DNA of 53,708 nucleotides from a virus. Its lineage: Duplodnaviria > Caudoviricetes. The translations under genes and the position numbers were made by a program. The notes beneath the pieces are model-generated. The model searched no databases and had not been told where the DNA came from. It worked only from the letters and a program-made list of their open reading frames with translations. Shown one piece after another: positions 1 through 53,708 of this stretch. The DNA lies in the IMG/VR virus record IMGVR_UViG_3300021519_000013, positions 1 through 53,708 of that record; one strand, given 5' to 3'. The stretch's first letter is position 1. Every line of letters starts with the position of its first letter.

Positions 1-63
1 GTAGAAGTCCGTTTGTATAGAAAAACCCAAGTGGGAGGTTGACCCAGCTCGTCAAAGCATTAT

Positions 64-138
64 GGAGCGTTCGTCTATCGGTTAGGATCCCGGATTTTCA
101 CTCCGGTAAGAGGGGTTCGACTCCCCTACGCTCTACCA
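64..138 (+). tRNA. tRNA-Glu(TTC)
   Basis: Acceptor GGAGCGT/ACGCTCT, anticodon arm CCGGA-TTTTCAC-TCCGG, TTCGA T-loop, encoded CCA. Confidence 0.95.
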
Positions 139-143
139 AGTTT

Positions 144-224
144 GCTCGCATGAACTAATATGGAAGTTGCCCTGATAGAAAACTTAAAGCGGGGCTATGT
201 AGGTATCGATCCCTACTGCGAGCA
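144..224 (+). ncRNA. tRNA-like RNA / pseudo-tRNA with a 15-nt anticodon loop and no CCA
   Basis: Perfect acceptor GCTCGCA/TGCGAGC, D stem AACT/AGTT, stem CCCTG/CGGGG closing ATAGAAAACTTAAAG, T arm GTAGG-TATCGATC-CCTAC. Confidence 0.7.
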
Positions 225-233
225 ATACAATAT

Positions 234-308
234 GATCCTATACGCATCTGGTGAGGCGACCCCGCTGTCTACGGGGTGAGGAGGGTTCGATTCCCTTTAG
301 GATCGCCA
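234..308 (+). tRNA. tRNA-Asp(GTC)
   Basis: GATCCTA/TAGGATC, CCCCG-CTGTCTA-CGGGG, G73, CCA. Confidence 0.95.
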
Positions 309-312
309 ATAC

Positions 313-388
313 GCTGCTTTAGCAAATGTGGTCATTGCGCCGGACTGAAAATCCGATCAACTTGGTTCGATCCCAAGAGGCAGCACCA
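313..388 (+). tRNA. tRNA-Phe(GAA)
   Basis: GCTGCTT/AGGCAGC, CGGA-CTGAAAA-TCCG, CCA. Confidence 0.93.
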
Positions 389-393
389 GTAAT

Positions 394-477
394 GGGCAAA
401 TGTGAGGGGAATGGCTAACAGATGGCGGGCTCGCAAGAGGTCTGTTAGAACGGGTTCAAGTCCCGATTTGTCCACCA
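394..477 (+). ncRNA. tRNA-like RNA resembling the tmRNA tRNA-like domain (Ala identity, no anticodon)
   Basis: Acceptor GGGCAAA(T)/(A)TTTGTCC with G3:U70, A73, CCA; unpaired GG-containing D loop; 9-bp helix CTAACAGAT/GTCTGTTAG; T arm CGGG-TTCAAGT-CCCG. Confidence 0.7.
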
Positions 478-483
478 TAATAC

Positions 484-560
484 GGACCGTTAGCTCAGTT
501 GGTTAGAGCGACCGCCTCTTAAGCGGTATGTCCGCAGTTCAAATCTGCGACGGTCTACCA
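484..560 (+). tRNA. tRNA-Lys(CTT)
   Basis: GGACCGT/ACGGTCT, ACCGC-CTCTTAA-GCGGT, CCA. Confidence 0.95.
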
Positions 561-563
561 TAT

Positions 564-638
564 ACTCTCATCGTTTAATGGTTAGGACGCTGGGTTCTCA
601 ACCCGGAAACGAGAGTTCAATTCTCTCTGGGAGTACCA
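564..638 (+). tRNA. tRNA-Glu(CTC)
   Basis: ACTCTCA/TGGGAGT, CTGGG-TTCTCAA-CCCGG, CCA. Confidence 0.92.
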
Positions 639-641
639 TTA

Positions 642-706
642 GTTGATCTGGATACACAGGCCGGTGGAGATACCGCTTTAGAAAGTGTGTCGCAATGCCA
701 GACAAC
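642..706 (+). ncRNA. Unnamed structured RNA in tRNA spacer
   Basis: Nested pairings GTTG/CAAC, TCTG/CAGA, GATACAC/GTGTGTC, CGGT-GGAGAT-ACCG. Confidence 0.45.
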
Positions 707-740
707 ATTCGAGACAACACGTGAGTCTTAGCCGATTTTA

Positions 741-814
741 GGGAGTCATAGCAGTGGGTTCTGCATAGAAAGATCCAAACTTTTGGTAAGGGTTCGAGTC
801 CCTGACGCCCGCCA
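741..814 (+). ncRNA. Degenerate tRNA-like element (possible CCA/Trp anticodon)
   Basis: GGGAGTC/GACGCCC (one mismatch), D stem GCAG/CTGC, AAAG-ATCCAAA-CTTT, AGGG-TTCGAGT-CCCT, G-CCA end. Confidence 0.6.
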
Positions 815-821
815 TAATAAC

Positions 822-898
822 GCCTCCGTAGCTCAACTGGATAGAGCGGCGGTCTTCGAAACCGTAGGTTGGGAGTTCAAATCTCTCCGGGGGCGCCA
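822..898 (+). tRNA. tRNA-Arg(TCG)
   Basis: GCCTCCG/CGGGGGC, GCGGT-CTTCGAA-ACCGT, CCA. Confidence 0.95.
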
Positions 899-1495
899 TT
901 AATCAGCAGCAGGGTCTGTTATAACAATGGTATTTCCGCGACGCATGATATTGTTCTCAGTTTCTAGGTCATCTAGATTAAATGGTTGTGTTGTCAGATC
1001 ATATAGTTGAGGGAAGTTCTTCTTTAAGAATGGTTGATTGGACTTAGCAAAAACTTTTTTTATAACAGTTCCCATATGCTTCGATGTGGGCTTGGGATCT
1101 ATGTATTTCGTAAAGATTGAATCGTCTTCTATTGGCTGCAATTGTTCCATTCTAACTGCATAAGCAGTGGCGCTTAGTTTAATCATCTTACCTCTTAACT
1201 TGGGAACGAATGGATTGGACTGATTGGCCATGATGTAGTTTAGATATTGCTTATATCCCACATCATCATGTGAGAATATTTTTAACACATAGTTAAATTT
1301 AGGATTTTCGTAAACTGCGGCATAGATACCGTGACCAGCTGGTCTCCATCCTAACTTTTTCAACTGTTTAGAAAGATTATCAAATTCAGCAGGAGAATAA
1401 GAATTATCCCAGATGTCATCAGGCTTTGCTGCAAATGTTTGTGCAGCTTTAAATGCTGGATGCTTTTTTGCACCTACTAGTTCACTTATTCTCAT
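899..1495 (-). CDS. T7 gp0.7-like Ser/Thr protein kinase (probable start MRISELVG)
   Basis: Gly-rich loop GHGIYAAVY, VLKIF lysine, DLETENNIM catalytic-loop-like segment, ITDP. The longer listed start overlaps tRNA-His. Confidence 0.65.
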   Translation of the reverse strand: MRISELVGAKKHPAFKAAQTFAAKPDDIWDNSYSPAEFDNLSKQLKKLGWRPAGHGIYAAVYENPKFNYVLKIFSHDDVGYKQYLNYIMANQSNPFVPKLRGKMIKLSATAYAVRMEQLQPIEDDSIFTKYIDPKPTSKHMGTVIKKVFAKSNQPFLKKNFPQLYDLTTQPFNLDDLETENNIMRRGNTIVITDPAAD

Positions 1496-1509
1496 ATGTT
1501 TATTTATTT

Positions 1510-1583
1510 GCTGTCTTAGTGTAATGGAAGCACAGGAGTTTGTGGAGCTCCTAGCACAGGATCGATACCTGTAGGCAGTACCA
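1510..1583 (+). tRNA. tRNA-His(GTG), lacking G-1
   Basis: GCTGTCT/AGGCAGT, GGAGT-TTGTGGA-GCTCC, A73, CCA; T at -1; T loop ATCGATA. Confidence 0.9.
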
Positions 1584-1584
1584 C

Positions 1585-1613
1585 TTGACAACGGTTAGAT
1601 AAATGTATATAGT
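1585..1613 (+). promoter_or_regulatory. Sigma70-type promoter for downstream tRNAs
   Basis: TTGACA-N17-TATAGT. Confidence 0.75.
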
Positions 1614-1621
1614 AACAACAT

Positions 1622-1706
1622 GGGGAAGCGGCGCAGTTGGAGAGGCGCGGAGGACTGTAAATCCTTTCTGTACGGTGAGTTGGTTCGAATCCATCTTTCC
1701 CCACCA
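1622..1706 (+). tRNA. tRNA-Tyr(GTA)
   Basis: GAGGA-CTGTAAA-TCCTT, long variable arm, CCA. Confidence 0.93.
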
Positions 1707-1714
1707 TTAACCCC

Positions 1715-1810
1715 CAGGCGGGCTGGACGACTCTGAATCGTTCCAACAGAAAAAGCCTTCCTGATAGCAAAGGGTACAACTCGGCAGCTTAATAAGCGGA
1801 GCCCTTTGCT
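1715..1810 (+). ncRNA. Two adjacent unnamed stem-loop RNAs (1715-1763, 1766-1810)
   Basis: CAGG/CCTG, GGCT/AGCC, GGACGA-CTCTGAA-TCGTTCC; AGCAAAGGGT/GCCCTTTGCT with inner GCTT-AAT-AAGC. Confidence 0.45.
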
Positions 1811-1818
1811 TCTTATAC

Positions 1819-1900
1819 GCACCGGTACCAAAATGGGAATGGGGCGGTCTGCAAAACCGCTGCGAAAGTGGAGTAGGTTCGATTCCTACCCGGTGCTCCA
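1819..1900 (+). tRNA. tRNA-Cys(GCA) with extended variable arm
   Basis: GCACCGG/CCGGTGC, GCGGT-CTGCAAA-ACCGC, U73, CCA; 12-nt variable region. Confidence 0.92.
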
Positions 1901-1905
1901 TTATT

Positions 1906-1981
1906 GCCGCCAGGGAGGTCTTGGCGATTTCACTGCTCTCATAAGGCAGATAACCAGGTTCGATGCCTGGTGGCGGCACCA
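1906..1981 (+). tRNA. tRNA-Met(CAT), elongator (Ile2 not excluded)
   Basis: GCCGCCA/TGGCGGC, CTGCT-CTCATAA-GGCAG, CCA. Confidence 0.85.
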
Positions 1982-1990
1982 TAGCTAACT

Positions 1991-3136
1991 ATGAACATGG
2001 ATAACTTTTGCCCAGCACCTTGGATGTCTATGTTCTGTCAAATTGATAGAATTAGCGTATGTTGTGCCAATGGTGATAATCTTAAAATGTCACCCAACGA
2101 ATTTAGATCCAGTGACTATCTAAGTAATCTAAAAGCACAGTTTTTAGCAGGCGAAAAACCTAAAAGCTGTAATGGATGTTGGACTCGAGAACAAGCCAAT
2201 CTTATAAGCATAAGGTCACACTACAAGAATAACTTTCCAAAATATACTCGTGAGTTTTTCAATGAGCACACTGAGTTGCCTGTTGAACATATGGAATTAC
2301 GCACCAGTAACTTATGTAATTTCCAATGTAGAATGTGTCATCCAAAAAATAGTGTTGAAATTGCCAGAGAATTTGAAGATAACACTGAACTTCAGAAATA
2401 CTTTAAACCACAACCAAGCTCCATTATGGAAACTACCTCAGAGGATTGGAGTGAGATATTTGATATCAGTTTGGAAACAAAGCGTTTGTTTTTAACAGGT
2501 GGTGAGCCTCTTCTTATAAAACAGTATTACGATTTGTTAGATCATTTAATATTAAACAACAGATGCGAAACAACAGTATTGGATATCTACACCAACTGTA
2601 GTGTATACAATCCTAAATTTATGGATCGCATTGCTCAATTTAAAAGAGTAAAATTTAACCTTAGTATTGATGCTGTTGGTAAGGTTGCAGAGTACCAAAG
2701 ATATGGCACAGTTTGGAATACTGTCGAGGAGAACGCTTTAAAGTTTTGCAGTTTTCCTAATATATTTCCCGCAATACAAACTACAATAACTGCATACGCA
2801 GTACTGGGAATTTCCTCACTTGCAGATTTTTATTTGCAAATGTTAGAAAAAAATAGTAAAATGCAATTCATGGTACATGTGGCATACAATCCTAAAGGTA
2901 TTAACCATATGAACCTACCTATTGCCTTAAAGGAACAAGCAATAGAACAAATTGATTTGGCAGTGTCAAAATTAACGGCAAAGCCATTTGATACAGTGCG
3001 TGGTGAATTTCAATCAATTAAAAAACAACTACTGAACAATACAGATACAGATGTTGATTTTATTCACTTGACTAGAACATACGATCAATCAAGAAATCAG
3101 AAGTTTGAAGACGTTTTTAATTTCAAGCTTTACTAA
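1991..3136 (+). CDS. Radical SAM protein with N-terminal twitch/SPASM-like Cys domain (alternative start 1997)
   Basis: CNFQCRMC (CxxxCxxC), TGGEP, N-terminal CPAPW...CC...CxxC. Confidence 0.9.
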   Translation: MNMDNFCPAPWMSMFCQIDRISVCCANGDNLKMSPNEFRSSDYLSNLKAQFLAGEKPKSCNGCWTREQANLISIRSHYKNNFPKYTREFFNEHTELPVEHMELRTSNLCNFQCRMCHPKNSVEIAREFEDNTELQKYFKPQPSSIMETTSEDWSEIFDISLETKRLFLTGGEPLLIKQYYDLLDHLILNNRCETTVLDIYTNCSVYNPKFMDRIAQFKRVKFNLSIDAVGKVAEYQRYGTVWNTVEENALKFCSFPNIFPAIQTTITAYAVLGISSLADFYLQMLEKNSKMQFMVHVAYNPKGINHMNLPIALKEQAIEQIDLAVSKLTAKPFDTVRGEFQSIKKQLLNNTDTDVDFIHLTRTYDQSRNQKFEDVFNFKLY

Positions 3137-3153
3137 TAAGTTAAATAGTTTAT

Positions 3154-3230
3154 CCGTGTGTGGCTCAGCTTGGTAGAGCATCTGGTTTGGGACCAGAGGG
3201 TCGGGAGTTCGAATCTCTCCACACGGACCA
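3154..3230 (+). tRNA. tRNA-Pro(TGG)
   Basis: CCGTGTG/CACACGG, TCTGG-TTTGGGA-CCAGA, CCA. Confidence 0.95.
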
Positions 3231-3235
3231 TCATT

Positions 3236-3311
3236 ATCGGTGTAGTGTTAATGGTTAGCACGATGGTCTCCAAAACCACAAGTCTGGGTTCGAATCCTAG
3301 CACCGGTGCCA
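3236..3311 (+). tRNA. tRNA-Trp(CCA)
   Basis: ATCGGTG/CACCGGT, TGGT-CTCCAAA-ACCA, G73, CCA. Confidence 0.93.
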
Positions 3312-3320
3312 AAATAAAGT

Positions 3321-3349
3321 TTGACTTTTGTCAAATGAACATATATAGT
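3321..3349 (+). promoter_or_regulatory. Sigma70-type promoter
   Basis: TTGACT-N17-TATAGT upstream of tRNA-Val. Confidence 0.7.
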
Positions 3350-3362
3350 AATAATAAGTTAT

Positions 3363-3438
3363 GCGGGATTAGCTCAGTGGTAGTAGCGTCTGCTTTACAC
3401 GCAGAATGTCGGGAGTTCGACCCTCTCATCCCGCACCA
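3363..3438 (+). tRNA. tRNA-Val(TAC)
   Basis: GCGGGAT/ATCCCGC, TCTGC-TTTACAC-GCAGA, CCA. Confidence 0.95.
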
Positions 3439-3449
3439 CTTATACCAGT

Positions 3450-3525
3450 GCCTTTATAGCTCAGCTGGTAGAGCAACTGATTTGTAATCAGTAGGTCCCG
3501 AGTTCGATTCTTGGTGGAGGCACCA
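3450..3525 (+). tRNA. tRNA-Thr(TGT)
   Basis: ACTGA-TTTGTAA-TCAGT, CCA. Confidence 0.95.
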
Positions 3526-3527
3526 GA

Positions 3528-3603
3528 GCCCGATTAGCTCAGTTGGTAGAGCAACTGATTAGTAATCAGTAGGTCGGCGGTTCGAATCCGTCATCGGGCA
3601 CCA
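3528..3603 (+). tRNA. tRNA-Thr(AGT)
   Basis: GCCCGAT/ATCGGGC, ACTGA-TTAGTAA-TCAGT, CCA. Confidence 0.93.
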
Positions 3604-3614
3604 TTTCTTTTTAT

Positions 3615-3691
3615 TGCGGGGTAGAGCAGTCCGGTAGCTTGACAGCCTCATAAGCTGTAGGTCGTTGGTTCAAATCCAACCCCCGCTTCCA
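3615..3691 (+). tRNA. Initiator-like tRNA-fMet(CAT)
   Basis: U1xU72 mismatch, GCGGGG/CCCCGC, A11:U24, ACAGC-CTCATAA-GCTGT, CCA. Confidence 0.85.
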
Positions 3692-3692
3692 A

Positions 3693-4013
3693 TTATATCA
3701 TATGTGCTTTAAGTAAACTCTTGAGTATAGGATCTTCACCATATCGCATTACAGCATACTCAACATCCAGTATTAGATCCTTTAGTACAACATCAAACCA
3801 TTCGCCATTGGTCTTATGCATCTTAAGATGACGATGTATGACAGTTTCCAGAAGTTTTGTCTTGCAAATATCAGTAGCTTTGCTATAATGCAACTGTAAT
3901 GGAAATGGGTAGCCAGTTTGAAGGCTCTTTAGTCTTTTGGCAGGATCTCGACTAATCCCTACCTTGTAAGGTGGATTATCACTGCCTATAACATAGATGT
4001 AACTGACTGACAT
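3693..4013 (-). CDS. GIY-YIG / T5orf172-family nuclease-like protein
   Basis: YIYVIG...YKVGISRDPAKRLKSLQTG...E..IH...GEWF. Confidence 0.85.
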   Translation of the reverse strand: MSVSYIYVIGSDNPPYKVGISRDPAKRLKSLQTGYPFPLQLHYSKATDICKTKLLETVIHRHLKMHKTNGEWFDVVLKDLILDVEYAVMRYGEDPILKSLLKAHMI

Positions 4014-4059
4014 AGTGGTATTATTTATGGTCTACCACGTGTTATAATTAATATAAAGG

Positions 4060-4299
4060 ATGGCAGTAATGTTGCTTTGGTTTCTTATTATTATATCCGT
4101 TAATTCCAATGGCACTGTTAATGCAGCTTTGGAATACCCAACCAGCTATCGATTCAATAGTGAATCACATTGCGAAACAAACGGTCGCAAGAAGGTTAAT
4201 GAACTACAAATGGAATTGGGTACAAAAAACAGTAAACTGTTTTACATCTGCAAACCACTTGATGTCAAGGAAGTAGCCAAGATGTTACCCCCAAGTTAA
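4060..4299 (+). CDS. Small hypothetical exported/membrane protein
   Basis: AAGG RBS, hydrophobic N-terminus, two Cys. Confidence 0.6.
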   Translation: MAVMLLWFLIIISVNSNGTVNAALEYPTSYRFNSESHCETNGRKKVNELQMELGTKNSKLFYICKPLDVKEVAKMLPPS

Positions 4300-4306
4300 A
4301 TAAAAT

Positions 4307-5479
4307 ATGGCAAAAAAACTTACGATATTAGGCAAAGGAATGGCTGGTAGCTACACTGCCAGCCATTTTGCCAGACACAGTGATCTTGAAATTGATCTAT
4401 ACTTTGATCCCAATACTAGAGTACAATCTATAGCACTCAGTGGCAATATTAATTTGCCCATTGCCATGGATAAAAATGCTCGAATTAATTACTCACATTT
4501 GCCATTATTTGATGGCACATTTAAAATGGGTGTAACAAAGTTGAACTGGGGCAATGGCGAGCCACTTGGAAGTTGGTTTCGTCCAGGTATAACATCCTAT
4601 CATTTTTCAGGGGAAGGGTTGCAGAACCTAATACTTGATCAACTGGGCAACAGGATAAATGTTATTCCGCAACGTGTGGACATTAACGATATTGATTCAG
4701 ACTTTATAATGGATTGCACTGGCAAACCCACTGATCCTGATAAATTGATATACCTTAATGAAAAGGAAGATAGTATTCCTGTTGATAGTGTATTGATTAT
4801 TGATTGTCCATGGGATTTTCCAATTTACAATACTACGCATTCCGTCGCAAGACCATATGGATGGGTATTTGCTATACCATTAGCCAGTAAGATGAGCGTT
4901 GGATATCTATATAACAAAAGCATTAATACACTCGACGAAGTTAAAGAGGATATAAAGGAAGTCTTTAAGCAACTCGCAATTACTCCCGGTGATAAATCTG
5001 TTTCTTTTAGCTTCGATAGCTATTACCGAAAACAGAACTTTACAGGCCGCATTGCTTATAATGGGAATCAGTCTGCTTTCCTTGAACCACTTGAGGCAAC
5101 ATCAATTTGGTTAATGACTTTCAATCAGTTGGAGGCAATGGAAGTGTGGCTCAATAACAAACCCATTGATGAGGCAAATAAGCTTTATCAATCCAAGGTT
5201 GCAGGTATTGAAACCTGTGTAATGTTGCATTACTTTGCTGGTAGTATATTTGACACTGACTTTTGGCGCTTTGCCAAAGAACGATCTGAAAGACATATGC
5301 GTAATGCAATTAAAAATCCAGAGTTTCAACTTGCGCTGCGACAGATTGCCACAACCAATTTGAATAACCCTGGTGATGTTGGCATTAATGAAAAATACGG
5401 ACATTGGGCCATAACAATATGGGGAAACCATTTTAAAAAATGGGGAATCTTTGACAAATTAAAAAAATTATACGTTTGA
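4307..5479 (+). CDS. Short tryptophan-halogenase-like flavoprotein
   Basis: GKGMAG, GTFKMG lysine, GWVFAIPL, FLEPLEA. Confidence 0.8.
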   Translation: MAKKLTILGKGMAGSYTASHFARHSDLEIDLYFDPNTRVQSIALSGNINLPIAMDKNARINYSHLPLFDGTFKMGVTKLNWGNGEPLGSWFRPGITSYHFSGEGLQNLILDQLGNRINVIPQRVDINDIDSDFIMDCTGKPTDPDKLIYLNEKEDSIPVDSVLIIDCPWDFPIYNTTHSVARPYGWVFAIPLASKMSVGYLYNKSINTLDEVKEDIKEVFKQLAITPGDKSVSFSFDSYYRKQNFTGRIAYNGNQSAFLEPLEATSIWLMTFNQLEAMEVWLNNKPIDEANKLYQSKVAGIETCVMLHYFAGSIFDTDFWRFAKERSERHMRNAIKNPEFQLALRQIATTNLNNPGDVGINEKYGHWAITIWGNHFKKWGIFDKLKKLYV

Positions 5480-5499
5480 TATCCACAATAAATAAACGC

Positions 5500-5994
5500 A
5501 TGTACATAAAGTATTTGGAGTATCCGCCGGTTCCTAATGAACTGCTACCTCCCATTGATCAAATTATTAATAGTAAAAAGATGGATATTCCACATTGTGG
5601 CAATGTAGATCCAAATGATGTGTTTAATAGTTTTAGTACAAGAACATTATCAAAAGAACTGGATCATTGGATTACAGACACGTTCAAATGTCAATATTAT
5701 GCCAACTATCAAATATTAATTGGCAATAATCCTATCCATATTGATTTGCAACATTTTCCAGGAGCTAGAATAGTTGCGTTTAACTATCTACTGGATCAGG
5801 GTGGCGATAATGTTATAACAACTGTATATGACAAAGATCATGCAGTATTACAATCGGAGAGAATAGATCTACACCGTTGGCATATGTTAAGAACAAGCAT
5901 GCCACATAATGTCATGGGAATAGAGCCTGGAAAAATTAGAGTTGCATTAAGTGTAACACCCATAATGCATCCCAAAGGCAATAAGAATGCTTGA
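5500..5994 (+). CDS. Hypothetical, probable cupin/2OG-Fe(II) dioxygenase fold
   Basis: PIHID (HxD), distal PHNV His, RVALSV; ATG 5 nt after TAAATA. Confidence 0.5.
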   Translation: MYIKYLEYPPVPNELLPPIDQIINSKKMDIPHCGNVDPNDVFNSFSTRTLSKELDHWITDTFKCQYYANYQILIGNNPIHIDLQHFPGARIVAFNYLLDQGGDNVITTVYDKDHAVLQSERIDLHRWHMLRTSMPHNVMGIEPGKIRVALSVTPIMHPKGNKNA

Positions 5995-7216
5995 TGAGGA
6001 AATCAAAGCGGCTCGCAATGGCTGCTATTATTATAATGGCAAGGTATACTTTCTCAGAGAAGATGCATTTGAGGACATGCTTGCCAATAAAGAATATGAC
6101 AGTAAGTTAAAATTTTTATTCAATGATCATATATTTTCCAAGTTGAATTGGTCCATTGAGCCGGATGTTAATTTGGATATATTGTATAAAATTAGAGCAC
6201 AGCAACTTAGAGACAAATACAAGTATCTAATATTAGGGTTCAGTGGCGGAAGTGATAGTACTCAAATTTTAGAAACATTCCTCAAGAATAATATTTTCAT
6301 TGACGAAATTCAAACTGCACACAATGTTAAAATGTCACGTGGCATAGATCAACAAGTGCTAATGTCAGACCCTGATCTAAATTTATTTTTGGAATATGAT
6401 CTTGCAGTGGAACCCATGCTTAAAAAAGTAAAGCAACTTAGTCCCAATACAAAAATTACAGTCATTGATAGTTCTGACTTTTTGCATCAGGAAATTCAAA
6501 AAAAGTCATACAAGTTTTTATCTATTGGCACAGGAAAAGAAAAAGGCATATCTCAGAGACTAACATCAACCATGGGCATTTCCATTGCACAGTATTATCT
6601 TTATAAACAACTAAATGTTTTTGAAAGTAAAGACAAGGATAATGTAGCAATTATAAGAGGCATTGAAAAACCACAGTTGTCGGTTGTTGATGGTAATCTA
6701 GTATTTCATTTTAATGACTTGTCGTTGTTGTCCATATCACAAATGTTTGCGGGCACACTTGATCCTACCTATACCATGGAAGATTTCTTCTGGTCGCCTG
6801 ATGCACCACTTATTCCCATAAAACAAAGTCACCTTATTAAAAAATGTCTTGAATCGGATAAAAATTTCCTAACATTTTTTCTGGAACAAAAATCGGAATT
6901 CAATGAATATTTCAAAAGTAATAAACTGGAATTGTCAAGACCCAAAGCAATAATGCTTGAGCGTTCATATAATTCCATAATCTATCCAGACTGGGATACA
7001 CGAACATTTGTTGCCCCAAAATCAACAACTGACATACCTGAGTTGAAACTATATAGTAAGGTAGTGGGGAAGCATAATACATATGGTGCGCTCAAAGATA
7101 ATTTAAAATACGTGGAATCACATTGGGGGAAACTTACCAATACAAGCCAACTATTAAAGAATCTACAGAGTAGGCCCTACAATTTAGGAGTACTAAATCT
7201 AAAATGTTTAACATAA
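5987..7216 (+). CDS. PP-loop (adenine nucleotide alpha hydrolase) ATP pyrophosphatase-like protein
   Basis: LILGFSGGSDS motif. Confidence 0.7.
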   Translation: MLDEEIKAARNGCYYYNGKVYFLREDAFEDMLANKEYDSKLKFLFNDHIFSKLNWSIEPDVNLDILYKIRAQQLRDKYKYLILGFSGGSDSTQILETFLKNNIFIDEIQTAHNVKMSRGIDQQVLMSDPDLNLFLEYDLAVEPMLKKVKQLSPNTKITVIDSSDFLHQEIQKKSYKFLSIGTGKEKGISQRLTSTMGISIAQYYLYKQLNVFESKDKDNVAIIRGIEKPQLSVVDGNLVFHFNDLSLLSISQMFAGTLDPTYTMEDFFWSPDAPLIPIKQSHLIKKCLESDKNFLTFFLEQKSEFNEYFKSNKLELSRPKAIMLERSYNSIIYPDWDTRTFVAPKSTTDIPELKLYSKVVGKHNTYGALKDNLKYVESHWGKLTNTSQLLKNLQSRPYNLGVLNLKCLT

Positions 7217-8124
7217 AAACTTTAATACTATCATTGGGATTGTATGCAGCAACACACACTGCTATGGCTGCCGAACAGGTAGTTATATACTCAAGATTTG
7301 TTGCCAATCAAGAATTTGGTATCATGAATCAATTCATTGCCGATGAACTTAATAAGATGCAAACAGATTATGAATTTAGAACCGCAGTGATTGCCGGTTC
7401 ACAAGGCATTGCGGCTGAATTGAGGGCATTAGCAGCCGTAAAAGAAGGTAAAAAAGTTCTTGTCGCTGGGACAATTAGTAACTTTACATTTAATAGATAT
7501 TTTAATCCTGAAACACCCAATCAACCAAACGTATTTGAGCCTGTGATTAACTTGGTGAGTCTTCCCGCTGGAATTCTTGTTAGTCCATCCAGCAATATTA
7601 ATTCAGTGGATGAATTAGTAAGCTATTTGAAAAGTAAGCCTGTAGCGTATAGAGCAACCAGTCTTGGTGCTATAAGTCATACATTTTTAGATTTAGTTTT
7701 TAGAAAGTACAAGGGTATAACAAATGTCAAGGATCTACAATATCCAATTAAAGAGATACCGCGTAACATACTAACAGGTGAAGCAGATTATACACTGTCG
7801 TCAATTGAAGGAAATGACCAATTGCTTAAGCCTATACTGATAACCAGTGGCGTAAAAAATAAAAAATATGCAAATATACCAACGGCAGATTCAGTTGGTA
7901 TGCCGGATCTGTTACCAGTTACGGCTTCTTTATTATATGTGCCAGTTGATCAACCCAAGTTATCAATTGATCTAAAGGATATGCTTCTTAAAATATGCCA
8001 AAACTCTAAATTTAGTGAACTAGCAGATAAATTTGATATGGATAGAGATTGTGTCATTGATGGGCAACAGTTATCTGATACAATGAATAAGCATCAAAAT
8101 TTTATTTTAAAGTACAAAGATTAA
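7204..8124 (+). CDS. TctC/Bug-like periplasmic substrate-binding protein
   Basis: Signal peptide; GSQGIAA, FEPVINL, NINSVDELVSYLK, NIPT..SVG Bug-family pattern. Confidence 0.65.
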   Translation: MFNIKTLILSLGLYAATHTAMAAEQVVIYSRFVANQEFGIMNQFIADELNKMQTDYEFRTAVIAGSQGIAAELRALAAVKEGKKVLVAGTISNFTFNRYFNPETPNQPNVFEPVINLVSLPAGILVSPSSNINSVDELVSYLKSKPVAYRATSLGAISHTFLDLVFRKYKGITNVKDLQYPIKEIPRNILTGEADYTLSSIEGNDQLLKPILITSGVKNKKYANIPTADSVGMPDLLPVTASLLYVPVDQPKLSIDLKDMLLKICQNSKFSELADKFDMDRDCVIDGQQLSDTMNKHQNFILKYKD

Positions 8125-8693
8125 TAATTTAAACTCAAGCCAAATAAAATACTATGACGGTTATTGTTGGATCTATTAAATCCCTCGTGCCAAGAATCAT
8201 GCATATTAGCGGCCAGCCAACCTTTCCCCCATCCTGTAGTCATTCTAATGGGGTTATTGTAATGCTGGTCTGTGTAAAATATAGTGCTTTGCTGTGGATC
8301 ATCTCCTGTAATTAGATAACACATACCGGCAGCAACAAGCATACGACTATCAAGATGTATTGCAGTATTATGCCCTGGCTTGTCCAGCACTGGAGTACAG
8401 ATTGTTTTGGTGATGTTTTTCATTTCATTTGGGGACTTGGCCCAATAGCCAGCAAACAATGGCTCTGAATATAGAACATCAACTATTGTATTTTTAAATT
8501 CAACAGTGAAAAAATAATCAACTAATGACTTAAAAGCTGGATCCTTGACAGAATTTAATACGGATCTTAAATTAAAATCAGTCTGTCCATATGCAACTTC
8601 ATTTGTTACCCAATCCTCATTGGTAATATCAAATTTTGGTATGTTAAAATCAACTTCAAATACAAAATCACGCTGCTTATTAAATGTTAACAT
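8121..8693 (-). CDS. Putative 2OG-Fe(II) dioxygenase-like protein
   Basis: DKPG...IHLD, SWHEG, RHSILF (HxD...H...R). Confidence 0.6.
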   Translation of the reverse strand: MLTFNKQRDFVFEVDFNIPKFDITNEDWVTNEVAYGQTDFNLRSVLNSVKDPAFKSLVDYFFTVEFKNTIVDVLYSEPLFAGYWAKSPNEMKNITKTICTPVLDKPGHNTAIHLDSRMLVAAGMCYLITGDDPQQSTIFYTDQHYNNPIRMTTGWGKGWLAANMHDSWHEGFNRSNNNRHSILFGLSLNY

Positions 8694-8735
8694 CCAATAT
8701 TTATTGGGGCAAAATGTTCTAAATAAATATTGCAA

Positions 8736-9185
8736 GTGGAATACATTTTTTGCTTTACTGCTTGGACGTTATTGATTTATTGGACACATAGGCTTGCTCA
8801 TGTGATTCCCATAATGAACTCGTGGCATAGAGATCATCACAGTCAAGTGTCAAATGGTACCTATAAAGGACTACACTGGACAAACCTATTTTTGTTTTTT
8901 GATAGTTGGCGTAGTACCGCAGATCAATGGGCAACTGAAGTTGTCCCCACACTACTTTTTGCCGCCATTACAGATGAATGGTGGATTGTTGCTTTTTATT
9001 ATATATGGGCAGCATTTATTCAAGAAGCGATAGAACATAATCACACATTTAACATATACCCATTTTTAACAAGCGGACAATGGCATCTAATTCATCACGA
9101 AAACAATGAAAAAAACTTTGGAGTATTTGTTCCCATATGGGATATATTGTTTGGGACCTATGAGACAGTAAATGACAACACATAA
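8736..9185 (+). CDS. Sterol desaturase / fatty acid hydroxylase family membrane protein
   Basis: His boxes HRLAH, HRDHH, HLIHH; NFG..WD.LFGT. Confidence 0.85.
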   Translation: MEYIFCFTAWTLLIYWTHRLAHVIPIMNSWHRDHHSQVSNGTYKGLHWTNLFLFFDSWRSTADQWATEVVPTLLFAAITDEWWIVAFYYIWAAFIQEAIEHNHTFNIYPFLTSGQWHLIHHENNEKNFGVFVPIWDILFGTYETVNDNT

Positions 9186-9990
9186 TAATTGGATGACGCA
9201 TAACTTAAGTGAACGTTTCAATAACAAAAATGAACCTTTTGTTGTTGACCTACATCCCTATCAATTTACATCAATGAATTTTAGCGAAGCTTCTGATTAC
9301 ACCGCCAAGCTAATATATCAAAAATATTCCAAAATATTCTTAAGTTTTAGCGGAGGATTGGATAGTGATTATGTGTTTCATGTGTTTAAAAGGAATAACA
9401 TACCGTTTGATCCTATAATTGTTAAAACATCAGGCAATGCACTTGAAATGAAGTATGCGTTGCACACATGCAAAAAATTTGATGTGACTCCCATAATTTT
9501 AACTTTGGATGACCATGAATACTTGTCTTTCCTTGATTTACAAGTAATTGGGGAAATATCTGGCAGTGGTCTTTGTGCAATTCCTGGAATATTTGCATGT
9601 GAATATGCCAAAGCAAATTCCGGTATTTGTGTTATTGGCGAACATATGATTGACAATGATGATGAATCAATATTTCCTGGCATGAACGAATGGGATTTTT
9701 ACAATGAGGTCTTTGTGGGTGAGGAGCACAATGTTCCATTTTTCAATTATACTGTTGAGCTTACAAATGCCATGCTAGAATCCATGAACAATGATACAAT
9801 TGATGAATGGAAACATAAGCTTTACAATCTAACATATAGACCCATTATTGATTACCAATTTGATACAAAGTTTCAAATGATAAAGTATACCATGTTTAAA
9901 AAACAAAAACAAAGACCAGTGAATCACTTTGATCCAGGGAGTAAAGAACAGCTACTATCATTGTTTAGTAGGTTTAAAATTGATAAATAA
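9172..9990 (+). CDS. Second PP-loop ATPase-like protein
   Basis: IFLSFSGGLDS motif. Confidence 0.65.
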   Translation: MTTHNNWMTHNLSERFNNKNEPFVVDLHPYQFTSMNFSEASDYTAKLIYQKYSKIFLSFSGGLDSDYVFHVFKRNNIPFDPIIVKTSGNALEMKYALHTCKKFDVTPIILTLDDHEYLSFLDLQVIGEISGSGLCAIPGIFACEYAKANSGICVIGEHMIDNDDESIFPGMNEWDFYNEVFVGEEHNVPFFNYTVELTNAMLESMNNDTIDEWKHKLYNLTYRPIIDYQFDTKFQMIKYTMFKKQKQRPVNHFDPGSKEQLLSLFSRFKIDK

Positions 9991-10011
9991 TTCAGTAAAG
10001 GATTAACTGCC

Positions 10012-10509
10012 ATGAGTTTTGCTTACACATTGATTCAAACAGTACAAAAAACATCAGACAAGGGTTGGACTGCTGTTATAATGGGTAATATTACCAATAC
10101 ATATAGTTCAACTGTTGATTCAAGAGATGATCTTTGTTCTAATAGACCCGAAACATTAGCAAAGGCAGTTTCAGATTTTATGCTTGTATTGGATCCACCT
10201 CAGTTTCCTGTAAATTTTGATGGTAAACCTTGGGAATTCAAAAAACTTTGGGATAGACGCTGGGTAGATGACAATACCTTACAATTTTTAAATTATTTTG
10301 ACTCACTACAAGATGCTCAAAATTGGTATCTAAATTGGTTTTCCAGACCATTTGTTCCATACACATCAGGATATTATAATACAAGTTGGCAGATTGTTGA
10401 TGGTGAAGGCAACCAACATCCCTTGCCTGAAATTACTTTTGAATGGAAACGTTCAAAAGAATTTGTTGATCCTGAATTTACCCCAGGATTGAATCCCAAT
10501 TTAATTTAA
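10012..10509 (+). CDS. Hypothetical protein
   Basis: TAAATA promoter, AAGGA RBS, 165-aa ORF. Confidence 0.7.
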   Translation: MSFAYTLIQTVQKTSDKGWTAVIMGNITNTYSSTVDSRDDLCSNRPETLAKAVSDFMLVLDPPQFPVNFDGKPWEFKKLWDRRWVDDNTLQFLNYFDSLQDAQNWYLNWFSRPFVPYTSGYYNTSWQIVDGEGNQHPLPEITFEWKRSKEFVDPEFTPGLNPNLI

Positions 10510-10537
10510 TTGACATTTATAAAAAGACATATATAAT
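10510..10537 (+). promoter_or_regulatory. Sigma70-type promoter
   Basis: TTGACA-N16-TATAAT before tRNA-Asn. Confidence 0.7.
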
Positions 10538-10552
10538 GACATAATAGTTCGT

Positions 10553-10628
10553 TTCCCGATAGCTCAGTTGGTAGAGCATTCGACTGTTAATCGAATGGTC
10601 CTAGGTTCGAGTCCTAGTCGGGGAGCCA
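10553..10628 (+). tRNA. tRNA-Asn(GTT)
   Basis: TTCGA-CTGTTAA-TCGAA, G73, CCA. Confidence 0.95.
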
Positions 10629-10632
10629 CTAA

Positions 10633-10706
10633 GCGGGTATGATGTAATGGCAGCCTGAAACCTTGCCAAGGTTTACGCAGCGGTTCGATTCCGCTTACCC
10701 GCTCCA
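10633..10706 (+). tRNA. tRNA-Gly(GCC)
   Basis: GCGGGTA/TACCCGC, AAACC-TTGCCAA-GGTTT, U73, CCA. Confidence 0.95.
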
Positions 10707-10724
10707 CTTTTATAGGATTCGCCA

Positions 10725-10865
10725 CAACCACTACGTTGGAATCAGATGGGAGATGGTCACCTGTCCCAAAGTATGTTGTGCCTCTTGTACATTGTTGTTA
10801 TGACCGAAACAATGTATCGCAGGATGAGGGCGCTACTATCGAGTAGCAGGCTGGCGGAGTGGTTG
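10725..10865 (+). ncRNA. Unnamed multi-stem structured RNA (about 140 nt)
   Basis: Closing CAACCACT/AGTGGTTG; arms TGGGA/TCCCA, CCTC..TACATTGTT/AACAATGTA..GAGG, GCTACT/AGTAGC. Confidence 0.6.
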
Positions 10866-10908
10866 AGACCCACAACTTAATTCACTTAGGTTTAGCAACG
10901 TCATCGGT

Positions 10909-10933
10909 AGCCTCCCCGCAAGGGAGGTTTTCT
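10909..10933 (+). terminator. Intrinsic terminator
   Basis: GCCTCCC-CGCAA-GGGAGGT followed by TTTCT. Confidence 0.65.
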
Positions 10934-10981
10934 ATTGATCAAGTATTTGACAGCATAATTACTGCTAAGGAAGGCTTTTCA

Positions 10982-12454
10982 ATGATTAATCAACAGTACA
11001 ACATCGCACAGAGAATTCTCGCCGAACTACAGAAAGACGCAAACAGAGTCGTATTTGAAACCAAGCGTGGTCCAATGACAGCTGGTAGGTTTGCCAACAT
11101 GATCATCAGCTTTGGCATCCATCTACAGCATCGCGGGGTTGTTCAAGGCAGCGTTATTGGATTAGACTGTGTACATGGACCTGTTGGATTTGCACTGACA
11201 TTAGCATCAACATTGAATGGTGCCACATGGGTAAATGTGAACAAAGCAATACTTAATGCCAAGTTACATATGGACATTGTTGTACATAACACTCCAAAAG
11301 AGATTATCGGAGCAAATGTACATAAGATTACACCAGAGTGGTTTAAAGCTCCAGAAGGATTTAAGCCTCCAGTCACATTCCCCGGGTATAAGACAGAAGA
11401 TGATATCTGGATGGTTGCTCAGAGCAGTGGCACAACTGGCAGTATTAAGTTCATGCCAATTACCTACAAGCAGTGGTTTGCTAGAGCAACTGACTTAGAA
11501 CGTCGTAAGGTACGCTTCCCTGGCAAGCACGGCCAGTTCTGTAGCTTGTTTCATCCATTAAAAAGTACAAGCCAAAGCGATGTGCAAGCAGCCGTGCTAA
11601 ATGGCACTAAGGTACTTCTAACATTTCCATCATACGATGATATGCGAACAGTTAAAGATCTCGTTGTAATGGGATCACTTAGCCAGATGGAGTTTACAAT
11701 TAAGGATGCTGCTGAGCCTACTACACCAATCGATACTTCAATCAATTTAAATGGCAGCGCAGTAAGCGCACAGCAGATTGATCGCTTCCTAAGATACTTC
11801 AAGTCAGTATGGGTTGAGTATGGCGCAACTGAGACCACAAAGACGGCAATGAAGCCCATCACAGAAGCAGGCACATACAACGGATCAGTTGGCGCTATCT
11901 TACCAGGTACTGAGTATCGCATTATTGACGATGAGGGTAACGATGCAGAAGAAGGGCAGTTGCTATTAAAAACTGAGGGAATGATCACTGGCTATATCAA
12001 CGAACCAGAACTAACAGCAGCACACTTTATTGATGGATGGTTCTACACGGGAGACATTGCTTCATATATCAATGGCGAATTGTTTCTCAAAGGTCGTCAG
12101 TCTGATAGTTTAAATATTGGTGGTGTCAAGATTGACCCTGCCAAGATTGATGCTGTACTCAAAGAAGTACCAGGTATCAAGGATGCTATAACATTTCAGA
12201 ATCCAGAGTTTCCCACATACAATCAATTACAGGCATTGATTGTCGCTGATGGTGATCACAAGATAATTGGGGATGCCGCTGCCGCTGCCATGATGGAAAA
12301 ATTTGGAATTACACGCTTACCACGTAGAGTGTTCTTTGTCAATAGCATTCCACAGAACGAGAATGGCAAACCTATGCGTAAGGAAGCAGCAGAGTTAGTT
12401 AAAGGGAAGGAGCCTGTTGTAATCATCAATTATAAGCCACAGGGTAAAGAATGA
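10982..12454 (+). CDS. Adenylate-forming (ANL / acyl-CoA synthetase-like) enzyme 1
   Basis: SSGTTGSIK, YGATE, GWFYTGD, GR..D.LNIGGVK, PQNENGK; RBS AAGGAAGG before ATG 10982. Confidence 0.9.
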   Translation: MINQQYNIAQRILAELQKDANRVVFETKRGPMTAGRFANMIISFGIHLQHRGVVQGSVIGLDCVHGPVGFALTLASTLNGATWVNVNKAILNAKLHMDIVVHNTPKEIIGANVHKITPEWFKAPEGFKPPVTFPGYKTEDDIWMVAQSSGTTGSIKFMPITYKQWFARATDLERRKVRFPGKHGQFCSLFHPLKSTSQSDVQAAVLNGTKVLLTFPSYDDMRTVKDLVVMGSLSQMEFTIKDAAEPTTPIDTSINLNGSAVSAQQIDRFLRYFKSVWVEYGATETTKTAMKPITEAGTYNGSVGAILPGTEYRIIDDEGNDAEEGQLLLKTEGMITGYINEPELTAAHFIDGWFYTGDIASYINGELFLKGRQSDSLNIGGVKIDPAKIDAVLKEVPGIKDAITFQNPEFPTYNQLQALIVADGDHKIIGDAAAAAMMEKFGITRLPRRVFFVNSIPQNENGKPMRKEAAELVKGKEPVVIINYKPQGKE

Positions 12455-13929
12455 TAAATCAACAATTTAACATCGCTTTTGACCTGTTTAAGTTTCTCAA
12501 TGAGAACCCAACACATATCTGTTTTGAAAGCGATCATGGCACAGTTAAAGGCAAGGAATTTGCCAATTTAATAACTGTGTTTGGCTTACAGTTACTAGTG
12601 CGTGAAGTAAAGCCCCGTGAACTAATAGGGTTAGATATTGACGATCCCATCATTGCTCATGTCATGACACAGGCAATAACTGCTATCGGTGCCAGTTGGA
12701 TCAAGATATCACAGCAAGCATTGGAAGCAGAGTTACCAATTAAGCATGTGATATACAATACCAAGCGCATGTATCATGGTGCCAGTGTTCATAAGATTGA
12801 TCAGTCTTGGTTTAAGGAACCTAATGGTCTCACAAATGACATGCGTATACGTGGCTACAAAGATCCTGATGATATTTGGATGATTGCTCAGAGCAGCGGG
12901 TCGACTGGTCTACCTAAATTTATTCCCATCACATATAGACAGTATTGGCATCGTGTGTGGGACATGAACATCAACATGTTTGATCGTCGCATTGAATATT
13001 TCTTCACAACATTCATGCCACTAAAGACCAGCGCACAGTATCACACTATCGCCGCCATCGTGAAGAAGATAACAGTATTGGTTGACATGATGCCTGATAA
13101 GGTAGTAACATATCCTAAATTATTCATGTTAGGCAGCATCATGCAGACACATAAGTTTGTCGGTCTGTTGGATGAACCCGCAGTACCTTATGATGTTGAT
13201 AGCGAGTCAGCTGGTGCTGCTATGAGCAAGAAGGACCTCGAGAAGTTCCTAAAGTATTTCAAGATCGTTCAGAGCAATTATGGATCAACTGAAACAACAA
13301 GAACATTTCAAAGTCGTTACACAACTGTAGATGAATATGTCGGTGACATTGGCCGAGCATTGTTAGATGATATCGTAGCAGAAATTGTTGATGACAATAA
13401 TCAACTAGTTGACGTTGATATTGTAGGTAGCATCCGTTTGAAAACTACACCGCGGCATGTCACTGGCTATTACAATGACCCCGAAGAAACTGCTGAGAAG
13501 TTTAAGACGGGTTACTTCTACCCAGGTGATCTTGCTCGCAGAGATGCTGCTGGTAAGATATTCATTGCTGGACGTAAGAATTCAGCAATGATCAACATCG
13601 GCGGCATTAAGTTGGATCCTGTAACAATCGAAGATGCAGCCCGCAAAGTTCTCGGTCTTAAAGATTGCTTGGTGTTCAAGAACACTGCTATGTCGATGGA
13701 TCGGCAATTGAATATGTTGGTTGTTGCTGATGAAGATGACAGAGAACGTGTGATGTATGCCATAACTGACAGCATTGCTAAAGAGATGGGTATCAGTCAT
13801 GTGCCACAAGCACTTTACTTTATCGATTCCATTCCATTAAATGACAATGGCAAGCCGTGGCGCAGTGCTGCGGAAAAGATTGCTGAAAAGTTAGAACCAA
13901 TTACAATAACACTTGACGAGATTAGATAA
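12451..13929 (+). CDS. Adenylate-forming enzyme 2 (paralog)
   Basis: SSGSTGLPK, YGSTE, GYFYPGD, PLNDNGK. Confidence 0.9.
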   Translation: MINQQFNIAFDLFKFLNENPTHICFESDHGTVKGKEFANLITVFGLQLLVREVKPRELIGLDIDDPIIAHVMTQAITAIGASWIKISQQALEAELPIKHVIYNTKRMYHGASVHKIDQSWFKEPNGLTNDMRIRGYKDPDDIWMIAQSSGSTGLPKFIPITYRQYWHRVWDMNINMFDRRIEYFFTTFMPLKTSAQYHTIAAIVKKITVLVDMMPDKVVTYPKLFMLGSIMQTHKFVGLLDEPAVPYDVDSESAGAAMSKKDLEKFLKYFKIVQSNYGSTETTRTFQSRYTTVDEYVGDIGRALLDDIVAEIVDDNNQLVDVDIVGSIRLKTTPRHVTGYYNDPEETAEKFKTGYFYPGDLARRDAAGKIFIAGRKNSAMINIGGIKLDPVTIEDAARKVLGLKDCLVFKNTAMSMDRQLNMLVVADEDDRERVMYAITDSIAKEMGISHVPQALYFIDSIPLNDNGKPWRSAAEKIAEKLEPITITLDEIR

Positions 13930-13950
13930 TTAATATACTATATAGATAAT

Positions 13951-14027
13951 GCGCTTGTGATGGAATTGGTATACATACCAGTCTTAGAAACTGGGTCTTG
14001 CAGGTTCAAGTCCTGCCAGGCGCACCA
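13951..14027 (+). tRNA. tRNA-Leu(TAG), short variable loop
   Basis: CCAGT-CTTAGAA-ACTGG, variable GTCTT, A73, CCA. Confidence 0.9.
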
Positions 14028-14037
14028 TCTATGTACT

Positions 14038-14114
14038 GCCCTGGTGACGGAATTGGTATACGTATCTGACTCAAAATCAGAGTTTTGGGGGTTCAAGTCC
14101 CTCCCGGGGCACCA
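14038..14114 (+). tRNA. tRNA-Leu(CAA), short variable loop
   Basis: TCTGA-CTCAAAA-TCAGA, variable GTTTT, A73, CCA. Confidence 0.9.
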
Positions 14115-14121
14115 AGAATAC

Positions 14122-14211
14122 GGAAGAGTGGCCGAGTGGTTGATGGCTCTAGTCTTGAAAACTAGCATACCTGCAAGGGTATCGTGGGTTCGAATCCTAC
14201 CTCTTCCGCCA
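14122..14211 (+). tRNA. tRNA-Ser(TGA)
   Basis: CTAGT-CTTGAAA-ACTAG, long variable arm, G73, CCA. Confidence 0.95.
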
Positions 14212-14217
14212 TTTTAT

Positions 14218-14293
14218 TGGGGATTAGTTCAGTTGGTAGAACGCCAGACTCTGAATCTGGATGTCCGAGGTTCGAATCCTTGATCCCCAGCCA
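14218..14293 (+). tRNA. tRNA-Gln(CTG)
   Basis: TGGGGAT/ATCCCCA, CCAGA-CTCTGAA-TCTGG, CCA. Confidence 0.95.
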
Positions 14294-14309
14294 ATATTAG
14301 GAGAGTGTA

Positions 14310-14498
14310 ATGTTTAAAATTGTTAAGCAAAATAAAAAGCAAGCAATCATAAATGGAGACAATCAAGTTCTCTATACACCTCCACAGTTCATTGCATTTA
14401 AAGGATATGATCTTAATAAACTCCTAACTGCAATGAATAAAAAGGGTTATAGAGACATTGAAGATGTTATCGCATTTGAAAGTGGAAAACTCAAGTGA
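14310..14498 (+). CDS. Hypothetical protein
   Basis: AGGAGA RBS, 62 aa. Confidence 0.7.
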   Translation: MFKIVKQNKKQAIINGDNQVLYTPPQFIAFKGYDLNKLLTAMNKKGYRDIEDVIAFESGKLK

Positions 14499-14656
14499 CA
14501 GAAATTGATTTAACAAAGATACAATTAACTTGGTGCCTGGACATCCTTTCCCGAGTCAAGAATATACTTGATTCAAAAGGCTGGACAGACGATCAAAAAC
14601 TCGTTAGTATCGATTGGTTAGTAAAGCAAGCACTCAAAGTAGAAAGAGAAGAATGA
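14495..14656 (+). CDS. Small hypothetical protein (53 aa, absent from ORF track)
   Basis: GTG overlapping the upstream stop (GTGA), open to a TGA overlapping the purT ATG (ATGA). Confidence 0.6.
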   Translation: MTEIDLTKIQLTWCLDILSRVKNILDSKGWTDDQKLVSIDWLVKQALKVEREE

Positions 14657-15798
14657 AACGCATCTTATTGTTGGGCTCAGGTGAACTGGGCAAGGAATTT
14701 GTTATTAGTGCAAAACGTCTAGGTTGCTATGTTGTTGCTGTTGATAGTTATGACAACGCTCCAGCTATGCAGGTTGCTGACAGATCAGCAGTTTGTGATA
14801 TGCTAAACCCAGATGCTCTTAGAAACGTCATTGACTTCTATCATCCAGATATCATCGTTCCTGAAATTGAAGCTATCCGTACTGAAGTTCTTAAGGAGTT
14901 TGAGGACAATGGCATCCAAGTTGTACCCAGTGCTAAAGCTGTCAATGCTACAATGAATCGCGATACAATCCGTAACATTGCTGTTGGACTTGGTATCCGT
15001 ACTGCTAAATTTGCTTATGCTGAAACAGCTGAAGAGCTAATTGAAGCAGCTAAGACTATCGGCTATCCAGTCGTAGTTAAGCCTGTCATGAGTTCTAGTG
15101 GCAAGGGACAGAGTGTAGTACAGGATCCCAATGACATCACAAGGGCCTGGATCTATGCCGTCGACAATAGCCGTGGTGATCGCAAGAAGGTTATTGTTGA
15201 GGAGTTTATCAACTTCCATACTGAGATTACTGTTCTCACAGTAAAGCAGAAGAATGGTGACGATACTATTTTCTGTAATCCAATTGGCCATGTACAGGAA
15301 CGTGGTGACTATCAGTACAGCTGGCAAACAGGTATGAGTCTTGACCATGTTCTAACATACCCTCAAATTGATGAAGCAGAACGTATCTCAAAGCTTATTA
15401 CCGATGAGCTGGGTGGTGCTGGATTGTTTGGTGTCGAGTTCTTTGTAACGCATAATGAGGTTATTTTCAGTGAACTAAGCCCTCGTCCACATGATACAGG
15501 CATGGTTACACTTATTAGTCAAAATGTTACAGAGTTTGATCTACATGCAAGAGCTATATTGGGTCTACCAATCCCTGCTATTGAGTATCGTAACGGGGCA
15601 AGTGCTGTGGTTCTTGGAGACGACTGGGGGCGTGTACGAACCTATAAGGGCATCGAGCAGGCATTGCTAATAGCACAGGATGTACGCATCTTTGGTAAGG
15701 AACACAGTAGACCCTATCGCAGAATGGGTGTAGTATTGGGTAAGAATTTGATGGAAACCAGGGATGCTGCTCATCTCATCAAAGTAATTACCGGTTGA
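14653..15798 (+). CDS. purT: Formate-dependent phosphoribosylglycinamide formyltransferase
   Basis: ILLLGSGELGKE, APAMQVA, VPEIEAI, KPVMSSSGKGQS, ELSPRPHDTG, RRMGV. Confidence 0.97.
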   Translation: MKRILLLGSGELGKEFVISAKRLGCYVVAVDSYDNAPAMQVADRSAVCDMLNPDALRNVIDFYHPDIIVPEIEAIRTEVLKEFEDNGIQVVPSAKAVNATMNRDTIRNIAVGLGIRTAKFAYAETAEELIEAAKTIGYPVVVKPVMSSSGKGQSVVQDPNDITRAWIYAVDNSRGDRKKVIVEEFINFHTEITVLTVKQKNGDDTIFCNPIGHVQERGDYQYSWQTGMSLDHVLTYPQIDEAERISKLITDELGGAGLFGVEFFVTHNEVIFSELSPRPHDTGMVTLISQNVTEFDLHARAILGLPIPAIEYRNGASAVVLGDDWGRVRTYKGIEQALLIAQDVRIFGKEHSRPYRRMGVVLGKNLMETRDAAHLIKVITG

Positions 15799-15822
15799 CA
15801 ACTACTCATAGCCTGTTATACT
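15795..15822 (+). promoter_or_regulatory. Sigma70-type early promoter with extended -10
   Basis: TTGACA-N16-TATACT preceded by TGn. Confidence 0.7.
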
Positions 15823-15845
15823 AATAAAGAATTAGGAGACAGGCT

Positions 15846-16031
15846 ATGAAGCTCATTGATGATCGTATTCAAAAGCAGGAAGTGACCGAGATCACTCAAG
15901 AGATGGTCCAGAATTTAATTGAAATCCTGGGCGAAGATTATGCTGTCTTCTTAACACAAGCTCAATCCTCATTCCTAACCAAAGAGTTAGGTTCTGTACT
16001 CAACAAGTTTTTCGACACTCGAAACAAGTGA
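15846..16031 (+). CDS. Hypothetical protein
   Basis: AGGAGA RBS, 61 aa. Confidence 0.7.
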   Translation: MKLIDDRIQKQEVTEITQEMVQNLIEILGEDYAVFLTQAQSSFLTKELGSVLNKFFDTRNK

Positions 16032-16038
16032 GGTAACC

Positions 16039-16488
16039 ATGTTCAATGGAAAAGTAATCGTGTTCGATCTGGACGGCACGATCTGTAACGTCGAGCATAG
16101 GCGTCACTGGGTCGCAAGCAAGCCTAAGAACTGGGCTGCTTGGGATGCCGGTCTTCCCAACGACACTCCCAATGAGGAGATCGTTTGGATGCTGAACAAC
16201 TTTGCTGACAATCCAGTTACTCGCATTGTGCTGTGCAGTGGTCGTGATAGCGGTCTGCGTGAGGCAACTGAGGCATGGCTGAAGAAGCATCATGTCTACT
16301 ACGATTCTCTGTACATGAGAGCAAGCGGTGACAACCGTAAGGACTCAATCGTTAAGGTTGAGCTGCTGCACGATATCCAGCGTGACTGGGCTTGGCCGTG
16401 GTTGTGGGTGGATGATCGACAGCAGGTTGTTGATGCTATCCGTGAGCAGGGCATCCGTGTATTGCAAGTGGCGCCGGGGGATTTCTAA
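16039..16488 (+). CDS. HAD-family phosphatase, like the T4 PseT/Pnkp 3'-phosphatase domain
   Basis: FDLDGT, CSGR, LYMRA.GDNRKDSIVK, VDDR, LQVAPGDF. Confidence 0.88.
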   Translation: MFNGKVIVFDLDGTICNVEHRRHWVASKPKNWAAWDAGLPNDTPNEEIVWMLNNFADNPVTRIVLCSGRDSGLREATEAWLKKHHVYYDSLYMRASGDNRKDSIVKVELLHDIQRDWAWPWLWVDDRQQVVDAIREQGIRVLQVAPGDF

Positions 16489-16790
16489 TGTCCCTCGGCA
16501 AGCTGGAAGTATTGGAGCGTCCTAAATCAAAGTGGCCGTACTGGCTTCTATATCGTTTTAAAGATACTTATTGGCCATATAATCATACTGAAGATCTAAA
16601 ACATATCTATCTTAAGATAGATCTTCTAACGAATAAAATTCCACATTGTGTCGAAAGGCAATGGGCACAGAACACTGGTGCTAATGGACGCAAGTTTAAG
16701 ACTCAGTATGGCATTCTATATAAGTTCCTAAAGGAAGAAGACAGACTAATTTTCCTTATGTCACAGGAGACAGACAATGAACTATCATAA
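16488..16790 (+). CDS. Hypothetical protein
   Basis: Start overlaps the upstream stop. Confidence 0.65.
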   Translation: MSLGKLEVLERPKSKWPYWLLYRFKDTYWPYNHTEDLKHIYLKIDLLTNKIPHCVERQWAQNTGANGRKFKTQYGILYKFLKEEDRLIFLMSQETDNELS

Positions 16791-17160
16791 TTACCAGTTG
16801 GTTAAGACGCTGGAAAAAATGGCTGAAGACTGTGGGTTTGAGATCCGTCGTTCCAGCTATGGTGGTGAACATATCAGTCTTATGACTCAGGATAAAGCCA
16901 CGGCTCTTCCAGTATATGCTCGTAACATCGCACTGTTCACTGGTACTGTCGAAGAGTCAGTATGCTTCCTACAGGGTTGGTACAAGCAGCGTGAATACAT
17001 TACGGTATTGCTCAAACTTAAGACTGATCGTATTAAGGATGCGGAACAGAAGTTGGTTGAAAAGTACGAGTCTGATCGTGTGATTGCCGCACTAAAAACT
17101 GGCAAGGATATTGGTTGGATGACCCCGGAAAAAGATGATCCAAATCACGCACCATTCTAA
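16777..17160 (+). CDS. Hypothetical protein
   Basis: AGGAGA RBS, 127 aa. Confidence 0.75.
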   Translation: MNYHNYQLVKTLEKMAEDCGFEIRRSSYGGEHISLMTQDKATALPVYARNIALFTGTVEESVCFLQGWYKQREYITVLLKLKTDRIKDAEQKLVEKYESDRVIAALKTGKDIGWMTPEKDDPNHAPF

Positions 17161-17164
17161 CTAC

Positions 17165-17192
17165 TTGACAAGTGAGCGTTTGGTGCTATATT
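17165..17192 (+). promoter_or_regulatory. Sigma70-type early promoter
   Basis: TTGACA ... TGCTATATT upstream of the RNA ligase. Confidence 0.65.
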
Positions 17193-17214
17193 AGTAATAC
17201 AAACGAGGTGTGAA

Positions 17215-18474
17215 ATGAACTACGATTTTCCCATAATCAAGCATTTGGACGATGTTCGCCCTGCTATCGAGGGACGTGATGAGTTCATCATTGCCGAACG
17301 TGATTGGGGCTATGTAGTCAACTACATGGTCTCCATGACTGATACTTTCCCTCCCGTATTGGATGAGGAGTATTGGTGCCCGGGCTGTAAGCTTCCCATT
17401 GCAGAAACTGTGGGCTGTGGGTCACAGCGTTGCCCAGAAGTTGTAAACTTGGCTGCTATACGTCGAGAGTGCCGCGGACTGCTGTTCTATAAGGATGGCA
17501 GCATCATGATGCGTCGTCTGCACAAGTTCTTCAATGTTAACGAGCGTGATGAGACTCAGGTTGGAGTCATTGACTTTACTCAGCCTCATGTCATTCTTGA
17601 GAAGCTCGACGGCAGCATGATCACCCCTGTTGTCACTGATGCTGGCTTGCGTTGGGGTACGAAGATGGGCATCACTGATGTCAGCATGGGAGCAGAATTG
17701 TTTGTTGCAAATCATCCCAAGTATGAATGGATGGCTCGTGAATGTATCAAGTTTGGATTTACTCCTATCTTCGAGTGGTGTAGCCGCAAGCAGCGCATTG
17801 TGATCGACTACCCTGAGGATCGTCTAGTGCTTATTGCCATCCGAAATAACCGCACTGGAGCATATGAGCCTTACAACATTCTCACGATGTATGAGCGTGA
17901 TCATGACATCGAAGTCGTAAAGACTTACAAAGGTACTGCTGCTACTATGGAGCACCTTATGGGTGAGACTAAGGCTGCTGAAGGGCTCGAAGGTTATATC
18001 ATTCGTTTCGACGATGGGCATATGCTCAAGGTCAAGGGCGAGTGGTATCTGCGTATCCACAAGACCAAGGATAACCTCACTCATGAGAAGAACGTCATTG
18101 ATCTGCTTGTCAACGAGAAGATGGATGATGTTAAGGCTTTCATGATGGATGAAGACCGCAAGCGTGTGGATGAGTTCGAAGCTGTGTTCTGGGAAGGGTT
18201 TGCTCGTCAGGTAGAAGCATATGACAAGTACTTTGGTATGGTGCTTGCTTCAAAGATGGACCGTAAGGAATATGCTTTGAAGTGGATGCCTACTATTAAG
18301 GATCAGGATCCCTTTGCTGCTCAGATTGTCTTTGGCAAGTTTGATGGCAAGGATACTTGGGCTATGATGCTGGATATGGTTCGCAAGAACACTGGTACTA
18401 AGACTAAAATTGAAACTGTGCGTCATCTGTGGGGTGGTGCTCAGTGGAACTATCACTTTGACGGTGATGTATGA
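17215..18474 (+). CDS. rnlA: T4 RnlA-family RNA ligase 1
   Basis: RECRGL, HKFFN, motif I EKLDGS, FEW, EGYII, LKVKGEWY..H. Confidence 0.92.
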   Translation: MNYDFPIIKHLDDVRPAIEGRDEFIIAERDWGYVVNYMVSMTDTFPPVLDEEYWCPGCKLPIAETVGCGSQRCPEVVNLAAIRRECRGLLFYKDGSIMMRRLHKFFNVNERDETQVGVIDFTQPHVILEKLDGSMITPVVTDAGLRWGTKMGITDVSMGAELFVANHPKYEWMARECIKFGFTPIFEWCSRKQRIVIDYPEDRLVLIAIRNNRTGAYEPYNILTMYERDHDIEVVKTYKGTAATMEHLMGETKAAEGLEGYIIRFDDGHMLKVKGEWYLRIHKTKDNLTHEKNVIDLLVNEKMDDVKAFMMDEDRKRVDEFEAVFWEGFARQVEAYDKYFGMVLASKMDRKEYALKWMPTIKDQDPFAAQIVFGKFDGKDTWAMMLDMVRKNTGTKTKIETVRHLWGGAQWNYHFDGDV

Positions 18475-18728
18475 TTAACTGGTCAAATGTAAAAATTGTC
18501 TGGCATAGCGATGTGCCAGACACTCCCAATGTTGAACAAATTATCCTTGAAGACTGTGAACGCAGCCTTTGGGGATTGGACAATGTAAGTACACTGATTT
18601 TTCATACTATCTTCTTAGGCAAAGGCATGGATAATAATGTTGTCACTGCTTGGGGAGAGCTAGGCGATGAGCATCTACATTGTGAGTTTGAGTCAAATCC
18701 AATTTGGACAAGTATAGAAAATGAATGA
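18471..18728 (+). CDS. Hypothetical protein
   Basis: ATGA coupling to the ligase gene. Confidence 0.65.
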   Translation: MINWSNVKIVWHSDVPDTPNVEQIILEDCERSLWGLDNVSTLIFHTIFLGKGMDNNVVTAWGELGDEHLHCEFESNPIWTSIENE

Positions 18729-19236
18729 CACCTTACTAAGAAATATCTTTGTTGTCAGTGACACACACTTTGGACATGCAAATATCCTAAAGTTTACTGA
18801 CAGCACAACTGGGCTGCGTGTTCGTCCACAGTTTACCACTGTGGAAGAAATGGACGAATATATGGTTGAACGCTGGAATTCAGTTGTAAAAGACGAAGAC
18901 ATCGTGTATCATCTAGGGGATGTTTACTTTGAGCATGGGCATCGACTGTTACCTAGACTTAAAGGACGCAAGCGTTTGATACTGGGCAATCACGACAATG
19001 GAAAGTCAAGTTACATACAAGCCAACTTTCAAAAGGTACTGATGTGGCGAATGTTTCCTGAGTTTAACTGCGTACTAACTCATGTTCCCATTCACGAAAG
19101 TGGTATGGGCAAGGTACATTATAACCTACATGGGCATATACATCAGAATGCAAGCCCAAATGAACGATATATCAACTGTTGTGTTGAAGTACAAGATTAT
19201 ACACCACGAGCTATAGAGGAGTTGGTTCCACGATGA
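18721..19236 (+). CDS. Calcineurin-like metallophosphoesterase
   Basis: SDTHFGH, HLGDV, LGNHD, THVP, HGHIH. Confidence 0.9.
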   Translation: MNDTLLRNIFVVSDTHFGHANILKFTDSTTGLRVRPQFTTVEEMDEYMVERWNSVVKDEDIVYHLGDVYFEHGHRLLPRLKGRKRLILGNHDNGKSSYIQANFQKVLMWRMFPEFNCVLTHVPIHESGMGKVHYNLHGHIHQNASPNERYINCCVEVQDYTPRAIEELVPR

Positions 19237-19691
19237 ATGACATTGTAAAACGTGAATGTGGCGACTGTCATAAATGTTGTGAAGGTTATCTAGTAGGCGA
19301 AGTATATGGTTTCCAGTTTCAGCCTGGCAGACCCTGTCATTACTTGTCAGTTGGCAAGGGATGTTCCATCTATGACAAGCGACCTGAAAATCCTTGTAAG
19401 TCCTATCGCTGCGAATGGCTACAGAATCCTGAAGTGCCTGAATGGTTTAAACCCAATAAGGTAAATGCTATTCTCAGTCGTCGTAAGGTTGGTGAGTACG
19501 AGTATTGGGATCTGATGGAAGCTGGTGAGAAGCTTGATTCAGCAGTGCTCAACTGGATTTTCCTACAGTGTGTTAATACAGGCATGAATCTAGTTTATCG
19601 CATCAGCGGTGGTGTTAACTGGTTGGGGTCAGAAGCTTTTATTCTTGAGTACAAGCGTCAGGTAAGCGATCATACAGGAGTAGCAGGATGA
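19233..19691 (+). CDS. YkgJ-like CxxCxxCC Fe-S/Zn protein
   Basis: CGDCHKCC...PCHYL...CSIYDKRP..C. Confidence 0.8.
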   Translation: MNDIVKRECGDCHKCCEGYLVGEVYGFQFQPGRPCHYLSVGKGCSIYDKRPENPCKSYRCEWLQNPEVPEWFKPNKVNAILSRRKVGEYEYWDLMEAGEKLDSAVLNWIFLQCVNTGMNLVYRISGGVNWLGSEAFILEYKRQVSDHTGVAG

Positions 19692-19933
19692 TAACACTTG
19701 AAATTAGTGACGACACCTTAGATAATCTTATCAAGGATGTTCTCGTCAAGGACTATCGTGGGTTTATTAATCGCATCAAGGAACTTGAAGCAATTGAAAA
19801 TCCAAAGCCTCATCATCAAGCAGATTTGGAAGATGAGAAATATTTTCTAAAAGCAATGAAGGTTATGCTTACATACTACCTCGAACACGACAGATATATG
19901 GAATTGTTCAATGAAACTTCAGATTATCAGTGA
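19688..19933 (+). CDS. Hypothetical protein
   Basis: Translationally coupled ORF, 81 aa. Confidence 0.7.
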   Translation: MITLEISDDTLDNLIKDVLVKDYRGFINRIKELEAIENPKPHHQADLEDEKYFLKAMKVMLTYYLEHDRYMELFNETSDYQ

Positions 19934-20696
19934 TCTCCATCTTGAGTTCAATGACGTAACCATTAATAACGCTGGCGCAGACATTCTATGTCTTGCCGGC
20001 GATATTTCATTGGCTAAAGACCTACATAAGAATAATGCAAAAGGTGAGAAGTATCGTCAGTTCTTTGAGCATGTGTCAAAAGAGTTTGATACTGTGCTTT
20101 ATATCATGGGTAACCATGAACACTACAGCGGACGTTGGAATAACACTGCTACTCATTTACGTGAAGCATTAGAACCATGGGATAACATCACTCTTATGAA
20201 TGATGGCTGGCTTAACTTTGGCAATACACGTATTGTTGGTACTAGTCTTTGGACTAATATGAACAAAGGTGACCCAATTACTATGATGCATATTAAAAAT
20301 ATGATGAATGATTATCATGTCATTACTATCGAGCGTAATGGTGTTTATCATAAGCTAAGGCCAATTGATACGTTTGAAGCACATAATCGTGCTGTAGAAA
20401 CAATCAAACTTGCTGCTGAAACATGGGATGGTAATGTTGTTGTACTTGGGCATCATGCACCCAGCTTTCAAAGTGTTCACGAACGCTATAAGCATGATTG
20501 GGCAATGAATGGAGGCTATGTCAGCAATCTAGATGATTACATTCTAAGCCAGGAAAAGATTAAACTATGGATACATGGTCACGTTCATAATAGCTTCGAC
20601 TATATGATTGGGCAGTGCCGTGTTGTATGTAATCCTCATGGATATCATGATGAAAACGCTGTCAACTTCAACCCAAATTTAGTGATTGAAGTATGA
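19911..20696 (+). CDS. Calcineurin-like metallophosphoesterase
   Basis: SDLHLE, AGDI, GNHE, HHAP, HGHVH, CNPHGY. Confidence 0.9.
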   Translation: MKLQIISDLHLEFNDVTINNAGADILCLAGDISLAKDLHKNNAKGEKYRQFFEHVSKEFDTVLYIMGNHEHYSGRWNNTATHLREALEPWDNITLMNDGWLNFGNTRIVGTSLWTNMNKGDPITMMHIKNMMNDYHVITIERNGVYHKLRPIDTFEAHNRAVETIKLAAETWDGNVVVLGHHAPSFQSVHERYKHDWAMNGGYVSNLDDYILSQEKIKLWIHGHVHNSFDYMIGQCRVVCNPHGYHDENAVNFNPNLVIEV

Positions 20697-20878
20697 ATGA
20701 GCTAACAAAAGACGAAGCAGTTGTTCATATGCAGGTGCTTCGTCGTGAAATTAATATACTTAAAAGTCGTATTACCATGCACGACAGCGGACATCTTTAC
20801 ACGACTATAAATGTGTTGGAGGAACGCTGCGGCGAGTGTATGAAAATCATATTTACTGAGGACACCATTTCTCACTAA
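20693..20878 (+). CDS. Hypothetical protein
   Basis: Coupled ORF, 61 aa. Confidence 0.65.
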   Translation: MNELTKDEAVVHMQVLRREINILKSRITMHDSGHLYTTINVLEERCGECMKIIFTEDTISH

Positions 20879-20903
20879 ATATATTTTTACTGAGAGATCA
20901 TCC

Positions 20904-23387
20904 ATGCGCCTTAACGATATTTTTGAAGAAAAACTTGATGAAGTAAACATGAGCCCAGGCGCATTAGCAGACTTTGCCAAGACTGAGTTTGCGCAGGCAA
21001 TGACTGCTGGATTTGAAGCAGAGCTTGTTATTCCCAATGCTCAAAGTGATGATGAAGGCGAAATGGAACCGGACTATGATGAAGATCGTCGTTGCCGTAG
21101 CACTGATGACATACGTAGATTCTTCGAAGGTGATTATAACAGCGAAAGGCAAATTGAACGAGCCATTGAACAGATTGACGAAGAATTTTTTGAATATGCC
21201 GACGAGCAGATTAGAAGTGATTTTGATGAAGACGAACGAGACGACATGATCCGTGAAATTCTCAAGGACATGGATAAAAGTCCTGAGGAAATTGAAGAGA
21301 TTATGGATGAACGTAGTAGTAAAGAATACGATCAAGCTGAAAGTTCAGCATGGGAATCGTATAGAGAAAACGCCGACTACGATCAATATGTAAGACAGTT
21401 CTTTGACCGTAACTATCGTTATATGAGTGATGTTGCTAATTCCGTCAGTTTAGATTGGCCTTACTGGACCAACGGTGGTAATGGAGAAGGCGAAAGCAGC
21501 GAGGATATTGCTAAAGATATTGCTGATACCATTGGCATGCCAGTCAAAGCCAGCAGTGGATATCATGGTGCAAAGCGTGGCACTGGCTTCTTTATCCTTG
21601 AACCAGATAGTAGTATTGATTCTGATGATGGCGAAGCAGGACTTGAACTCGTAAGTCCCCCAATGCCACTAGCACAATGCTTGGAATACTTGGATAAGGT
21701 ATTTGATTGGGCACAAATTAGAGGCTGTACCACTAATAGTTCAACTGGCTTTCATATGGGGATCAGTATTCCAGATCAGACCAGAGAGAATGTAGATCAT
21801 TTGAAATTTACATTGTTTCTTGGTGATGACTATGTTCTTCAGCAGTTTGGTAGAGAATCAAACACATATGCTAAAAGCATGATGAAGGAGATGTCTCAGA
21901 AATTAAAAAATCTATCTGCTGGATCTGGCAGAATGGATGCTGAAGGTATGCTACGAGCTTTTAAAGATGGCTTAAATTCATCTGCTGCTAAATTTGTAAA
22001 AACATCATTGACTACAACTCATGATCGTTATGTCACTGTTAATATCAAAGACAAGTATATTGAAGTTCGTAGTGCTGGTGGTGATTACTTAGGTGACTTG
22101 CCAAAGATTAAAAACACATTGCTACGTTATGTTCGTGCTATGGGATTAGCTGCTGATCCAGAAGCAGAGAAGCAAGAATACGCTAAGAAGTTGTATAAGT
22201 TTCTAAGTCCAATGGTTCGTGGCGATGAAGACATCATTAAGTATTTTACACAGTTTAGTGCTGGTACATTACCTTCTACTGCTCTTAAGAGTTTCATTAG
22301 ACAAGCACAGATGAAACGTGGCGGTAGAAAAGCTGCCGGTAGCGGAATTGAGTTGGGCGAAGGACCAAATCTATATCTATTCAAATATTACAGTGTCGTT
22401 GATCCAGCAGATGATCCTGAAAAATTTACCATTAATGTTCGTGGAGCAAGCCGTCGTGATGCCATTGCTAACTTCAGAAAGAAGTTTGAAGAAGGTGATT
22501 ACAATATCTTAGAGATTAAAGATATTGATATAACGGATAACAGTGCTTCACAGGCACAGGCACGAGCCAGCGCAGAAGCAACCGGTCTCTACAGAATAAT
22601 TGACAACAACGGTGCTTATCTGGCAACTATAACTGCTGATAATCCAATGGACGCCTATACTAAAGCTGTTCAACGAGTAACCACAGCAGGATTAGCCGAC
22701 GGCTCATGGAAATTAATAGCACCAGGTGGTCGTCAAATTTATCCAGATCCCGCATTTAGTCCAACAGCATCAAATACAACAACATATCGTATGTTGGATC
22801 GTGGGCATGGATATCTAGCAAGTGTAAATGCTGAGAATGTCATGGACGCTTATACACGAGCTTCCCAAATAGCAAGCAATGCCCAATTGGAGCAAGGATC
22901 TTGGAGATTAATAGATCCAAGTGGTCGTCAAGTATATCCTGAACCATCGTCCAGAATTGTATCAGTTGGACCTGGACGATCAGCATCAAATGAAAACAGG
23001 TATATTGTTACCTACACTAATGCCTATGGAGGTAGCACTATGGCCCCCAGAGTTATGGCTGCTACACCTCAACAAGCAGCTGAACAGATATTAGCACAAC
23101 ATCCTGGATCACAAGTTACCAGTGTTCAAGATTTTGCTTCTGGCGGTCTTGGTCCAAATTTACTTCGCAGCATTCAAACAAACGACGATGACATTCCAGA
23201 ACTTCCCGGCGAGTTTGTGGATGATCCAATGACACCTGGAACTTATATCATCAAATATACTGATATAAGTGGTGCGCGACATCAGACTGCTATAGATGCT
23301 AACAGTGCAGTTGAAGCTAAAGAATGGTTCCGATCTAATCATCCAGTTACATATCATATAACTGATGTTTATAGACATACTGCTTAA
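20904..23387 (+). CDS. Putative amidoligase (COOH-NH2 ligase type 2) with acidic insert and C-terminal repeats
   Basis: GFEAE, EPDSSI, LELVSPP, TNSSTGFHMGI, RYVTVN, IEVRSAGG. Confidence 0.75.
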   Translation: MRLNDIFEEKLDEVNMSPGALADFAKTEFAQAMTAGFEAELVIPNAQSDDEGEMEPDYDEDRRCRSTDDIRRFFEGDYNSERQIERAIEQIDEEFFEYADEQIRSDFDEDERDDMIREILKDMDKSPEEIEEIMDERSSKEYDQAESSAWESYRENADYDQYVRQFFDRNYRYMSDVANSVSLDWPYWTNGGNGEGESSEDIAKDIADTIGMPVKASSGYHGAKRGTGFFILEPDSSIDSDDGEAGLELVSPPMPLAQCLEYLDKVFDWAQIRGCTTNSSTGFHMGISIPDQTRENVDHLKFTLFLGDDYVLQQFGRESNTYAKSMMKEMSQKLKNLSAGSGRMDAEGMLRAFKDGLNSSAAKFVKTSLTTTHDRYVTVNIKDKYIEVRSAGGDYLGDLPKIKNTLLRYVRAMGLAADPEAEKQEYAKKLYKFLSPMVRGDEDIIKYFTQFSAGTLPSTALKSFIRQAQMKRGGRKAAGSGIELGEGPNLYLFKYYSVVDPADDPEKFTINVRGASRRDAIANFRKKFEEGDYNILEIKDIDITDNSASQAQARASAEATGLYRIIDNNGAYLATITADNPMDAYTKAVQRVTTAGLADGSWKLIAPGGRQIYPDPAFSPTASNTTTYRMLDRGHGYLASVNAENVMDAYTRASQIASNAQLEQGSWRLIDPSGRQVYPEPSSRIVSVGPGRSASNENRYIVTYTNAYGGSTMAPRVMAATPQQAAEQILAQHPGSQVTSVQDFASGGLGPNLLRSIQTNDDDIPELPGEFVDDPMTPGTYIIKYTDISGARHQTAIDANSAVEAKEWFRSNHPVTYHITDVYRHTA

Positions 23388-23441
23388 TTCATTGACATTG
23401 TCAGCATAAACCTTTATAAACAATAGTACGGGAGTTTAGTA

Positions 23442-23624
23442 ATGCAAGCACAAGCAACAGCCGCCACTGAGAACTACAGCCTTGACACGATGATCCGATA
23501 CGCATTCCATTATGAAGTTCAAAATAACCTTCAAACCAAACCAAACCATAATGATCCCGATCTTCAAACAGTAATCAGGTATATGGAAGCCAGAATTGCT
23601 GAAATCGCTAAAAAATACAAGTAA
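23442..23624 (+). CDS. Hypothetical protein
   Basis: GGGAG RBS, 60 aa. Confidence 0.6.
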   Translation: MQAQATAATENYSLDTMIRYAFHYEVQNNLQTKPNHNDPDLQTVIRYMEARIAEIAKKYK

Positions 23625-23650
23625 TTGAAATCATTGAAGAAAATAACCGG

Positions 23651-23678
23651 TTGACAGAAGCTCATTCCATGCTATATT
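23651..23678 (+). promoter_or_regulatory. Sigma70-type early promoter
   Basis: TTGACA-N16-TATATT with TGn; shares ACCGGTTGACA...CTCAT with the 15795 promoter. Confidence 0.65.
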
Positions 23679-23729
23679 AAGTGAGTAAGTTGAGCGTGGG
23701 GCTCACTACTAACAAATGGAGAGTAGAAT

Positions 23730-24002
23730 ATGACTAAGTTGTTTACGATTGCTGGTGTTTCCAGCGTGAATGGTGTTGCCAAGTATCGTGTTGCTAACGG
23801 TACAATTGCTAACCGTACCAAGCTTTTGGAACGTGCTGGCCAAACTGACATCAAGATGATTGAGCTGCCCAATCCAATGACGAAGGAAGATGCATTTGCA
23901 TTTGTTGCTTCTCATGCGGATTTCCAGGCGGTTAAGCCCAGTGTTAAGGGCGGGGTAGCTCCCAAGGCTAAGACTGAAAAGGCTGCTACTAAGGCAGCGT
24001 AA
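23730..24002 (+). CDS. Small basic hypothetical protein with K/A-rich tail
   Basis: GGAGAG RBS, own promoter and terminator. Confidence 0.8.
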   Translation: MTKLFTIAGVSSVNGVAKYRVANGTIANRTKLLERAGQTDIKMIELPNPMTKEDAFAFVASHADFQAVKPSVKGGVAPKAKTEKAATKAA

Positions 24003-24034
24003 TTTTTGGTTAGATGGTTCTCCTGTGTAAACTT

Positions 24035-24058
24035 GAGGGGCATTGCCCCTCTTTTTTT
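24035..24058 (+). terminator. Intrinsic terminator
   Basis: GAGGGGC-ATT-GCCCCTC followed by T7. Confidence 0.85.
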
Positions 24059-24096
24059 GTCTATGGCTGATCCAATAAATACTAAGAGGATTAGCA

Positions 24097-25239
24097 ATGC
24101 CCAGAATTAGTTTATGGAAAGAAAATCACGGGAACGATTACAAGTTCTTTGATAACCGTATCAGAGAAATGTTCACTGCTGGTGGTGTTGGTATTTGGAT
24201 TCATAAGCTATTGGGAACCAAATCTACAGTTACCAATGATGCAACTCAACCCAATTACCTAAATCAAAGTGAGAAGAACATACAGGATCTACTGTTCCTT
24301 GAAAATAGAGATCGTAAGTATGAGCCAGACATTTATAAACTACGTGGACACTACACACTCACAGACAATGACTTCAACCTAAGTCAATTTGGTATGTTTC
24401 TAAATAACGATACACTGTTCATTACATTCCATATCAATGACATGATTGAACGCATTGGACGTAAGCTTATGGCCGGTGATGTAATCGAGATGCCAAACAT
24501 GAGAGATTACTGGCCACTGGACGATGCCATGCCAGCAAGTCTTAAGAAGTTTTACGTTGTAAGTGAAATACTGCGAGCAGCAGAAGGCTACAGCCAAACA
24601 TGGTGGCCACACCTATATAGAGTTAAAGTTGTCCCAATGGTTGATGGGCAGGAGTTTAAAGATATCTTGGACCAAGCTGCTGTTGACAGTGATGGTAATG
24701 AAACAGGCAATTCGTTGAGAGATATTATGAGCCCTTATCTAAAGAACCTACAGATATCAGAAGCCATTGTTGAACAGGCTGAGCTGGATGTTCCCAAGAG
24801 TGGCTATGACACTTCAAAATATTTCGTACTGCCAGTTGATGCAAATGGAACCAGTCTACAAAATGCTATCAGTTCAAATGGCAGTATATTAAACTCCAAT
24901 GTTGTTACGCCCACTTCAGCTTTGAAATCATATTTAAATGGTGATGTTGTGGCACCCAATGGTTTTCCTGTTCGCAGCTTAACTAGGTTCCCTGAAAACC
25001 CTGTCACAGGTGAATATATACTGCGAACTGATATGTTTCCAAATGTATTATATCGCTGGAGTGGAGTTCGTTGGGGAATTGTAAACCCAGTGAACCGCAC
25101 ACCATTAACAGGCAACACCAATCAAACTCAAATTGGAACATTTGTTAATAACACAGGAACCACAACACTAAGTAGTGGTAATGTTATACCACAAAAGCAA
25201 GCATTGAGTAAAATACTGTCGCCCAAGAGTGACTATTAA
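24097..25239 (+). CDS. Neck / head-closure protein (T4 gp14-like)
   Basis: IQDLLFLENRDRKY, LSQFGMFL, GDVIE; TAAATA late promoter; position before gp15-like gene. Confidence 0.65.
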   Translation: MPRISLWKENHGNDYKFFDNRIREMFTAGGVGIWIHKLLGTKSTVTNDATQPNYLNQSEKNIQDLLFLENRDRKYEPDIYKLRGHYTLTDNDFNLSQFGMFLNNDTLFITFHINDMIERIGRKLMAGDVIEMPNMRDYWPLDDAMPASLKKFYVVSEILRAAEGYSQTWWPHLYRVKVVPMVDGQEFKDILDQAAVDSDGNETGNSLRDIMSPYLKNLQISEAIVEQAELDVPKSGYDTSKYFVLPVDANGTSLQNAISSNGSILNSNVVTPTSALKSYLNGDVVAPNGFPVRSLTRFPENPVTGEYILRTDMFPNVLYRWSGVRWGIVNPVNRTPLTGNTNQTQIGTFVNNTGTTTLSSGNVIPQKQALSKILSPKSDY

Positions 25240-25247
25240 GGATAACG

Positions 25248-26672
25248 ATGGCTGAATATTTTTACGATGCGCAGATACGCAGATTTATTTTACAGTTCAT
25301 TAGATACTTTAGCCAATTTCAAGTTGAGTACGGCAAAGATGCCAATGGCAATCCTATATATTTGACAGTGCCTGTTCGCTATGCTGATAACAATAGAGTA
25401 GGATCAGCTATACTTCGCAACAACAGTGAGAACATGCTTAACAATGTTCCCATGATGGTTGTTTACGTTGAAAACTTAAAGTATCATCGTGAGCATATAC
25501 AAAACCCTACATTCTTTGAGAAGAAGTCAGTACGTGAACGTGCTATTGATCCCGATACTGGAAAATTAAAAACATACCAAAAGAATGTAATGACAGTTGA
25601 ACGCTTGATGCCTGTTCCCTATAGACTGGATTTAAAACTGGATATCTATACCAGTAACATTGATCAGAAGCTACAGCTATGGGAACAGATTGCAGTTATG
25701 TTTAACCCCAGTCTGGAAATTCAATCGACTGAAAATTATATTGATTGGACTAGCCTGAGTTGGATACAGTTAACAGATACCACATTTAGCAGTAGAAGTG
25801 TTCCAGTTGGCACTGATGATCCAATTGATGTAGCAACCATGACATTTGAAATTCCTGTTTACATCAGCGCACCTGCAAAGGTTAAGAAGCTTAATGCAGT
25901 AACAAGTATCGTCGCAAGCCTATATGACGCACATGGCAATTTGGCAGACGCTATTCTTCAGCAGTATGAGCTATTGGGCAATCGTCAATACTTCACACCC
26001 AGTGGCTATAATGCTATTGTAGCAGGCGGACAAGTAGTATTAAGTAAGCAGCCTAAAAAAGGCACTGATACTCTACTAACTGTTCCTGAACCAACAAATG
26101 AACCTGTACCATGGCGTGGTGTCATTAACTATATAGGTGAAATAACAAATGGCGTAAGTCAGATGGCGTTTGTTGACGATACCACAAATACGTTTGTTGT
26201 TGGTACTATTTCATATGATCCAACTGACGACAGTGTGTTGCTATTCAATGTTGACACCACTACTATACCCAGCAATAACCTAGCACCTGTTAATAATATC
26301 ATTGATCCTTTAGCTGCTGCTCCAGGTACTAACTTACCCGCCGCTGCTAATGGGCAGCGTTATCTTATTATTAATAATAGAATTGGTAATCCTACCAATG
26401 CACCAAATAACAATCCAACTGGTTGGCGTAATGCTGACAATTCGCCGGTGTTTGCTAATCCAAATGATATAATACAGTATGATGGAAGTCGATGGAACGT
26501 GGTATTTGATAGTCAAAATACTACGACAATATATAATTCAATTACAGATGCGGACGAAGTTCCTTACGTCACAAATCTATACAGTGAGGTTCAATTCAAA
26601 TGGCTGAACGGAAATTGGCAAAAAAGCTGGGAGGGGCTGTACAGGGAAGGCCTGTGGCTCCTAATAATATAA
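25248..26672 (+). CDS. Tail sheath stabilizer / tail terminator (T4 gp15-like)
   Basis: YFYDAQIRR, VPVRY, MPVPY, QKLQLWEQI...FNP. Confidence 0.8.
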   Translation: MAEYFYDAQIRRFILQFIRYFSQFQVEYGKDANGNPIYLTVPVRYADNNRVGSAILRNNSENMLNNVPMMVVYVENLKYHREHIQNPTFFEKKSVRERAIDPDTGKLKTYQKNVMTVERLMPVPYRLDLKLDIYTSNIDQKLQLWEQIAVMFNPSLEIQSTENYIDWTSLSWIQLTDTTFSSRSVPVGTDDPIDVATMTFEIPVYISAPAKVKKLNAVTSIVASLYDAHGNLADAILQQYELLGNRQYFTPSGYNAIVAGGQVVLSKQPKKGTDTLLTVPEPTNEPVPWRGVINYIGEITNGVSQMAFVDDTTNTFVVGTISYDPTDDSVLLFNVDTTTIPSNNLAPVNNIIDPLAAAPGTNLPAAANGQRYLIINNRIGNPTNAPNNNPTGWRNADNSPVFANPNDIIQYDGSRWNVVFDSQNTTTIYNSITDADEVPYVTNLYSEVQFKWLNGNWQKSWEGLYREGLWLLII

Positions 26673-27100
26673 AGCTATTCAAAGCATGTGGTGCAATACT
26701 GTTGGCTAACGATACCAGAAGAAGTTTGTTCTTATTGCGTGATAATGACACTCACAAAGATACGTGGGGTTTAGTAGGCGGCAAGGTTGAGAATAAAGAA
26801 ACTGTTATGCAGGCTCTCAACAGAGAAATACTTGAGGAAGTTGGAGTTGCAGTTGACCTTATCAAAACTATCCCATTGGAATTATTTCGCAGCGATGATG
26901 GCAAGTTTGAGTATCACACATTTATCTGTTTAATTGAGGAAGAGTTTATTCCCAAGCTAAGTGATGAGCATAAAGGATATTGCTGGTGTCAAGTTGACAG
27001 CTTTCCCAAGCCATTACATCCTGGATTGTGGAGCAGTTTAAATAATGATGATATTCAACAGAAGCTTAATACACTTAAGGATATATTAGAAATCGCCTAG
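26654..27100 (+). CDS. NUDIX hydrolase
   Basis: Nudix box GGKVENKETVMQALNREILEEVG; start uncertain (26600 or GTG 26654). Confidence 0.9.
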   Translation: MAPNNIKLFKACGAILLANDTRRSLFLLRDNDTHKDTWGLVGGKVENKETVMQALNREILEEVGVAVDLIKTIPLELFRSDDGKFEYHTFICLIEEEFIPKLSDEHKGYCWCQVDSFPKPLHPGLWSSLNNDDIQQKLNTLKDILEIA

Positions 27101-27799
27101 TAGTACTGCTTGTCTAATGGTAACATCTTGAAAATTTGGTAAAGCTTGCCAACGATCTGGTGCTTCTTGCCCATCTAGTTGTATACGATAAAACTGTGTA
27201 TCCTTGTATACACTAATAACATTGTACATAAAGTCGTCCCACACCTTGTAATCTATATTGGTATCACCATTTTCATATGGGAATCTACCATCATACATCG
27301 TACGCCAAGTGCCTATGTATCCATCGAATCCAAATAGGAATACTTTTTTATGACCATCAAATGCAGAAAGGTAAGCAGCAGATGCACCACTGTCCAGATG
27401 ACTAACATAGGGCAATAAGTTGCATGTGTCTTTATAATCAAGAAACGCATCGTAGGGCAAGTATACTTGATTAAGTCTGGTAAGTGGTGTCTCAGCTAAG
27501 AACACTCTATGCTTTAGTACATAATAGTCGTAAGTTATAGGATCACTGATTGCACGATTACAGGCATAGACCAGTTTATAGCTTGCGCCAACCTTATTGG
27601 CGTTTGCCCCGATTAAATTCTGTACCTGTGGATTACCACGAGTAATTCCATTGCCTAATACAATTGCACTATCAACATTTGATGGGATGAATATGTTATC
27701 TCTAGGGTTGACAAAATAACTTATTGTTTTGCCATCCCTGACAGTATTAATAGTCTCGCCTACGTAATCAGTTCTGTATTTAGGGTTAATGAGTTCCAT
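27086..27799 (-). CDS. Hypothetical with MptE/sialyltransferase-like fold
   Basis: AIVLGNG, YACN, DSGASA, VFLFGFD; perfect TATAAATA upstream. Confidence 0.55.
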   Translation of the reverse strand: MELINPKYRTDYVGETINTVRDGKTISYFVNPRDNIFIPSNVDSAIVLGNGITRGNPQVQNLIGANANKVGASYKLVYACNRAISDPITYDYYVLKHRVFLAETPLTRLNQVYLPYDAFLDYKDTCNLLPYVSHLDSGASAAYLSAFDGHKKVFLFGFDGYIGTWRTMYDGRFPYENGDTNIDYKVWDDFMYNVISVYKDTQFYRIQLDGQEAPDRWQALPNFQDVTIRQAVLLGDF

Positions 27800-27823
27800 T
27801 GAAATATTTATAGTAATAACACA

Positions 27824-29428
27824 CTAGCTTTTATGTATGTTATCTTTTAAAAACTGGTAATGTGTTGGCAATGTTTCAATATGCTTTAATACTTGATCCC
27901 TGTGTTCTAGCCATTGCTGATGAATTACTTCTCGATAACCCGGCAACTCACAGAATTGTTCATCCATCATTGCAGCATGTGACACATCAATGGGATTATA
28001 TCCCATGCCAGCAGCAATATAAATAATACCGCTCATACTGGGATCAAAGTTACGATTCCTATGCAATCTAATTGCCATTTCAGGATAGCTGGTATATAGT
28101 TCAGGTATCATCTTATTCATATTATCATTGAAGTGATGACTGGTTACTGCTTTCCAATAAGGGGTGTCATCTCTCATACTAGATGAGTAATGCTGACTAA
28201 TAAAATCCTTGAAACCTTTGATCTCTTCATTGAATGCATGATTAAACAGGTCAATGTCATATTGTGTTACACGACTATCACGCATCTTTAGCATATTAAT
28301 AATTTTAACCAATGCTTCATGTGTCAGCATTAGCCCCGTTGACTCCAATGGCTCGATGAAACCATTTGATAACCCAACGCCCACAACATTCTTTTCCCAT
28401 GCACGACTATGAACACCATGCTTGATTTTAATATGTCTAAACTCAGCTGCATCTATCCTATCTGCATCTGAAAATATCATACGATTGGATTTAAGATGAC
28501 GTCTGAACTGTTCCTCTGCTTCAGATTCTGTTGCAAAGTCACTGCTATAAACATACCCTGTGCCAATGCGATGCCATAATGGAATATTCCAGACCCATCC
28601 ACTCTCAATGGCAGTACAACTGGTATAATTTTCCATTTCACTGGGCTTGTCAATATAAGGAATGGTAGTTGCTATTGCTCTGTCATTGAATAGTGTATCC
28701 TTGAAGCTTTTGAATGGCACTCCCATTGCCTGCTCCAGCAATAAACTCTTAAACCCAGTACAGTCAATGTATAAGTCTGCGGTTAAGTCGCCTGAATTCT
28801 TAGTAATGATATATGCAATTTCACCATCACTGCTAAGACTATGCCCAACAACATCATCAACTATATGTATCATACCAGCTGGCAAACATATATGATCTCT
28901 TAGATACAATCCAAAAGCAGTTGCATCCATGTGGTATGCAGTGTCTGTTTTGAACCTGAAGTTTCTTATTAATCCATCTTCATTACGTGAGAGTTTATTT
29001 GCATCCGTCATTAAAACACTGTCGTGAAAGAACTCAGCAAAGTTACTGCAATCAATATCGGGATTGTGTGCTTTAATTAAAAACCAATCCATTAACTGTC
29101 TGGGCTTGTCCTGAAAATCAAACTGTCCAAATGGATAATGAAACTTGTGTGGAGCTTCAGTTGGATTTTCTCTGAAGTCAATGAACTTGATACTGGTCTT
29201 ATAAGTGGCATTACAATGTGGCATCCAATCTTCATCTTTAAGCCCCAGTAGATGAAGATAGTTATTAATGTGTCCGATTGTACTTTCACCAACACCGATG
29301 ATGGGCACATTAGGACTTTCAATTAGTGTAAGTTTAATGTTGGGAAGTTGTTTTGCAATTGCCGCAGCAGTCATCCAACCACTTGAACCACCACCCACTA
29401 TTAATATGGAGTTAATTTTTCTTGTCAT
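27824..29428 (-). CDS. Tryptophan halogenase family flavin-dependent halogenase
   Basis: GGGSSG, IGVGEST, ATYK catalytic Lys, DCTGF, GWVWNIPL, FIEPLEST. Confidence 0.92.
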   Translation of the reverse strand: MTRKINSILIVGGGSSGWMTAAAIAKQLPNIKLTLIESPNVPIIGVGESTIGHINNYLHLLGLKDEDWMPHCNATYKTSIKFIDFRENPTEAPHKFHYPFGQFDFQDKPRQLMDWFLIKAHNPDIDCSNFAEFFHDSVLMTDANKLSRNEDGLIRNFRFKTDTAYHMDATAFGLYLRDHICLPAGMIHIVDDVVGHSLSSDGEIAYIITKNSGDLTADLYIDCTGFKSLLLEQAMGVPFKSFKDTLFNDRAIATTIPYIDKPSEMENYTSCTAIESGWVWNIPLWHRIGTGYVYSSDFATESEAEEQFRRHLKSNRMIFSDADRIDAAEFRHIKIKHGVHSRAWEKNVVGVGLSNGFIEPLESTGLMLTHEALVKIINMLKMRDSRVTQYDIDLFNHAFNEEIKGFKDFISQHYSSSMRDDTPYWKAVTSHHFNDNMNKMIPELYTSYPEMAIRLHRNRNFDPSMSGIIYIAAGMGYNPIDVSHAAMMDEQFCELPGYREVIHQQWLEHRDQVLKHIETLPTHYQFLKDNIHKS

Positions 29429-30660
29429 TATCTGGCCTTTCGAATCTGTAGAGCACTATCAATATCTTCCATGCCAAATGTACGCTCACATTCGTGACAA
29501 TCCCAACATTGGTTCTTACAGTTCATAAGAATCTTTTCCAAACGCTTACCCTTTGCAGTTGACCACATGCCTGTGTATGTCTTATAAGTTGTACGCCAAT
29601 CATTCTTTTCATAACGTGTATCAATAAACCCAGGGATCCAGCTGTGTATGGGTTCAAGATTATTTTCCAATATTTCGTTGAAACTATTTGCAAACACAGT
29701 TTGTCCAGCTTCACTGCTATTTTGTCTAAACTTTGCACCATTGGCATCGAAATACCAAACACTTTTGAAATGCACCATGTCTTCTGCTGTTGTGACAGGA
29801 GTTGTTAGTCTTCCTGAAAATTTAAAAATATCTACCAAGTCTCCGAATTTAGAGTAAGTTGATGCACTGCTTCCAATTACGTTAATGCCTGCTCTGGGAA
29901 GTTGTCCAAATACACCATGTGATCTCCAGCCATTGCAGCTTAAGTCTGCTGGTCCTCTAAAGTAATCAGTACTGATAATCTCACCAATGCTATCATGCTC
30001 CTTCTTAAAGGGACAATGATAAACACAGCTTTCAGCTACCAACAAGCTAGTAAGTACCTTCTTTTTAGGATTCTTATCGTTAAGATAATTTTGTGCTTTA
30101 CGTATACGCTTTAGTTCCTTAATATTTCTATTTAGGCTTCTATCCAATAGTATTGTGTTGTATCCTAGATATGCGTAATCCATAAACTGCTGTGAGTCAG
30201 CAACGATTTGATTTACTGTATTTTTCCAACGCATGTCAGGGCAACGATCTTGTAAAACTCCCATGCGCATGATATGTTCACTGCTGATAGTACAACTACG
30301 CAGACCTCTGTCATAGTATGCACCAACCCATTCAACAAACTGATTTCTTATTACATCATCAAAGATAACTTCATGTGGGACTTCAATAGTATTGAAAGTT
30401 AAACTGATTTCAACCCCAGTTTCCTCCTGTAACTTAAACAAATAATCTACTTGTTCATCACTGGCTTCAACACCCATGGGATTACCACATCGCTTGTCAA
30501 CACCATTGAATGTATAATAGAAGTATTTTCCAAAGTATACATCGTGGATATTATCCAGATACGACTTATCGGCCTTACGCATAATCTCATAAAAGTATGC
30601 TGCGTAAGTGCCGTGAAATTTATCATAGTGTGGTATACTAAATCGTTTTGAGAGGTTCAT
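29428..30660 (-). CDS. Peptidase U32-like Fe-S protein
   Basis: LDRSLNRN, ESCVYHCPFK.EH, FKFSGR, C-terminal CKNQCWDCHEC. Confidence 0.7.
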   Translation of the reverse strand: MNLSKRFSIPHYDKFHGTYAAYFYEIMRKADKSYLDNIHDVYFGKYFYYTFNGVDKRCGNPMGVEASDEQVDYLFKLQEETGVEISLTFNTIEVPHEVIFDDVIRNQFVEWVGAYYDRGLRSCTISSEHIMRMGVLQDRCPDMRWKNTVNQIVADSQQFMDYAYLGYNTILLDRSLNRNIKELKRIRKAQNYLNDKNPKKKVLTSLLVAESCVYHCPFKKEHDSIGEIISTDYFRGPADLSCNGWRSHGVFGQLPRAGINVIGSSASTYSKFGDLVDIFKFSGRLTTPVTTAEDMVHFKSVWYFDANGAKFRQNSSEAGQTVFANSFNEILENNLEPIHSWIPGFIDTRYEKNDWRTTYKTYTGMWSTAKGKRLEKILMNCKNQCWDCHECERTFGMEDIDSALQIRKAR

Positions 30661-30698
30661 AACATAATTATATTACATTTTAACAGTCAAATCAATTT

Positions 30699-31124
30699 TT
30701 AAAATGGTGCTGCATTAGCTTGCATTGCCATGGTTTCCTCAAGTTTTTGTTGGTTCCAAGCAAGTACTGCTGCTGGGTCATTTTTAGGAATAGTTGCTTT
30801 GACATTTGCAATATGAGAAGCCCATGGACCAGTATTACTGACAGTACCAGTTGCTACAATTTCTTTATACAACATATCCAGTTGATTACCAATTGAGCCG
30901 TATTCTATTTCTCTGGCAATTCTATATGCATTTTCCGCAAATCCTGGTTGTGTTAACGGATCCCATTTAGATATAGTACCATCTTCATTATATCTGTCGG
31001 AACAAGTTGTGTCATCTGGTACAGTGACCCATGTAAAATTTTCATGGACGGCGAATTCTTGTCCGATTGGAACAATATCACAAATACGTCCTGGTTCTAA
31101 TGAATGCAATAAAGCACTTAACAT
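30699..31124 (-). CDS. Hypothetical, possible fibre assembly chaperone
   Basis: R..EY.SI..QLDMLY...W..HI..VK...PK pattern; follows fibre genes. Confidence 0.55.
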   Translation of the reverse strand: MLSALLHSLEPGRICDIVPIGQEFAVHENFTWVTVPDDTTCSDRYNEDGTISKWDPLTQPGFAENAYRIAREIEYGSIGNQLDMLYKEIVATGTVSNTGPWASHIANVKATIPKNDPAAVLAWNQQKLEETMAMQANAAPF

Positions 31125-31139
31125 TTTAATTCTCCTAAA

Positions 31140-31838
31140 TTAGCTATAAGCATAAACTACTACCATTCCAGATTCACCTGGCGCATAACCATTGCCGCCA
31201 GTTTGACTACCATCAGTCTGAGCGCCTGGACCACCTGTTCCCGGAGCACCACTTTTCATTTTTCCCTGATAGGCGGAGGATAAGTGACCATGGTTTCTAG
31301 TATTTGTGGCACCACCGCCAAAGTAGCTGCCGCCGCCTACGCCGCCGGTCCAACTTCCAACACCATTGTTATGCCCTCGACCTGCTGCGCCGTACAAATT
31401 TATTTGCCCACCAACACCGTTTCCACCGTGCCCGCCACTGTGGCTATAATTTCTATTGGCACCATATCCACCTGTTGCGTACAGATATCCACCAAAGCTT
31501 GTTGTTCCACCATCATTGGCTGCTTGATAGTATCCTGTTCCACCACCGCCTCCACCAACAGTTACAGCAACTGAACCAACTCCGGTAACATCATAATAAC
31601 CTTCAGCATACCCACCTGCACCGCCTGACTCACAGTAACCACAGCCACCGCCACCGCCGCCTACTAGTTTAACTTGTACATAAGTGCATCCTGTAGGTTT
31701 ATACCAGGTATAACTACCGCCAGCCATCCAAACTTGCATATCAATCAATGTACCACGATTTTGACTGGCGTTAAAGGCAGTAGTTTGATTGCTACTGTCT
31801 GAATAAGTTATTGATGTATTATCTAATGTTACTGCCAC
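31140..31838 (-). CDS. Glycine-rich fibre/adhesin paralog 3
   Basis: VGGGGG..GY.ESGG.GGYAEG, TSFG, C-terminal VVVYAY. Confidence 0.7.
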   Translation of the reverse strand: MAVTLDNTSITYSDSSNQTTAFNASQNRGTLIDMQVWMAGGSYTWYKPTGCTYVQVKLVGGGGGGCGYCESGGAGGYAEGYYDVTGVGSVAVTVGGGGGGTGYYQAANDGGTTSFGGYLYATGGYGANRNYSHSGGHGGNGVGGQINLYGAAGRGHNNGVGSWTGGVGGGSYFGGGATNTRNHGHLSSAYQGKMKSGAPGTGGPGAQTDGSQTGGNGYAPGESGMVVVYAYS

Positions 31839-31847
31839 GTCTATTCC

Positions 31848-32498
31848 TTATGTGTACGCATAAATTATACATAATCCACCTGGGGCACCTGAACCAGAAT
31901 TAGAAGCCTGCGTTATACCGCCGGTTGCACCTGAACCAAATGTGCCACTGAAATTATGTGATGCACCTGTTCTTGCTTGTCCAGCACACCCCCCAAAGAA
32001 CCCTGCCCCACCGTGTGCAGTTTGTGCATGACTGCCACCATTCGCATGTCCAGTACCAGCCCCACCGTAAGTGTTCACTTGACCACCAGATCCTACACCA
32101 CCAACTCCACCAGCATGAGATGCCTGTTGGTTGGCACCATGTCCGCCTGTTGCACTTATATAACCACCGAAACTTGTAGTCCCACCTTGTCCACCGTTCC
32201 CATAATATCCAACACCGCCACCGCCACCGCCCACGGTGACATATATGGTTGCGCCAGGGGAAACAGAATACATGCCTTCCGCATAACCGCCAGCACCACC
32301 TGATTCATTGTATCCTGCGCTTCCGCCGCCGCCACCGATTAACTGTACATATACTAGTGTTGCATTTCCAGGTACCGTATAGTTTCCACTGCCTGTATAC
32401 GTGGCAATAGACACCAATTGTCCTCTATCTACTATTTTTGAGGTATTTGTTGTACCATCATCAAATGTAATACCACTTGATCCCAATGTTACTGCCAT
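31848..32498 (-). CDS. Glycine-rich fibre/adhesin paralog 2
   Basis: Same motif set, starts MAVTL. Confidence 0.7.
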   Translation of the reverse strand: MAVTLGSSGITFDDGTTNTSKIVDRGQLVSIATYTGSGNYTVPGNATLVYVQLIGGGGGSAGYNESGGAGGYAEGMYSVSPGATIYVTVGGGGGGVGYYGNGGQGGTTSFGGYISATGGHGANQQASHAGGVGGVGSGGQVNTYGGAGTGHANGGSHAQTAHGGAGFFGGCAGQARTGASHNFSGTFGSGATGGITQASNSGSGAPGGLCIIYAYT

Positions 32499-32507
32499 GA
32501 TAGTTCC

Positions 32508-33200
32508 TTACCGATAAGCATAAACAACCACCATTCCACCCATGCCGACATATTGTCCTCTGTTTCCATAATGATTATTATTATCAGTTGTTCCACCAGC
32601 AGCGCCTGCACCTCTTGCAGCTGGATAAAAAGCATGAGATCCACCGTCGTGAAGATGTCTTATGCCATTACCACCACCATAATAACTTGCTCCACCTCTA
32701 CCAGTAGCAGCATATCCATGATGATTACCATGTCCTGTCCCACCACCGCCAATTAAACTAACAATACCACCTGATCCTTGACCACCAAAACCACCGGTAT
32801 GCCCATACTGTGAGTTTGCACCATGACCACCGGTTGCTGTAATCCACCCACCAAAAGTACTGGTGTGACCATTACCAGCCGCCGCATAATAATAAACAGA
32901 AGCACCCCCACCACCAACGGTAACTGCTACAGTATTACCCGGCACCACACCCTGTGCGGTGCCATTAAAATATCCTTCAGCATATCCACCACCACCACCA
33001 GACTCTAAATATCCTGCTGCGCCGCCACCGCCGCCTACACATTTAACAAGTAATGTTTTTGCACCCGTTGGAATTGTGTAAGTTCCCACATCTGTAAAGG
33101 TTGTAATGGATATTAATCCACCACCTTCAGAATCTGAAGATTGTGATAGTTGAGTGGAACCATCATTAAATGTTATACCAAGACCCAGTGTTACTGCCAC
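32508..33200 (-). CDS. Glycine-rich fibre/adhesin paralog 1
   Basis: Same motif set, starts MAVTL. Confidence 0.7.
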   Translation of the reverse strand: MAVTLGLGITFNDGSTQLSQSSDSEGGGLISITTFTDVGTYTIPTGAKTLLVKCVGGGGGAAGYLESGGGGGYAEGYFNGTAQGVVPGNTVAVTVGGGGASVYYYAAAGNGHTSTFGGWITATGGHGANSQYGHTGGFGGQGSGGIVSLIGGGGTGHGNHHGYAATGRGGASYYGGGNGIRHLHDGGSHAFYPAARGAGAAGGTTDNNNHYGNRGQYVGMGGMVVVYAYR

Positions 33201-33203
33201 AGA

Positions 33204-34232
33204 TTATCCCCTCTTTATTATATCAATTTCCGCTTTAAGATCATCAACTTGTGAGCTTAATTCTTTTATTGCTTCTATCAATAGAGGTACCAGTTTTTCA
33301 TAATGTACAGTTAGGTAAGTTTCACCAGATTTACTTGAGCCGTCTTCAGCTCTATCAAATGGCGCAAGAACCACTGCTTCAGGTTGTACTGCTTGTACTT
33401 CCTGTGCAATAACACCTACCTGTTGACTGTCATCATCATACCCAAATGATTTTGCAATTTCGTTTTCAACATAAAGCACACCGTTTAATTGACGTACTTT
33501 AGTCAATGCATTTTTAATATTTCCACTTATAGTTTTTAAACGCTTGTCTGAATAATAAGCAGTAATTAAGCCTGTCGCCAGTATTGACCCTGTGCCGCCA
33601 GGAGTTGTGTTAATACCAATGGCAGGAGTCTGAAAGGATCCACCTGATTGATTAATGCGTCCAGTTGAAAAAGCATACAGACTACACCATTCTGAATTTT
33701 GTGCATAATTTGTAAATTGAAGTTTTGCATGTGCATCTGTACTATCAGCAACAATTCTAACACCGCGATCATTAATTGCTGTAATGAAGTCCCCAACGCC
33801 ACTTACTTGAAGTCTTCCAGTGACAATATGATTACCTTGTGTTCTTGCAGCACCATTTACATCAAGTTTATAACTGGGACTTGCTGTTGCAATACCTACA
33901 TTTTGACTTGCATCAATATAGATACCAACAGCACCCGATGTTGCTAAACCTAAAGTGCCTGATCCTGCATATAATCCGGTAGTTGTCGCTGTGCTAAAAG
34001 ATACACTGGGTGCCGTTACGTTGCCAGCAGCAAATTGCAAAGGTGTTGAATAACTTACTGAGCTTTGAAAGGTTACTGGACCAGTAAAGGTAGCGCCACC
34101 AGTAGTTACAACTGATGCGCCAGATACCCCCGCACTTGTTTTATTCCATGCACCCGTTGTACTATTATAGGTGTAGCTTACACCGTTAACTGTTGCAACT
34201 GCTCCGTTTGCTGGTCCTGATGGAAATGCCAT
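33204..34232 (-). CDS. Tail fibre protein with C-terminal S74 intramolecular chaperone
   Basis: ITAYYSDKRLK...GVIAQEV...YEKLVPLLIEAIKEL. Confidence 0.85.
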   Translation of the reverse strand: MAFPSGPANGAVATVNGVSYTYNSTTGAWNKTSAGVSGASVVTTGGATFTGPVTFQSSVSYSTPLQFAAGNVTAPSVSFSTATTTGLYAGSGTLGLATSGAVGIYIDASQNVGIATASPSYKLDVNGAARTQGNHIVTGRLQVSGVGDFITAINDRGVRIVADSTDAHAKLQFTNYAQNSEWCSLYAFSTGRINQSGGSFQTPAIGINTTPGGTGSILATGLITAYYSDKRLKTISGNIKNALTKVRQLNGVLYVENEIAKSFGYDDDSQQVGVIAQEVQAVQPEAVVLAPFDRAEDGSSKSGETYLTVHYEKLVPLLIEAIKELSSQVDDLKAEIDIIKRG

Positions 34233-36736
34233 TATATTCTTCCCACTACTACTTCAATTAGTTTAGTTTCATCACTATTTATTTTCTCTAGACTCTTGCC
34301 TATTACACATCCTGGCTCGTACAGTGACTTAACAAGTTTTTGTGCAACGCCCGCATACTCACTGGCTGCTAATAAGTCACCTTTATCAACTGGGCCTTTA
34401 ACCATGCAGGGAACACGCCCTGTCAATGCAATGGGATAACCAGGTGAGGCGCTATTCATTAAGTAAGCTGGCTGTGTTGAAACAACTCCAGCTACCCTAG
34501 TATCATGTGATTGATTAGCAATAGTAATTTCTTTAAAGCCACCAAATACAACAACATCGCCGGGTGTTAGCTCACAATCAGCTTCATAATTTTCCGCCAA
34601 GTCAGCGTACTTTGCAGTTGTTGATGTACCGCTGAAAGTTACTGCATAAACTGTAGCCCAGTTGGCAGTTGTTGTTCCCAAATTATAAGTGTTATTGGCA
34701 TATGGCGTAAGTGAACTGTTAACATTGCCTGACACCGTTAAATTACCAGTTACTGTCAAGTTACCCATTGAGTTAGGTGTACTGACGATATCAAGCCAAA
34801 AACTACTTGTGCCATCGTTTGCTCTAATATAGAGAATGTCAGTTGAAGTGTTATACCACTCATCACCTAGTTTTGGACTTGAAGGCGCAGTGCCGCTTGC
34901 AGTATATGTTGTACCAGTACTTGACCAAGCTGTACCGTTAGCCCAGTAAACTCCGTTTGTAACATATAATCCACTGGCAGCAGTATTTGCAAGAGTTGTT
35001 TGACCATTAGTGGAAACATTACCAGATAAAGTAATAGCTGTTGCGTTAGCTATTGTAGATATTCTAAGGCCGCCAGTGGTAGTAGCCCATGGTGCTATAA
35101 CTAAGTTTGCATTTCCCTGACTGGCTCCCTGATGTCCAAGTAGTATATCTCCAGAACTTACTAAAGGATTATATGAGCCTGGGCCTGTATTACCAGTAAA
35201 CCAAACATTATTTGTGCCGCCCGTAATTGATAATGCTTTATTAAGGTATACCGATGATGCTAAATCAGTAATTGAAAGAATAGGATTAGCGTTTGCAGTA
35301 ACAGATAATGTAGTAAAAGCACCAGTATTAGCAGTATTAGCACCTATAGGCCCTGTATAATAGCCTGTCATTTGGCCACCGTATAATGTAGTATAACTGT
35401 TGGCTGTACTTGCTCCACTTACAGTTAATGAGGTAAACGCACCTGTATTAGCAACATTAGCGCCTATTGCACCAGTATGATAACCAAAAATTTGTCCGCC
35501 ACTATAGATATCGCCCACAATACCTGCGCCGCCAGACACACGCAATGCGCCTGTCGCAGTACTAGTTGATGCTGTACTGTTGGCGGCTACAAATTCACCA
35601 GTTTTGATAGTTCCATAAGTGCCACTGACAAACACGTTTGAGGAATTTTCAGATCCAGTTGTATAATATTCCATAAATCCACTGGAATTTACACGACCAA
35701 GAAATGACAGATTATCTCCACCAGCCAATGTACTATCAAAGTAATGTAATTTAAATCCAATATCTCTACCATCATTAACAGTCCATACTGCTAAGTTTGG
35801 ATATGTATGCAAGTTAATAACGCTGTCATTAACTGTCAAGTCTGTTGAACCAATAGTGGTACTTAACCCTTGTACTGCTAAGTTACCAACAACAGTTAAA
35901 TTACCGCCGATAAATGTATTCTTGCCTACTCCCAATCCACCTGTAATAACTAATGCACCAATACTTGAAGAAGTGGAATCTGTTGCATTAGTTATAGTAG
36001 TCAAGCCGCTTGATGTTAATGTTGTGAAAGCACCAGTATTTGCTGTGGTATTACCTATAGTTCCATTCATTGCACCATTTACAGAACCATTATATCCTGT
36101 TGTGGCAGTTAATGTTGTAAATGTACCAGTATTAGCAGTAGTTGCACCAACTGTGCCATTAAATGGACCACTTAATGCTCCCTGTATACCACCAGAACCA
36201 TATATAACTCCAGTTGCAGCAATTGTACTTGATGTCGTTAATGTTGTAAATGCACCTGTGTTAGCAGTAGTAGCACCAATTGTGCCATTCACTGGTCCAT
36301 TGACTGCGCCATTAAACCCACTGGTTGCTGTTAATGTGGTAAACACACCAGTGTTGGCATTGTTGGCTCCAACTGTTCCATTATGAGCACCACTGGTGTT
36401 GCCTTGATATCCAGTAGTTGCCGTTAATGTCGTAAAGACACCAGTATTAGCAGTAGTAGCGCCAACAGTTCCATTAAATGGACCATTCAATGATCCGTTA
36501 ACAGTATTGGCATTGATGGAACCACTTACACCCATACCTCCCACAACTATCAATGCACCATTTGTAGAATCAGAAGAGGCGGCGCCGCTGTTTGCTATTA
36601 TATTACCATTAAAAATTTCAGGATAACCGCCGGTGCTGGTAATACTACCCGACGTAATTAAATTACCTGTTGCTGCATCAATTGTCAACGGACCAACTGT
36701 AAGGCCGTTCTGTACTATAAAATTACTATTTGCCAT
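34232..36736 (-). CDS. Repeat-rich fibre/structural protein with C-terminal autoproteolytic chaperone-like domain
   Basis: GATTANTG.FTTL repeats; YADLAENY...GVVST.PAYLMN...GRVPC.V.G...GD.L. Confidence 0.75.
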   Translation of the reverse strand: MANSNFIVQNGLTVGPLTIDAATGNLITSGSITSTGGYPEIFNGNIIANSGAASSDSTNGALIVVGGMGVSGSINANTVNGSLNGPFNGTVGATTANTGVFTTLTATTGYQGNTSGAHNGTVGANNANTGVFTTLTATSGFNGAVNGPVNGTIGATTANTGAFTTLTTSSTIAATGVIYGSGGIQGALSGPFNGTVGATTANTGTFTTLTATTGYNGSVNGAMNGTIGNTTANTGAFTTLTSSGLTTITNATDSTSSSIGALVITGGLGVGKNTFIGGNLTVVGNLAVQGLSTTIGSTDLTVNDSVINLHTYPNLAVWTVNDGRDIGFKLHYFDSTLAGGDNLSFLGRVNSSGFMEYYTTGSENSSNVFVSGTYGTIKTGEFVAANSTASTSTATGALRVSGGAGIVGDIYSGGQIFGYHTGAIGANVANTGAFTSLTVSGASTANSYTTLYGGQMTGYYTGPIGANTANTGAFTTLSVTANANPILSITDLASSVYLNKALSITGGTNNVWFTGNTGPGSYNPLVSSGDILLGHQGASQGNANLVIAPWATTTGGLRISTIANATAITLSGNVSTNGQTTLANTAASGLYVTNGVYWANGTAWSSTGTTYTASGTAPSSPKLGDEWYNTSTDILYIRANDGTSSFWLDIVSTPNSMGNLTVTGNLTVSGNVNSSLTPYANNTYNLGTTTANWATVYAVTFSGTSTTAKYADLAENYEADCELTPGDVVVFGGFKEITIANQSHDTRVAGVVSTQPAYLMNSASPGYPIALTGRVPCMVKGPVDKGDLLAASEYAGVAQKLVKSLYEPGCVIGKSLEKINSDETKLIEVVVGRI

Positions 36737-36760
36737 AGTTCCATATTCCCTTGTGGCGTT

Positions 36761-39700
36761 TTATATTGCGTTATAAATTTGTTGTACACTTGCATAGCTA
36801 GTAGTACTTGAACTATTTGCCTGTAAGAGTACGTTTGATCCTGATATCACTGCTCCATATGTAACAAAAATACTTCCACTTGTACTTACAATTCCGTAAG
36901 TTGCTGCTGTGGCTGTAGTTCCATTATGTACAACCAACACTTCCGCTGTTTGATATTTTGCTCCTGCAAAGTCACTTATAGTCACAATATATTTTGCACT
37001 ACGGAACTTTGTTTTGCTGAATGTGTCCACAGTTGTAAGTGTATTCTGTGTTAAACTTGTATTGGAATTAAATGAGGTTATACCACCGCTGAAATATGTG
37101 CTGGTATTTGCAACCCATACATTACTACCTTGAACTGTTGCGTAAATTGATGGTTGAGAGTTAGCCACCGTGACTTCCGTTGTACCATCTGCTATTGAAG
37201 TTACCGATACTGTAGTAACAATAGTTCTGATATCAATATACGCAGATCCAGCAGGTGGTGATGTAAATGTTAATATTTTGCCTGACACACTGTATGCAAC
37301 ACTTGGAAGTTGTACCAAGCCATTGACTGAAACAATTACACCACTAGTTGTAGTATTTTGACTTAGTGTAAAGTTAGTCTGAGATCCATTTCCAACAAAC
37401 TCATCGGCTGTTATAACTGTGAATACTGCGCCGCCTGAATTCCAATTCGCGCCGTCCCAATATTCCATAAAGTTAGTGCTACTGTTGAAACGTAACATTC
37501 CTTTTTGTTCTTGCCCAACTGGCGGACGAGAGCCAGTTAACCCAACTGGAATCATTATTGAGTCCGTTGCATTTACTTGGAAGGATGTATAATTTGGAAT
37601 CAAATCAGGTGAAATTTTAACACCAACTTGTCCGGTTGCACCATTAGTTACCAGTAGATTGTTATATCCACTGCCATTAACAATTAAATTAGCAACAACA
37701 CCGTTGCCATTTACTACTAAGTTTCCATTAGCAGCTGGATTAATACTGATGTTTGCATTAGCATAAGCATTGATAACATTAGTTCTTGCAACTGGACTAT
37801 TAACACTAGTAGTTCCGTTTACATTAGGTGAGGTAAGATTACCCGCAAATGTACCAGTTGATCCTGAATAGATGTTTCCACCAATGTTGGCAGATTTAGC
37901 AATAGCAATGCCACCTGTTGCAATAACGCTACCATAGGTTGAACTAGATGCATCAGTAGAATTAGCAAAATATACACCACTGTTAATAGTTGCAACACCA
38001 GTTGGATTACCTATGTTTAATGAGTTTGCAGCGCCTGCAAAGTTTAAAGTTGTTGCAAACGTATTAAACAAATCCTGTGTTATCTGAGAGCCAACAACAA
38101 CTGGATTATTAAGTGTTAATGTTCCAGCAGTATTTCCCAATGATATCGCTGATGCATTTGCAAACGCACTAATAGTTGTTGGAGTATTGAACAGACTTGC
38201 ATTTGCAGTACTGGCAATTATATTACCGTTACCGAATAAATTTATACCATTACCAACATTTAATGTTCCGGTTATTGCAGCGCCACCATTGGAAATAAAT
38301 GCACCAGTTGTTAACCCTGCAGAAGCAGTTGAACGCATTGCGTATAATGTACCAGTTGAAGATATAGTAACTGCCGGAGGACCGGTTACAACTGATCCAA
38401 TAGCATTAACATATATGGATACATTTGTTCCTTGAGCAGTATCAGTAAAGTTTTCAGCAGCAATTACTCGCATACCACTTGAAGAAAAAGCATTACCATA
38501 TGTAAATCCAGTGGCGCCATAACCTCTGCCACTGAATGTTACAATATCATCATCTTTTTGCAGTGCAGATGGCGCACTGGGCGTTCCTCTAGATGCTCTA
38601 CCAACATAGTTGCTGGCAGAATTAGTACCAAAAGAGTCAATGCTAATTGAAGTAGATTTGTTGGTTGAGCCAGATATATGAAGAGTTGCATTGGAAAATA
38701 ATGGGGCATCTGTATTATAATTTAATGTTAATAAGTTATCAGCAGAAGCCTGTATTGATCCTTGACCAATTAACAAATTTCCTTGAATATTATGTAAACT
38801 TGTATTATATGTTCCAATATTTAAATTACCACTTGCGCCGATACCACCTCTAACTACCAATGCACCTGTTGAAATACCAGTTGATGCTGTTCCACTATTA
38901 GCAAATATATTACCACTTGCCACAACTGTTGTAAATGCAGCAGTATTTGCAACATTAGCACCAATTGGCCCTGTATGATACCCAGTTAACTGCCCACCAC
39001 TGACAGTTGTTACTGTCGTGAATACACCAGTGTTTGGAGTTGCAGCACCAATAGTTCCATTGAATGGACCATCCAGTGGGCCTTGCACACCATTTACTGC
39101 ATAAATTGTACCAGTTGAATTAATTGTACTTGATGTTGTTATTGTGGTAAACGCACCTGTGCTAGTTGTAGTTGCACCAACAGTCCCGTTAAACGCACCA
39201 TTTATAATACCACCAACATTTAAATTACCAACAACGCCAGCTCCGCCGGCTACTGTTAATGCACCAGTTGTGGTAGTTGTTGATGGTTTATTATTAGCCA
39301 CAGTGAGTGTACCAAGTTTCAATCCATCATATATTAAATTAGCACTTGAGAAGTTAACTGATCCAGCAGCCGGTTCAGTATCAATATTACTGAAAAGATA
39401 CCAGACATTATCTACATGGTTACGTATAAATCCACTGTGCCCATAGACATTAGCAGCACCAGTAAACATGTGACTGTAAAAGCCAATTTCGTAATTATAA
39501 TTTGCAGGATTACTTGCATTCAAGTAAATTAATGGATCATTAATTCCTAAAATTGTGCTGACTTGTGATGTAATATTACCGTAGATATTTCCACCAACCC
39601 ACAAGTCCTTTTGTATACTGGCGCCGCCATTGGTTATTTGTAAAGCGCCTGATGACATACTTGTAGCATTGGTAGCATCATTAATAGTAAGAGTAGTGAA

Positions 39701-41467
39701 TGTACCAACATTAGGAGTAGAGGCACCAACAGTTCCATTATGCGCACCGCTGATATTGCCTTGATAACCAGTTGTTGCTGTTAATGTTGTAAATGTACCA
39801 GTATTAGCAGTAGTTGCACCTACAGTGCCGTTGTGTGCGCCATTTGTTGCACCACTGTATCCTGATGTTGCTGTTAGTGTTGTGAATACACCTGTGTTTG
39901 CAGTGTTAGCGCCAATTGGTCCATTAAAATACGCAATAACATTACCAGCGACATGAAGTGCTGCTTGTGCGTCATCATTTAAATTAATACCAAGTCCTCT
40001 AGTAGTCCATGACCCATACTGCGCACCAGACCAACCCCAAGTAAATTTACCACCGGTCTGTATTGCAAATCCCATATTACCAGCAGGAGTTAAATTTCTA
40101 ATTACTGTTACAGTTCCGGTCTGATAAATGTCAGCATTGCCATCGTTTGCTGATCGTAATAATAGACCAGCATTATATCCACTAGTTGGATGATATATTT
40201 TTAAGTAATCAGTTGTGCTATCGCGCAGGTTTACATCAAGTTTAAATTCTGGACTACTTGTTCCAATGCCAACATTACCGGCAGAGGTAGACAAATAAGT
40301 GTTATTTGTTGAAGTCAGCGTTGTAAAGGTACCAGCAGATGCTGTACCGTTACCAATAATACCATTTATACCACCACTTACATATACATTTCCAGTGACA
40401 CCCAGTCCACCGGCAACAGTAAGAGCACCAGTTGAACTAGCAGTACTTGTTGTGGTTGATGTAATTCTAGTGTTGCCTGAAGAATTATAAAGAAGTATTG
40501 ATCCTGACTCAGTTAAATTAGTTAATCTTAGATCAGCAGTGGCGCCAGTTTTTATTCCAACATAAGATGATGTTGCTTGTATAATGCCGAAACTATTACC
40601 CAAAGTTACAATATCACCAGTGACACCAGTTGCCAATGATAATGCACCTGTTGTTGATAGCGTGGTAAATGCACCTGTATTGGCAGTAGTTGCACCAATT
40701 GTACCATTCATTGCACCATTAACTGCGCCTTGATATCCAGTGGTAGCAGTTAATGTTGTGAACACGCCGGTGTTGGCAGTAGTAGCACCAACAGTTCCAT
40801 TGAATGGCCCATTAAGAGGACCATTATGTGTACCAGTTATAGTAGCACCTGTGTTACCAATATTAAGTGCATTAATTGTTGCGGCTGTTAATGTGCCTGC
40901 AAAGTTAGCAGTACCAGTTGCATTGAGTGTAGTAACTACAGCAGAATTTGGAGTATTTGCACCAATGACTGTATTATCCAAATAACCATTTGTTATTCTT
41001 GCATTGCCACTTATTAAATTAGTAATTGTACTTGTAGTTGATGTTATGTTATTAAACAATCCACCATAGGCATGAACATTAGCATAACCTGCATTGGGCA
41101 CTGTGCCATAATAACTTTCTGCAGTGGTGGCGCTAGTATAAATGAAAGCAAATTCTTTATTGCTTTCGTTCCATAACATTGCAGTATTTGTTTGATTGCC
41201 TCTACCCAGTATTAATCCAACATCATATGTGTTGGAACCACTGAAGTTTCTATTTAGGATAATTGTGGGATCAGAACTTACAACACTTATAGTATCTAAA
41301 CTTGATGTGTTTCCATAGACAAATAGATTGCTTACAGTTAAGTTGCCAGTATATGTAATGGCGGGCGCAAAAAGTCCACCTGTTATAGAACCAGGTACAA
41401 TTTTAGCTGATGCATTGATATCACTATTGTAGACCTGGTTATTTCGAATTCTTGTAAGTGCAGCCAT
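36761..41467 (-). CDS. Large repeat-rich virion structural/fibre protein
   Basis: About 1568 aa, T/G/N/A-rich, GAL.V.GG.G and GATTANTG repeats; TAAATA upstream. Confidence 0.75.
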   Translation of the reverse strand: MAALTRIRNNQVYNSDINASAKIVPGSITGGLFAPAITYTGNLTVSNLFVYGNTSSLDTISVVSSDPTIILNRNFSGSNTYDVGLILGRGNQTNTAMLWNESNKEFAFIYTSATTAESYYGTVPNAGYANVHAYGGLFNNITSTTSTITNLISGNARITNGYLDNTVIGANTPNSAVVTTLNATGTANFAGTLTAATINALNIGNTGATITGTHNGPLNGPFNGTVGATTANTGVFTTLTATTGYQGAVNGAMNGTIGATTANTGAFTTLSTTGALSLATGVTGDIVTLGNSFGIIQATSSYVGIKTGATADLRLTNLTESGSILLYNSSGNTRITSTTTSTASSTGALTVAGGLGVTGNVYVSGGINGIIGNGTASAGTFTTLTSTNNTYLSTSAGNVGIGTSSPEFKLDVNLRDSTTDYLKIYHPTSGYNAGLLLRSANDGNADIYQTGTVTVIRNLTPAGNMGFAIQTGGKFTWGWSGAQYGSWTTRGLGINLNDDAQAALHVAGNVIAYFNGPIGANTANTGVFTTLTATSGYSGATNGAHNGTVGATTANTGTFTTLTATTGYQGNISGAHNGTVGASTPNVGTFTTLTINDATNATSMSSGALQITNGGASIQKDLWVGGNIYGNITSQVSTILGINDPLIYLNASNPANYNYEIGFYSHMFTGAANVYGHSGFIRNHVDNVWYLFSNIDTEPAAGSVNFSSANLIYDGLKLGTLTVANNKPSTTTTTGALTVAGGAGVVGNLNVGGIINGAFNGTVGATTTSTGAFTTITTSSTINSTGTIYAVNGVQGPLDGPFNGTIGAATPNTGVFTTVTTVSGGQLTGYHTGPIGANVANTAAFTTVVASGNIFANSGTASTGISTGALVVRGGIGASGNLNIGTYNTSLHNIQGNLLIGQGSIQASADNLLTLNYNTDAPLFSNATLHISGSTNKSTSISIDSFGTNSASNYVGRASRGTPSAPSALQKDDDIVTFSGRGYGATGFTYGNAFSSSGMRVIAAENFTDTAQGTNVSIYVNAIGSVVTGPPAVTISSTGTLYAMRSTASAGLTTGAFISNGGAAITGTLNVGNGINLFGNGNIIASTANASLFNTPTTISAFANASAISLGNTAGTLTLNNPVVVGSQITQDLFNTFATTLNFAGAANSLNIGNPTGVATINSGVYFANSTDASSSTYGSVIATGGIAIAKSANIGGNIYSGSTGTFAGNLTSPNVNGTTSVNSPVARTNVINAYANANISINPAANGNLVVNGNGVVANLIVNGSGYNNLLVTNGATGQVGVKISPDLIPNYTSFQVNATDSIMIPVGLTGSRPPVGQEQKGMLRFNSSTNFMEYWDGANWNSGGAVFTVITADEFVGNGSQTNFTLSQNTTTSGVIVSVNGLVQLPSVAYSVSGKILTFTSPPAGSAYIDIRTIVTTVSVTSIADGTTEVTVANSQPSIYATVQGSNVWVANTSTYFSGGITSFNSNTSLTQNTLTTVDTFSKTKFRSAKYIVTISDFAGAKYQTAEVLVVHNGTTATAATYGIVSTSGSIFVTYGAVISGSNVLLQANSSSTTSYASVQQIYNAI

Positions 41468-41525
41468 TAACACACTACCCCAATTTTATCATAGTATTTA
41501 TTTGGGTTTTGTGTATTCCAATTAC

Positions 41526-43373
41526 TTACTTTGATTTCAAAATTTCAATTTCAGATTTCAACTCTTTGATTGCCTCAATCAACAATGGAATTATTCTCTC
41601 ATACTTGACCGTCAAATAGTTTGCATCAACTGGAGCCGGACCAACAACTTCCGGAAGAACATTTTGTATTTCCTGTGCAGATACGCCAACTTCACGTTTA
41701 GTTGCATACCCCAATTCATTTGCTACAGAATTTGCTTCATAATAGAAACCGTTTAACTGTCCTACCTTATCCAATGCATTTTCAATATTGCCAATACGAG
41801 TCTTTAGTCTATCGTCTGAATAGTATGCTGTAATGTCACCTGTAAACAAGCCGCCGCCTGACACATAGAAATTAGCACCATCATATGTTAAGCCCGCGCC
41901 ACTTGTTAAAGTACTACCTGCACCAAAATATGCGATTCTAGTATTTGTTCCGGTAATAAGTGAATTATCAACCGTGGCCCAAGTCAGTACCCCAGAACCA
42001 TTGGTCTTTAAGAACTGTCCATTGGTACCACCAGTTAGTGTTAGGTTTGTTTGTGCGCCAAGATTTGTTGCACCGGAAACAGTTAATGCTGACAATGTAC
42101 CAACACTGTTGATATACGGTTGAGCATTAGTAGTTAATGTTCCACCTATAGTAGAAGCACTCATTACGCCAGCAACTGTTAATCCAGTCAATGTGCCAAC
42201 ACTTGTAATATTTGGCTGTGCAGCTGTCTGCAATGTGCCAGTTAACAATGTTCCAGTGTTACCAATAGTTGCACCAGTAATACTGGAATTGGAAACAATA
42301 TTTGCAGCTCTTACTTGGCCAACAAAGTTATTAAATGTTCCACCTGTATTAATATTTCCACCGATACCAACACCACCAAATGGCACTCTTAAGGCACCGG
42401 TTGTTGTACCTGTACTGCCTTCAGTAGCGGAAACAACTAAATTTAGTAATGGGTTAGAGAAGTTCAAGTTACCACTGATAGTAAGATCGTAGTTTGCTAC
42501 GAGATTACCGTTGGGATATATGTCAACTGCATTGATAGTTGCGCCTGCACCTGACTTCACTCTGAAGTTCATTACGCCGCCAGTTGTCTGACTGCTTACA
42601 ACACTGTTTGCACCAATAATTGACAAGTTTAAGTTATTTGCAGTACCAACATTCAAGCCAGCATTATTAAGAACATTTAGATTACCTGTCAAACTTGTAG
42701 TAATAACATCATTACGCATGAACTGACTTGCAGCGATACCTGTTAATGTAGCACTATCATTTGCCTGTCCATAAAATTTAGCATTGGATAGAAAACTTGT
42801 ATTTGCAATGTTTAATCCAGGATAAACTGTCTGGAATCCAGGAATTGGAGTCTTGGGCACAAACGCTGCACTTGCTGACAAGATAGCATATTTGTAATTG
42901 CCAATAGTCATGCTTAGAACGGCTCTGCCAGTGTCTCCAGAATCAATAATTGTTTCAGACGCTACACCTGCTGCTCCGCCAATTGGACCAATGAGCTTGT
43001 AGGTAGCTCCATCAAATCCATATAGCTGTCCACCGCCACTAGCAGTATTCCACCATAAATCACCAATATTACTTGTTACTGTATCAGGTGCAGTGCTGCC
43101 TGTTGTAGTTGAACCAACATTCTTCCAAATAGTACCAGTCCAAATCTGAAGTGTATTACTTGTGGTGTTCCACCATAATTCGCCAATTACTGGTGCTGTT
43201 GGAGGAGTACTCCACGCACTATTTTCCAATAATGTTAGAAAATTTTGTCCAAGTATTGAGCCATAATTAGGGTAGTTTTTACCCACCAGGATAACTGAAG
43301 TTTGTGTATTAATCTGCCCGTCAGGGATTACAATTGGATTCTGTCCATTTGTGTGGGTAATAGTATATGCCAT
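41526..43373 (-). CDS. Tail fibre/baseplate protein with S74 chaperone
   Basis: LVGKNY..YG...NF..LLEN N-terminus; ITAYYSDDRLK C-terminus. Confidence 0.8.
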   Translation of the reverse strand: MAYTITHTNGQNPIVIPDGQINTQTSVILVGKNYPNYGSILGQNFLTLLENSAWSTPPTAPVIGELWWNTTSNTLQIWTGTIWKNVGSTTTGSTAPDTVTSNIGDLWWNTASGGGQLYGFDGATYKLIGPIGGAAGVASETIIDSGDTGRAVLSMTIGNYKYAILSASAAFVPKTPIPGFQTVYPGLNIANTSFLSNAKFYGQANDSATLTGIAASQFMRNDVITTSLTGNLNVLNNAGLNVGTANNLNLSIIGANSVVSSQTTGGVMNFRVKSGAGATINAVDIYPNGNLVANYDLTISGNLNFSNPLLNLVVSATEGSTGTTTGALRVPFGGVGIGGNINTGGTFNNFVGQVRAANIVSNSSITGATIGNTGTLLTGTLQTAAQPNITSVGTLTGLTVAGVMSASTIGGTLTTNAQPYINSVGTLSALTVSGATNLGAQTNLTLTGGTNGQFLKTNGSGVLTWATVDNSLITGTNTRIAYFGAGSTLTSGAGLTYDGANFYVSGGGLFTGDITAYYSDDRLKTRIGNIENALDKVGQLNGFYYEANSVANELGYATKREVGVSAQEIQNVLPEVVGPAPVDANYLTVKYERIIPLLIEAIKELKSEIEILKSK

Positions 43374-43445
43374 CTCTCAAAAGCTCCTACACTTTATTTA
43401 GCGGTTTACGCTGTATGATTATTTTGTATAATCGGTTGTTATTTG

Positions 43446-44378
43446 TTATCCAGCAAGGGATCCTCTAGTTCCAGTTGCTAACCAAGTAATTAAACTGCTG
43501 CCTTGAACTGCTACACCAGCACTGCCGACGCCGCCACCTCCCCATCCAAATACTCCTGACGGCGCTTCAGCATCGCCACCATCATAGCCTTGATAGCCGC
43601 CGCCGCCTGATGACCCAGGAGCACCGCCAGCTCCACCATTTCCCCAGGGATCAGCACGATAAAATGAGCCGCCATAAGCTGACCCAGCAGCACCCCCACC
43701 GCCACCTCCGGTCAATGAAGCAGTGCTGCCAGCTGACCCCGTAGTACGATAACCACTTATACCACTGCCTCCCGTGCCATTAGGAGCGCCACCACCACCA
43801 CCACCAGCGCCATACGCACGGTTTGATAAGGTTATTTCTACACCCATACCGCCTGAGCCACCACCGCCACCGCCACCATAAATGGTGCCATTGTTCCTAA
43901 AGGAAAGGGCATAGTTAGTGAAAAATGCAGGACCGCCGTTGCCACCAGTGCTGCCAGTACCAGTAGTTGAATTACCACCAGCACCACCACATCCATATAT
44001 AAGACCATTGTTTGTAATACTAATTACAGAGCTTGCAGGTATACTGGATACGTTAAATCCGTAAGTTCCGGTGGAAGTAGAATAAACATAAACGCCACTG
44101 TTAATAGTTATAGTTGCATTTACTTTAAGTGTACCGTTCCAACCGGCGGCAACCATGTCATTATATAAGTTATAATTTGTTGTATTGGCTGCTATAGTTT
44201 TATTAAAGGTAAATGTATTTGCTTTTGAATGTCCTGTATTAAGATCTATAGCACCTGATGCAGTAGCAAATAAAGTTCTAACAATTGCATCGTTCATTGA
44301 AATGGTTGTTGTACCTGTGAGACCCAACTCAACATTAATATCATACATACTGATAGCGCCAGAGGCGGGTAACGGCAT
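43446..44378 (-). CDS. Glycine-rich adhesin-like protein (gp38-like)
   Basis: PASGAISM.DINVE N-terminus; ITNNG.IYG.GG.GG, NNGTIYGGGGGG. Confidence 0.65.
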   Translation of the reverse strand: MPLPASGAISMYDINVELGLTGTTTISMNDAIVRTLFATASGAIDLNTGHSKANTFTFNKTIAANTTNYNLYNDMVAAGWNGTLKVNATITINSGVYVYSTSTGTYGFNVSSIPASSVISITNNGLIYGCGGAGGNSTTGTGSTGGNGGPAFFTNYALSFRNNGTIYGGGGGGGSGGMGVEITLSNRAYGAGGGGGGAPNGTGGSGISGYRTTGSAGSTASLTGGGGGGAAGSAYGGSFYRADPWGNGGAGGAPGSSGGGGYQGYDGGDAEAPSGVFGWGGGGVGSAGVAVQGSSLITWLATGTRGSLAG

Positions 44379-44379
44379 A

Positions 44380-47300
44380 TTACTTTCCTTCTAGGCGTTC
44401 AACTTTAGCCGTAAGTTCTTTTATTGCTTCAATTAATAATGGAATAAGTCTATCATAATGAACAGTTAGATACTTGTCATCAATTGGTGCAGGGACTACT
44501 GCACTAGGTAATACACGTTGTACTTCCTGAGCGGATACACCCACTTCATCTTTAATTTCATAACCCAGTGATTGTGCTATATCATTTGGTTGGTAATTAA
44601 AACCGTTAAGAGATACAAGCTTTTCCAAGGCATTTTCTATATTACCAAGTTTTGTTTTAAGTCTATCATCAGAATAGTACGCAGTTACGTTGTTAGTAGC
44701 ACGTATTTCACCTGTTGTGCCACTGCCTGCGGTACCAACGCCAATTGAGTTAAACTGAGAATTTTGTGATGTACTGGTAAAAGTAGTAGCAGAAGCTGCA
44801 TTGCCAGTTGTATTTTGATTAAGTGTTGGTACATCAGATGCTTGAATAGCAGCCATAACAACATTAGTTCCATTACCTCTCAAGTAATAACCAAGTGTTG
44901 TTGCGCCCGCAAAAGCATTTATTGCTGCTTGTGCTGTTGTAACCCCAGTGCCGCCGTAGCCAACACCAATCGCGGAACCATTCCATGTACCAGCAGTAAT
45001 AGTACTGAATGCTGCTGTGTTTGCAGTAGTCGCACCTATTGTTCCATTAAATGCTCCGCTGGTATTACCTTGATAACCAGTAGTCGCTGTAAGTGTTGTG
45101 AATACTCCACTATTAGCAGTTGTTGCACCAATAGTTCCATTGTGTGCTCCGCTTGTATTACCTTGATAACCACCTGTAGCTGTTAGTGTATTAAATGTTC
45201 CAGCAGCAGAAGAATTTCCAATTGTAGTTGCAGTTAAGGTAGCGGCTGTTAGCGTACCCGCAATAGTTCCACTTATTCCAGTTAATACTGTTGATGCATT
45301 ACCAATGGCAGTTGCAAGTAGAGAGGCTGCTGTTAATGTACCAGCAATTGTACCACTTGAACCAATTAGCGCCGCTGTTGCGTTACCAATAGTAGCCGCT
45401 GTTATAGTTCCTGAAATTGCTAAAGAATTTCCAGTTATGGCAGTCGATGAGTTGCCAATAGTAGTTGCCGACAAAGTAGCTGCTGTCACGGTACCGGCAA
45501 AATTAGCAGTTCCTGTAGCAGTTAATGTTGTAAATGCAGCACTATTAGCAGTATTAGCACCTATCGGTCCGGTATGGTAACCTGTAATCTGACCAGCATT
45601 TGTTGTTATTATGGAAGTTGCAACTACCGTATTTGGCTGAGTTCCACCTAATGCACCATTTAATGCACCAGTAGCACCAGCTGCCACTCCAGATACTACA
45701 GCACCAGTAATTTGACTATTCCCGGACCAAAGCTGAATAGTTCCTACAGTTAATGAGGTCGATGCAGATACTGTAGTAAATGCGCCAGTATTTGCAGCAT
45801 TTGCACCTATTGGTCCATTATGATAACCTGTAATTTGTCCACCGCTGCGTGTAATCAGTGAAGTGAACACCCCACTATTTGCTACAGTGCTACCAATAGC
45901 AGGAGCAGTACTTAAATCCAGTGCACCTGCCAATGCAATAGTTCCAGAGTTAGTAATTGTTCCACCACTTAAACTTAACCCACTGATAGGAGTTGCACTT
46001 GCTATAATACTCTGTACAGTACCGTATCCCGCATAGGGCGATCCATTTGGCCAAGTAATGCCGTTTGTGGTAACAAGATTTCCGCTGATATATGTATTTG
46101 CCGTTCCAACAATTAACTTGGTCACACCATTAACATCTGCTTTGATTGCATAGCTGTTAGCAGGATCAAAATAAACAGTACTGTTACCTTGAGTTAATGA
46201 TACGACTGATGAAGTTGTAGTCAATATACGTACTTCAATGATATCTGTTGAAACAGGGGCTTCAGTAAATGATAAAACATTGCCAGTAATAGTATAAACA
46301 GTGTCAGGAATTTGCGTAATACCGTTAATGCTTACAATAGAACCACTGGTAGTTGCATCTTGTGACAATGTAAAAGCAAGTGTTGATCCATCACCTGTAA
46401 ATGTGGAGCTCACAATTTGTGTTTGTGTTCCTCCCAATTGATTCCAGGTAAATCCATCATAAAGTTCAAGTGCGCCCGCAGCACTGTTGAATCTAATCAT
46501 ACCTCTAGTTGGTGCTGCTGGTCTACCAAATGTAGTTCCCACTGGCACTTGTAACGCAGTAGTAGTGTTAATATTGACTATACCATTCCCATTGGGGATA
46601 AGATTAATATTACCATCTGCATTAACAGCAGATATTGTATTACTGTTTAGATAAAAGTTAGCAATGTTTCCTGATGTTGAAGAAAGCGTAGTAAATGCAG
46701 CCGTATTTGCTGTGTTGGCGCCAATGGGACCATTAAAATATCCAGTTAACTGTCCACCATTGGTTGTAGTAATACTAGTTGCCACTACAGAATTAGGAGC
46801 ATTGGCACCAATTGCTCCTGTATGATAACCTAGTAATTGATTACTAACAGTAAAGTTTCCTGTACCTGTTAAAGTTGCAACAGAGTTAGCGTTAGCAAAC
46901 CATCTGAATAATTTTGTTTCATCATGAACACTATTCCAAAGAACGCCTGAAGTTAATCCAATGGCATAATCAACACCACTACCATCTATCTGAGGCCAAA
47001 GTGTAATTTTTGTTCCTGCACTTCTTGAGGAGGTACTTGGATCACCAAGCCCAACATTTGCAAAATCAATTCTATTGCTTGTAGCACCATTTAATGTAAG
47101 CTGGCCAACTGTTGTACTGCCCGCTGCTGTAGTTGTTATAGTTGTAAATGTACCAGTGTTGGCAATATTGGCACCAATTGCACCTGTTAAATAACCTAAT
47201 ACTTGTCCACCTGAGCCACTTGCAATTAAATTTGCACCGGATATATTACCAGTAGCTGTTGCAGTGGTAAACGCACCTGTATTTGCAACATTAGCACCTA

Positions 47301-47859
47301 TTGCACCTGTCAGATAACCGTTAAGCTGCCCGCCATTTGTTGTATTGAGATTGCCAATAACCAAATTGCTTGCTAATGTAAATGTTGCGGCATTTTCTGT
47401 TATGGCAACATTGATTTGATTAGTGTTACCAACTAAATTTAATGTTTCGGAATTTAAAACAACATTTGTATTACCAGTATTACTGTTACCAAGGTATAAA
47501 TTAGGATACCTAATTGCATCAACTACAACATCAACATATTGCTTATTAGTTGCATCTAGATTTCCAACTGGTGCTGCAACATAAGATATAATTTTATTGC
47601 TAACATTGATATTCCCTGTTAAAGAACTTAATACCAAGTTGCCGGTTAGTGCAGTTAAATTTGAATTAGTAATATATACGCTGCTTATAGTTGCTGCGCC
47701 ATTTACTGTTAGAGCATTACCTGGTGTAATTGTATTGATACCAACACGACGATTGGCTATGTCATAATACATCAAATTGCTATCAATTTGAAGATCAACC
47801 CCGTTACGAACGAGGTTATCCTTTAGCATAGTGCCAGCTACTTTACCTATAACACCCAT
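44380..47859 (-). CDS. Long tail fibre protein with S74 chaperone
   Basis: IGAN.ANTG.FTT repeats; VTAYYSDDRLK. Confidence 0.8.
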   Translation of the reverse strand: MGVIGKVAGTMLKDNLVRNGVDLQIDSNLMYYDIANRRVGINTITPGNALTVNGAATISSVYITNSNLTALTGNLVLSSLTGNINVSNKIISYVAAPVGNLDATNKQYVDVVVDAIRYPNLYLGNSNTGNTNVVLNSETLNLVGNTNQINVAITENAATFTLASNLVIGNLNTTNGGQLNGYLTGAIGANVANTGAFTTATATGNISGANLIASGSGGQVLGYLTGAIGANIANTGTFTTITTTAAGSTTVGQLTLNGATSNRIDFANVGLGDPSTSSRSAGTKITLWPQIDGSGVDYAIGLTSGVLWNSVHDETKLFRWFANANSVATLTGTGNFTVSNQLLGYHTGAIGANAPNSVVATSITTTNGGQLTGYFNGPIGANTANTAAFTTLSSTSGNIANFYLNSNTISAVNADGNINLIPNGNGIVNINTTTALQVPVGTTFGRPAAPTRGMIRFNSAAGALELYDGFTWNQLGGTQTQIVSSTFTGDGSTLAFTLSQDATTSGSIVSINGITQIPDTVYTITGNVLSFTEAPVSTDIIEVRILTTTSSVVSLTQGNSTVYFDPANSYAIKADVNGVTKLIVGTANTYISGNLVTTNGITWPNGSPYAGYGTVQSIIASATPISGLSLSGGTITNSGTIALAGALDLSTAPAIGSTVANSGVFTSLITRSGGQITGYHNGPIGANAANTGAFTTVSASTSLTVGTIQLWSGNSQITGAVVSGVAAGATGALNGALGGTQPNTVVATSIITTNAGQITGYHTGPIGANTANSAAFTTLTATGTANFAGTVTAATLSATTIGNSSTAITGNSLAISGTITAATIGNATAALIGSSGTIAGTLTAASLLATAIGNASTVLTGISGTIAGTLTAATLTATTIGNSSAAGTFNTLTATGGYQGNTSGAHNGTIGATTANSGVFTTLTATTGYQGNTSGAFNGTIGATTANTAAFSTITAGTWNGSAIGVGYGGTGVTTAQAAINAFAGATTLGYYLRGNGTNVVMAAIQASDVPTLNQNTTGNAASATTFTSTSQNSQFNSIGVGTAGSGTTGEIRATNNVTAYYSDDRLKTKLGNIENALEKLVSLNGFNYQPNDIAQSLGYEIKDEVGVSAQEVQRVLPSAVVPAPIDDKYLTVHYDRLIPLLIEAIKELTAKVERLEGK

Positions 47860-47912
47860 GGGAAATCCTGCTTTTAATTATTTATTGCAAATGATTCCAT
47901 TGGGGAATAGTT

Positions 47913-48320
47913 TTAATTGGCGTCTGTTGATGCAAAATTGTGGAACACAATAACGGTTTGTCCACTGGGAGGAGCATTATAGAACGTAATTTGATTACCA
48001 GCAAGTGTATAAGCATCATCTGGATTTTGATTTACGTTGCCCACAAATACAATAATAGTTTGCGTTGAAACTGGAGTCTGTGTAAGGGTAAAAGTTACCG
48101 TTGTGCCATCACCATTAAAAGTATCTTTAGCGATGGATACAGTACCATTAATTGCAATTTGCTTCCAAGCATTGTAGTAAATTTCAAATCTGCTGGAATC
48201 AGTGTTAAAACGCATCTGCCCATTAACCGGTGCTTCGGGCCGAGTTCCAGTGCTACCCACAGGAATTCTAATGGCATTTGATCCTGTGTCTATTTGTGCG
48301 TTTTTAAGAAATCTTCCCAT
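47913..48320 (-). CDS. Small virion structural protein
   Basis: IPVG.T..RP...G.MRFN and F.GDG..F.L modules shared with the large fibres. Confidence 0.7.
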   Translation of the reverse strand: MGRFLKNAQIDTGSNAIRIPVGSTGTRPEAPVNGQMRFNTDSSRFEIYYNAWKQIAINGTVSIAKDTFNGDGTTVTFTLTQTPVSTQTIIVFVGNVNQNPDDAYTLAGNQITFYNAPPSGQTVIVFHNFASTDAN

Positions 48321-48330
48321 CTAACTTACC

Positions 48331-48645
48331 TTACTGTGTGAAGCTTGTGATTGTTGCTGTTATATAATTGTTGATATTTCCATATGCTTGAATGGAATCA
48401 CCGTTGCCCAAAATTATCTTTTCTCTATCCACAACAAAAGTATCTTTAGCTGCCACAGTTACATTATTATAAATCATTGTGAGATTCGCAACAGCGCCAC
48501 CGCTTGGAACAACCCAAACACTAACTTGTGTGGGAGTATTTTGATTTACGTTGCAGAAATGCATTGTTGAAATAACTGATGTTCCAGTGCTTGTAAAAAT
48601 AGCACTGGGATTAGTAGTCAAAGCTGTATTAGTAACCGTTGCCAT
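48331..48645 (-). CDS. Small structural protein (hypothetical)
   Basis: RBS, in the structural operon. Confidence 0.7.
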   Translation of the reverse strand: MATVTNTALTTNPSAIFTSTGTSVISTMHFCNVNQNTPTQVSVWVVPSGGAVANLTMIYNNVTVAAKDTFVVDREKIILGNGDSIQAYGNINNYITATITSFTQ

Positions 48646-48654
48646 TTTAAATCC

Positions 48655-49383
48655 TTAACTAAAAGCGATACCAAGCCAAGTGGCTTTTCTCTTACTAACT
48701 AACTCATCTGAGTAGTTGTTATTAACTATATATAGCCCAGTACCACCCTGACCTGGAGTATTAGCTAAAATTTGTACTGTACTAGCGACGTTAGTGGGAG
48801 TACTACCCGATTGGAAATCTAACTTTAAGACATCCTGTACGTAAACTACCCCAGTTCCACCAGCATTTAATTTAATATCATTGTTGCCAGTGCTGCTATA
48901 GATATTGGTATTTGATATTAGTGTCGTACCAAGCACAACATTACCGTTACTGTAATAACTAAACTGTGCATCTCCGCCTAATATGCCAGAATTATTATAT
49001 TCAATGGCTCTATACGCACCAACTGCAACTGCATTTGTAGACAGATAACTTTTAGTAACAACATCACTATTGGCGATTGGATCAGCTGAACGAAGATTTA
49101 TTAATGTGCTATTGATAGTTGCACTAAAATATGGTGTGGTATTCTCAGTGAACAACCATTTTGCATTTGGTTGAGTACCTCTTGCTATTTCCAATCCTGA
49201 TGTACCAGCAGTTACGCCTGCGCCAGTTTCACCGTTGTTAACAATAAGGGTATTGTCTTCAATTGTACTGTTGGCAACATAAACATTGGCAGAAGTACCA
49301 ACAATCTTTACGTTGCCATAAATTGTGGTATTATCTGCATATATGTTGTAGTCACCAGAGACTCGTTTATTGGTACTTGCCAT
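48655..49383 (-). CDS. Structural protein (hypothetical)
   Basis: TAAATA promoter; IEDN...N.GETGAGVT...SGLEI.RG. Confidence 0.7.
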   Translation of the reverse strand: MASTNKRVSGDYNIYADNTTIYGNVKIVGTSANVYVANSTIEDNTLIVNNGETGAGVTAGTSGLEIARGTQPNAKWLFTENTTPYFSATINSTLINLRSADPIANSDVVTKSYLSTNAVAVGAYRAIEYNNSGILGGDAQFSYYSNGNVVLGTTLISNTNIYSSTGNNDIKLNAGGTGVVYVQDVLKLDFQSGSTPTNVASTVQILANTPGQGGTGLYIVNNNYSDELVSKRKATWLGIAFS

Positions 49384-49416
49384 ATCAATTTCCGTTTAAT
49401 GTATTTATTGTCGTGG

Positions 49417-49445
49417 CTAGAGGCTGAACAAAGTCCAGCCTCTAG
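49417..49445 (-). terminator. Strong hairpin after the 49455-50465 gene (terminator or stabiliser)
   Basis: CTAGAGGCTG...CAGCCTCTAG 10-bp inverted repeat; no U tract. Confidence 0.5.
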
Positions 49446-49454
49446 AAATAGCTA

Positions 49455-50465
49455 TTAAGCGTTTGGAATCTTGACGCTAACATCTTCTGATGCTGTGCCA
49501 AATGTCCACGGAACACTCTGATTTGCAACGAACTGAGTACCAGTACCTGGAACAACTGTGCAACGATGTGAGCTGATCTTAGTCACAAAGTATGTGCCGT
49601 CATCGCTGTCAGTTGCTGTGATAGTGCATTCGCCTGCTGCCGAGACTGCTGCTGCTTTTAGCAAGCAATTTGCTGTGCCGTCAGTAGTCATGATCTTGAA
49701 CACGCTACGACCTTTCTGGCTAACAATGTCACCTAGTAGGCTTGTGCCGCCGCTTGTAGTCTTAGCATAGATCAAGATAGCATTTTCGTCGTATGATGCA
49801 ACGTTCTGAGCACCACTCTGACTTGCATACTGATTACCACCAACTGTTTGTTCTGTAGTTAATGCTGGTGTGTTGCCACTTGGAGTTGTTTGAGTAGTAA
49901 ATGTATGACCGCTCCATGATAACACTGGAACTGCTGTGTAGCCAGATCCTTTTTCAAGAATAGTAATGCTTTTAACACGGTAAGTTACTGTAATCTGTAG
50001 GTCTGTGCCAGCATTAGGTGCCTGTAATACCTGATGAGTTGTGATGCCGGTACCGTCAAAGTCACCGCGACGGAATTCACCACGGTTGGTACCAGCAGTA
50101 GTTACGTCAACTGCGGTAACTTTATTAGCTACTTCAGTAATGTTGACGATTGCTCCGCCACCTAAACCAGTAATCGATGTTGAAAGACCAGCAACATAGT
50201 CAGAGTTAGTTTGGCCGCCTGAAGCAAATGTAACTGTGTTTAATTCAAATACTACATCAGCAGTTGCTTGTACACCACCTGGAAGATCCGGAGCACCGAT
50301 GTTTAATAGTGGAAAGTTTTTGTAAGTGTTTGTAACAACAAAACTACCTGCTGTGGCAACGGAAATGCTTTCAACACCTTCGCCGCCAATCTTATCGTCT
50401 GCTGTTGTGCTTGCTGAACCGACGTTGCGGTTACCGAAATATTTCTTGTTTAATGGGCGTCCCAT
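49455..50465 (-). CDS. Probable abundant virion structural protein
   Basis: AGGAGA RBS, own TAAATA promoter and 3' hairpin, T/A/G-rich. Confidence 0.7.
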   Translation of the reverse strand: MGRPLNKKYFGNRNVGSASTTADDKIGGEGVESISVATAGSFVVTNTYKNFPLLNIGAPDLPGGVQATADVVFELNTVTFASGGQTNSDYVAGLSTSITGLGGGAIVNITEVANKVTAVDVTTAGTNRGEFRRGDFDGTGITTHQVLQAPNAGTDLQITVTYRVKSITILEKGSGYTAVPVLSWSGHTFTTQTTPSGNTPALTTEQTVGGNQYASQSGAQNVASYDENAILIYAKTTSGGTSLLGDIVSQKGRSVFKIMTTDGTANCLLKAAAVSAAGECTITATDSDDGTYFVTKISSHRCTVVPGTGTQFVANQSVPWTFGTASEDVSVKIPNA

Positions 50466-50548
50466 TTGTTTCTCCTGTTAAGCCGTTCTAGGGGCTACGC
50501 GGCGGGTTATCCGCATAAGTCTAAAATGACAAGTTATTTATCAGGATA

Positions 50549-52177
50549 TCAGCAAACGCCTACAAATAGTGCTGGTTCAGTAGTCTTTATTGTTAGACTT
50601 GTGTCACTGTTGAACTTGTTGTACAATACTTTTGGCAACCCACCCCACAATGAATTCGTCACAGTATAATCATCATTTCCTAAGAAAAATGCTAATTGAG
50701 AGCCAACATTATTCATCAACCATGCCTTAAATTCTTCAGGTTTAGCAGCAGGATTCAGCTGTAGCATCAATGTGCTCATGCCGCATACCTGAGGACTTGC
50801 CATGCTTGTTCCTGATATACACCCTTGGCGCCAACCAGCGTCGAGATAATAAGCAGCATCGCTATAGCCTTCATCAGTAAATGTATTTGTATTCGAAGTT
50901 GCGCTGTAGATAGCAGTTCCACAAGCATATAGATCAACACCAGGTCCACCTTCGCTGAAATCTGCTTTCTGATCCTGTGTACTGCTATATGGAGTTAGAT
51001 CTAAGCAACCAACATTGATTGCTCTTGTGCTGTAGGGACTTGATCCGCGATTATAAAAGATTGTATAGTTCGTCCCAAATACATCGTATATAAAGTAATT
51101 GTTGTAGTCCGGACCGCCAGGGACATCAATCTTAACACCATCATTACCCGCAGCAATACAGATGTGAATGCCAGCATCAATCATTTCGTTAATGATACTA
51201 TCCAACGCTGGATCTCTAAAAGTAAATGTTCCAAAATCACCCATGCCATATTCGGGATGTACAAGAGTATCATTCCAAGTTGTGCCTCTATAACTGCCAC
51301 TAATTATATCAAAGAATTCATAATTACCACCAAGTCCCCAACTCATATTAACAACAGTGGGATTCTTGTAGCCTGTCGCCTCATTACCACCTTTATTTCT
51401 ATGCCAGCCAAGTATGAGATCCAATGCTTGAAATGTTTCGATGCCAGTGCTATCGCTGCTGAGATCATCTAACTTCATGCTGTAGATTGCTGCGTTGTTT
51501 GCCCATCCAAATGTCTTACCAGCAGCAGTACCAGCAACGTGTGTGCCGTGTCCGTCTATGTCAGTGTAGAAATCTGCCGGCATCGAACCACCTATTCCAG
51601 CAGCATCATACCAATCGATTTCCATCACACGACTTGCTTCATTAGAATTTTGAAACTCTGGATGATCAACTTCGAGTCCTGTGTCTACGATCACAACATC
51701 AACATTGGAACCATCTAATGTGTAAGTGTAACCGTTAGGAGCGGTAACCGTTGTGCCATAATTATTATCAGTGCTATTATGTCTTACAAGACCATAGTTT
51801 ACTTTATTGCCTGTTGATACCGAATCATTTGCTGGTTTGTTATAGTTACCAGTGCGTATAGCAGTAGTCTGTGGCTTGAATCCAAGATGTGCTGCGGGAA
51901 TGACAACGCTGGCAACTCTACTGTCATTGCGTAAGATATCTGCTTCAGCATCAGTTAACACATAATGACAACTGCGCTTGCTGAGAACTCGCTCATTGAC
52001 GAAGCGAACAGGACGACTGGGAACATGTCCATCGCCGTTAGAATCCTGTTCGATCTCCGTCCAGAAAGCATCATAATCAACACCAGGGTTCAGACTTACA
52101 ATGTATTCCTTGCCATCAGCATATGTAGGAATACTCGGTATTGTTCGTGATTTTACACCTAGTGTCTTCTTAATCAT
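50549..52177 (-). CDS. Subtilisin-like S8 serine protease with propeptide
   Basis: Triad VVIVDTG, DGHGTHVAG, SGTSMASP; oxyanion AAGND. Confidence 0.93.
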   Translation of the reverse strand: MIKKTLGVKSRTIPSIPTYADGKEYIVSLNPGVDYDAFWTEIEQDSNGDGHVPSRPVRFVNERVLSKRSCHYVLTDAEADILRNDSRVASVVIPAAHLGFKPQTTAIRTGNYNKPANDSVSTGNKVNYGLVRHNSTDNNYGTTVTAPNGYTYTLDGSNVDVVIVDTGLEVDHPEFQNSNEASRVMEIDWYDAAGIGGSMPADFYTDIDGHGTHVAGTAAGKTFGWANNAAIYSMKLDDLSSDSTGIETFQALDLILGWHRNKGGNEATGYKNPTVVNMSWGLGGNYEFFDIISGSYRGTTWNDTLVHPEYGMGDFGTFTFRDPALDSIINEMIDAGIHICIAAGNDGVKIDVPGGPDYNNYFIYDVFGTNYTIFYNRGSSPYSTRAINVGCLDLTPYSSTQDQKADFSEGGPGVDLYACGTAIYSATSNTNTFTDEGYSDAAYYLDAGWRQGCISGTSMASPQVCGMSTLMLQLNPAAKPEEFKAWLMNNVGSQLAFFLGNDDYTVTNSLWGGLPKVLYNKFNSDTSLTIKTTEPALFVGVC

Positions 52178-52182
52178 CTAAA

Positions 52183-52692
52183 TTAACCTCTTGCTGCTAA
52201 AACTCTTGCTACTCTTGCTGCTGTATGTTCAGCACGGGCTGCTTTTGCTGCTACAGCACGAGCAAGTGCTGCTGCCTTTTGTTCTACTGTTGGCTGACTC
52301 TTACGACCTTTGACAGTCAAGTTTGAAGCAACAGCACGTTCTGCTGCGGCTGCTTTTTTGTTGTTCATCCAGTTAGTCTTGTTCTCAGCGGCTTTTGCTG
52401 TTCTTGCCGCATGATCTAACTTTGGCTTCTTAAGTTTTGCGCCAAGTTTAGGATGTGCCTTAACAGCAGCAAGATCACCAACTACTTCATTATCAACAAC
52501 GATCTGTGGAAGACTTGTGTAGCCAGGTACTGATGCTTCAACATCTGACTTCTTCCATTTACCTGAGTCAATATCTCTTACTTCAACTTTTGCGCCTGTG
52601 CGACGCAAAAGTGCTGCTGCTTTAATTCCATCTCTGTTCTCAGATTTAGTCCAGACTATAGCAGTCTTCTGTGGTGGTTTAGTTCTAATCAT
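52183..52692 (-). CDS. Glutaredoxin-fold protein lacking CxxC, with Ala/Lys/Arg-rich tail
   Basis: AIVWTK...A.ALL...EVRDI...TSLPQIVVD.EVVG; no Cys in the protein. Confidence 0.6.
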   Translation of the reverse strand: MIRTKPPQKTAIVWTKSENRDGIKAAALLRRTGAKVEVRDIDSGKWKKSDVEASVPGYTSLPQIVVDNEVVGDLAAVKAHPKLGAKLKKPKLDHAARTAKAAENKTNWMNNKKAAAAERAVASNLTVKGRKSQPTVEQKAAALARAVAAKAARAEHTAARVARVLAARG

Positions 52693-52705
52693 TTTTCAAT
52701 CCTTA

Positions 52706-53708
52706 TTATGTCTGAACAATCCACTTATCTGTATCAATCTTAAGGATTGTTACATAAGTGTCTGCTGGTACGTTAATGTTGTTATCACTACCAAACTTGC
52801 TGAGAATCAATGTTGTTGTCATATCATCTACTGGAACAATATGTGTTGCGTTAGTACTACCAGTTACAAGTGTGATGCAAGTTCCAATTGGGAAAGCAAC
52901 TGCTGCATTGGTTGGAATTAGAACATTTCCAGTACCTGTCTTATAAATGTGCTTACCACGATCCCCTATTACAAGTGTATAATCACCATTAGCACTTACT
53001 GCGTTCTGTGGAATATCTTGATTCAGAACACTCTGATCATCGCTATTAACAATGTCACCACCTGCTGGAAGTTTCAACTTAGCATTCTGTAGGAACTGCC
53101 ACTCTTTTGCGTCAGCTCTAATAACAATGTCTTTGACTTCTCCGCCAGTGACGATAGCATTAGCATAGATCTTAGCAGTGTCATTGCCGATTAGCCAGCG
53201 GCCATCAACATCAATGTTACCGCTTGGTGGTAGAGTTAAGTTACCATCACGGTTGAAGTACCAGTAGTTGTTATGAACTACTCTTGGTCCTGGGTCGCCA
53301 GGTGTAGTATAACCCGCTTGTATCACGAAGTCATAAGGGTCAGAATCAACATTGTTAGTTGCGCCAATGTATGGATACCCAGAAGTGCCATTTACTTCAC
53401 CAATGGTCCAGTAACCAGTAATGTCAATATCACTGTCGATCGGAGCATATAGCGTACCGCTATTATCACTAGTAAACTGCCAATCGTAACCATTATCAGT
53501 AAGCGTTACACCGTAACTATCGACTCTGACGTGAGCAGTATCATCCCAATGTATATGAACGCCGCCGCCATTATTGACAGGAGCAAACATATTGTAGATT
53601 GTTAGTTCGTAACCATCTGGAGTATAGATGTCTTGACCGTCAAAATGTATTTGATCAATATGATTGTATCCATAATAATCATAATAATCGTTACCATCAC
53701 CAATAGCG
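52706..53708 (-). CDS. Fibre-like hypothetical protein, 5'-truncated by the window edge
   Basis: Frame stays open upstream of the listed ATG 53590 to the window end; W.F..DG.L.LP repeats; C-terminal IP......FPIGT module. Confidence 0.7.
   Translation of the reverse strand, partial: AIGDGNDYYDYYGYNHIDQIHFDGQDIYTPDGYELTIYNMFAPVNNGGGVHIHWDDTAHVRVDSYGVTLTDNGYDWQFTSDNSGTLYAPIDSDIDITGYWTIGEVNGTSGYPYIGATNNVDSDPYDFVIQAGYTTPGDPGPRVVHNNYWYFNRDGNLTLPPSGNIDVDGRWLIGNDTAKIYANAIVTGGEVKDIVIRADAKEWQFLQNAKLKLPAGGDIVNSDDQSVLNQDIPQNAVSANGDYTLVIGDRGKHIYKTGTGNVLIPTNAAVAFPIGTCITLVTGSTNATHIVPVDDMTTTLILSKFGSDNNINVPADTYVTILKIDTDKWIVQT

Follow-up and report, generated by a model that had tools for sequence, protein, structure and literature searches.

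The 12-kb span of enzyme genes at positions 1991-13929 of the window (the whole 53,708-nt stretch of DNA analyzed here) is very probably a mosaic of cargo cassettes among tRNA genes, together with a conserved, virus-specific core. The window comes from a giant (jumbo) myophage whose DNA occurs in lake and freshwater metagenomes, and 22 tRNA genes were identified in it with ARAGORN. The core (approximately 5500-10509) consists of the PP-loop proteins PP1 and PP2, a predicted exported TctC-type protein, a membrane di-iron hydroxylase, and, as oxygenase-like accessories, o172, o204m and a short halogenase-like flavoprotein. Its best reading, put forward tentatively, is the capture of an organic acid followed by ATP-dependent amidation. 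The features of the span are listed in Table 1.

Table 1. Features of the enzyme gene span and of the tRNA blocks around and within it (window positions).
Feature	Position	Strand	Evidence
Ten tRNA genes	before 1991		ARAGORN
N-terminal-twitch radical SAM protein	1991..3136	+	NF033640 264 bits (cut-off 170); PF04055 34.4 bits (cut-off 29.5)
Six tRNA genes (Pro, Trp, Val, Thr, Thr, Met), dividing the span	3154..3691	+	ARAGORN and Rfam tRNA matches
GIY-YIG-like T5orf172/MUG113 protein	3693..4013	-	PF13455 E 3.5e-13; PF10544 E 1.4e-9
sm79, 79-aa ORF with hydrophobic N-terminus	4060..4299	+	sequence read by eye
Short flavin-dependent halogenase-like protein, 390 aa	4307..5479	+	PF04820, PHROG 2928, PDB Trp halogenases
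o172, small 2OG/cupin-type oxygenase candidate	5476..5994	+	conserved residues; weak Atlas leads
PP1, PP-loop ATP-pyrophosphatase, AsnB-type, without glutaminase domain	5987..7216	+	SGGSDS motif; AF2 model
TctC-type (TTT family) solute-binding protein, predicted exported	7204..8124	+	PF03401; PDB matches; signal-type N-terminus
o204m, 2OG-Fe(II)-oxygenase-fold protein	8121..8735	-	Atlas structure search
Small membrane di-iron hydroxylase, FA_hydroxylase family	8730..9185	+	PF04116 56.7 bits (cut-off 31)
PP2, second AsnB-type PP-loop protein	9172..9990	+	SGGLDS motif; AF2 model
o165, protein often 3' of PP2 or a PP1 paralogue	10012..10509	+	synteny
Start of transcription unit: sigma-70-type promoter match, tRNA-Asn, tRNA-Gly, structured element of ~230 nt	10510..10940	+	motif match, ARAGORN, conservation
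The tRNA-Asn and tRNA-Gly genes of this unit	10553..10706		ARAGORN
ANL1 adenylate-forming ligase	10859..12454	+	PF00501 69.4 bits
ANL2 adenylate-forming ligase	12451..13929	+	PF00501 50.4 bits
Four tRNA genes	13951..14293		ARAGORN

An earlier note on this DNA had described the span as an island of enzymes nested in the tRNA array, with many overlapping stop and start codons, and had read it as an undescribed phage pathway. The genes it named do lie inside the array, with family or fold support, and the overlaps are real at four junctions (5987/5994, 7204/7216, 9172/9185 and 12451/12454). Its interpretation is borne out only in part, since these 12 kb form a mosaic rather than one pathway. A biosynthetic gene cluster that makes a single product with all of these genes, the radical SAM, halogenase-like and ANL genes among them, would agree with their tight, mostly one-strand packing, their overlapping codons and their enzyme families, all of which are known from natural-product clusters. 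This explanation is nevertheless highly improbable and is largely refuted by synteny: the cassettes are independently present or absent in close relatives, most genes of the span are independent or shuffled in related phages, and two blocks of tRNA genes, together with a perfect match to a promoter and a hairpin resembling a terminator, break up the span. Additionally, the 77 loci found to carry PP1 include none with an ANL ligase, two with halogenase-like ORFs and eight with radical SAM/SPASM or twitch genes.

At the nucleotide level, identity to the close relatives L017 and L018 is 74-100% for the tRNA genes, the GIY-YIG-like gene, the ANL pair and the genes farther downstream, and part of the six-tRNA block (3321-3693) matches L006 and L017 at 86%. 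Positions 1991-3136, 4060-8979 and 10012-10495 and the PurT gene have essentially no DNA match in L017 and L018; the sole match within these stretches is one of 200 bp inside PP1, at 75%, to L006. The interval between the GIY-YIG-like gene and the ANL pair is occupied in L018 by genes for a PstS-like protein, two glycosyltransferases, a phosphoesterase and a TonB_C protein. The GIY-YIG-like protein itself shares 87-89% identity with its counterparts in L006 and L018 and is possibly encoded by a mobile gene of the homing-endonuclease type. The tRNA arrays of large phages are general hot-spots for cargo. The sub-blocks that survived this synteny comparison, which the earlier note had proposed as a check, are PP1 with the TctC-like gene and the hydroxylase gene with PP2; the rest of the span did not hold together.

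The radical SAM/twitch assignment was confirmed by family models, and the gene is a separate cassette outside the core. Among 12 loci retrieved with the radical SAM protein, not one had a PP1, PP2, TctC or hydroxylase gene, and eight of the 12 are arrays of at least four radical SAM paralogues. The ANL pair (correctly recognized from the start as two ligases) and PurT are likewise separate units. Upstream of the pair, a sigma-70-type promoter matching at 12 of 12 positions (10510-10537) and a structured element of about 230 nt, closed by a terminator-like hairpin at 10909-10929, mark a new transcription unit. L017 and L018 have this element at 81-86% identity, with compensatory changes at seven predicted pairs. 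ANL1 probably starts at 10982, which gives 490 aa, and the solved structures closest to it are those of oxalate-, fatty-acyl- and 4-coumarate-CoA ligases. Its identity is 89-90% in L017 and L018; that of its paralogue ANL2 (approximately 36% identical to ANL1) is 88% in L017 and 66% in L018. Both are backbone genes and do not belong to the core.

The two proteins recognized as PP-loop ATPases carry motifs that are invariant across their families, and their folds agree with this assignment. Structure prediction, a second check suggested beforehand, yielded AF2 models with pLDDT values of 90.3 (PP1) and 96.2 (PP2), for which asparagine synthetase B was the closest match: 9b6c (Z 11.4, 297 residues aligned) and 1ct9 (Z 11.2) for PP1, followed by TsnB9, beta-lactam synthetase and carbapenam synthetase, and 9b6c (Z 13.8, 244 of 272 residues aligned) and 1ct9 (Z 13.7) for PP2. 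Asparagine synthetase B has a glutaminase and a synthetase domain, whereas PP1 and PP2 match the synthetase domain only; they lack the glutaminase domain, because the models align to asparagine synthetase chains from around residue 118-125 onward. As judged from its model, PP1 would be an AsnB-type PP-loop amide ligase. The chemistry of both proteins is read from the fold, since neither gave a significant match to Pfam Asn_synthase or to any other PP-loop model. Natural PP2-PP1 fusion proteins of 651-689 aa tie the two together.

The core is supported as being undescribed, and in this respect the earlier note was right. PP1, PP2, o172 and o165 have no fitting Pfam or NCBIfam name, database relatives of the core are unnamed or labeled 'hypothetical', and a literature search found nothing on it. 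A PP1 profile search returned a nameless family of 1,740 representative clusters, and at least 465 of 599 pattern-matched IMG/VR stretches encode PP1 relatives among the matches listed. By comparison, a search of 185,579 species genomes with one sequence pattern found only three PP1 loci. The PP1/PP2 core is virus-specific and common to many uncultured phages.

The earlier note had proposed tRNA modification as one possible role, and the position of the island inside the tRNA array raises the question of whether the PP-loop proteins act on phage tRNAs or other nucleic acids in the manner of TilS, QueC or thiolases. At least five flanking tRNA genes are present at 12 of 60 other PP1 loci scanned, and a tmRNA gene at four; the PP-loop motif of PP1 and PP2, together with weak matches of a few family members to ATP_bind_3 (4 of 19 members, best E 0.05) and QueC (2 of 19, best E 0.051), would also fit. 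However, tRNA genes are missing from the flanks of 38 of the 60 loci, the module lies by structural genes in T4-like phages, and PP1 is instead regularly accompanied by solute-binding or transport proteins. TilS scores (Z 6.7-7.3 for PP1 and 8.6-9.2 for PP2) fall below those of the asparagine synthetases, and no cysteine cluster was seen by eye in the PP2 of the window, C100 being the only invariant cysteine of its family. In this phage the array harbors a GIY-type gene as well as cassettes that vary from relative to relative, and a role in tRNA modification is very unlikely.

The TctC-like binding protein links the core to acid transport. Its gene and the end of PP1 share 13 nt, and although its score against PF03401 (24.1 bits) is under the cut-off of 27, matches to solved TTT binding proteins (5oei, E 9.4e-5; 8hk9, E 2.1e-4) bear out the assignment made from sequence. 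A hydrophobic signal-type N-terminus is present in 32 of 34 family members. By HMM, a TctC-type ORF adjoins PP1 in 38 of 77 loci, and a Pfam scan of 48 of the 84 unlabeled PP1 neighbors added TctC in five loci and DctP in four. Taken together, this places PP1 next to a carboxylate-binding protein of the TctC or DctP type in no fewer than 47 of the 77 loci. In L098, a TctA gene (101.9 bits) begins 3 nt past the PP1 stop; next come a DctP-like gene and one for an MFS transporter. TctA was not found in the window or in four of five large PP1-carrying phage records, so the phage binding proteins are mostly orphans. The review PMC5812351 describes orphan TctC genes that adjoin enzymes for carboxylated substrates, and TRAP binding proteins that form a salt bridge with the carboxylate of their ligand.

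The protein noted earlier as a membrane desaturase/hydroxylase resolved to the FA_hydroxylase family, whose members are embedded in the membrane and act on lipids. It has 49 short relatives (122-156 aa; 48 with PF04116 on record). Its stop is overlapped by the PP2 start by 14 nt, and the two genes lie within two ORFs of each other in 16 of 19 hydroxylase-bearing loci. Downstream of PP2, o165 has no family match in Pfam, NCBIfam or PHROG, and in L006, L043, L044, L046 and L054 its homologues come after PP2 or after a PP1 paralogue.

Of the two proteins proposed as HxD...H dioxygenases, o204m (probable start 8693) has the expected fold, with TM scores of 0.73-0.79 to PF13640-carrying clusters in the Atlas structure search; its viral Atlas cluster has 464 members, and a homologue adjoins PP1-TctC in L061. 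For o172 (probable start 5500), which had no Pfam match, the same search gave weak leads only, to PF13640 and PF05118 clusters. Residues H88, D90, H144 and R155 are invariant in an alignment of three sequences, and it is a possible small 2OG/cupin-type oxygenase; homologues adjoin PP1 or share its locus in L007 and L006. The halogenase-like flavoprotein, also correctly named, matches PF04820 (E 3.2e-22) over profile positions 200-404 of 458, covering only the C-terminal half, as well as PHROG 2928 (E 3.3e-54) and solved Trp halogenases (E 3e-14). It is 23% identical to a full-length VirX1-like protein in the window, and its gene is an accessory seldom found with the core.

Directly upstream of the halogenase-like gene lies sm79, whose N-terminus, read by eye, appears signal-peptide-like. 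Such an ORF could suggest peptide or protein tailoring, that is, maturation of a ribosomal peptide or decoration of virion fibers, with AsnB-type amide or isopeptide formation as in lasso-peptide cyclases alongside hydroxylation, halogenation and radical SAM chemistry. The radical SAM-type genes at PP1 loci, including one in L010 between two PP1-TctC pairs, and the collagen-repeat proteins and P4H-type 2OG oxygenases that adjoin the module in L005 and L010 point the same way. However, the module is not accompanied by a conserved small ORF: for sm79 there was no match in Pfam or PHROG and no relative among L003-L013. The ORFs scanned yielded neither a protease nor a leader-recognition family, and such pathways are not known to include solute-binding partners. 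Tailoring is accordingly an unlikely function.

Under acid capture and amidation, an organic acid would be captured in the periplasm by the exported binding protein and handed to a TTT-type permease, that of the host in most phages, with one phage bringing its own TctA. In the cytoplasm, PP1 and PP2 would adenylate its carboxylate group or groups with ATP, AMP would be replaced by ammonia or an amine, and the resulting amide would be trapped in the cell; the oxygenases would tailor the same molecule. The analysis establishes the gene content, the folds, the signal-type N-termini, the fusions, the synteny and the mosaic arrangement; the chemistry, the ligand and a single substrate shared by all core genes are what we infer here. 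Several observations speak against this reading. Signal peptides are absent from all seven viral DctP-like proteins inspected from PP1 loci, a poor fit with periplasmic capture; the enzymology comes from fold; 12 of the 60 PP1 loci scanned do lie in tRNA arrays; and in T4-like relatives the module is found beside the neck genes gp14 and gp15. The membrane hydroxylase, together with FA_desaturase, LpxO-type Asp_Arg_Hydrox, GDSL lipase and NMO/FabK-like genes in other PP1 loci, points to a lipid or envelope substrate.

These last genes favor the main rival, envelope remodeling, which the earlier note had also raised and which we regard as doubtful but in contention. AsnB-type ligases would here amidate carboxylates of a host envelope molecule (candidates are an aminolipid, a uronic-acid glycolipid, LPS sugars or a peptidoglycan precursor), and the membrane hydroxylase and 2OG oxygenases would hydroxylate the same molecule. 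Bacterial AsnB-type enzymes amidate the meso-DAP of peptidoglycan and the uronic acids of O-antigens. The coupling of the hydroxylase to PP2, porin and CsgF genes in other PP1 loci, and the glycosyltransferases and TonB_C protein that L018 has at the corresponding place in the tRNA array, ahead of the ANL pair, are consistent with this explanation. The gp14/gp15 position is also a host recognition cluster holding LPS genes, according to PMC7029224. It leaves, however, no role for the near-constant TctC/DctP partner of PP1 or for the TctA and MFS genes of L098; no lipid- or sugar-specific family was detected in PP1 or PP2, and the solved N-acetyl sugar amidotransferase 8wex reached only Z 5.7 and 6.7 against their models. 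If the envelope is indeed the target, the altered surface would block superinfection or prevent the loss of progeny on debris.

Every gene class named in the earlier note was found in the span 1991-13929 by family searches and folds, but its view of the span as one undescribed phage pathway held only in part. What stood is the novelty: the core, about 5500-10509, is a widespread, unnamed and virus-specific unit of glutaminase-less AsnB-type ligases (the PP-loop proteins PP1 and PP2), carboxylate-binding proteins and a small membrane hydroxylase (FAhyd), for which no published study was found. Literature searches on TctC, asparagine synthetase, sterol desaturase, TTT and twitch radical SAM proteins gave no account of the module; passages of two papers name a tctA domain match in SUP05 viruses and no more. 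What did not stand is the single pathway, against which both cassette turnover between relatives and independent loci speak.

The lineage was sampled by two close relatives, one contig carrying L006 and L017 and a second locus, L018. Backbone DNA, comprising the tRNAs, the GIY gene, the ANL ligase pair and downstream genes, was 74-100% identical to these relatives. The radical SAM gene, the block from the 79-aa ORF sm79 to o204m, o165 and the gene for a PurT-type formate-dependent GAR transformylase were without DNA match in either relative, the sole hit within these stretches being a 200-bp piece inside PP1 (75%, to L006). L006/L017 held the core in a rearranged order and at only 31-56% protein identity (PP1 43%, TctC 31%, o172 46%, FAhyd 52%, PP2 56%), together with a different radical SAM protein of 563 aa, a GDSL-like gene and a methyltransferase. 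From its GIY gene to its ANL pair, L018 carried zero core genes. The core is one of several interchangeable cassettes carried in the window's phage. PurT had zero protein match in L017 and L018 and almost no DNA match across the gene, and therefore looks like a further cassette, particular to this phage. An RnlA-type RNA ligase is encoded some kb downstream from the array of tRNA genes, and beyond it an 827-aa protein with a weak amidoligase match.

Features of the window and of related viral loci (L numbers), with strand where given
Feature	Location	Strand	Remarks
Radical SAM protein	window 1991-3136		NF033640 N-terminal-twitch family, 264 bits against a cut-off of 170; clear member
GIY gene	window 3693-4013	-	
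sm79	window 4060-4299	+	79-aa ORF
Halogenase-like protein	window 4307-5479		
o172	window 5476-5994	+	
PP1	window 5987-7216	+	
TctC-like protein	window 7204-8124	+	
o204m	window 8121-8735	-	
FAhyd	window 8730-9185	+	FA_hydroxylase
PP2	window 9172-9990	+	
o165	window 10012-10509	+	
Sigma-70 promoter match	window 10510-10537		12/12; TTGACA, 16 nt, TATAAT; directly after o165 stop, 16 nt before tRNA-Asn
Non-coding element, ~230 nt	window 10707-10940; L017 5774-5987; L018 1646-1963		after tRNA-Gly
Terminator-like hairpin	window 10909-10929		closes the promoter/tRNA-Asn/tRNA-Gly/structured-element unit
ANL1	window 10859-12454		
ANL2	window 12451-13929		
PurT	window 14614-15798		NF006766, 516.5 bits
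RnlA-type RNA ligase	window 17215-18474		PHROG 562, E 2.5e-70
827-aa protein	window 20904-23387		PHROG 2443, E 9e-6
Tail-sheath-type protein	window 25248-26672		
VirX1-homologous halogenase	window 27824-29428	-	6qgm E 5.8e-145; PHROG 2928 E 1.6e-154
GIY gene to ANL pair	L018 2058-6517		PstS-like binding protein, GT2 and GT4 glycosyltransferases, metallophosphoesterase, TonB_C-domain protein
PP1 and transport genes in a row	L098 434-6448		PP1, TctA, 276-aa protein with signal-type N-terminus, DctP-like, MFS transporter
DctP-type clade	L012 11436-12413; L014 505-1461; L057 6902-7855; L072 9132-10088; L078 3455-4411; L093 9037-9993; L098 4091-5047		
Second class, exported TctC-like	L005 7186-8148; L008 12056-12979; L009 15265-16224; L010 13411-14403		

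Among 12 loci related to that of the radical SAM protein, none had core genes and eight were arrays of at least four radical SAM paralogues; this protein travels independently of the core. In other viral contigs (L020-L027), N-terminal-twitch radical SAM relatives form tandem arrays with 4-8 paralogues each. The two ANL ligases are paralogous, with about 36% mutual identity, and both passed the AMP-binding domain PF00501 (69.4 and 50.4 bits; cut-off 29.9). Among solved enzymes they come closest to the CoA ligases for oxalate, malonate, fatty acyl groups and 4-coumarate (E 1e-13 to 1e-21), and neither reached an NCBIfam equivalog threshold. The ANL1 protein is 89-90% identical in lineage relatives; the pair is lineage backbone, linked to the core only as neighbours in this lineage. 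Since a promoter match and a terminator-like hairpin bracket tRNA-Asn, tRNA-Gly and a structured element, the ANL pair is separated from the core. The element is 81-86% identical across the three relatives, has a predicted multi-stem structure with compensatory change at 7 pairs, closes with a terminator-like hairpin in two of them and may be a small phage RNA; an Rfam search over 1-16000 gave tRNAs as the sole significant matches and none for the element.

The composition of the core was established from related loci. An IMG/VR search with the PP1 alignment confirmed at least 465 relatives among the 599 pattern matches listed; 80 loci were kept, and ORF and HMM analysis located a PP1 ORF in 77 of them. 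A TctC-type ORF adjoined PP1 in 38 of these 77 loci, PP2 was present in 33 and an FA_hydroxylase in 19, in 16 cases no more than two ORFs from PP2. Radical SAM-like ORFs were seen in 8/77, halogenase-like ORFs in 2/77 and ANL ligases in none. Of the 84 PP1 neighbours left without a label, 48 were compared with Pfam, which added TctC in five loci and DctP (TRAP family) in four, so that in at least 47 of the 77 loci PP1 has a binding protein of carboxylate type as its partner; pairing with DctP was also seen in L012 and L014. In many genomes there are two or three pairs of PP1 and TctC, and a short paralogue of PP1 additionally precedes FAhyd-PP2. The PP1 family comprises 1,740 representative clusters (50% identity) at E 0.001 and 907 at 1e-30, and has members in T4-like myophages and in jumbo phages of 285-357 kb. 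When 185,579 species genomes were scanned by sequence pattern, only three PP1 loci appeared, and the sequences searched thus suggest a family almost confined to viruses.

The PP-loop motif reads SGGSDS in PP1 and SGGLDS in PP2, its S, G, G and D being invariant in both families. AlphaFold2 models built from family alignments had pLDDT values of 90.3 (PP1) and 96.2 (PP2). When compared with 48,161 chains by VIA-align, both proteins had asparagine synthetases at the top, with Z scores of 11.4 and 11.2 for PP1 and of 13.8 and 13.7 for PP2 (244-245 of 272 residues aligned); over the AsnB class as a whole, the series ran 11.4, 11.2, 9.5, 9.4, 8.8 and 13.8, 13.7, 12.0, 11.6, 10.7, respectively. Beta-lactam synthetase, carbapenam synthetase and TsnB9 ranked next for both, and NAD and GMP synthetases, LarE, TilS and QueC lower. 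Identity to solved AsnB-class chains was 7-13%, and the alignments to AsnB and ASNS start at about chain residue 118-125; the N-terminal glutaminase domain is therefore absent from PP1 and PP2. The Ntn glutaminase catalytic Cys after the initiator Met was also absent at both starts.

Searches of Pfam, NCBIfam and PDB sequences provided a name for neither protein. Pfam Asn_synthase (PF00733) gave zero matches at E 0.01 or, on family members, at E 5, and none in a six-frame search of the window, which matched 11 of 14 control genomes. The PP1 profile returned nothing from PDB sequences, or a single chance match to KsgA (E 0.011), and 19 members of the PP1 family, compared with Pfam at E 5, yielded marginal ATP_bind_3 and QueC matches only. 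Foldseek with the PP1 model against the PDB gave none at E 0.001, the weak rows being NAD synthetases and AsnB-class enzymes, and close matches in a predicted viral structure library were all to 'uncharacterized protein, uncultured Caudovirales phage'.

Enzymes of the AsnB class adenylate a carboxylate, which is then attacked by a nitrogen nucleophile. By analogy, and as far as the models can be relied on, PP1 and PP2 would be expected to activate a carboxylate by adenylation and transfer it to ammonia or an amine. With AsnB, human ASNS, beta-lactam and carbapenam synthetases and the hydroxyamidotransferase TsnB9 they share the SGGxDS motif and the synthetase fold over most of their length. 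They differ from this class in lacking the glutaminase domain and the Pfam Asn_synthase match, and in forming a virus-specific family with several paralogues per genome, which are sometimes fused (natural PP2-PP1 fusions P0003, P0032, P0100 and P0114, 651-689 aa). Also tried and rejected were QueC-type deazaguanine synthesis (QueD, QueE and FolE absent, structural scores low), a PseA-type sugar amidotransferase (8wex at only Z 5.7-6.7) and PAPS reductase/DndC (Z about 6-8, no family match).

The earlier note had also raised tRNA modification, and the setting agrees with it in that 22 tRNA genes lie around and within the span and that PP1 and PP2 have the superfamily fold and PP-loop motif in common with TilS, QueC, TtuA/NcsA and MnmA. 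Yet structural scores against TilS (Z 6.7-9.2) and QueC (Z 6.0-7.8) were under those for the AsnB class, PP1 and PP2 showed neither a significant match to these families nor a tRNA-binding domain, and 38 of the 60 kept PP1 loci whose fetched flanks were scanned had no tRNA gene; these results speak against that reading. Six of the 60 had one or two tRNAs, 12 had at least five (three of them sharing one array), and a tmRNA gene lay within a few kb in four (L060, L062, L063, L065). No Fe-S cysteine cluster was seen by eye in PP2. Because of the cassette turnover and the GIY-type gene in the array, we regard tRNA arrays in large phages as sites where interchangeable cargo lands, and not as the substrate of that cargo; any enrichment of tRNA genes near PP1 would rest on these raw counts from the 60 loci.

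The TctC-like protein of the window scored 24.1 bits against Pfam TctC, under the cut-off of 27, and relatives beside PP1 passed in L010 (38.8 bits), L011 (113.5) and L069 (165.6). Among solved TTT proteins it matched AdpC-type 5oei (E 9.4e-5) and also the terephthalate-binding 8hk9. A signal-type N-terminus, called by a simple heuristic and not a trained predictor (hydrophobic stretch of at least nine residues), was seen in 32 of 34 TctC-like proteins, the other two being over-long ORF calls, and small-residue motifs stand ahead of the mature part in the alignment. TctA was found neither in the window, whose record is about 15% complete, nor in four of five large phage records carrying PP1; this leaves most of the TctC-like proteins as orphans, as Bug proteins are, and we infer that they work with a host TctA/TctB permease. 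In the 317-kb phage contig L098, a full-length TctA gene (101.9 bits) begins 3 nt past a PP1 stop and is followed by a DctP-like gene, an MFS transporter, two methyltransferases and another PP1.

Cyanophage PstS is a virus-supplied periplasmic phosphate-binding protein that plugs into a host permease and raises uptake during infection. The analogy with it is functional: the binding-protein family and ligand are different, and PstS is not known to have a dedicated cytoplasmic enzyme partner. L018 has its PstS-like gene at the corresponding place among the tRNA genes, upstream of its ANL ligases. Passages of PMC5812351 describe orphan TctC genes as often lying beside enzymes for their carboxylated ligand. 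The window protein resembles the orphan TTT proteins Bug, AdpC and TphC in being signal-type and beside an enzyme, with the permease gene absent from the window; unlike them it is phage-encoded and highly divergent, and its partner is a PP-loop ligase and not a catabolic enzyme.

All seven viral DctP-like proteins inspected in PP1 loci lack a signal peptide and begin at the mature domain, and six of the seven are encoded directly beside a PP1 paralogue. In TRAP binding proteins, the same passages state, a conserved arginine holds the ligand carboxylate (PMC5812351). A second class of exported TctC-like proteins is paired in L005, L009 and L010 with two 2OG-Fe(II) oxygenase genes (PF13640, PF13759), by T4-like neck genes. 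A complex prediction for PP1 with mature TctC scored 0.00 with controls absent, and counts neither for nor against binding.

FAhyd matched PF04116 over profile positions 2-132 of 132 (56.7 bits; cut-off 31) and has HxxxH and HxxHH boxes. Of the two 'HxD...H' proteins of the earlier note, o204m had an Atlas model with a TM of 0.73-0.79 to PF13640 clusters, which points to a 2OG-oxygenase fold, with no Pfam match. In o172, the other candidate, H88, D90, H144 and R155 are invariant in an alignment of three sequences only, and its Atlas feature-level leads were weak. Alignment of both proteins by hhalign with 2OG oxygenases of related loci gave probabilities below 1%. The halogenase-like protein is, judged from its sequence, a short and divergent form: it has GxGxxG at residues 9-14 and a Lys aligned at the 'FK' position, is about 120-145 residues shorter than solved enzymes, with the C-terminal half alone matching, and reads W-V-F-A-I-P at the WxWxIP motif, so that the second Trp is lost. 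An IMG/VR pattern search gave zero relatives of it. Elsewhere in the window, a full-length VirX1-homologous flavin-dependent halogenase is encoded among tail-fibre-type genes.

The record is a 53.7-kb phage fragment with a completeness estimate of 15%. Its tail-sheath-type protein is 30-34% identical to those of the jumbo phages Phosso, PA5oct-like phages, Atu_ph07 and SCTP-2, PHROGs recognised downstream structural proteins (sheath, fibre and others), and contigs as long as 369,816 bp encode PP1 relatives of about 84% identity. In cultured phages, Megablast with the island hit tRNA genes only, and in 50,697 phage records tblastn with PP1, FAhyd or TctC as the query gave zero matches at E 1e-3. 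Island DNA was found in metagenome runs from lake water, freshwater or aquatic sources (24 rows, 14 studies), none of them an RNA run among those listed, with at least half of its sampled words present in two runs, one of which may be its source, and contigs from a second study covered it piecewise with zero differences. Runs X3 and X4, whose identical figures from two studies may reflect one data set, held diverged halogenase-like, o172, TctC-like and o204m genes (6 to 35 differences per 445-879 bases). In run X12 no contig covered 4401-10450 or spanned it, a gap that speaks neither for nor against presence of this stretch. The joints listed were taken as tRNA cross-matches, because their sides are under 30 letters and lie inside tRNA genes.

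Since PP1 lies beside TctC, DctP, TctA and MFS genes and has a carboxylate-amidating fold, the simplest model is acid capture or import followed by amidation. An organic acid would be captured or imported and then amidated in an ATP-dependent step, and PP2, the hydroxylase and the oxygenase-like accessories would tailor the same molecule. Drawn from models and analogy, this reading is tentative and falls somewhat short of probable, and its periplasmic form cannot explain the signal-less DctP-like proteins. A broader possibility, which we consider somewhat unlikely, is a widespread and hitherto unrecognised viral system in which glutaminase-less AsnB-type ligases would each be matched to their own carboxylate-binding protein, exported or, in one clade, cytoplasmic, the pairs multiplying and diverging inside one genome. 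Infected cells would draw specific organic acids from the water and lock them in as amides, to be tailored by the hydroxylase/PP2 half; if true, this would amount to a new kind of viral metabolic hijack.

The FA_hydroxylase family, to which the protein coupled to PP2 belongs, is a family of membrane lipid enzymes. Additionally, FA desaturase, LpxO-type hydroxylase, GDSL lipase and FabK-like NMO genes occur in other PP1 loci, and in the T4-like loci L005 and L010 the module adjoins the gp14/gp15 neck genes, with collagen-repeat, large structural and P4H-type oxygenase genes nearby. Lipid family, lipid-type neighbours and neck-gene position together make remodelling of the envelope by the module a serious rival, if in our estimate an unlikely one. 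As described in PMC7029224, the hypervariable 'host recognition cluster' of pelagimyophages and cyanomyophages is a non-syntenic island with radical SAM cassettes at the same neck-gene position. The module of the T4-like relatives likewise lies by gp14/gp15 with collagen-repeat and large structural genes, whereas that of the window lies in a jumbo-phage tRNA array. The main text of PMC7029224 never mentions PP-loop, asparagine or tricarboxylate; its supplements may list these genes.

The pairing of PP1 with carboxylate-binding and transport proteins offers a testable handle on what such phages draw from their hosts or alter in them. If the envelope reading is true, the module would represent a new surface-conversion chemistry. 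If instead capture and amidation of organic acids is true, it would add a carbon- and nitrogen-scavenging route to viral auxiliary functions, and would bear on how phages reshape the use of dissolved organic matter in lakes and other waters.
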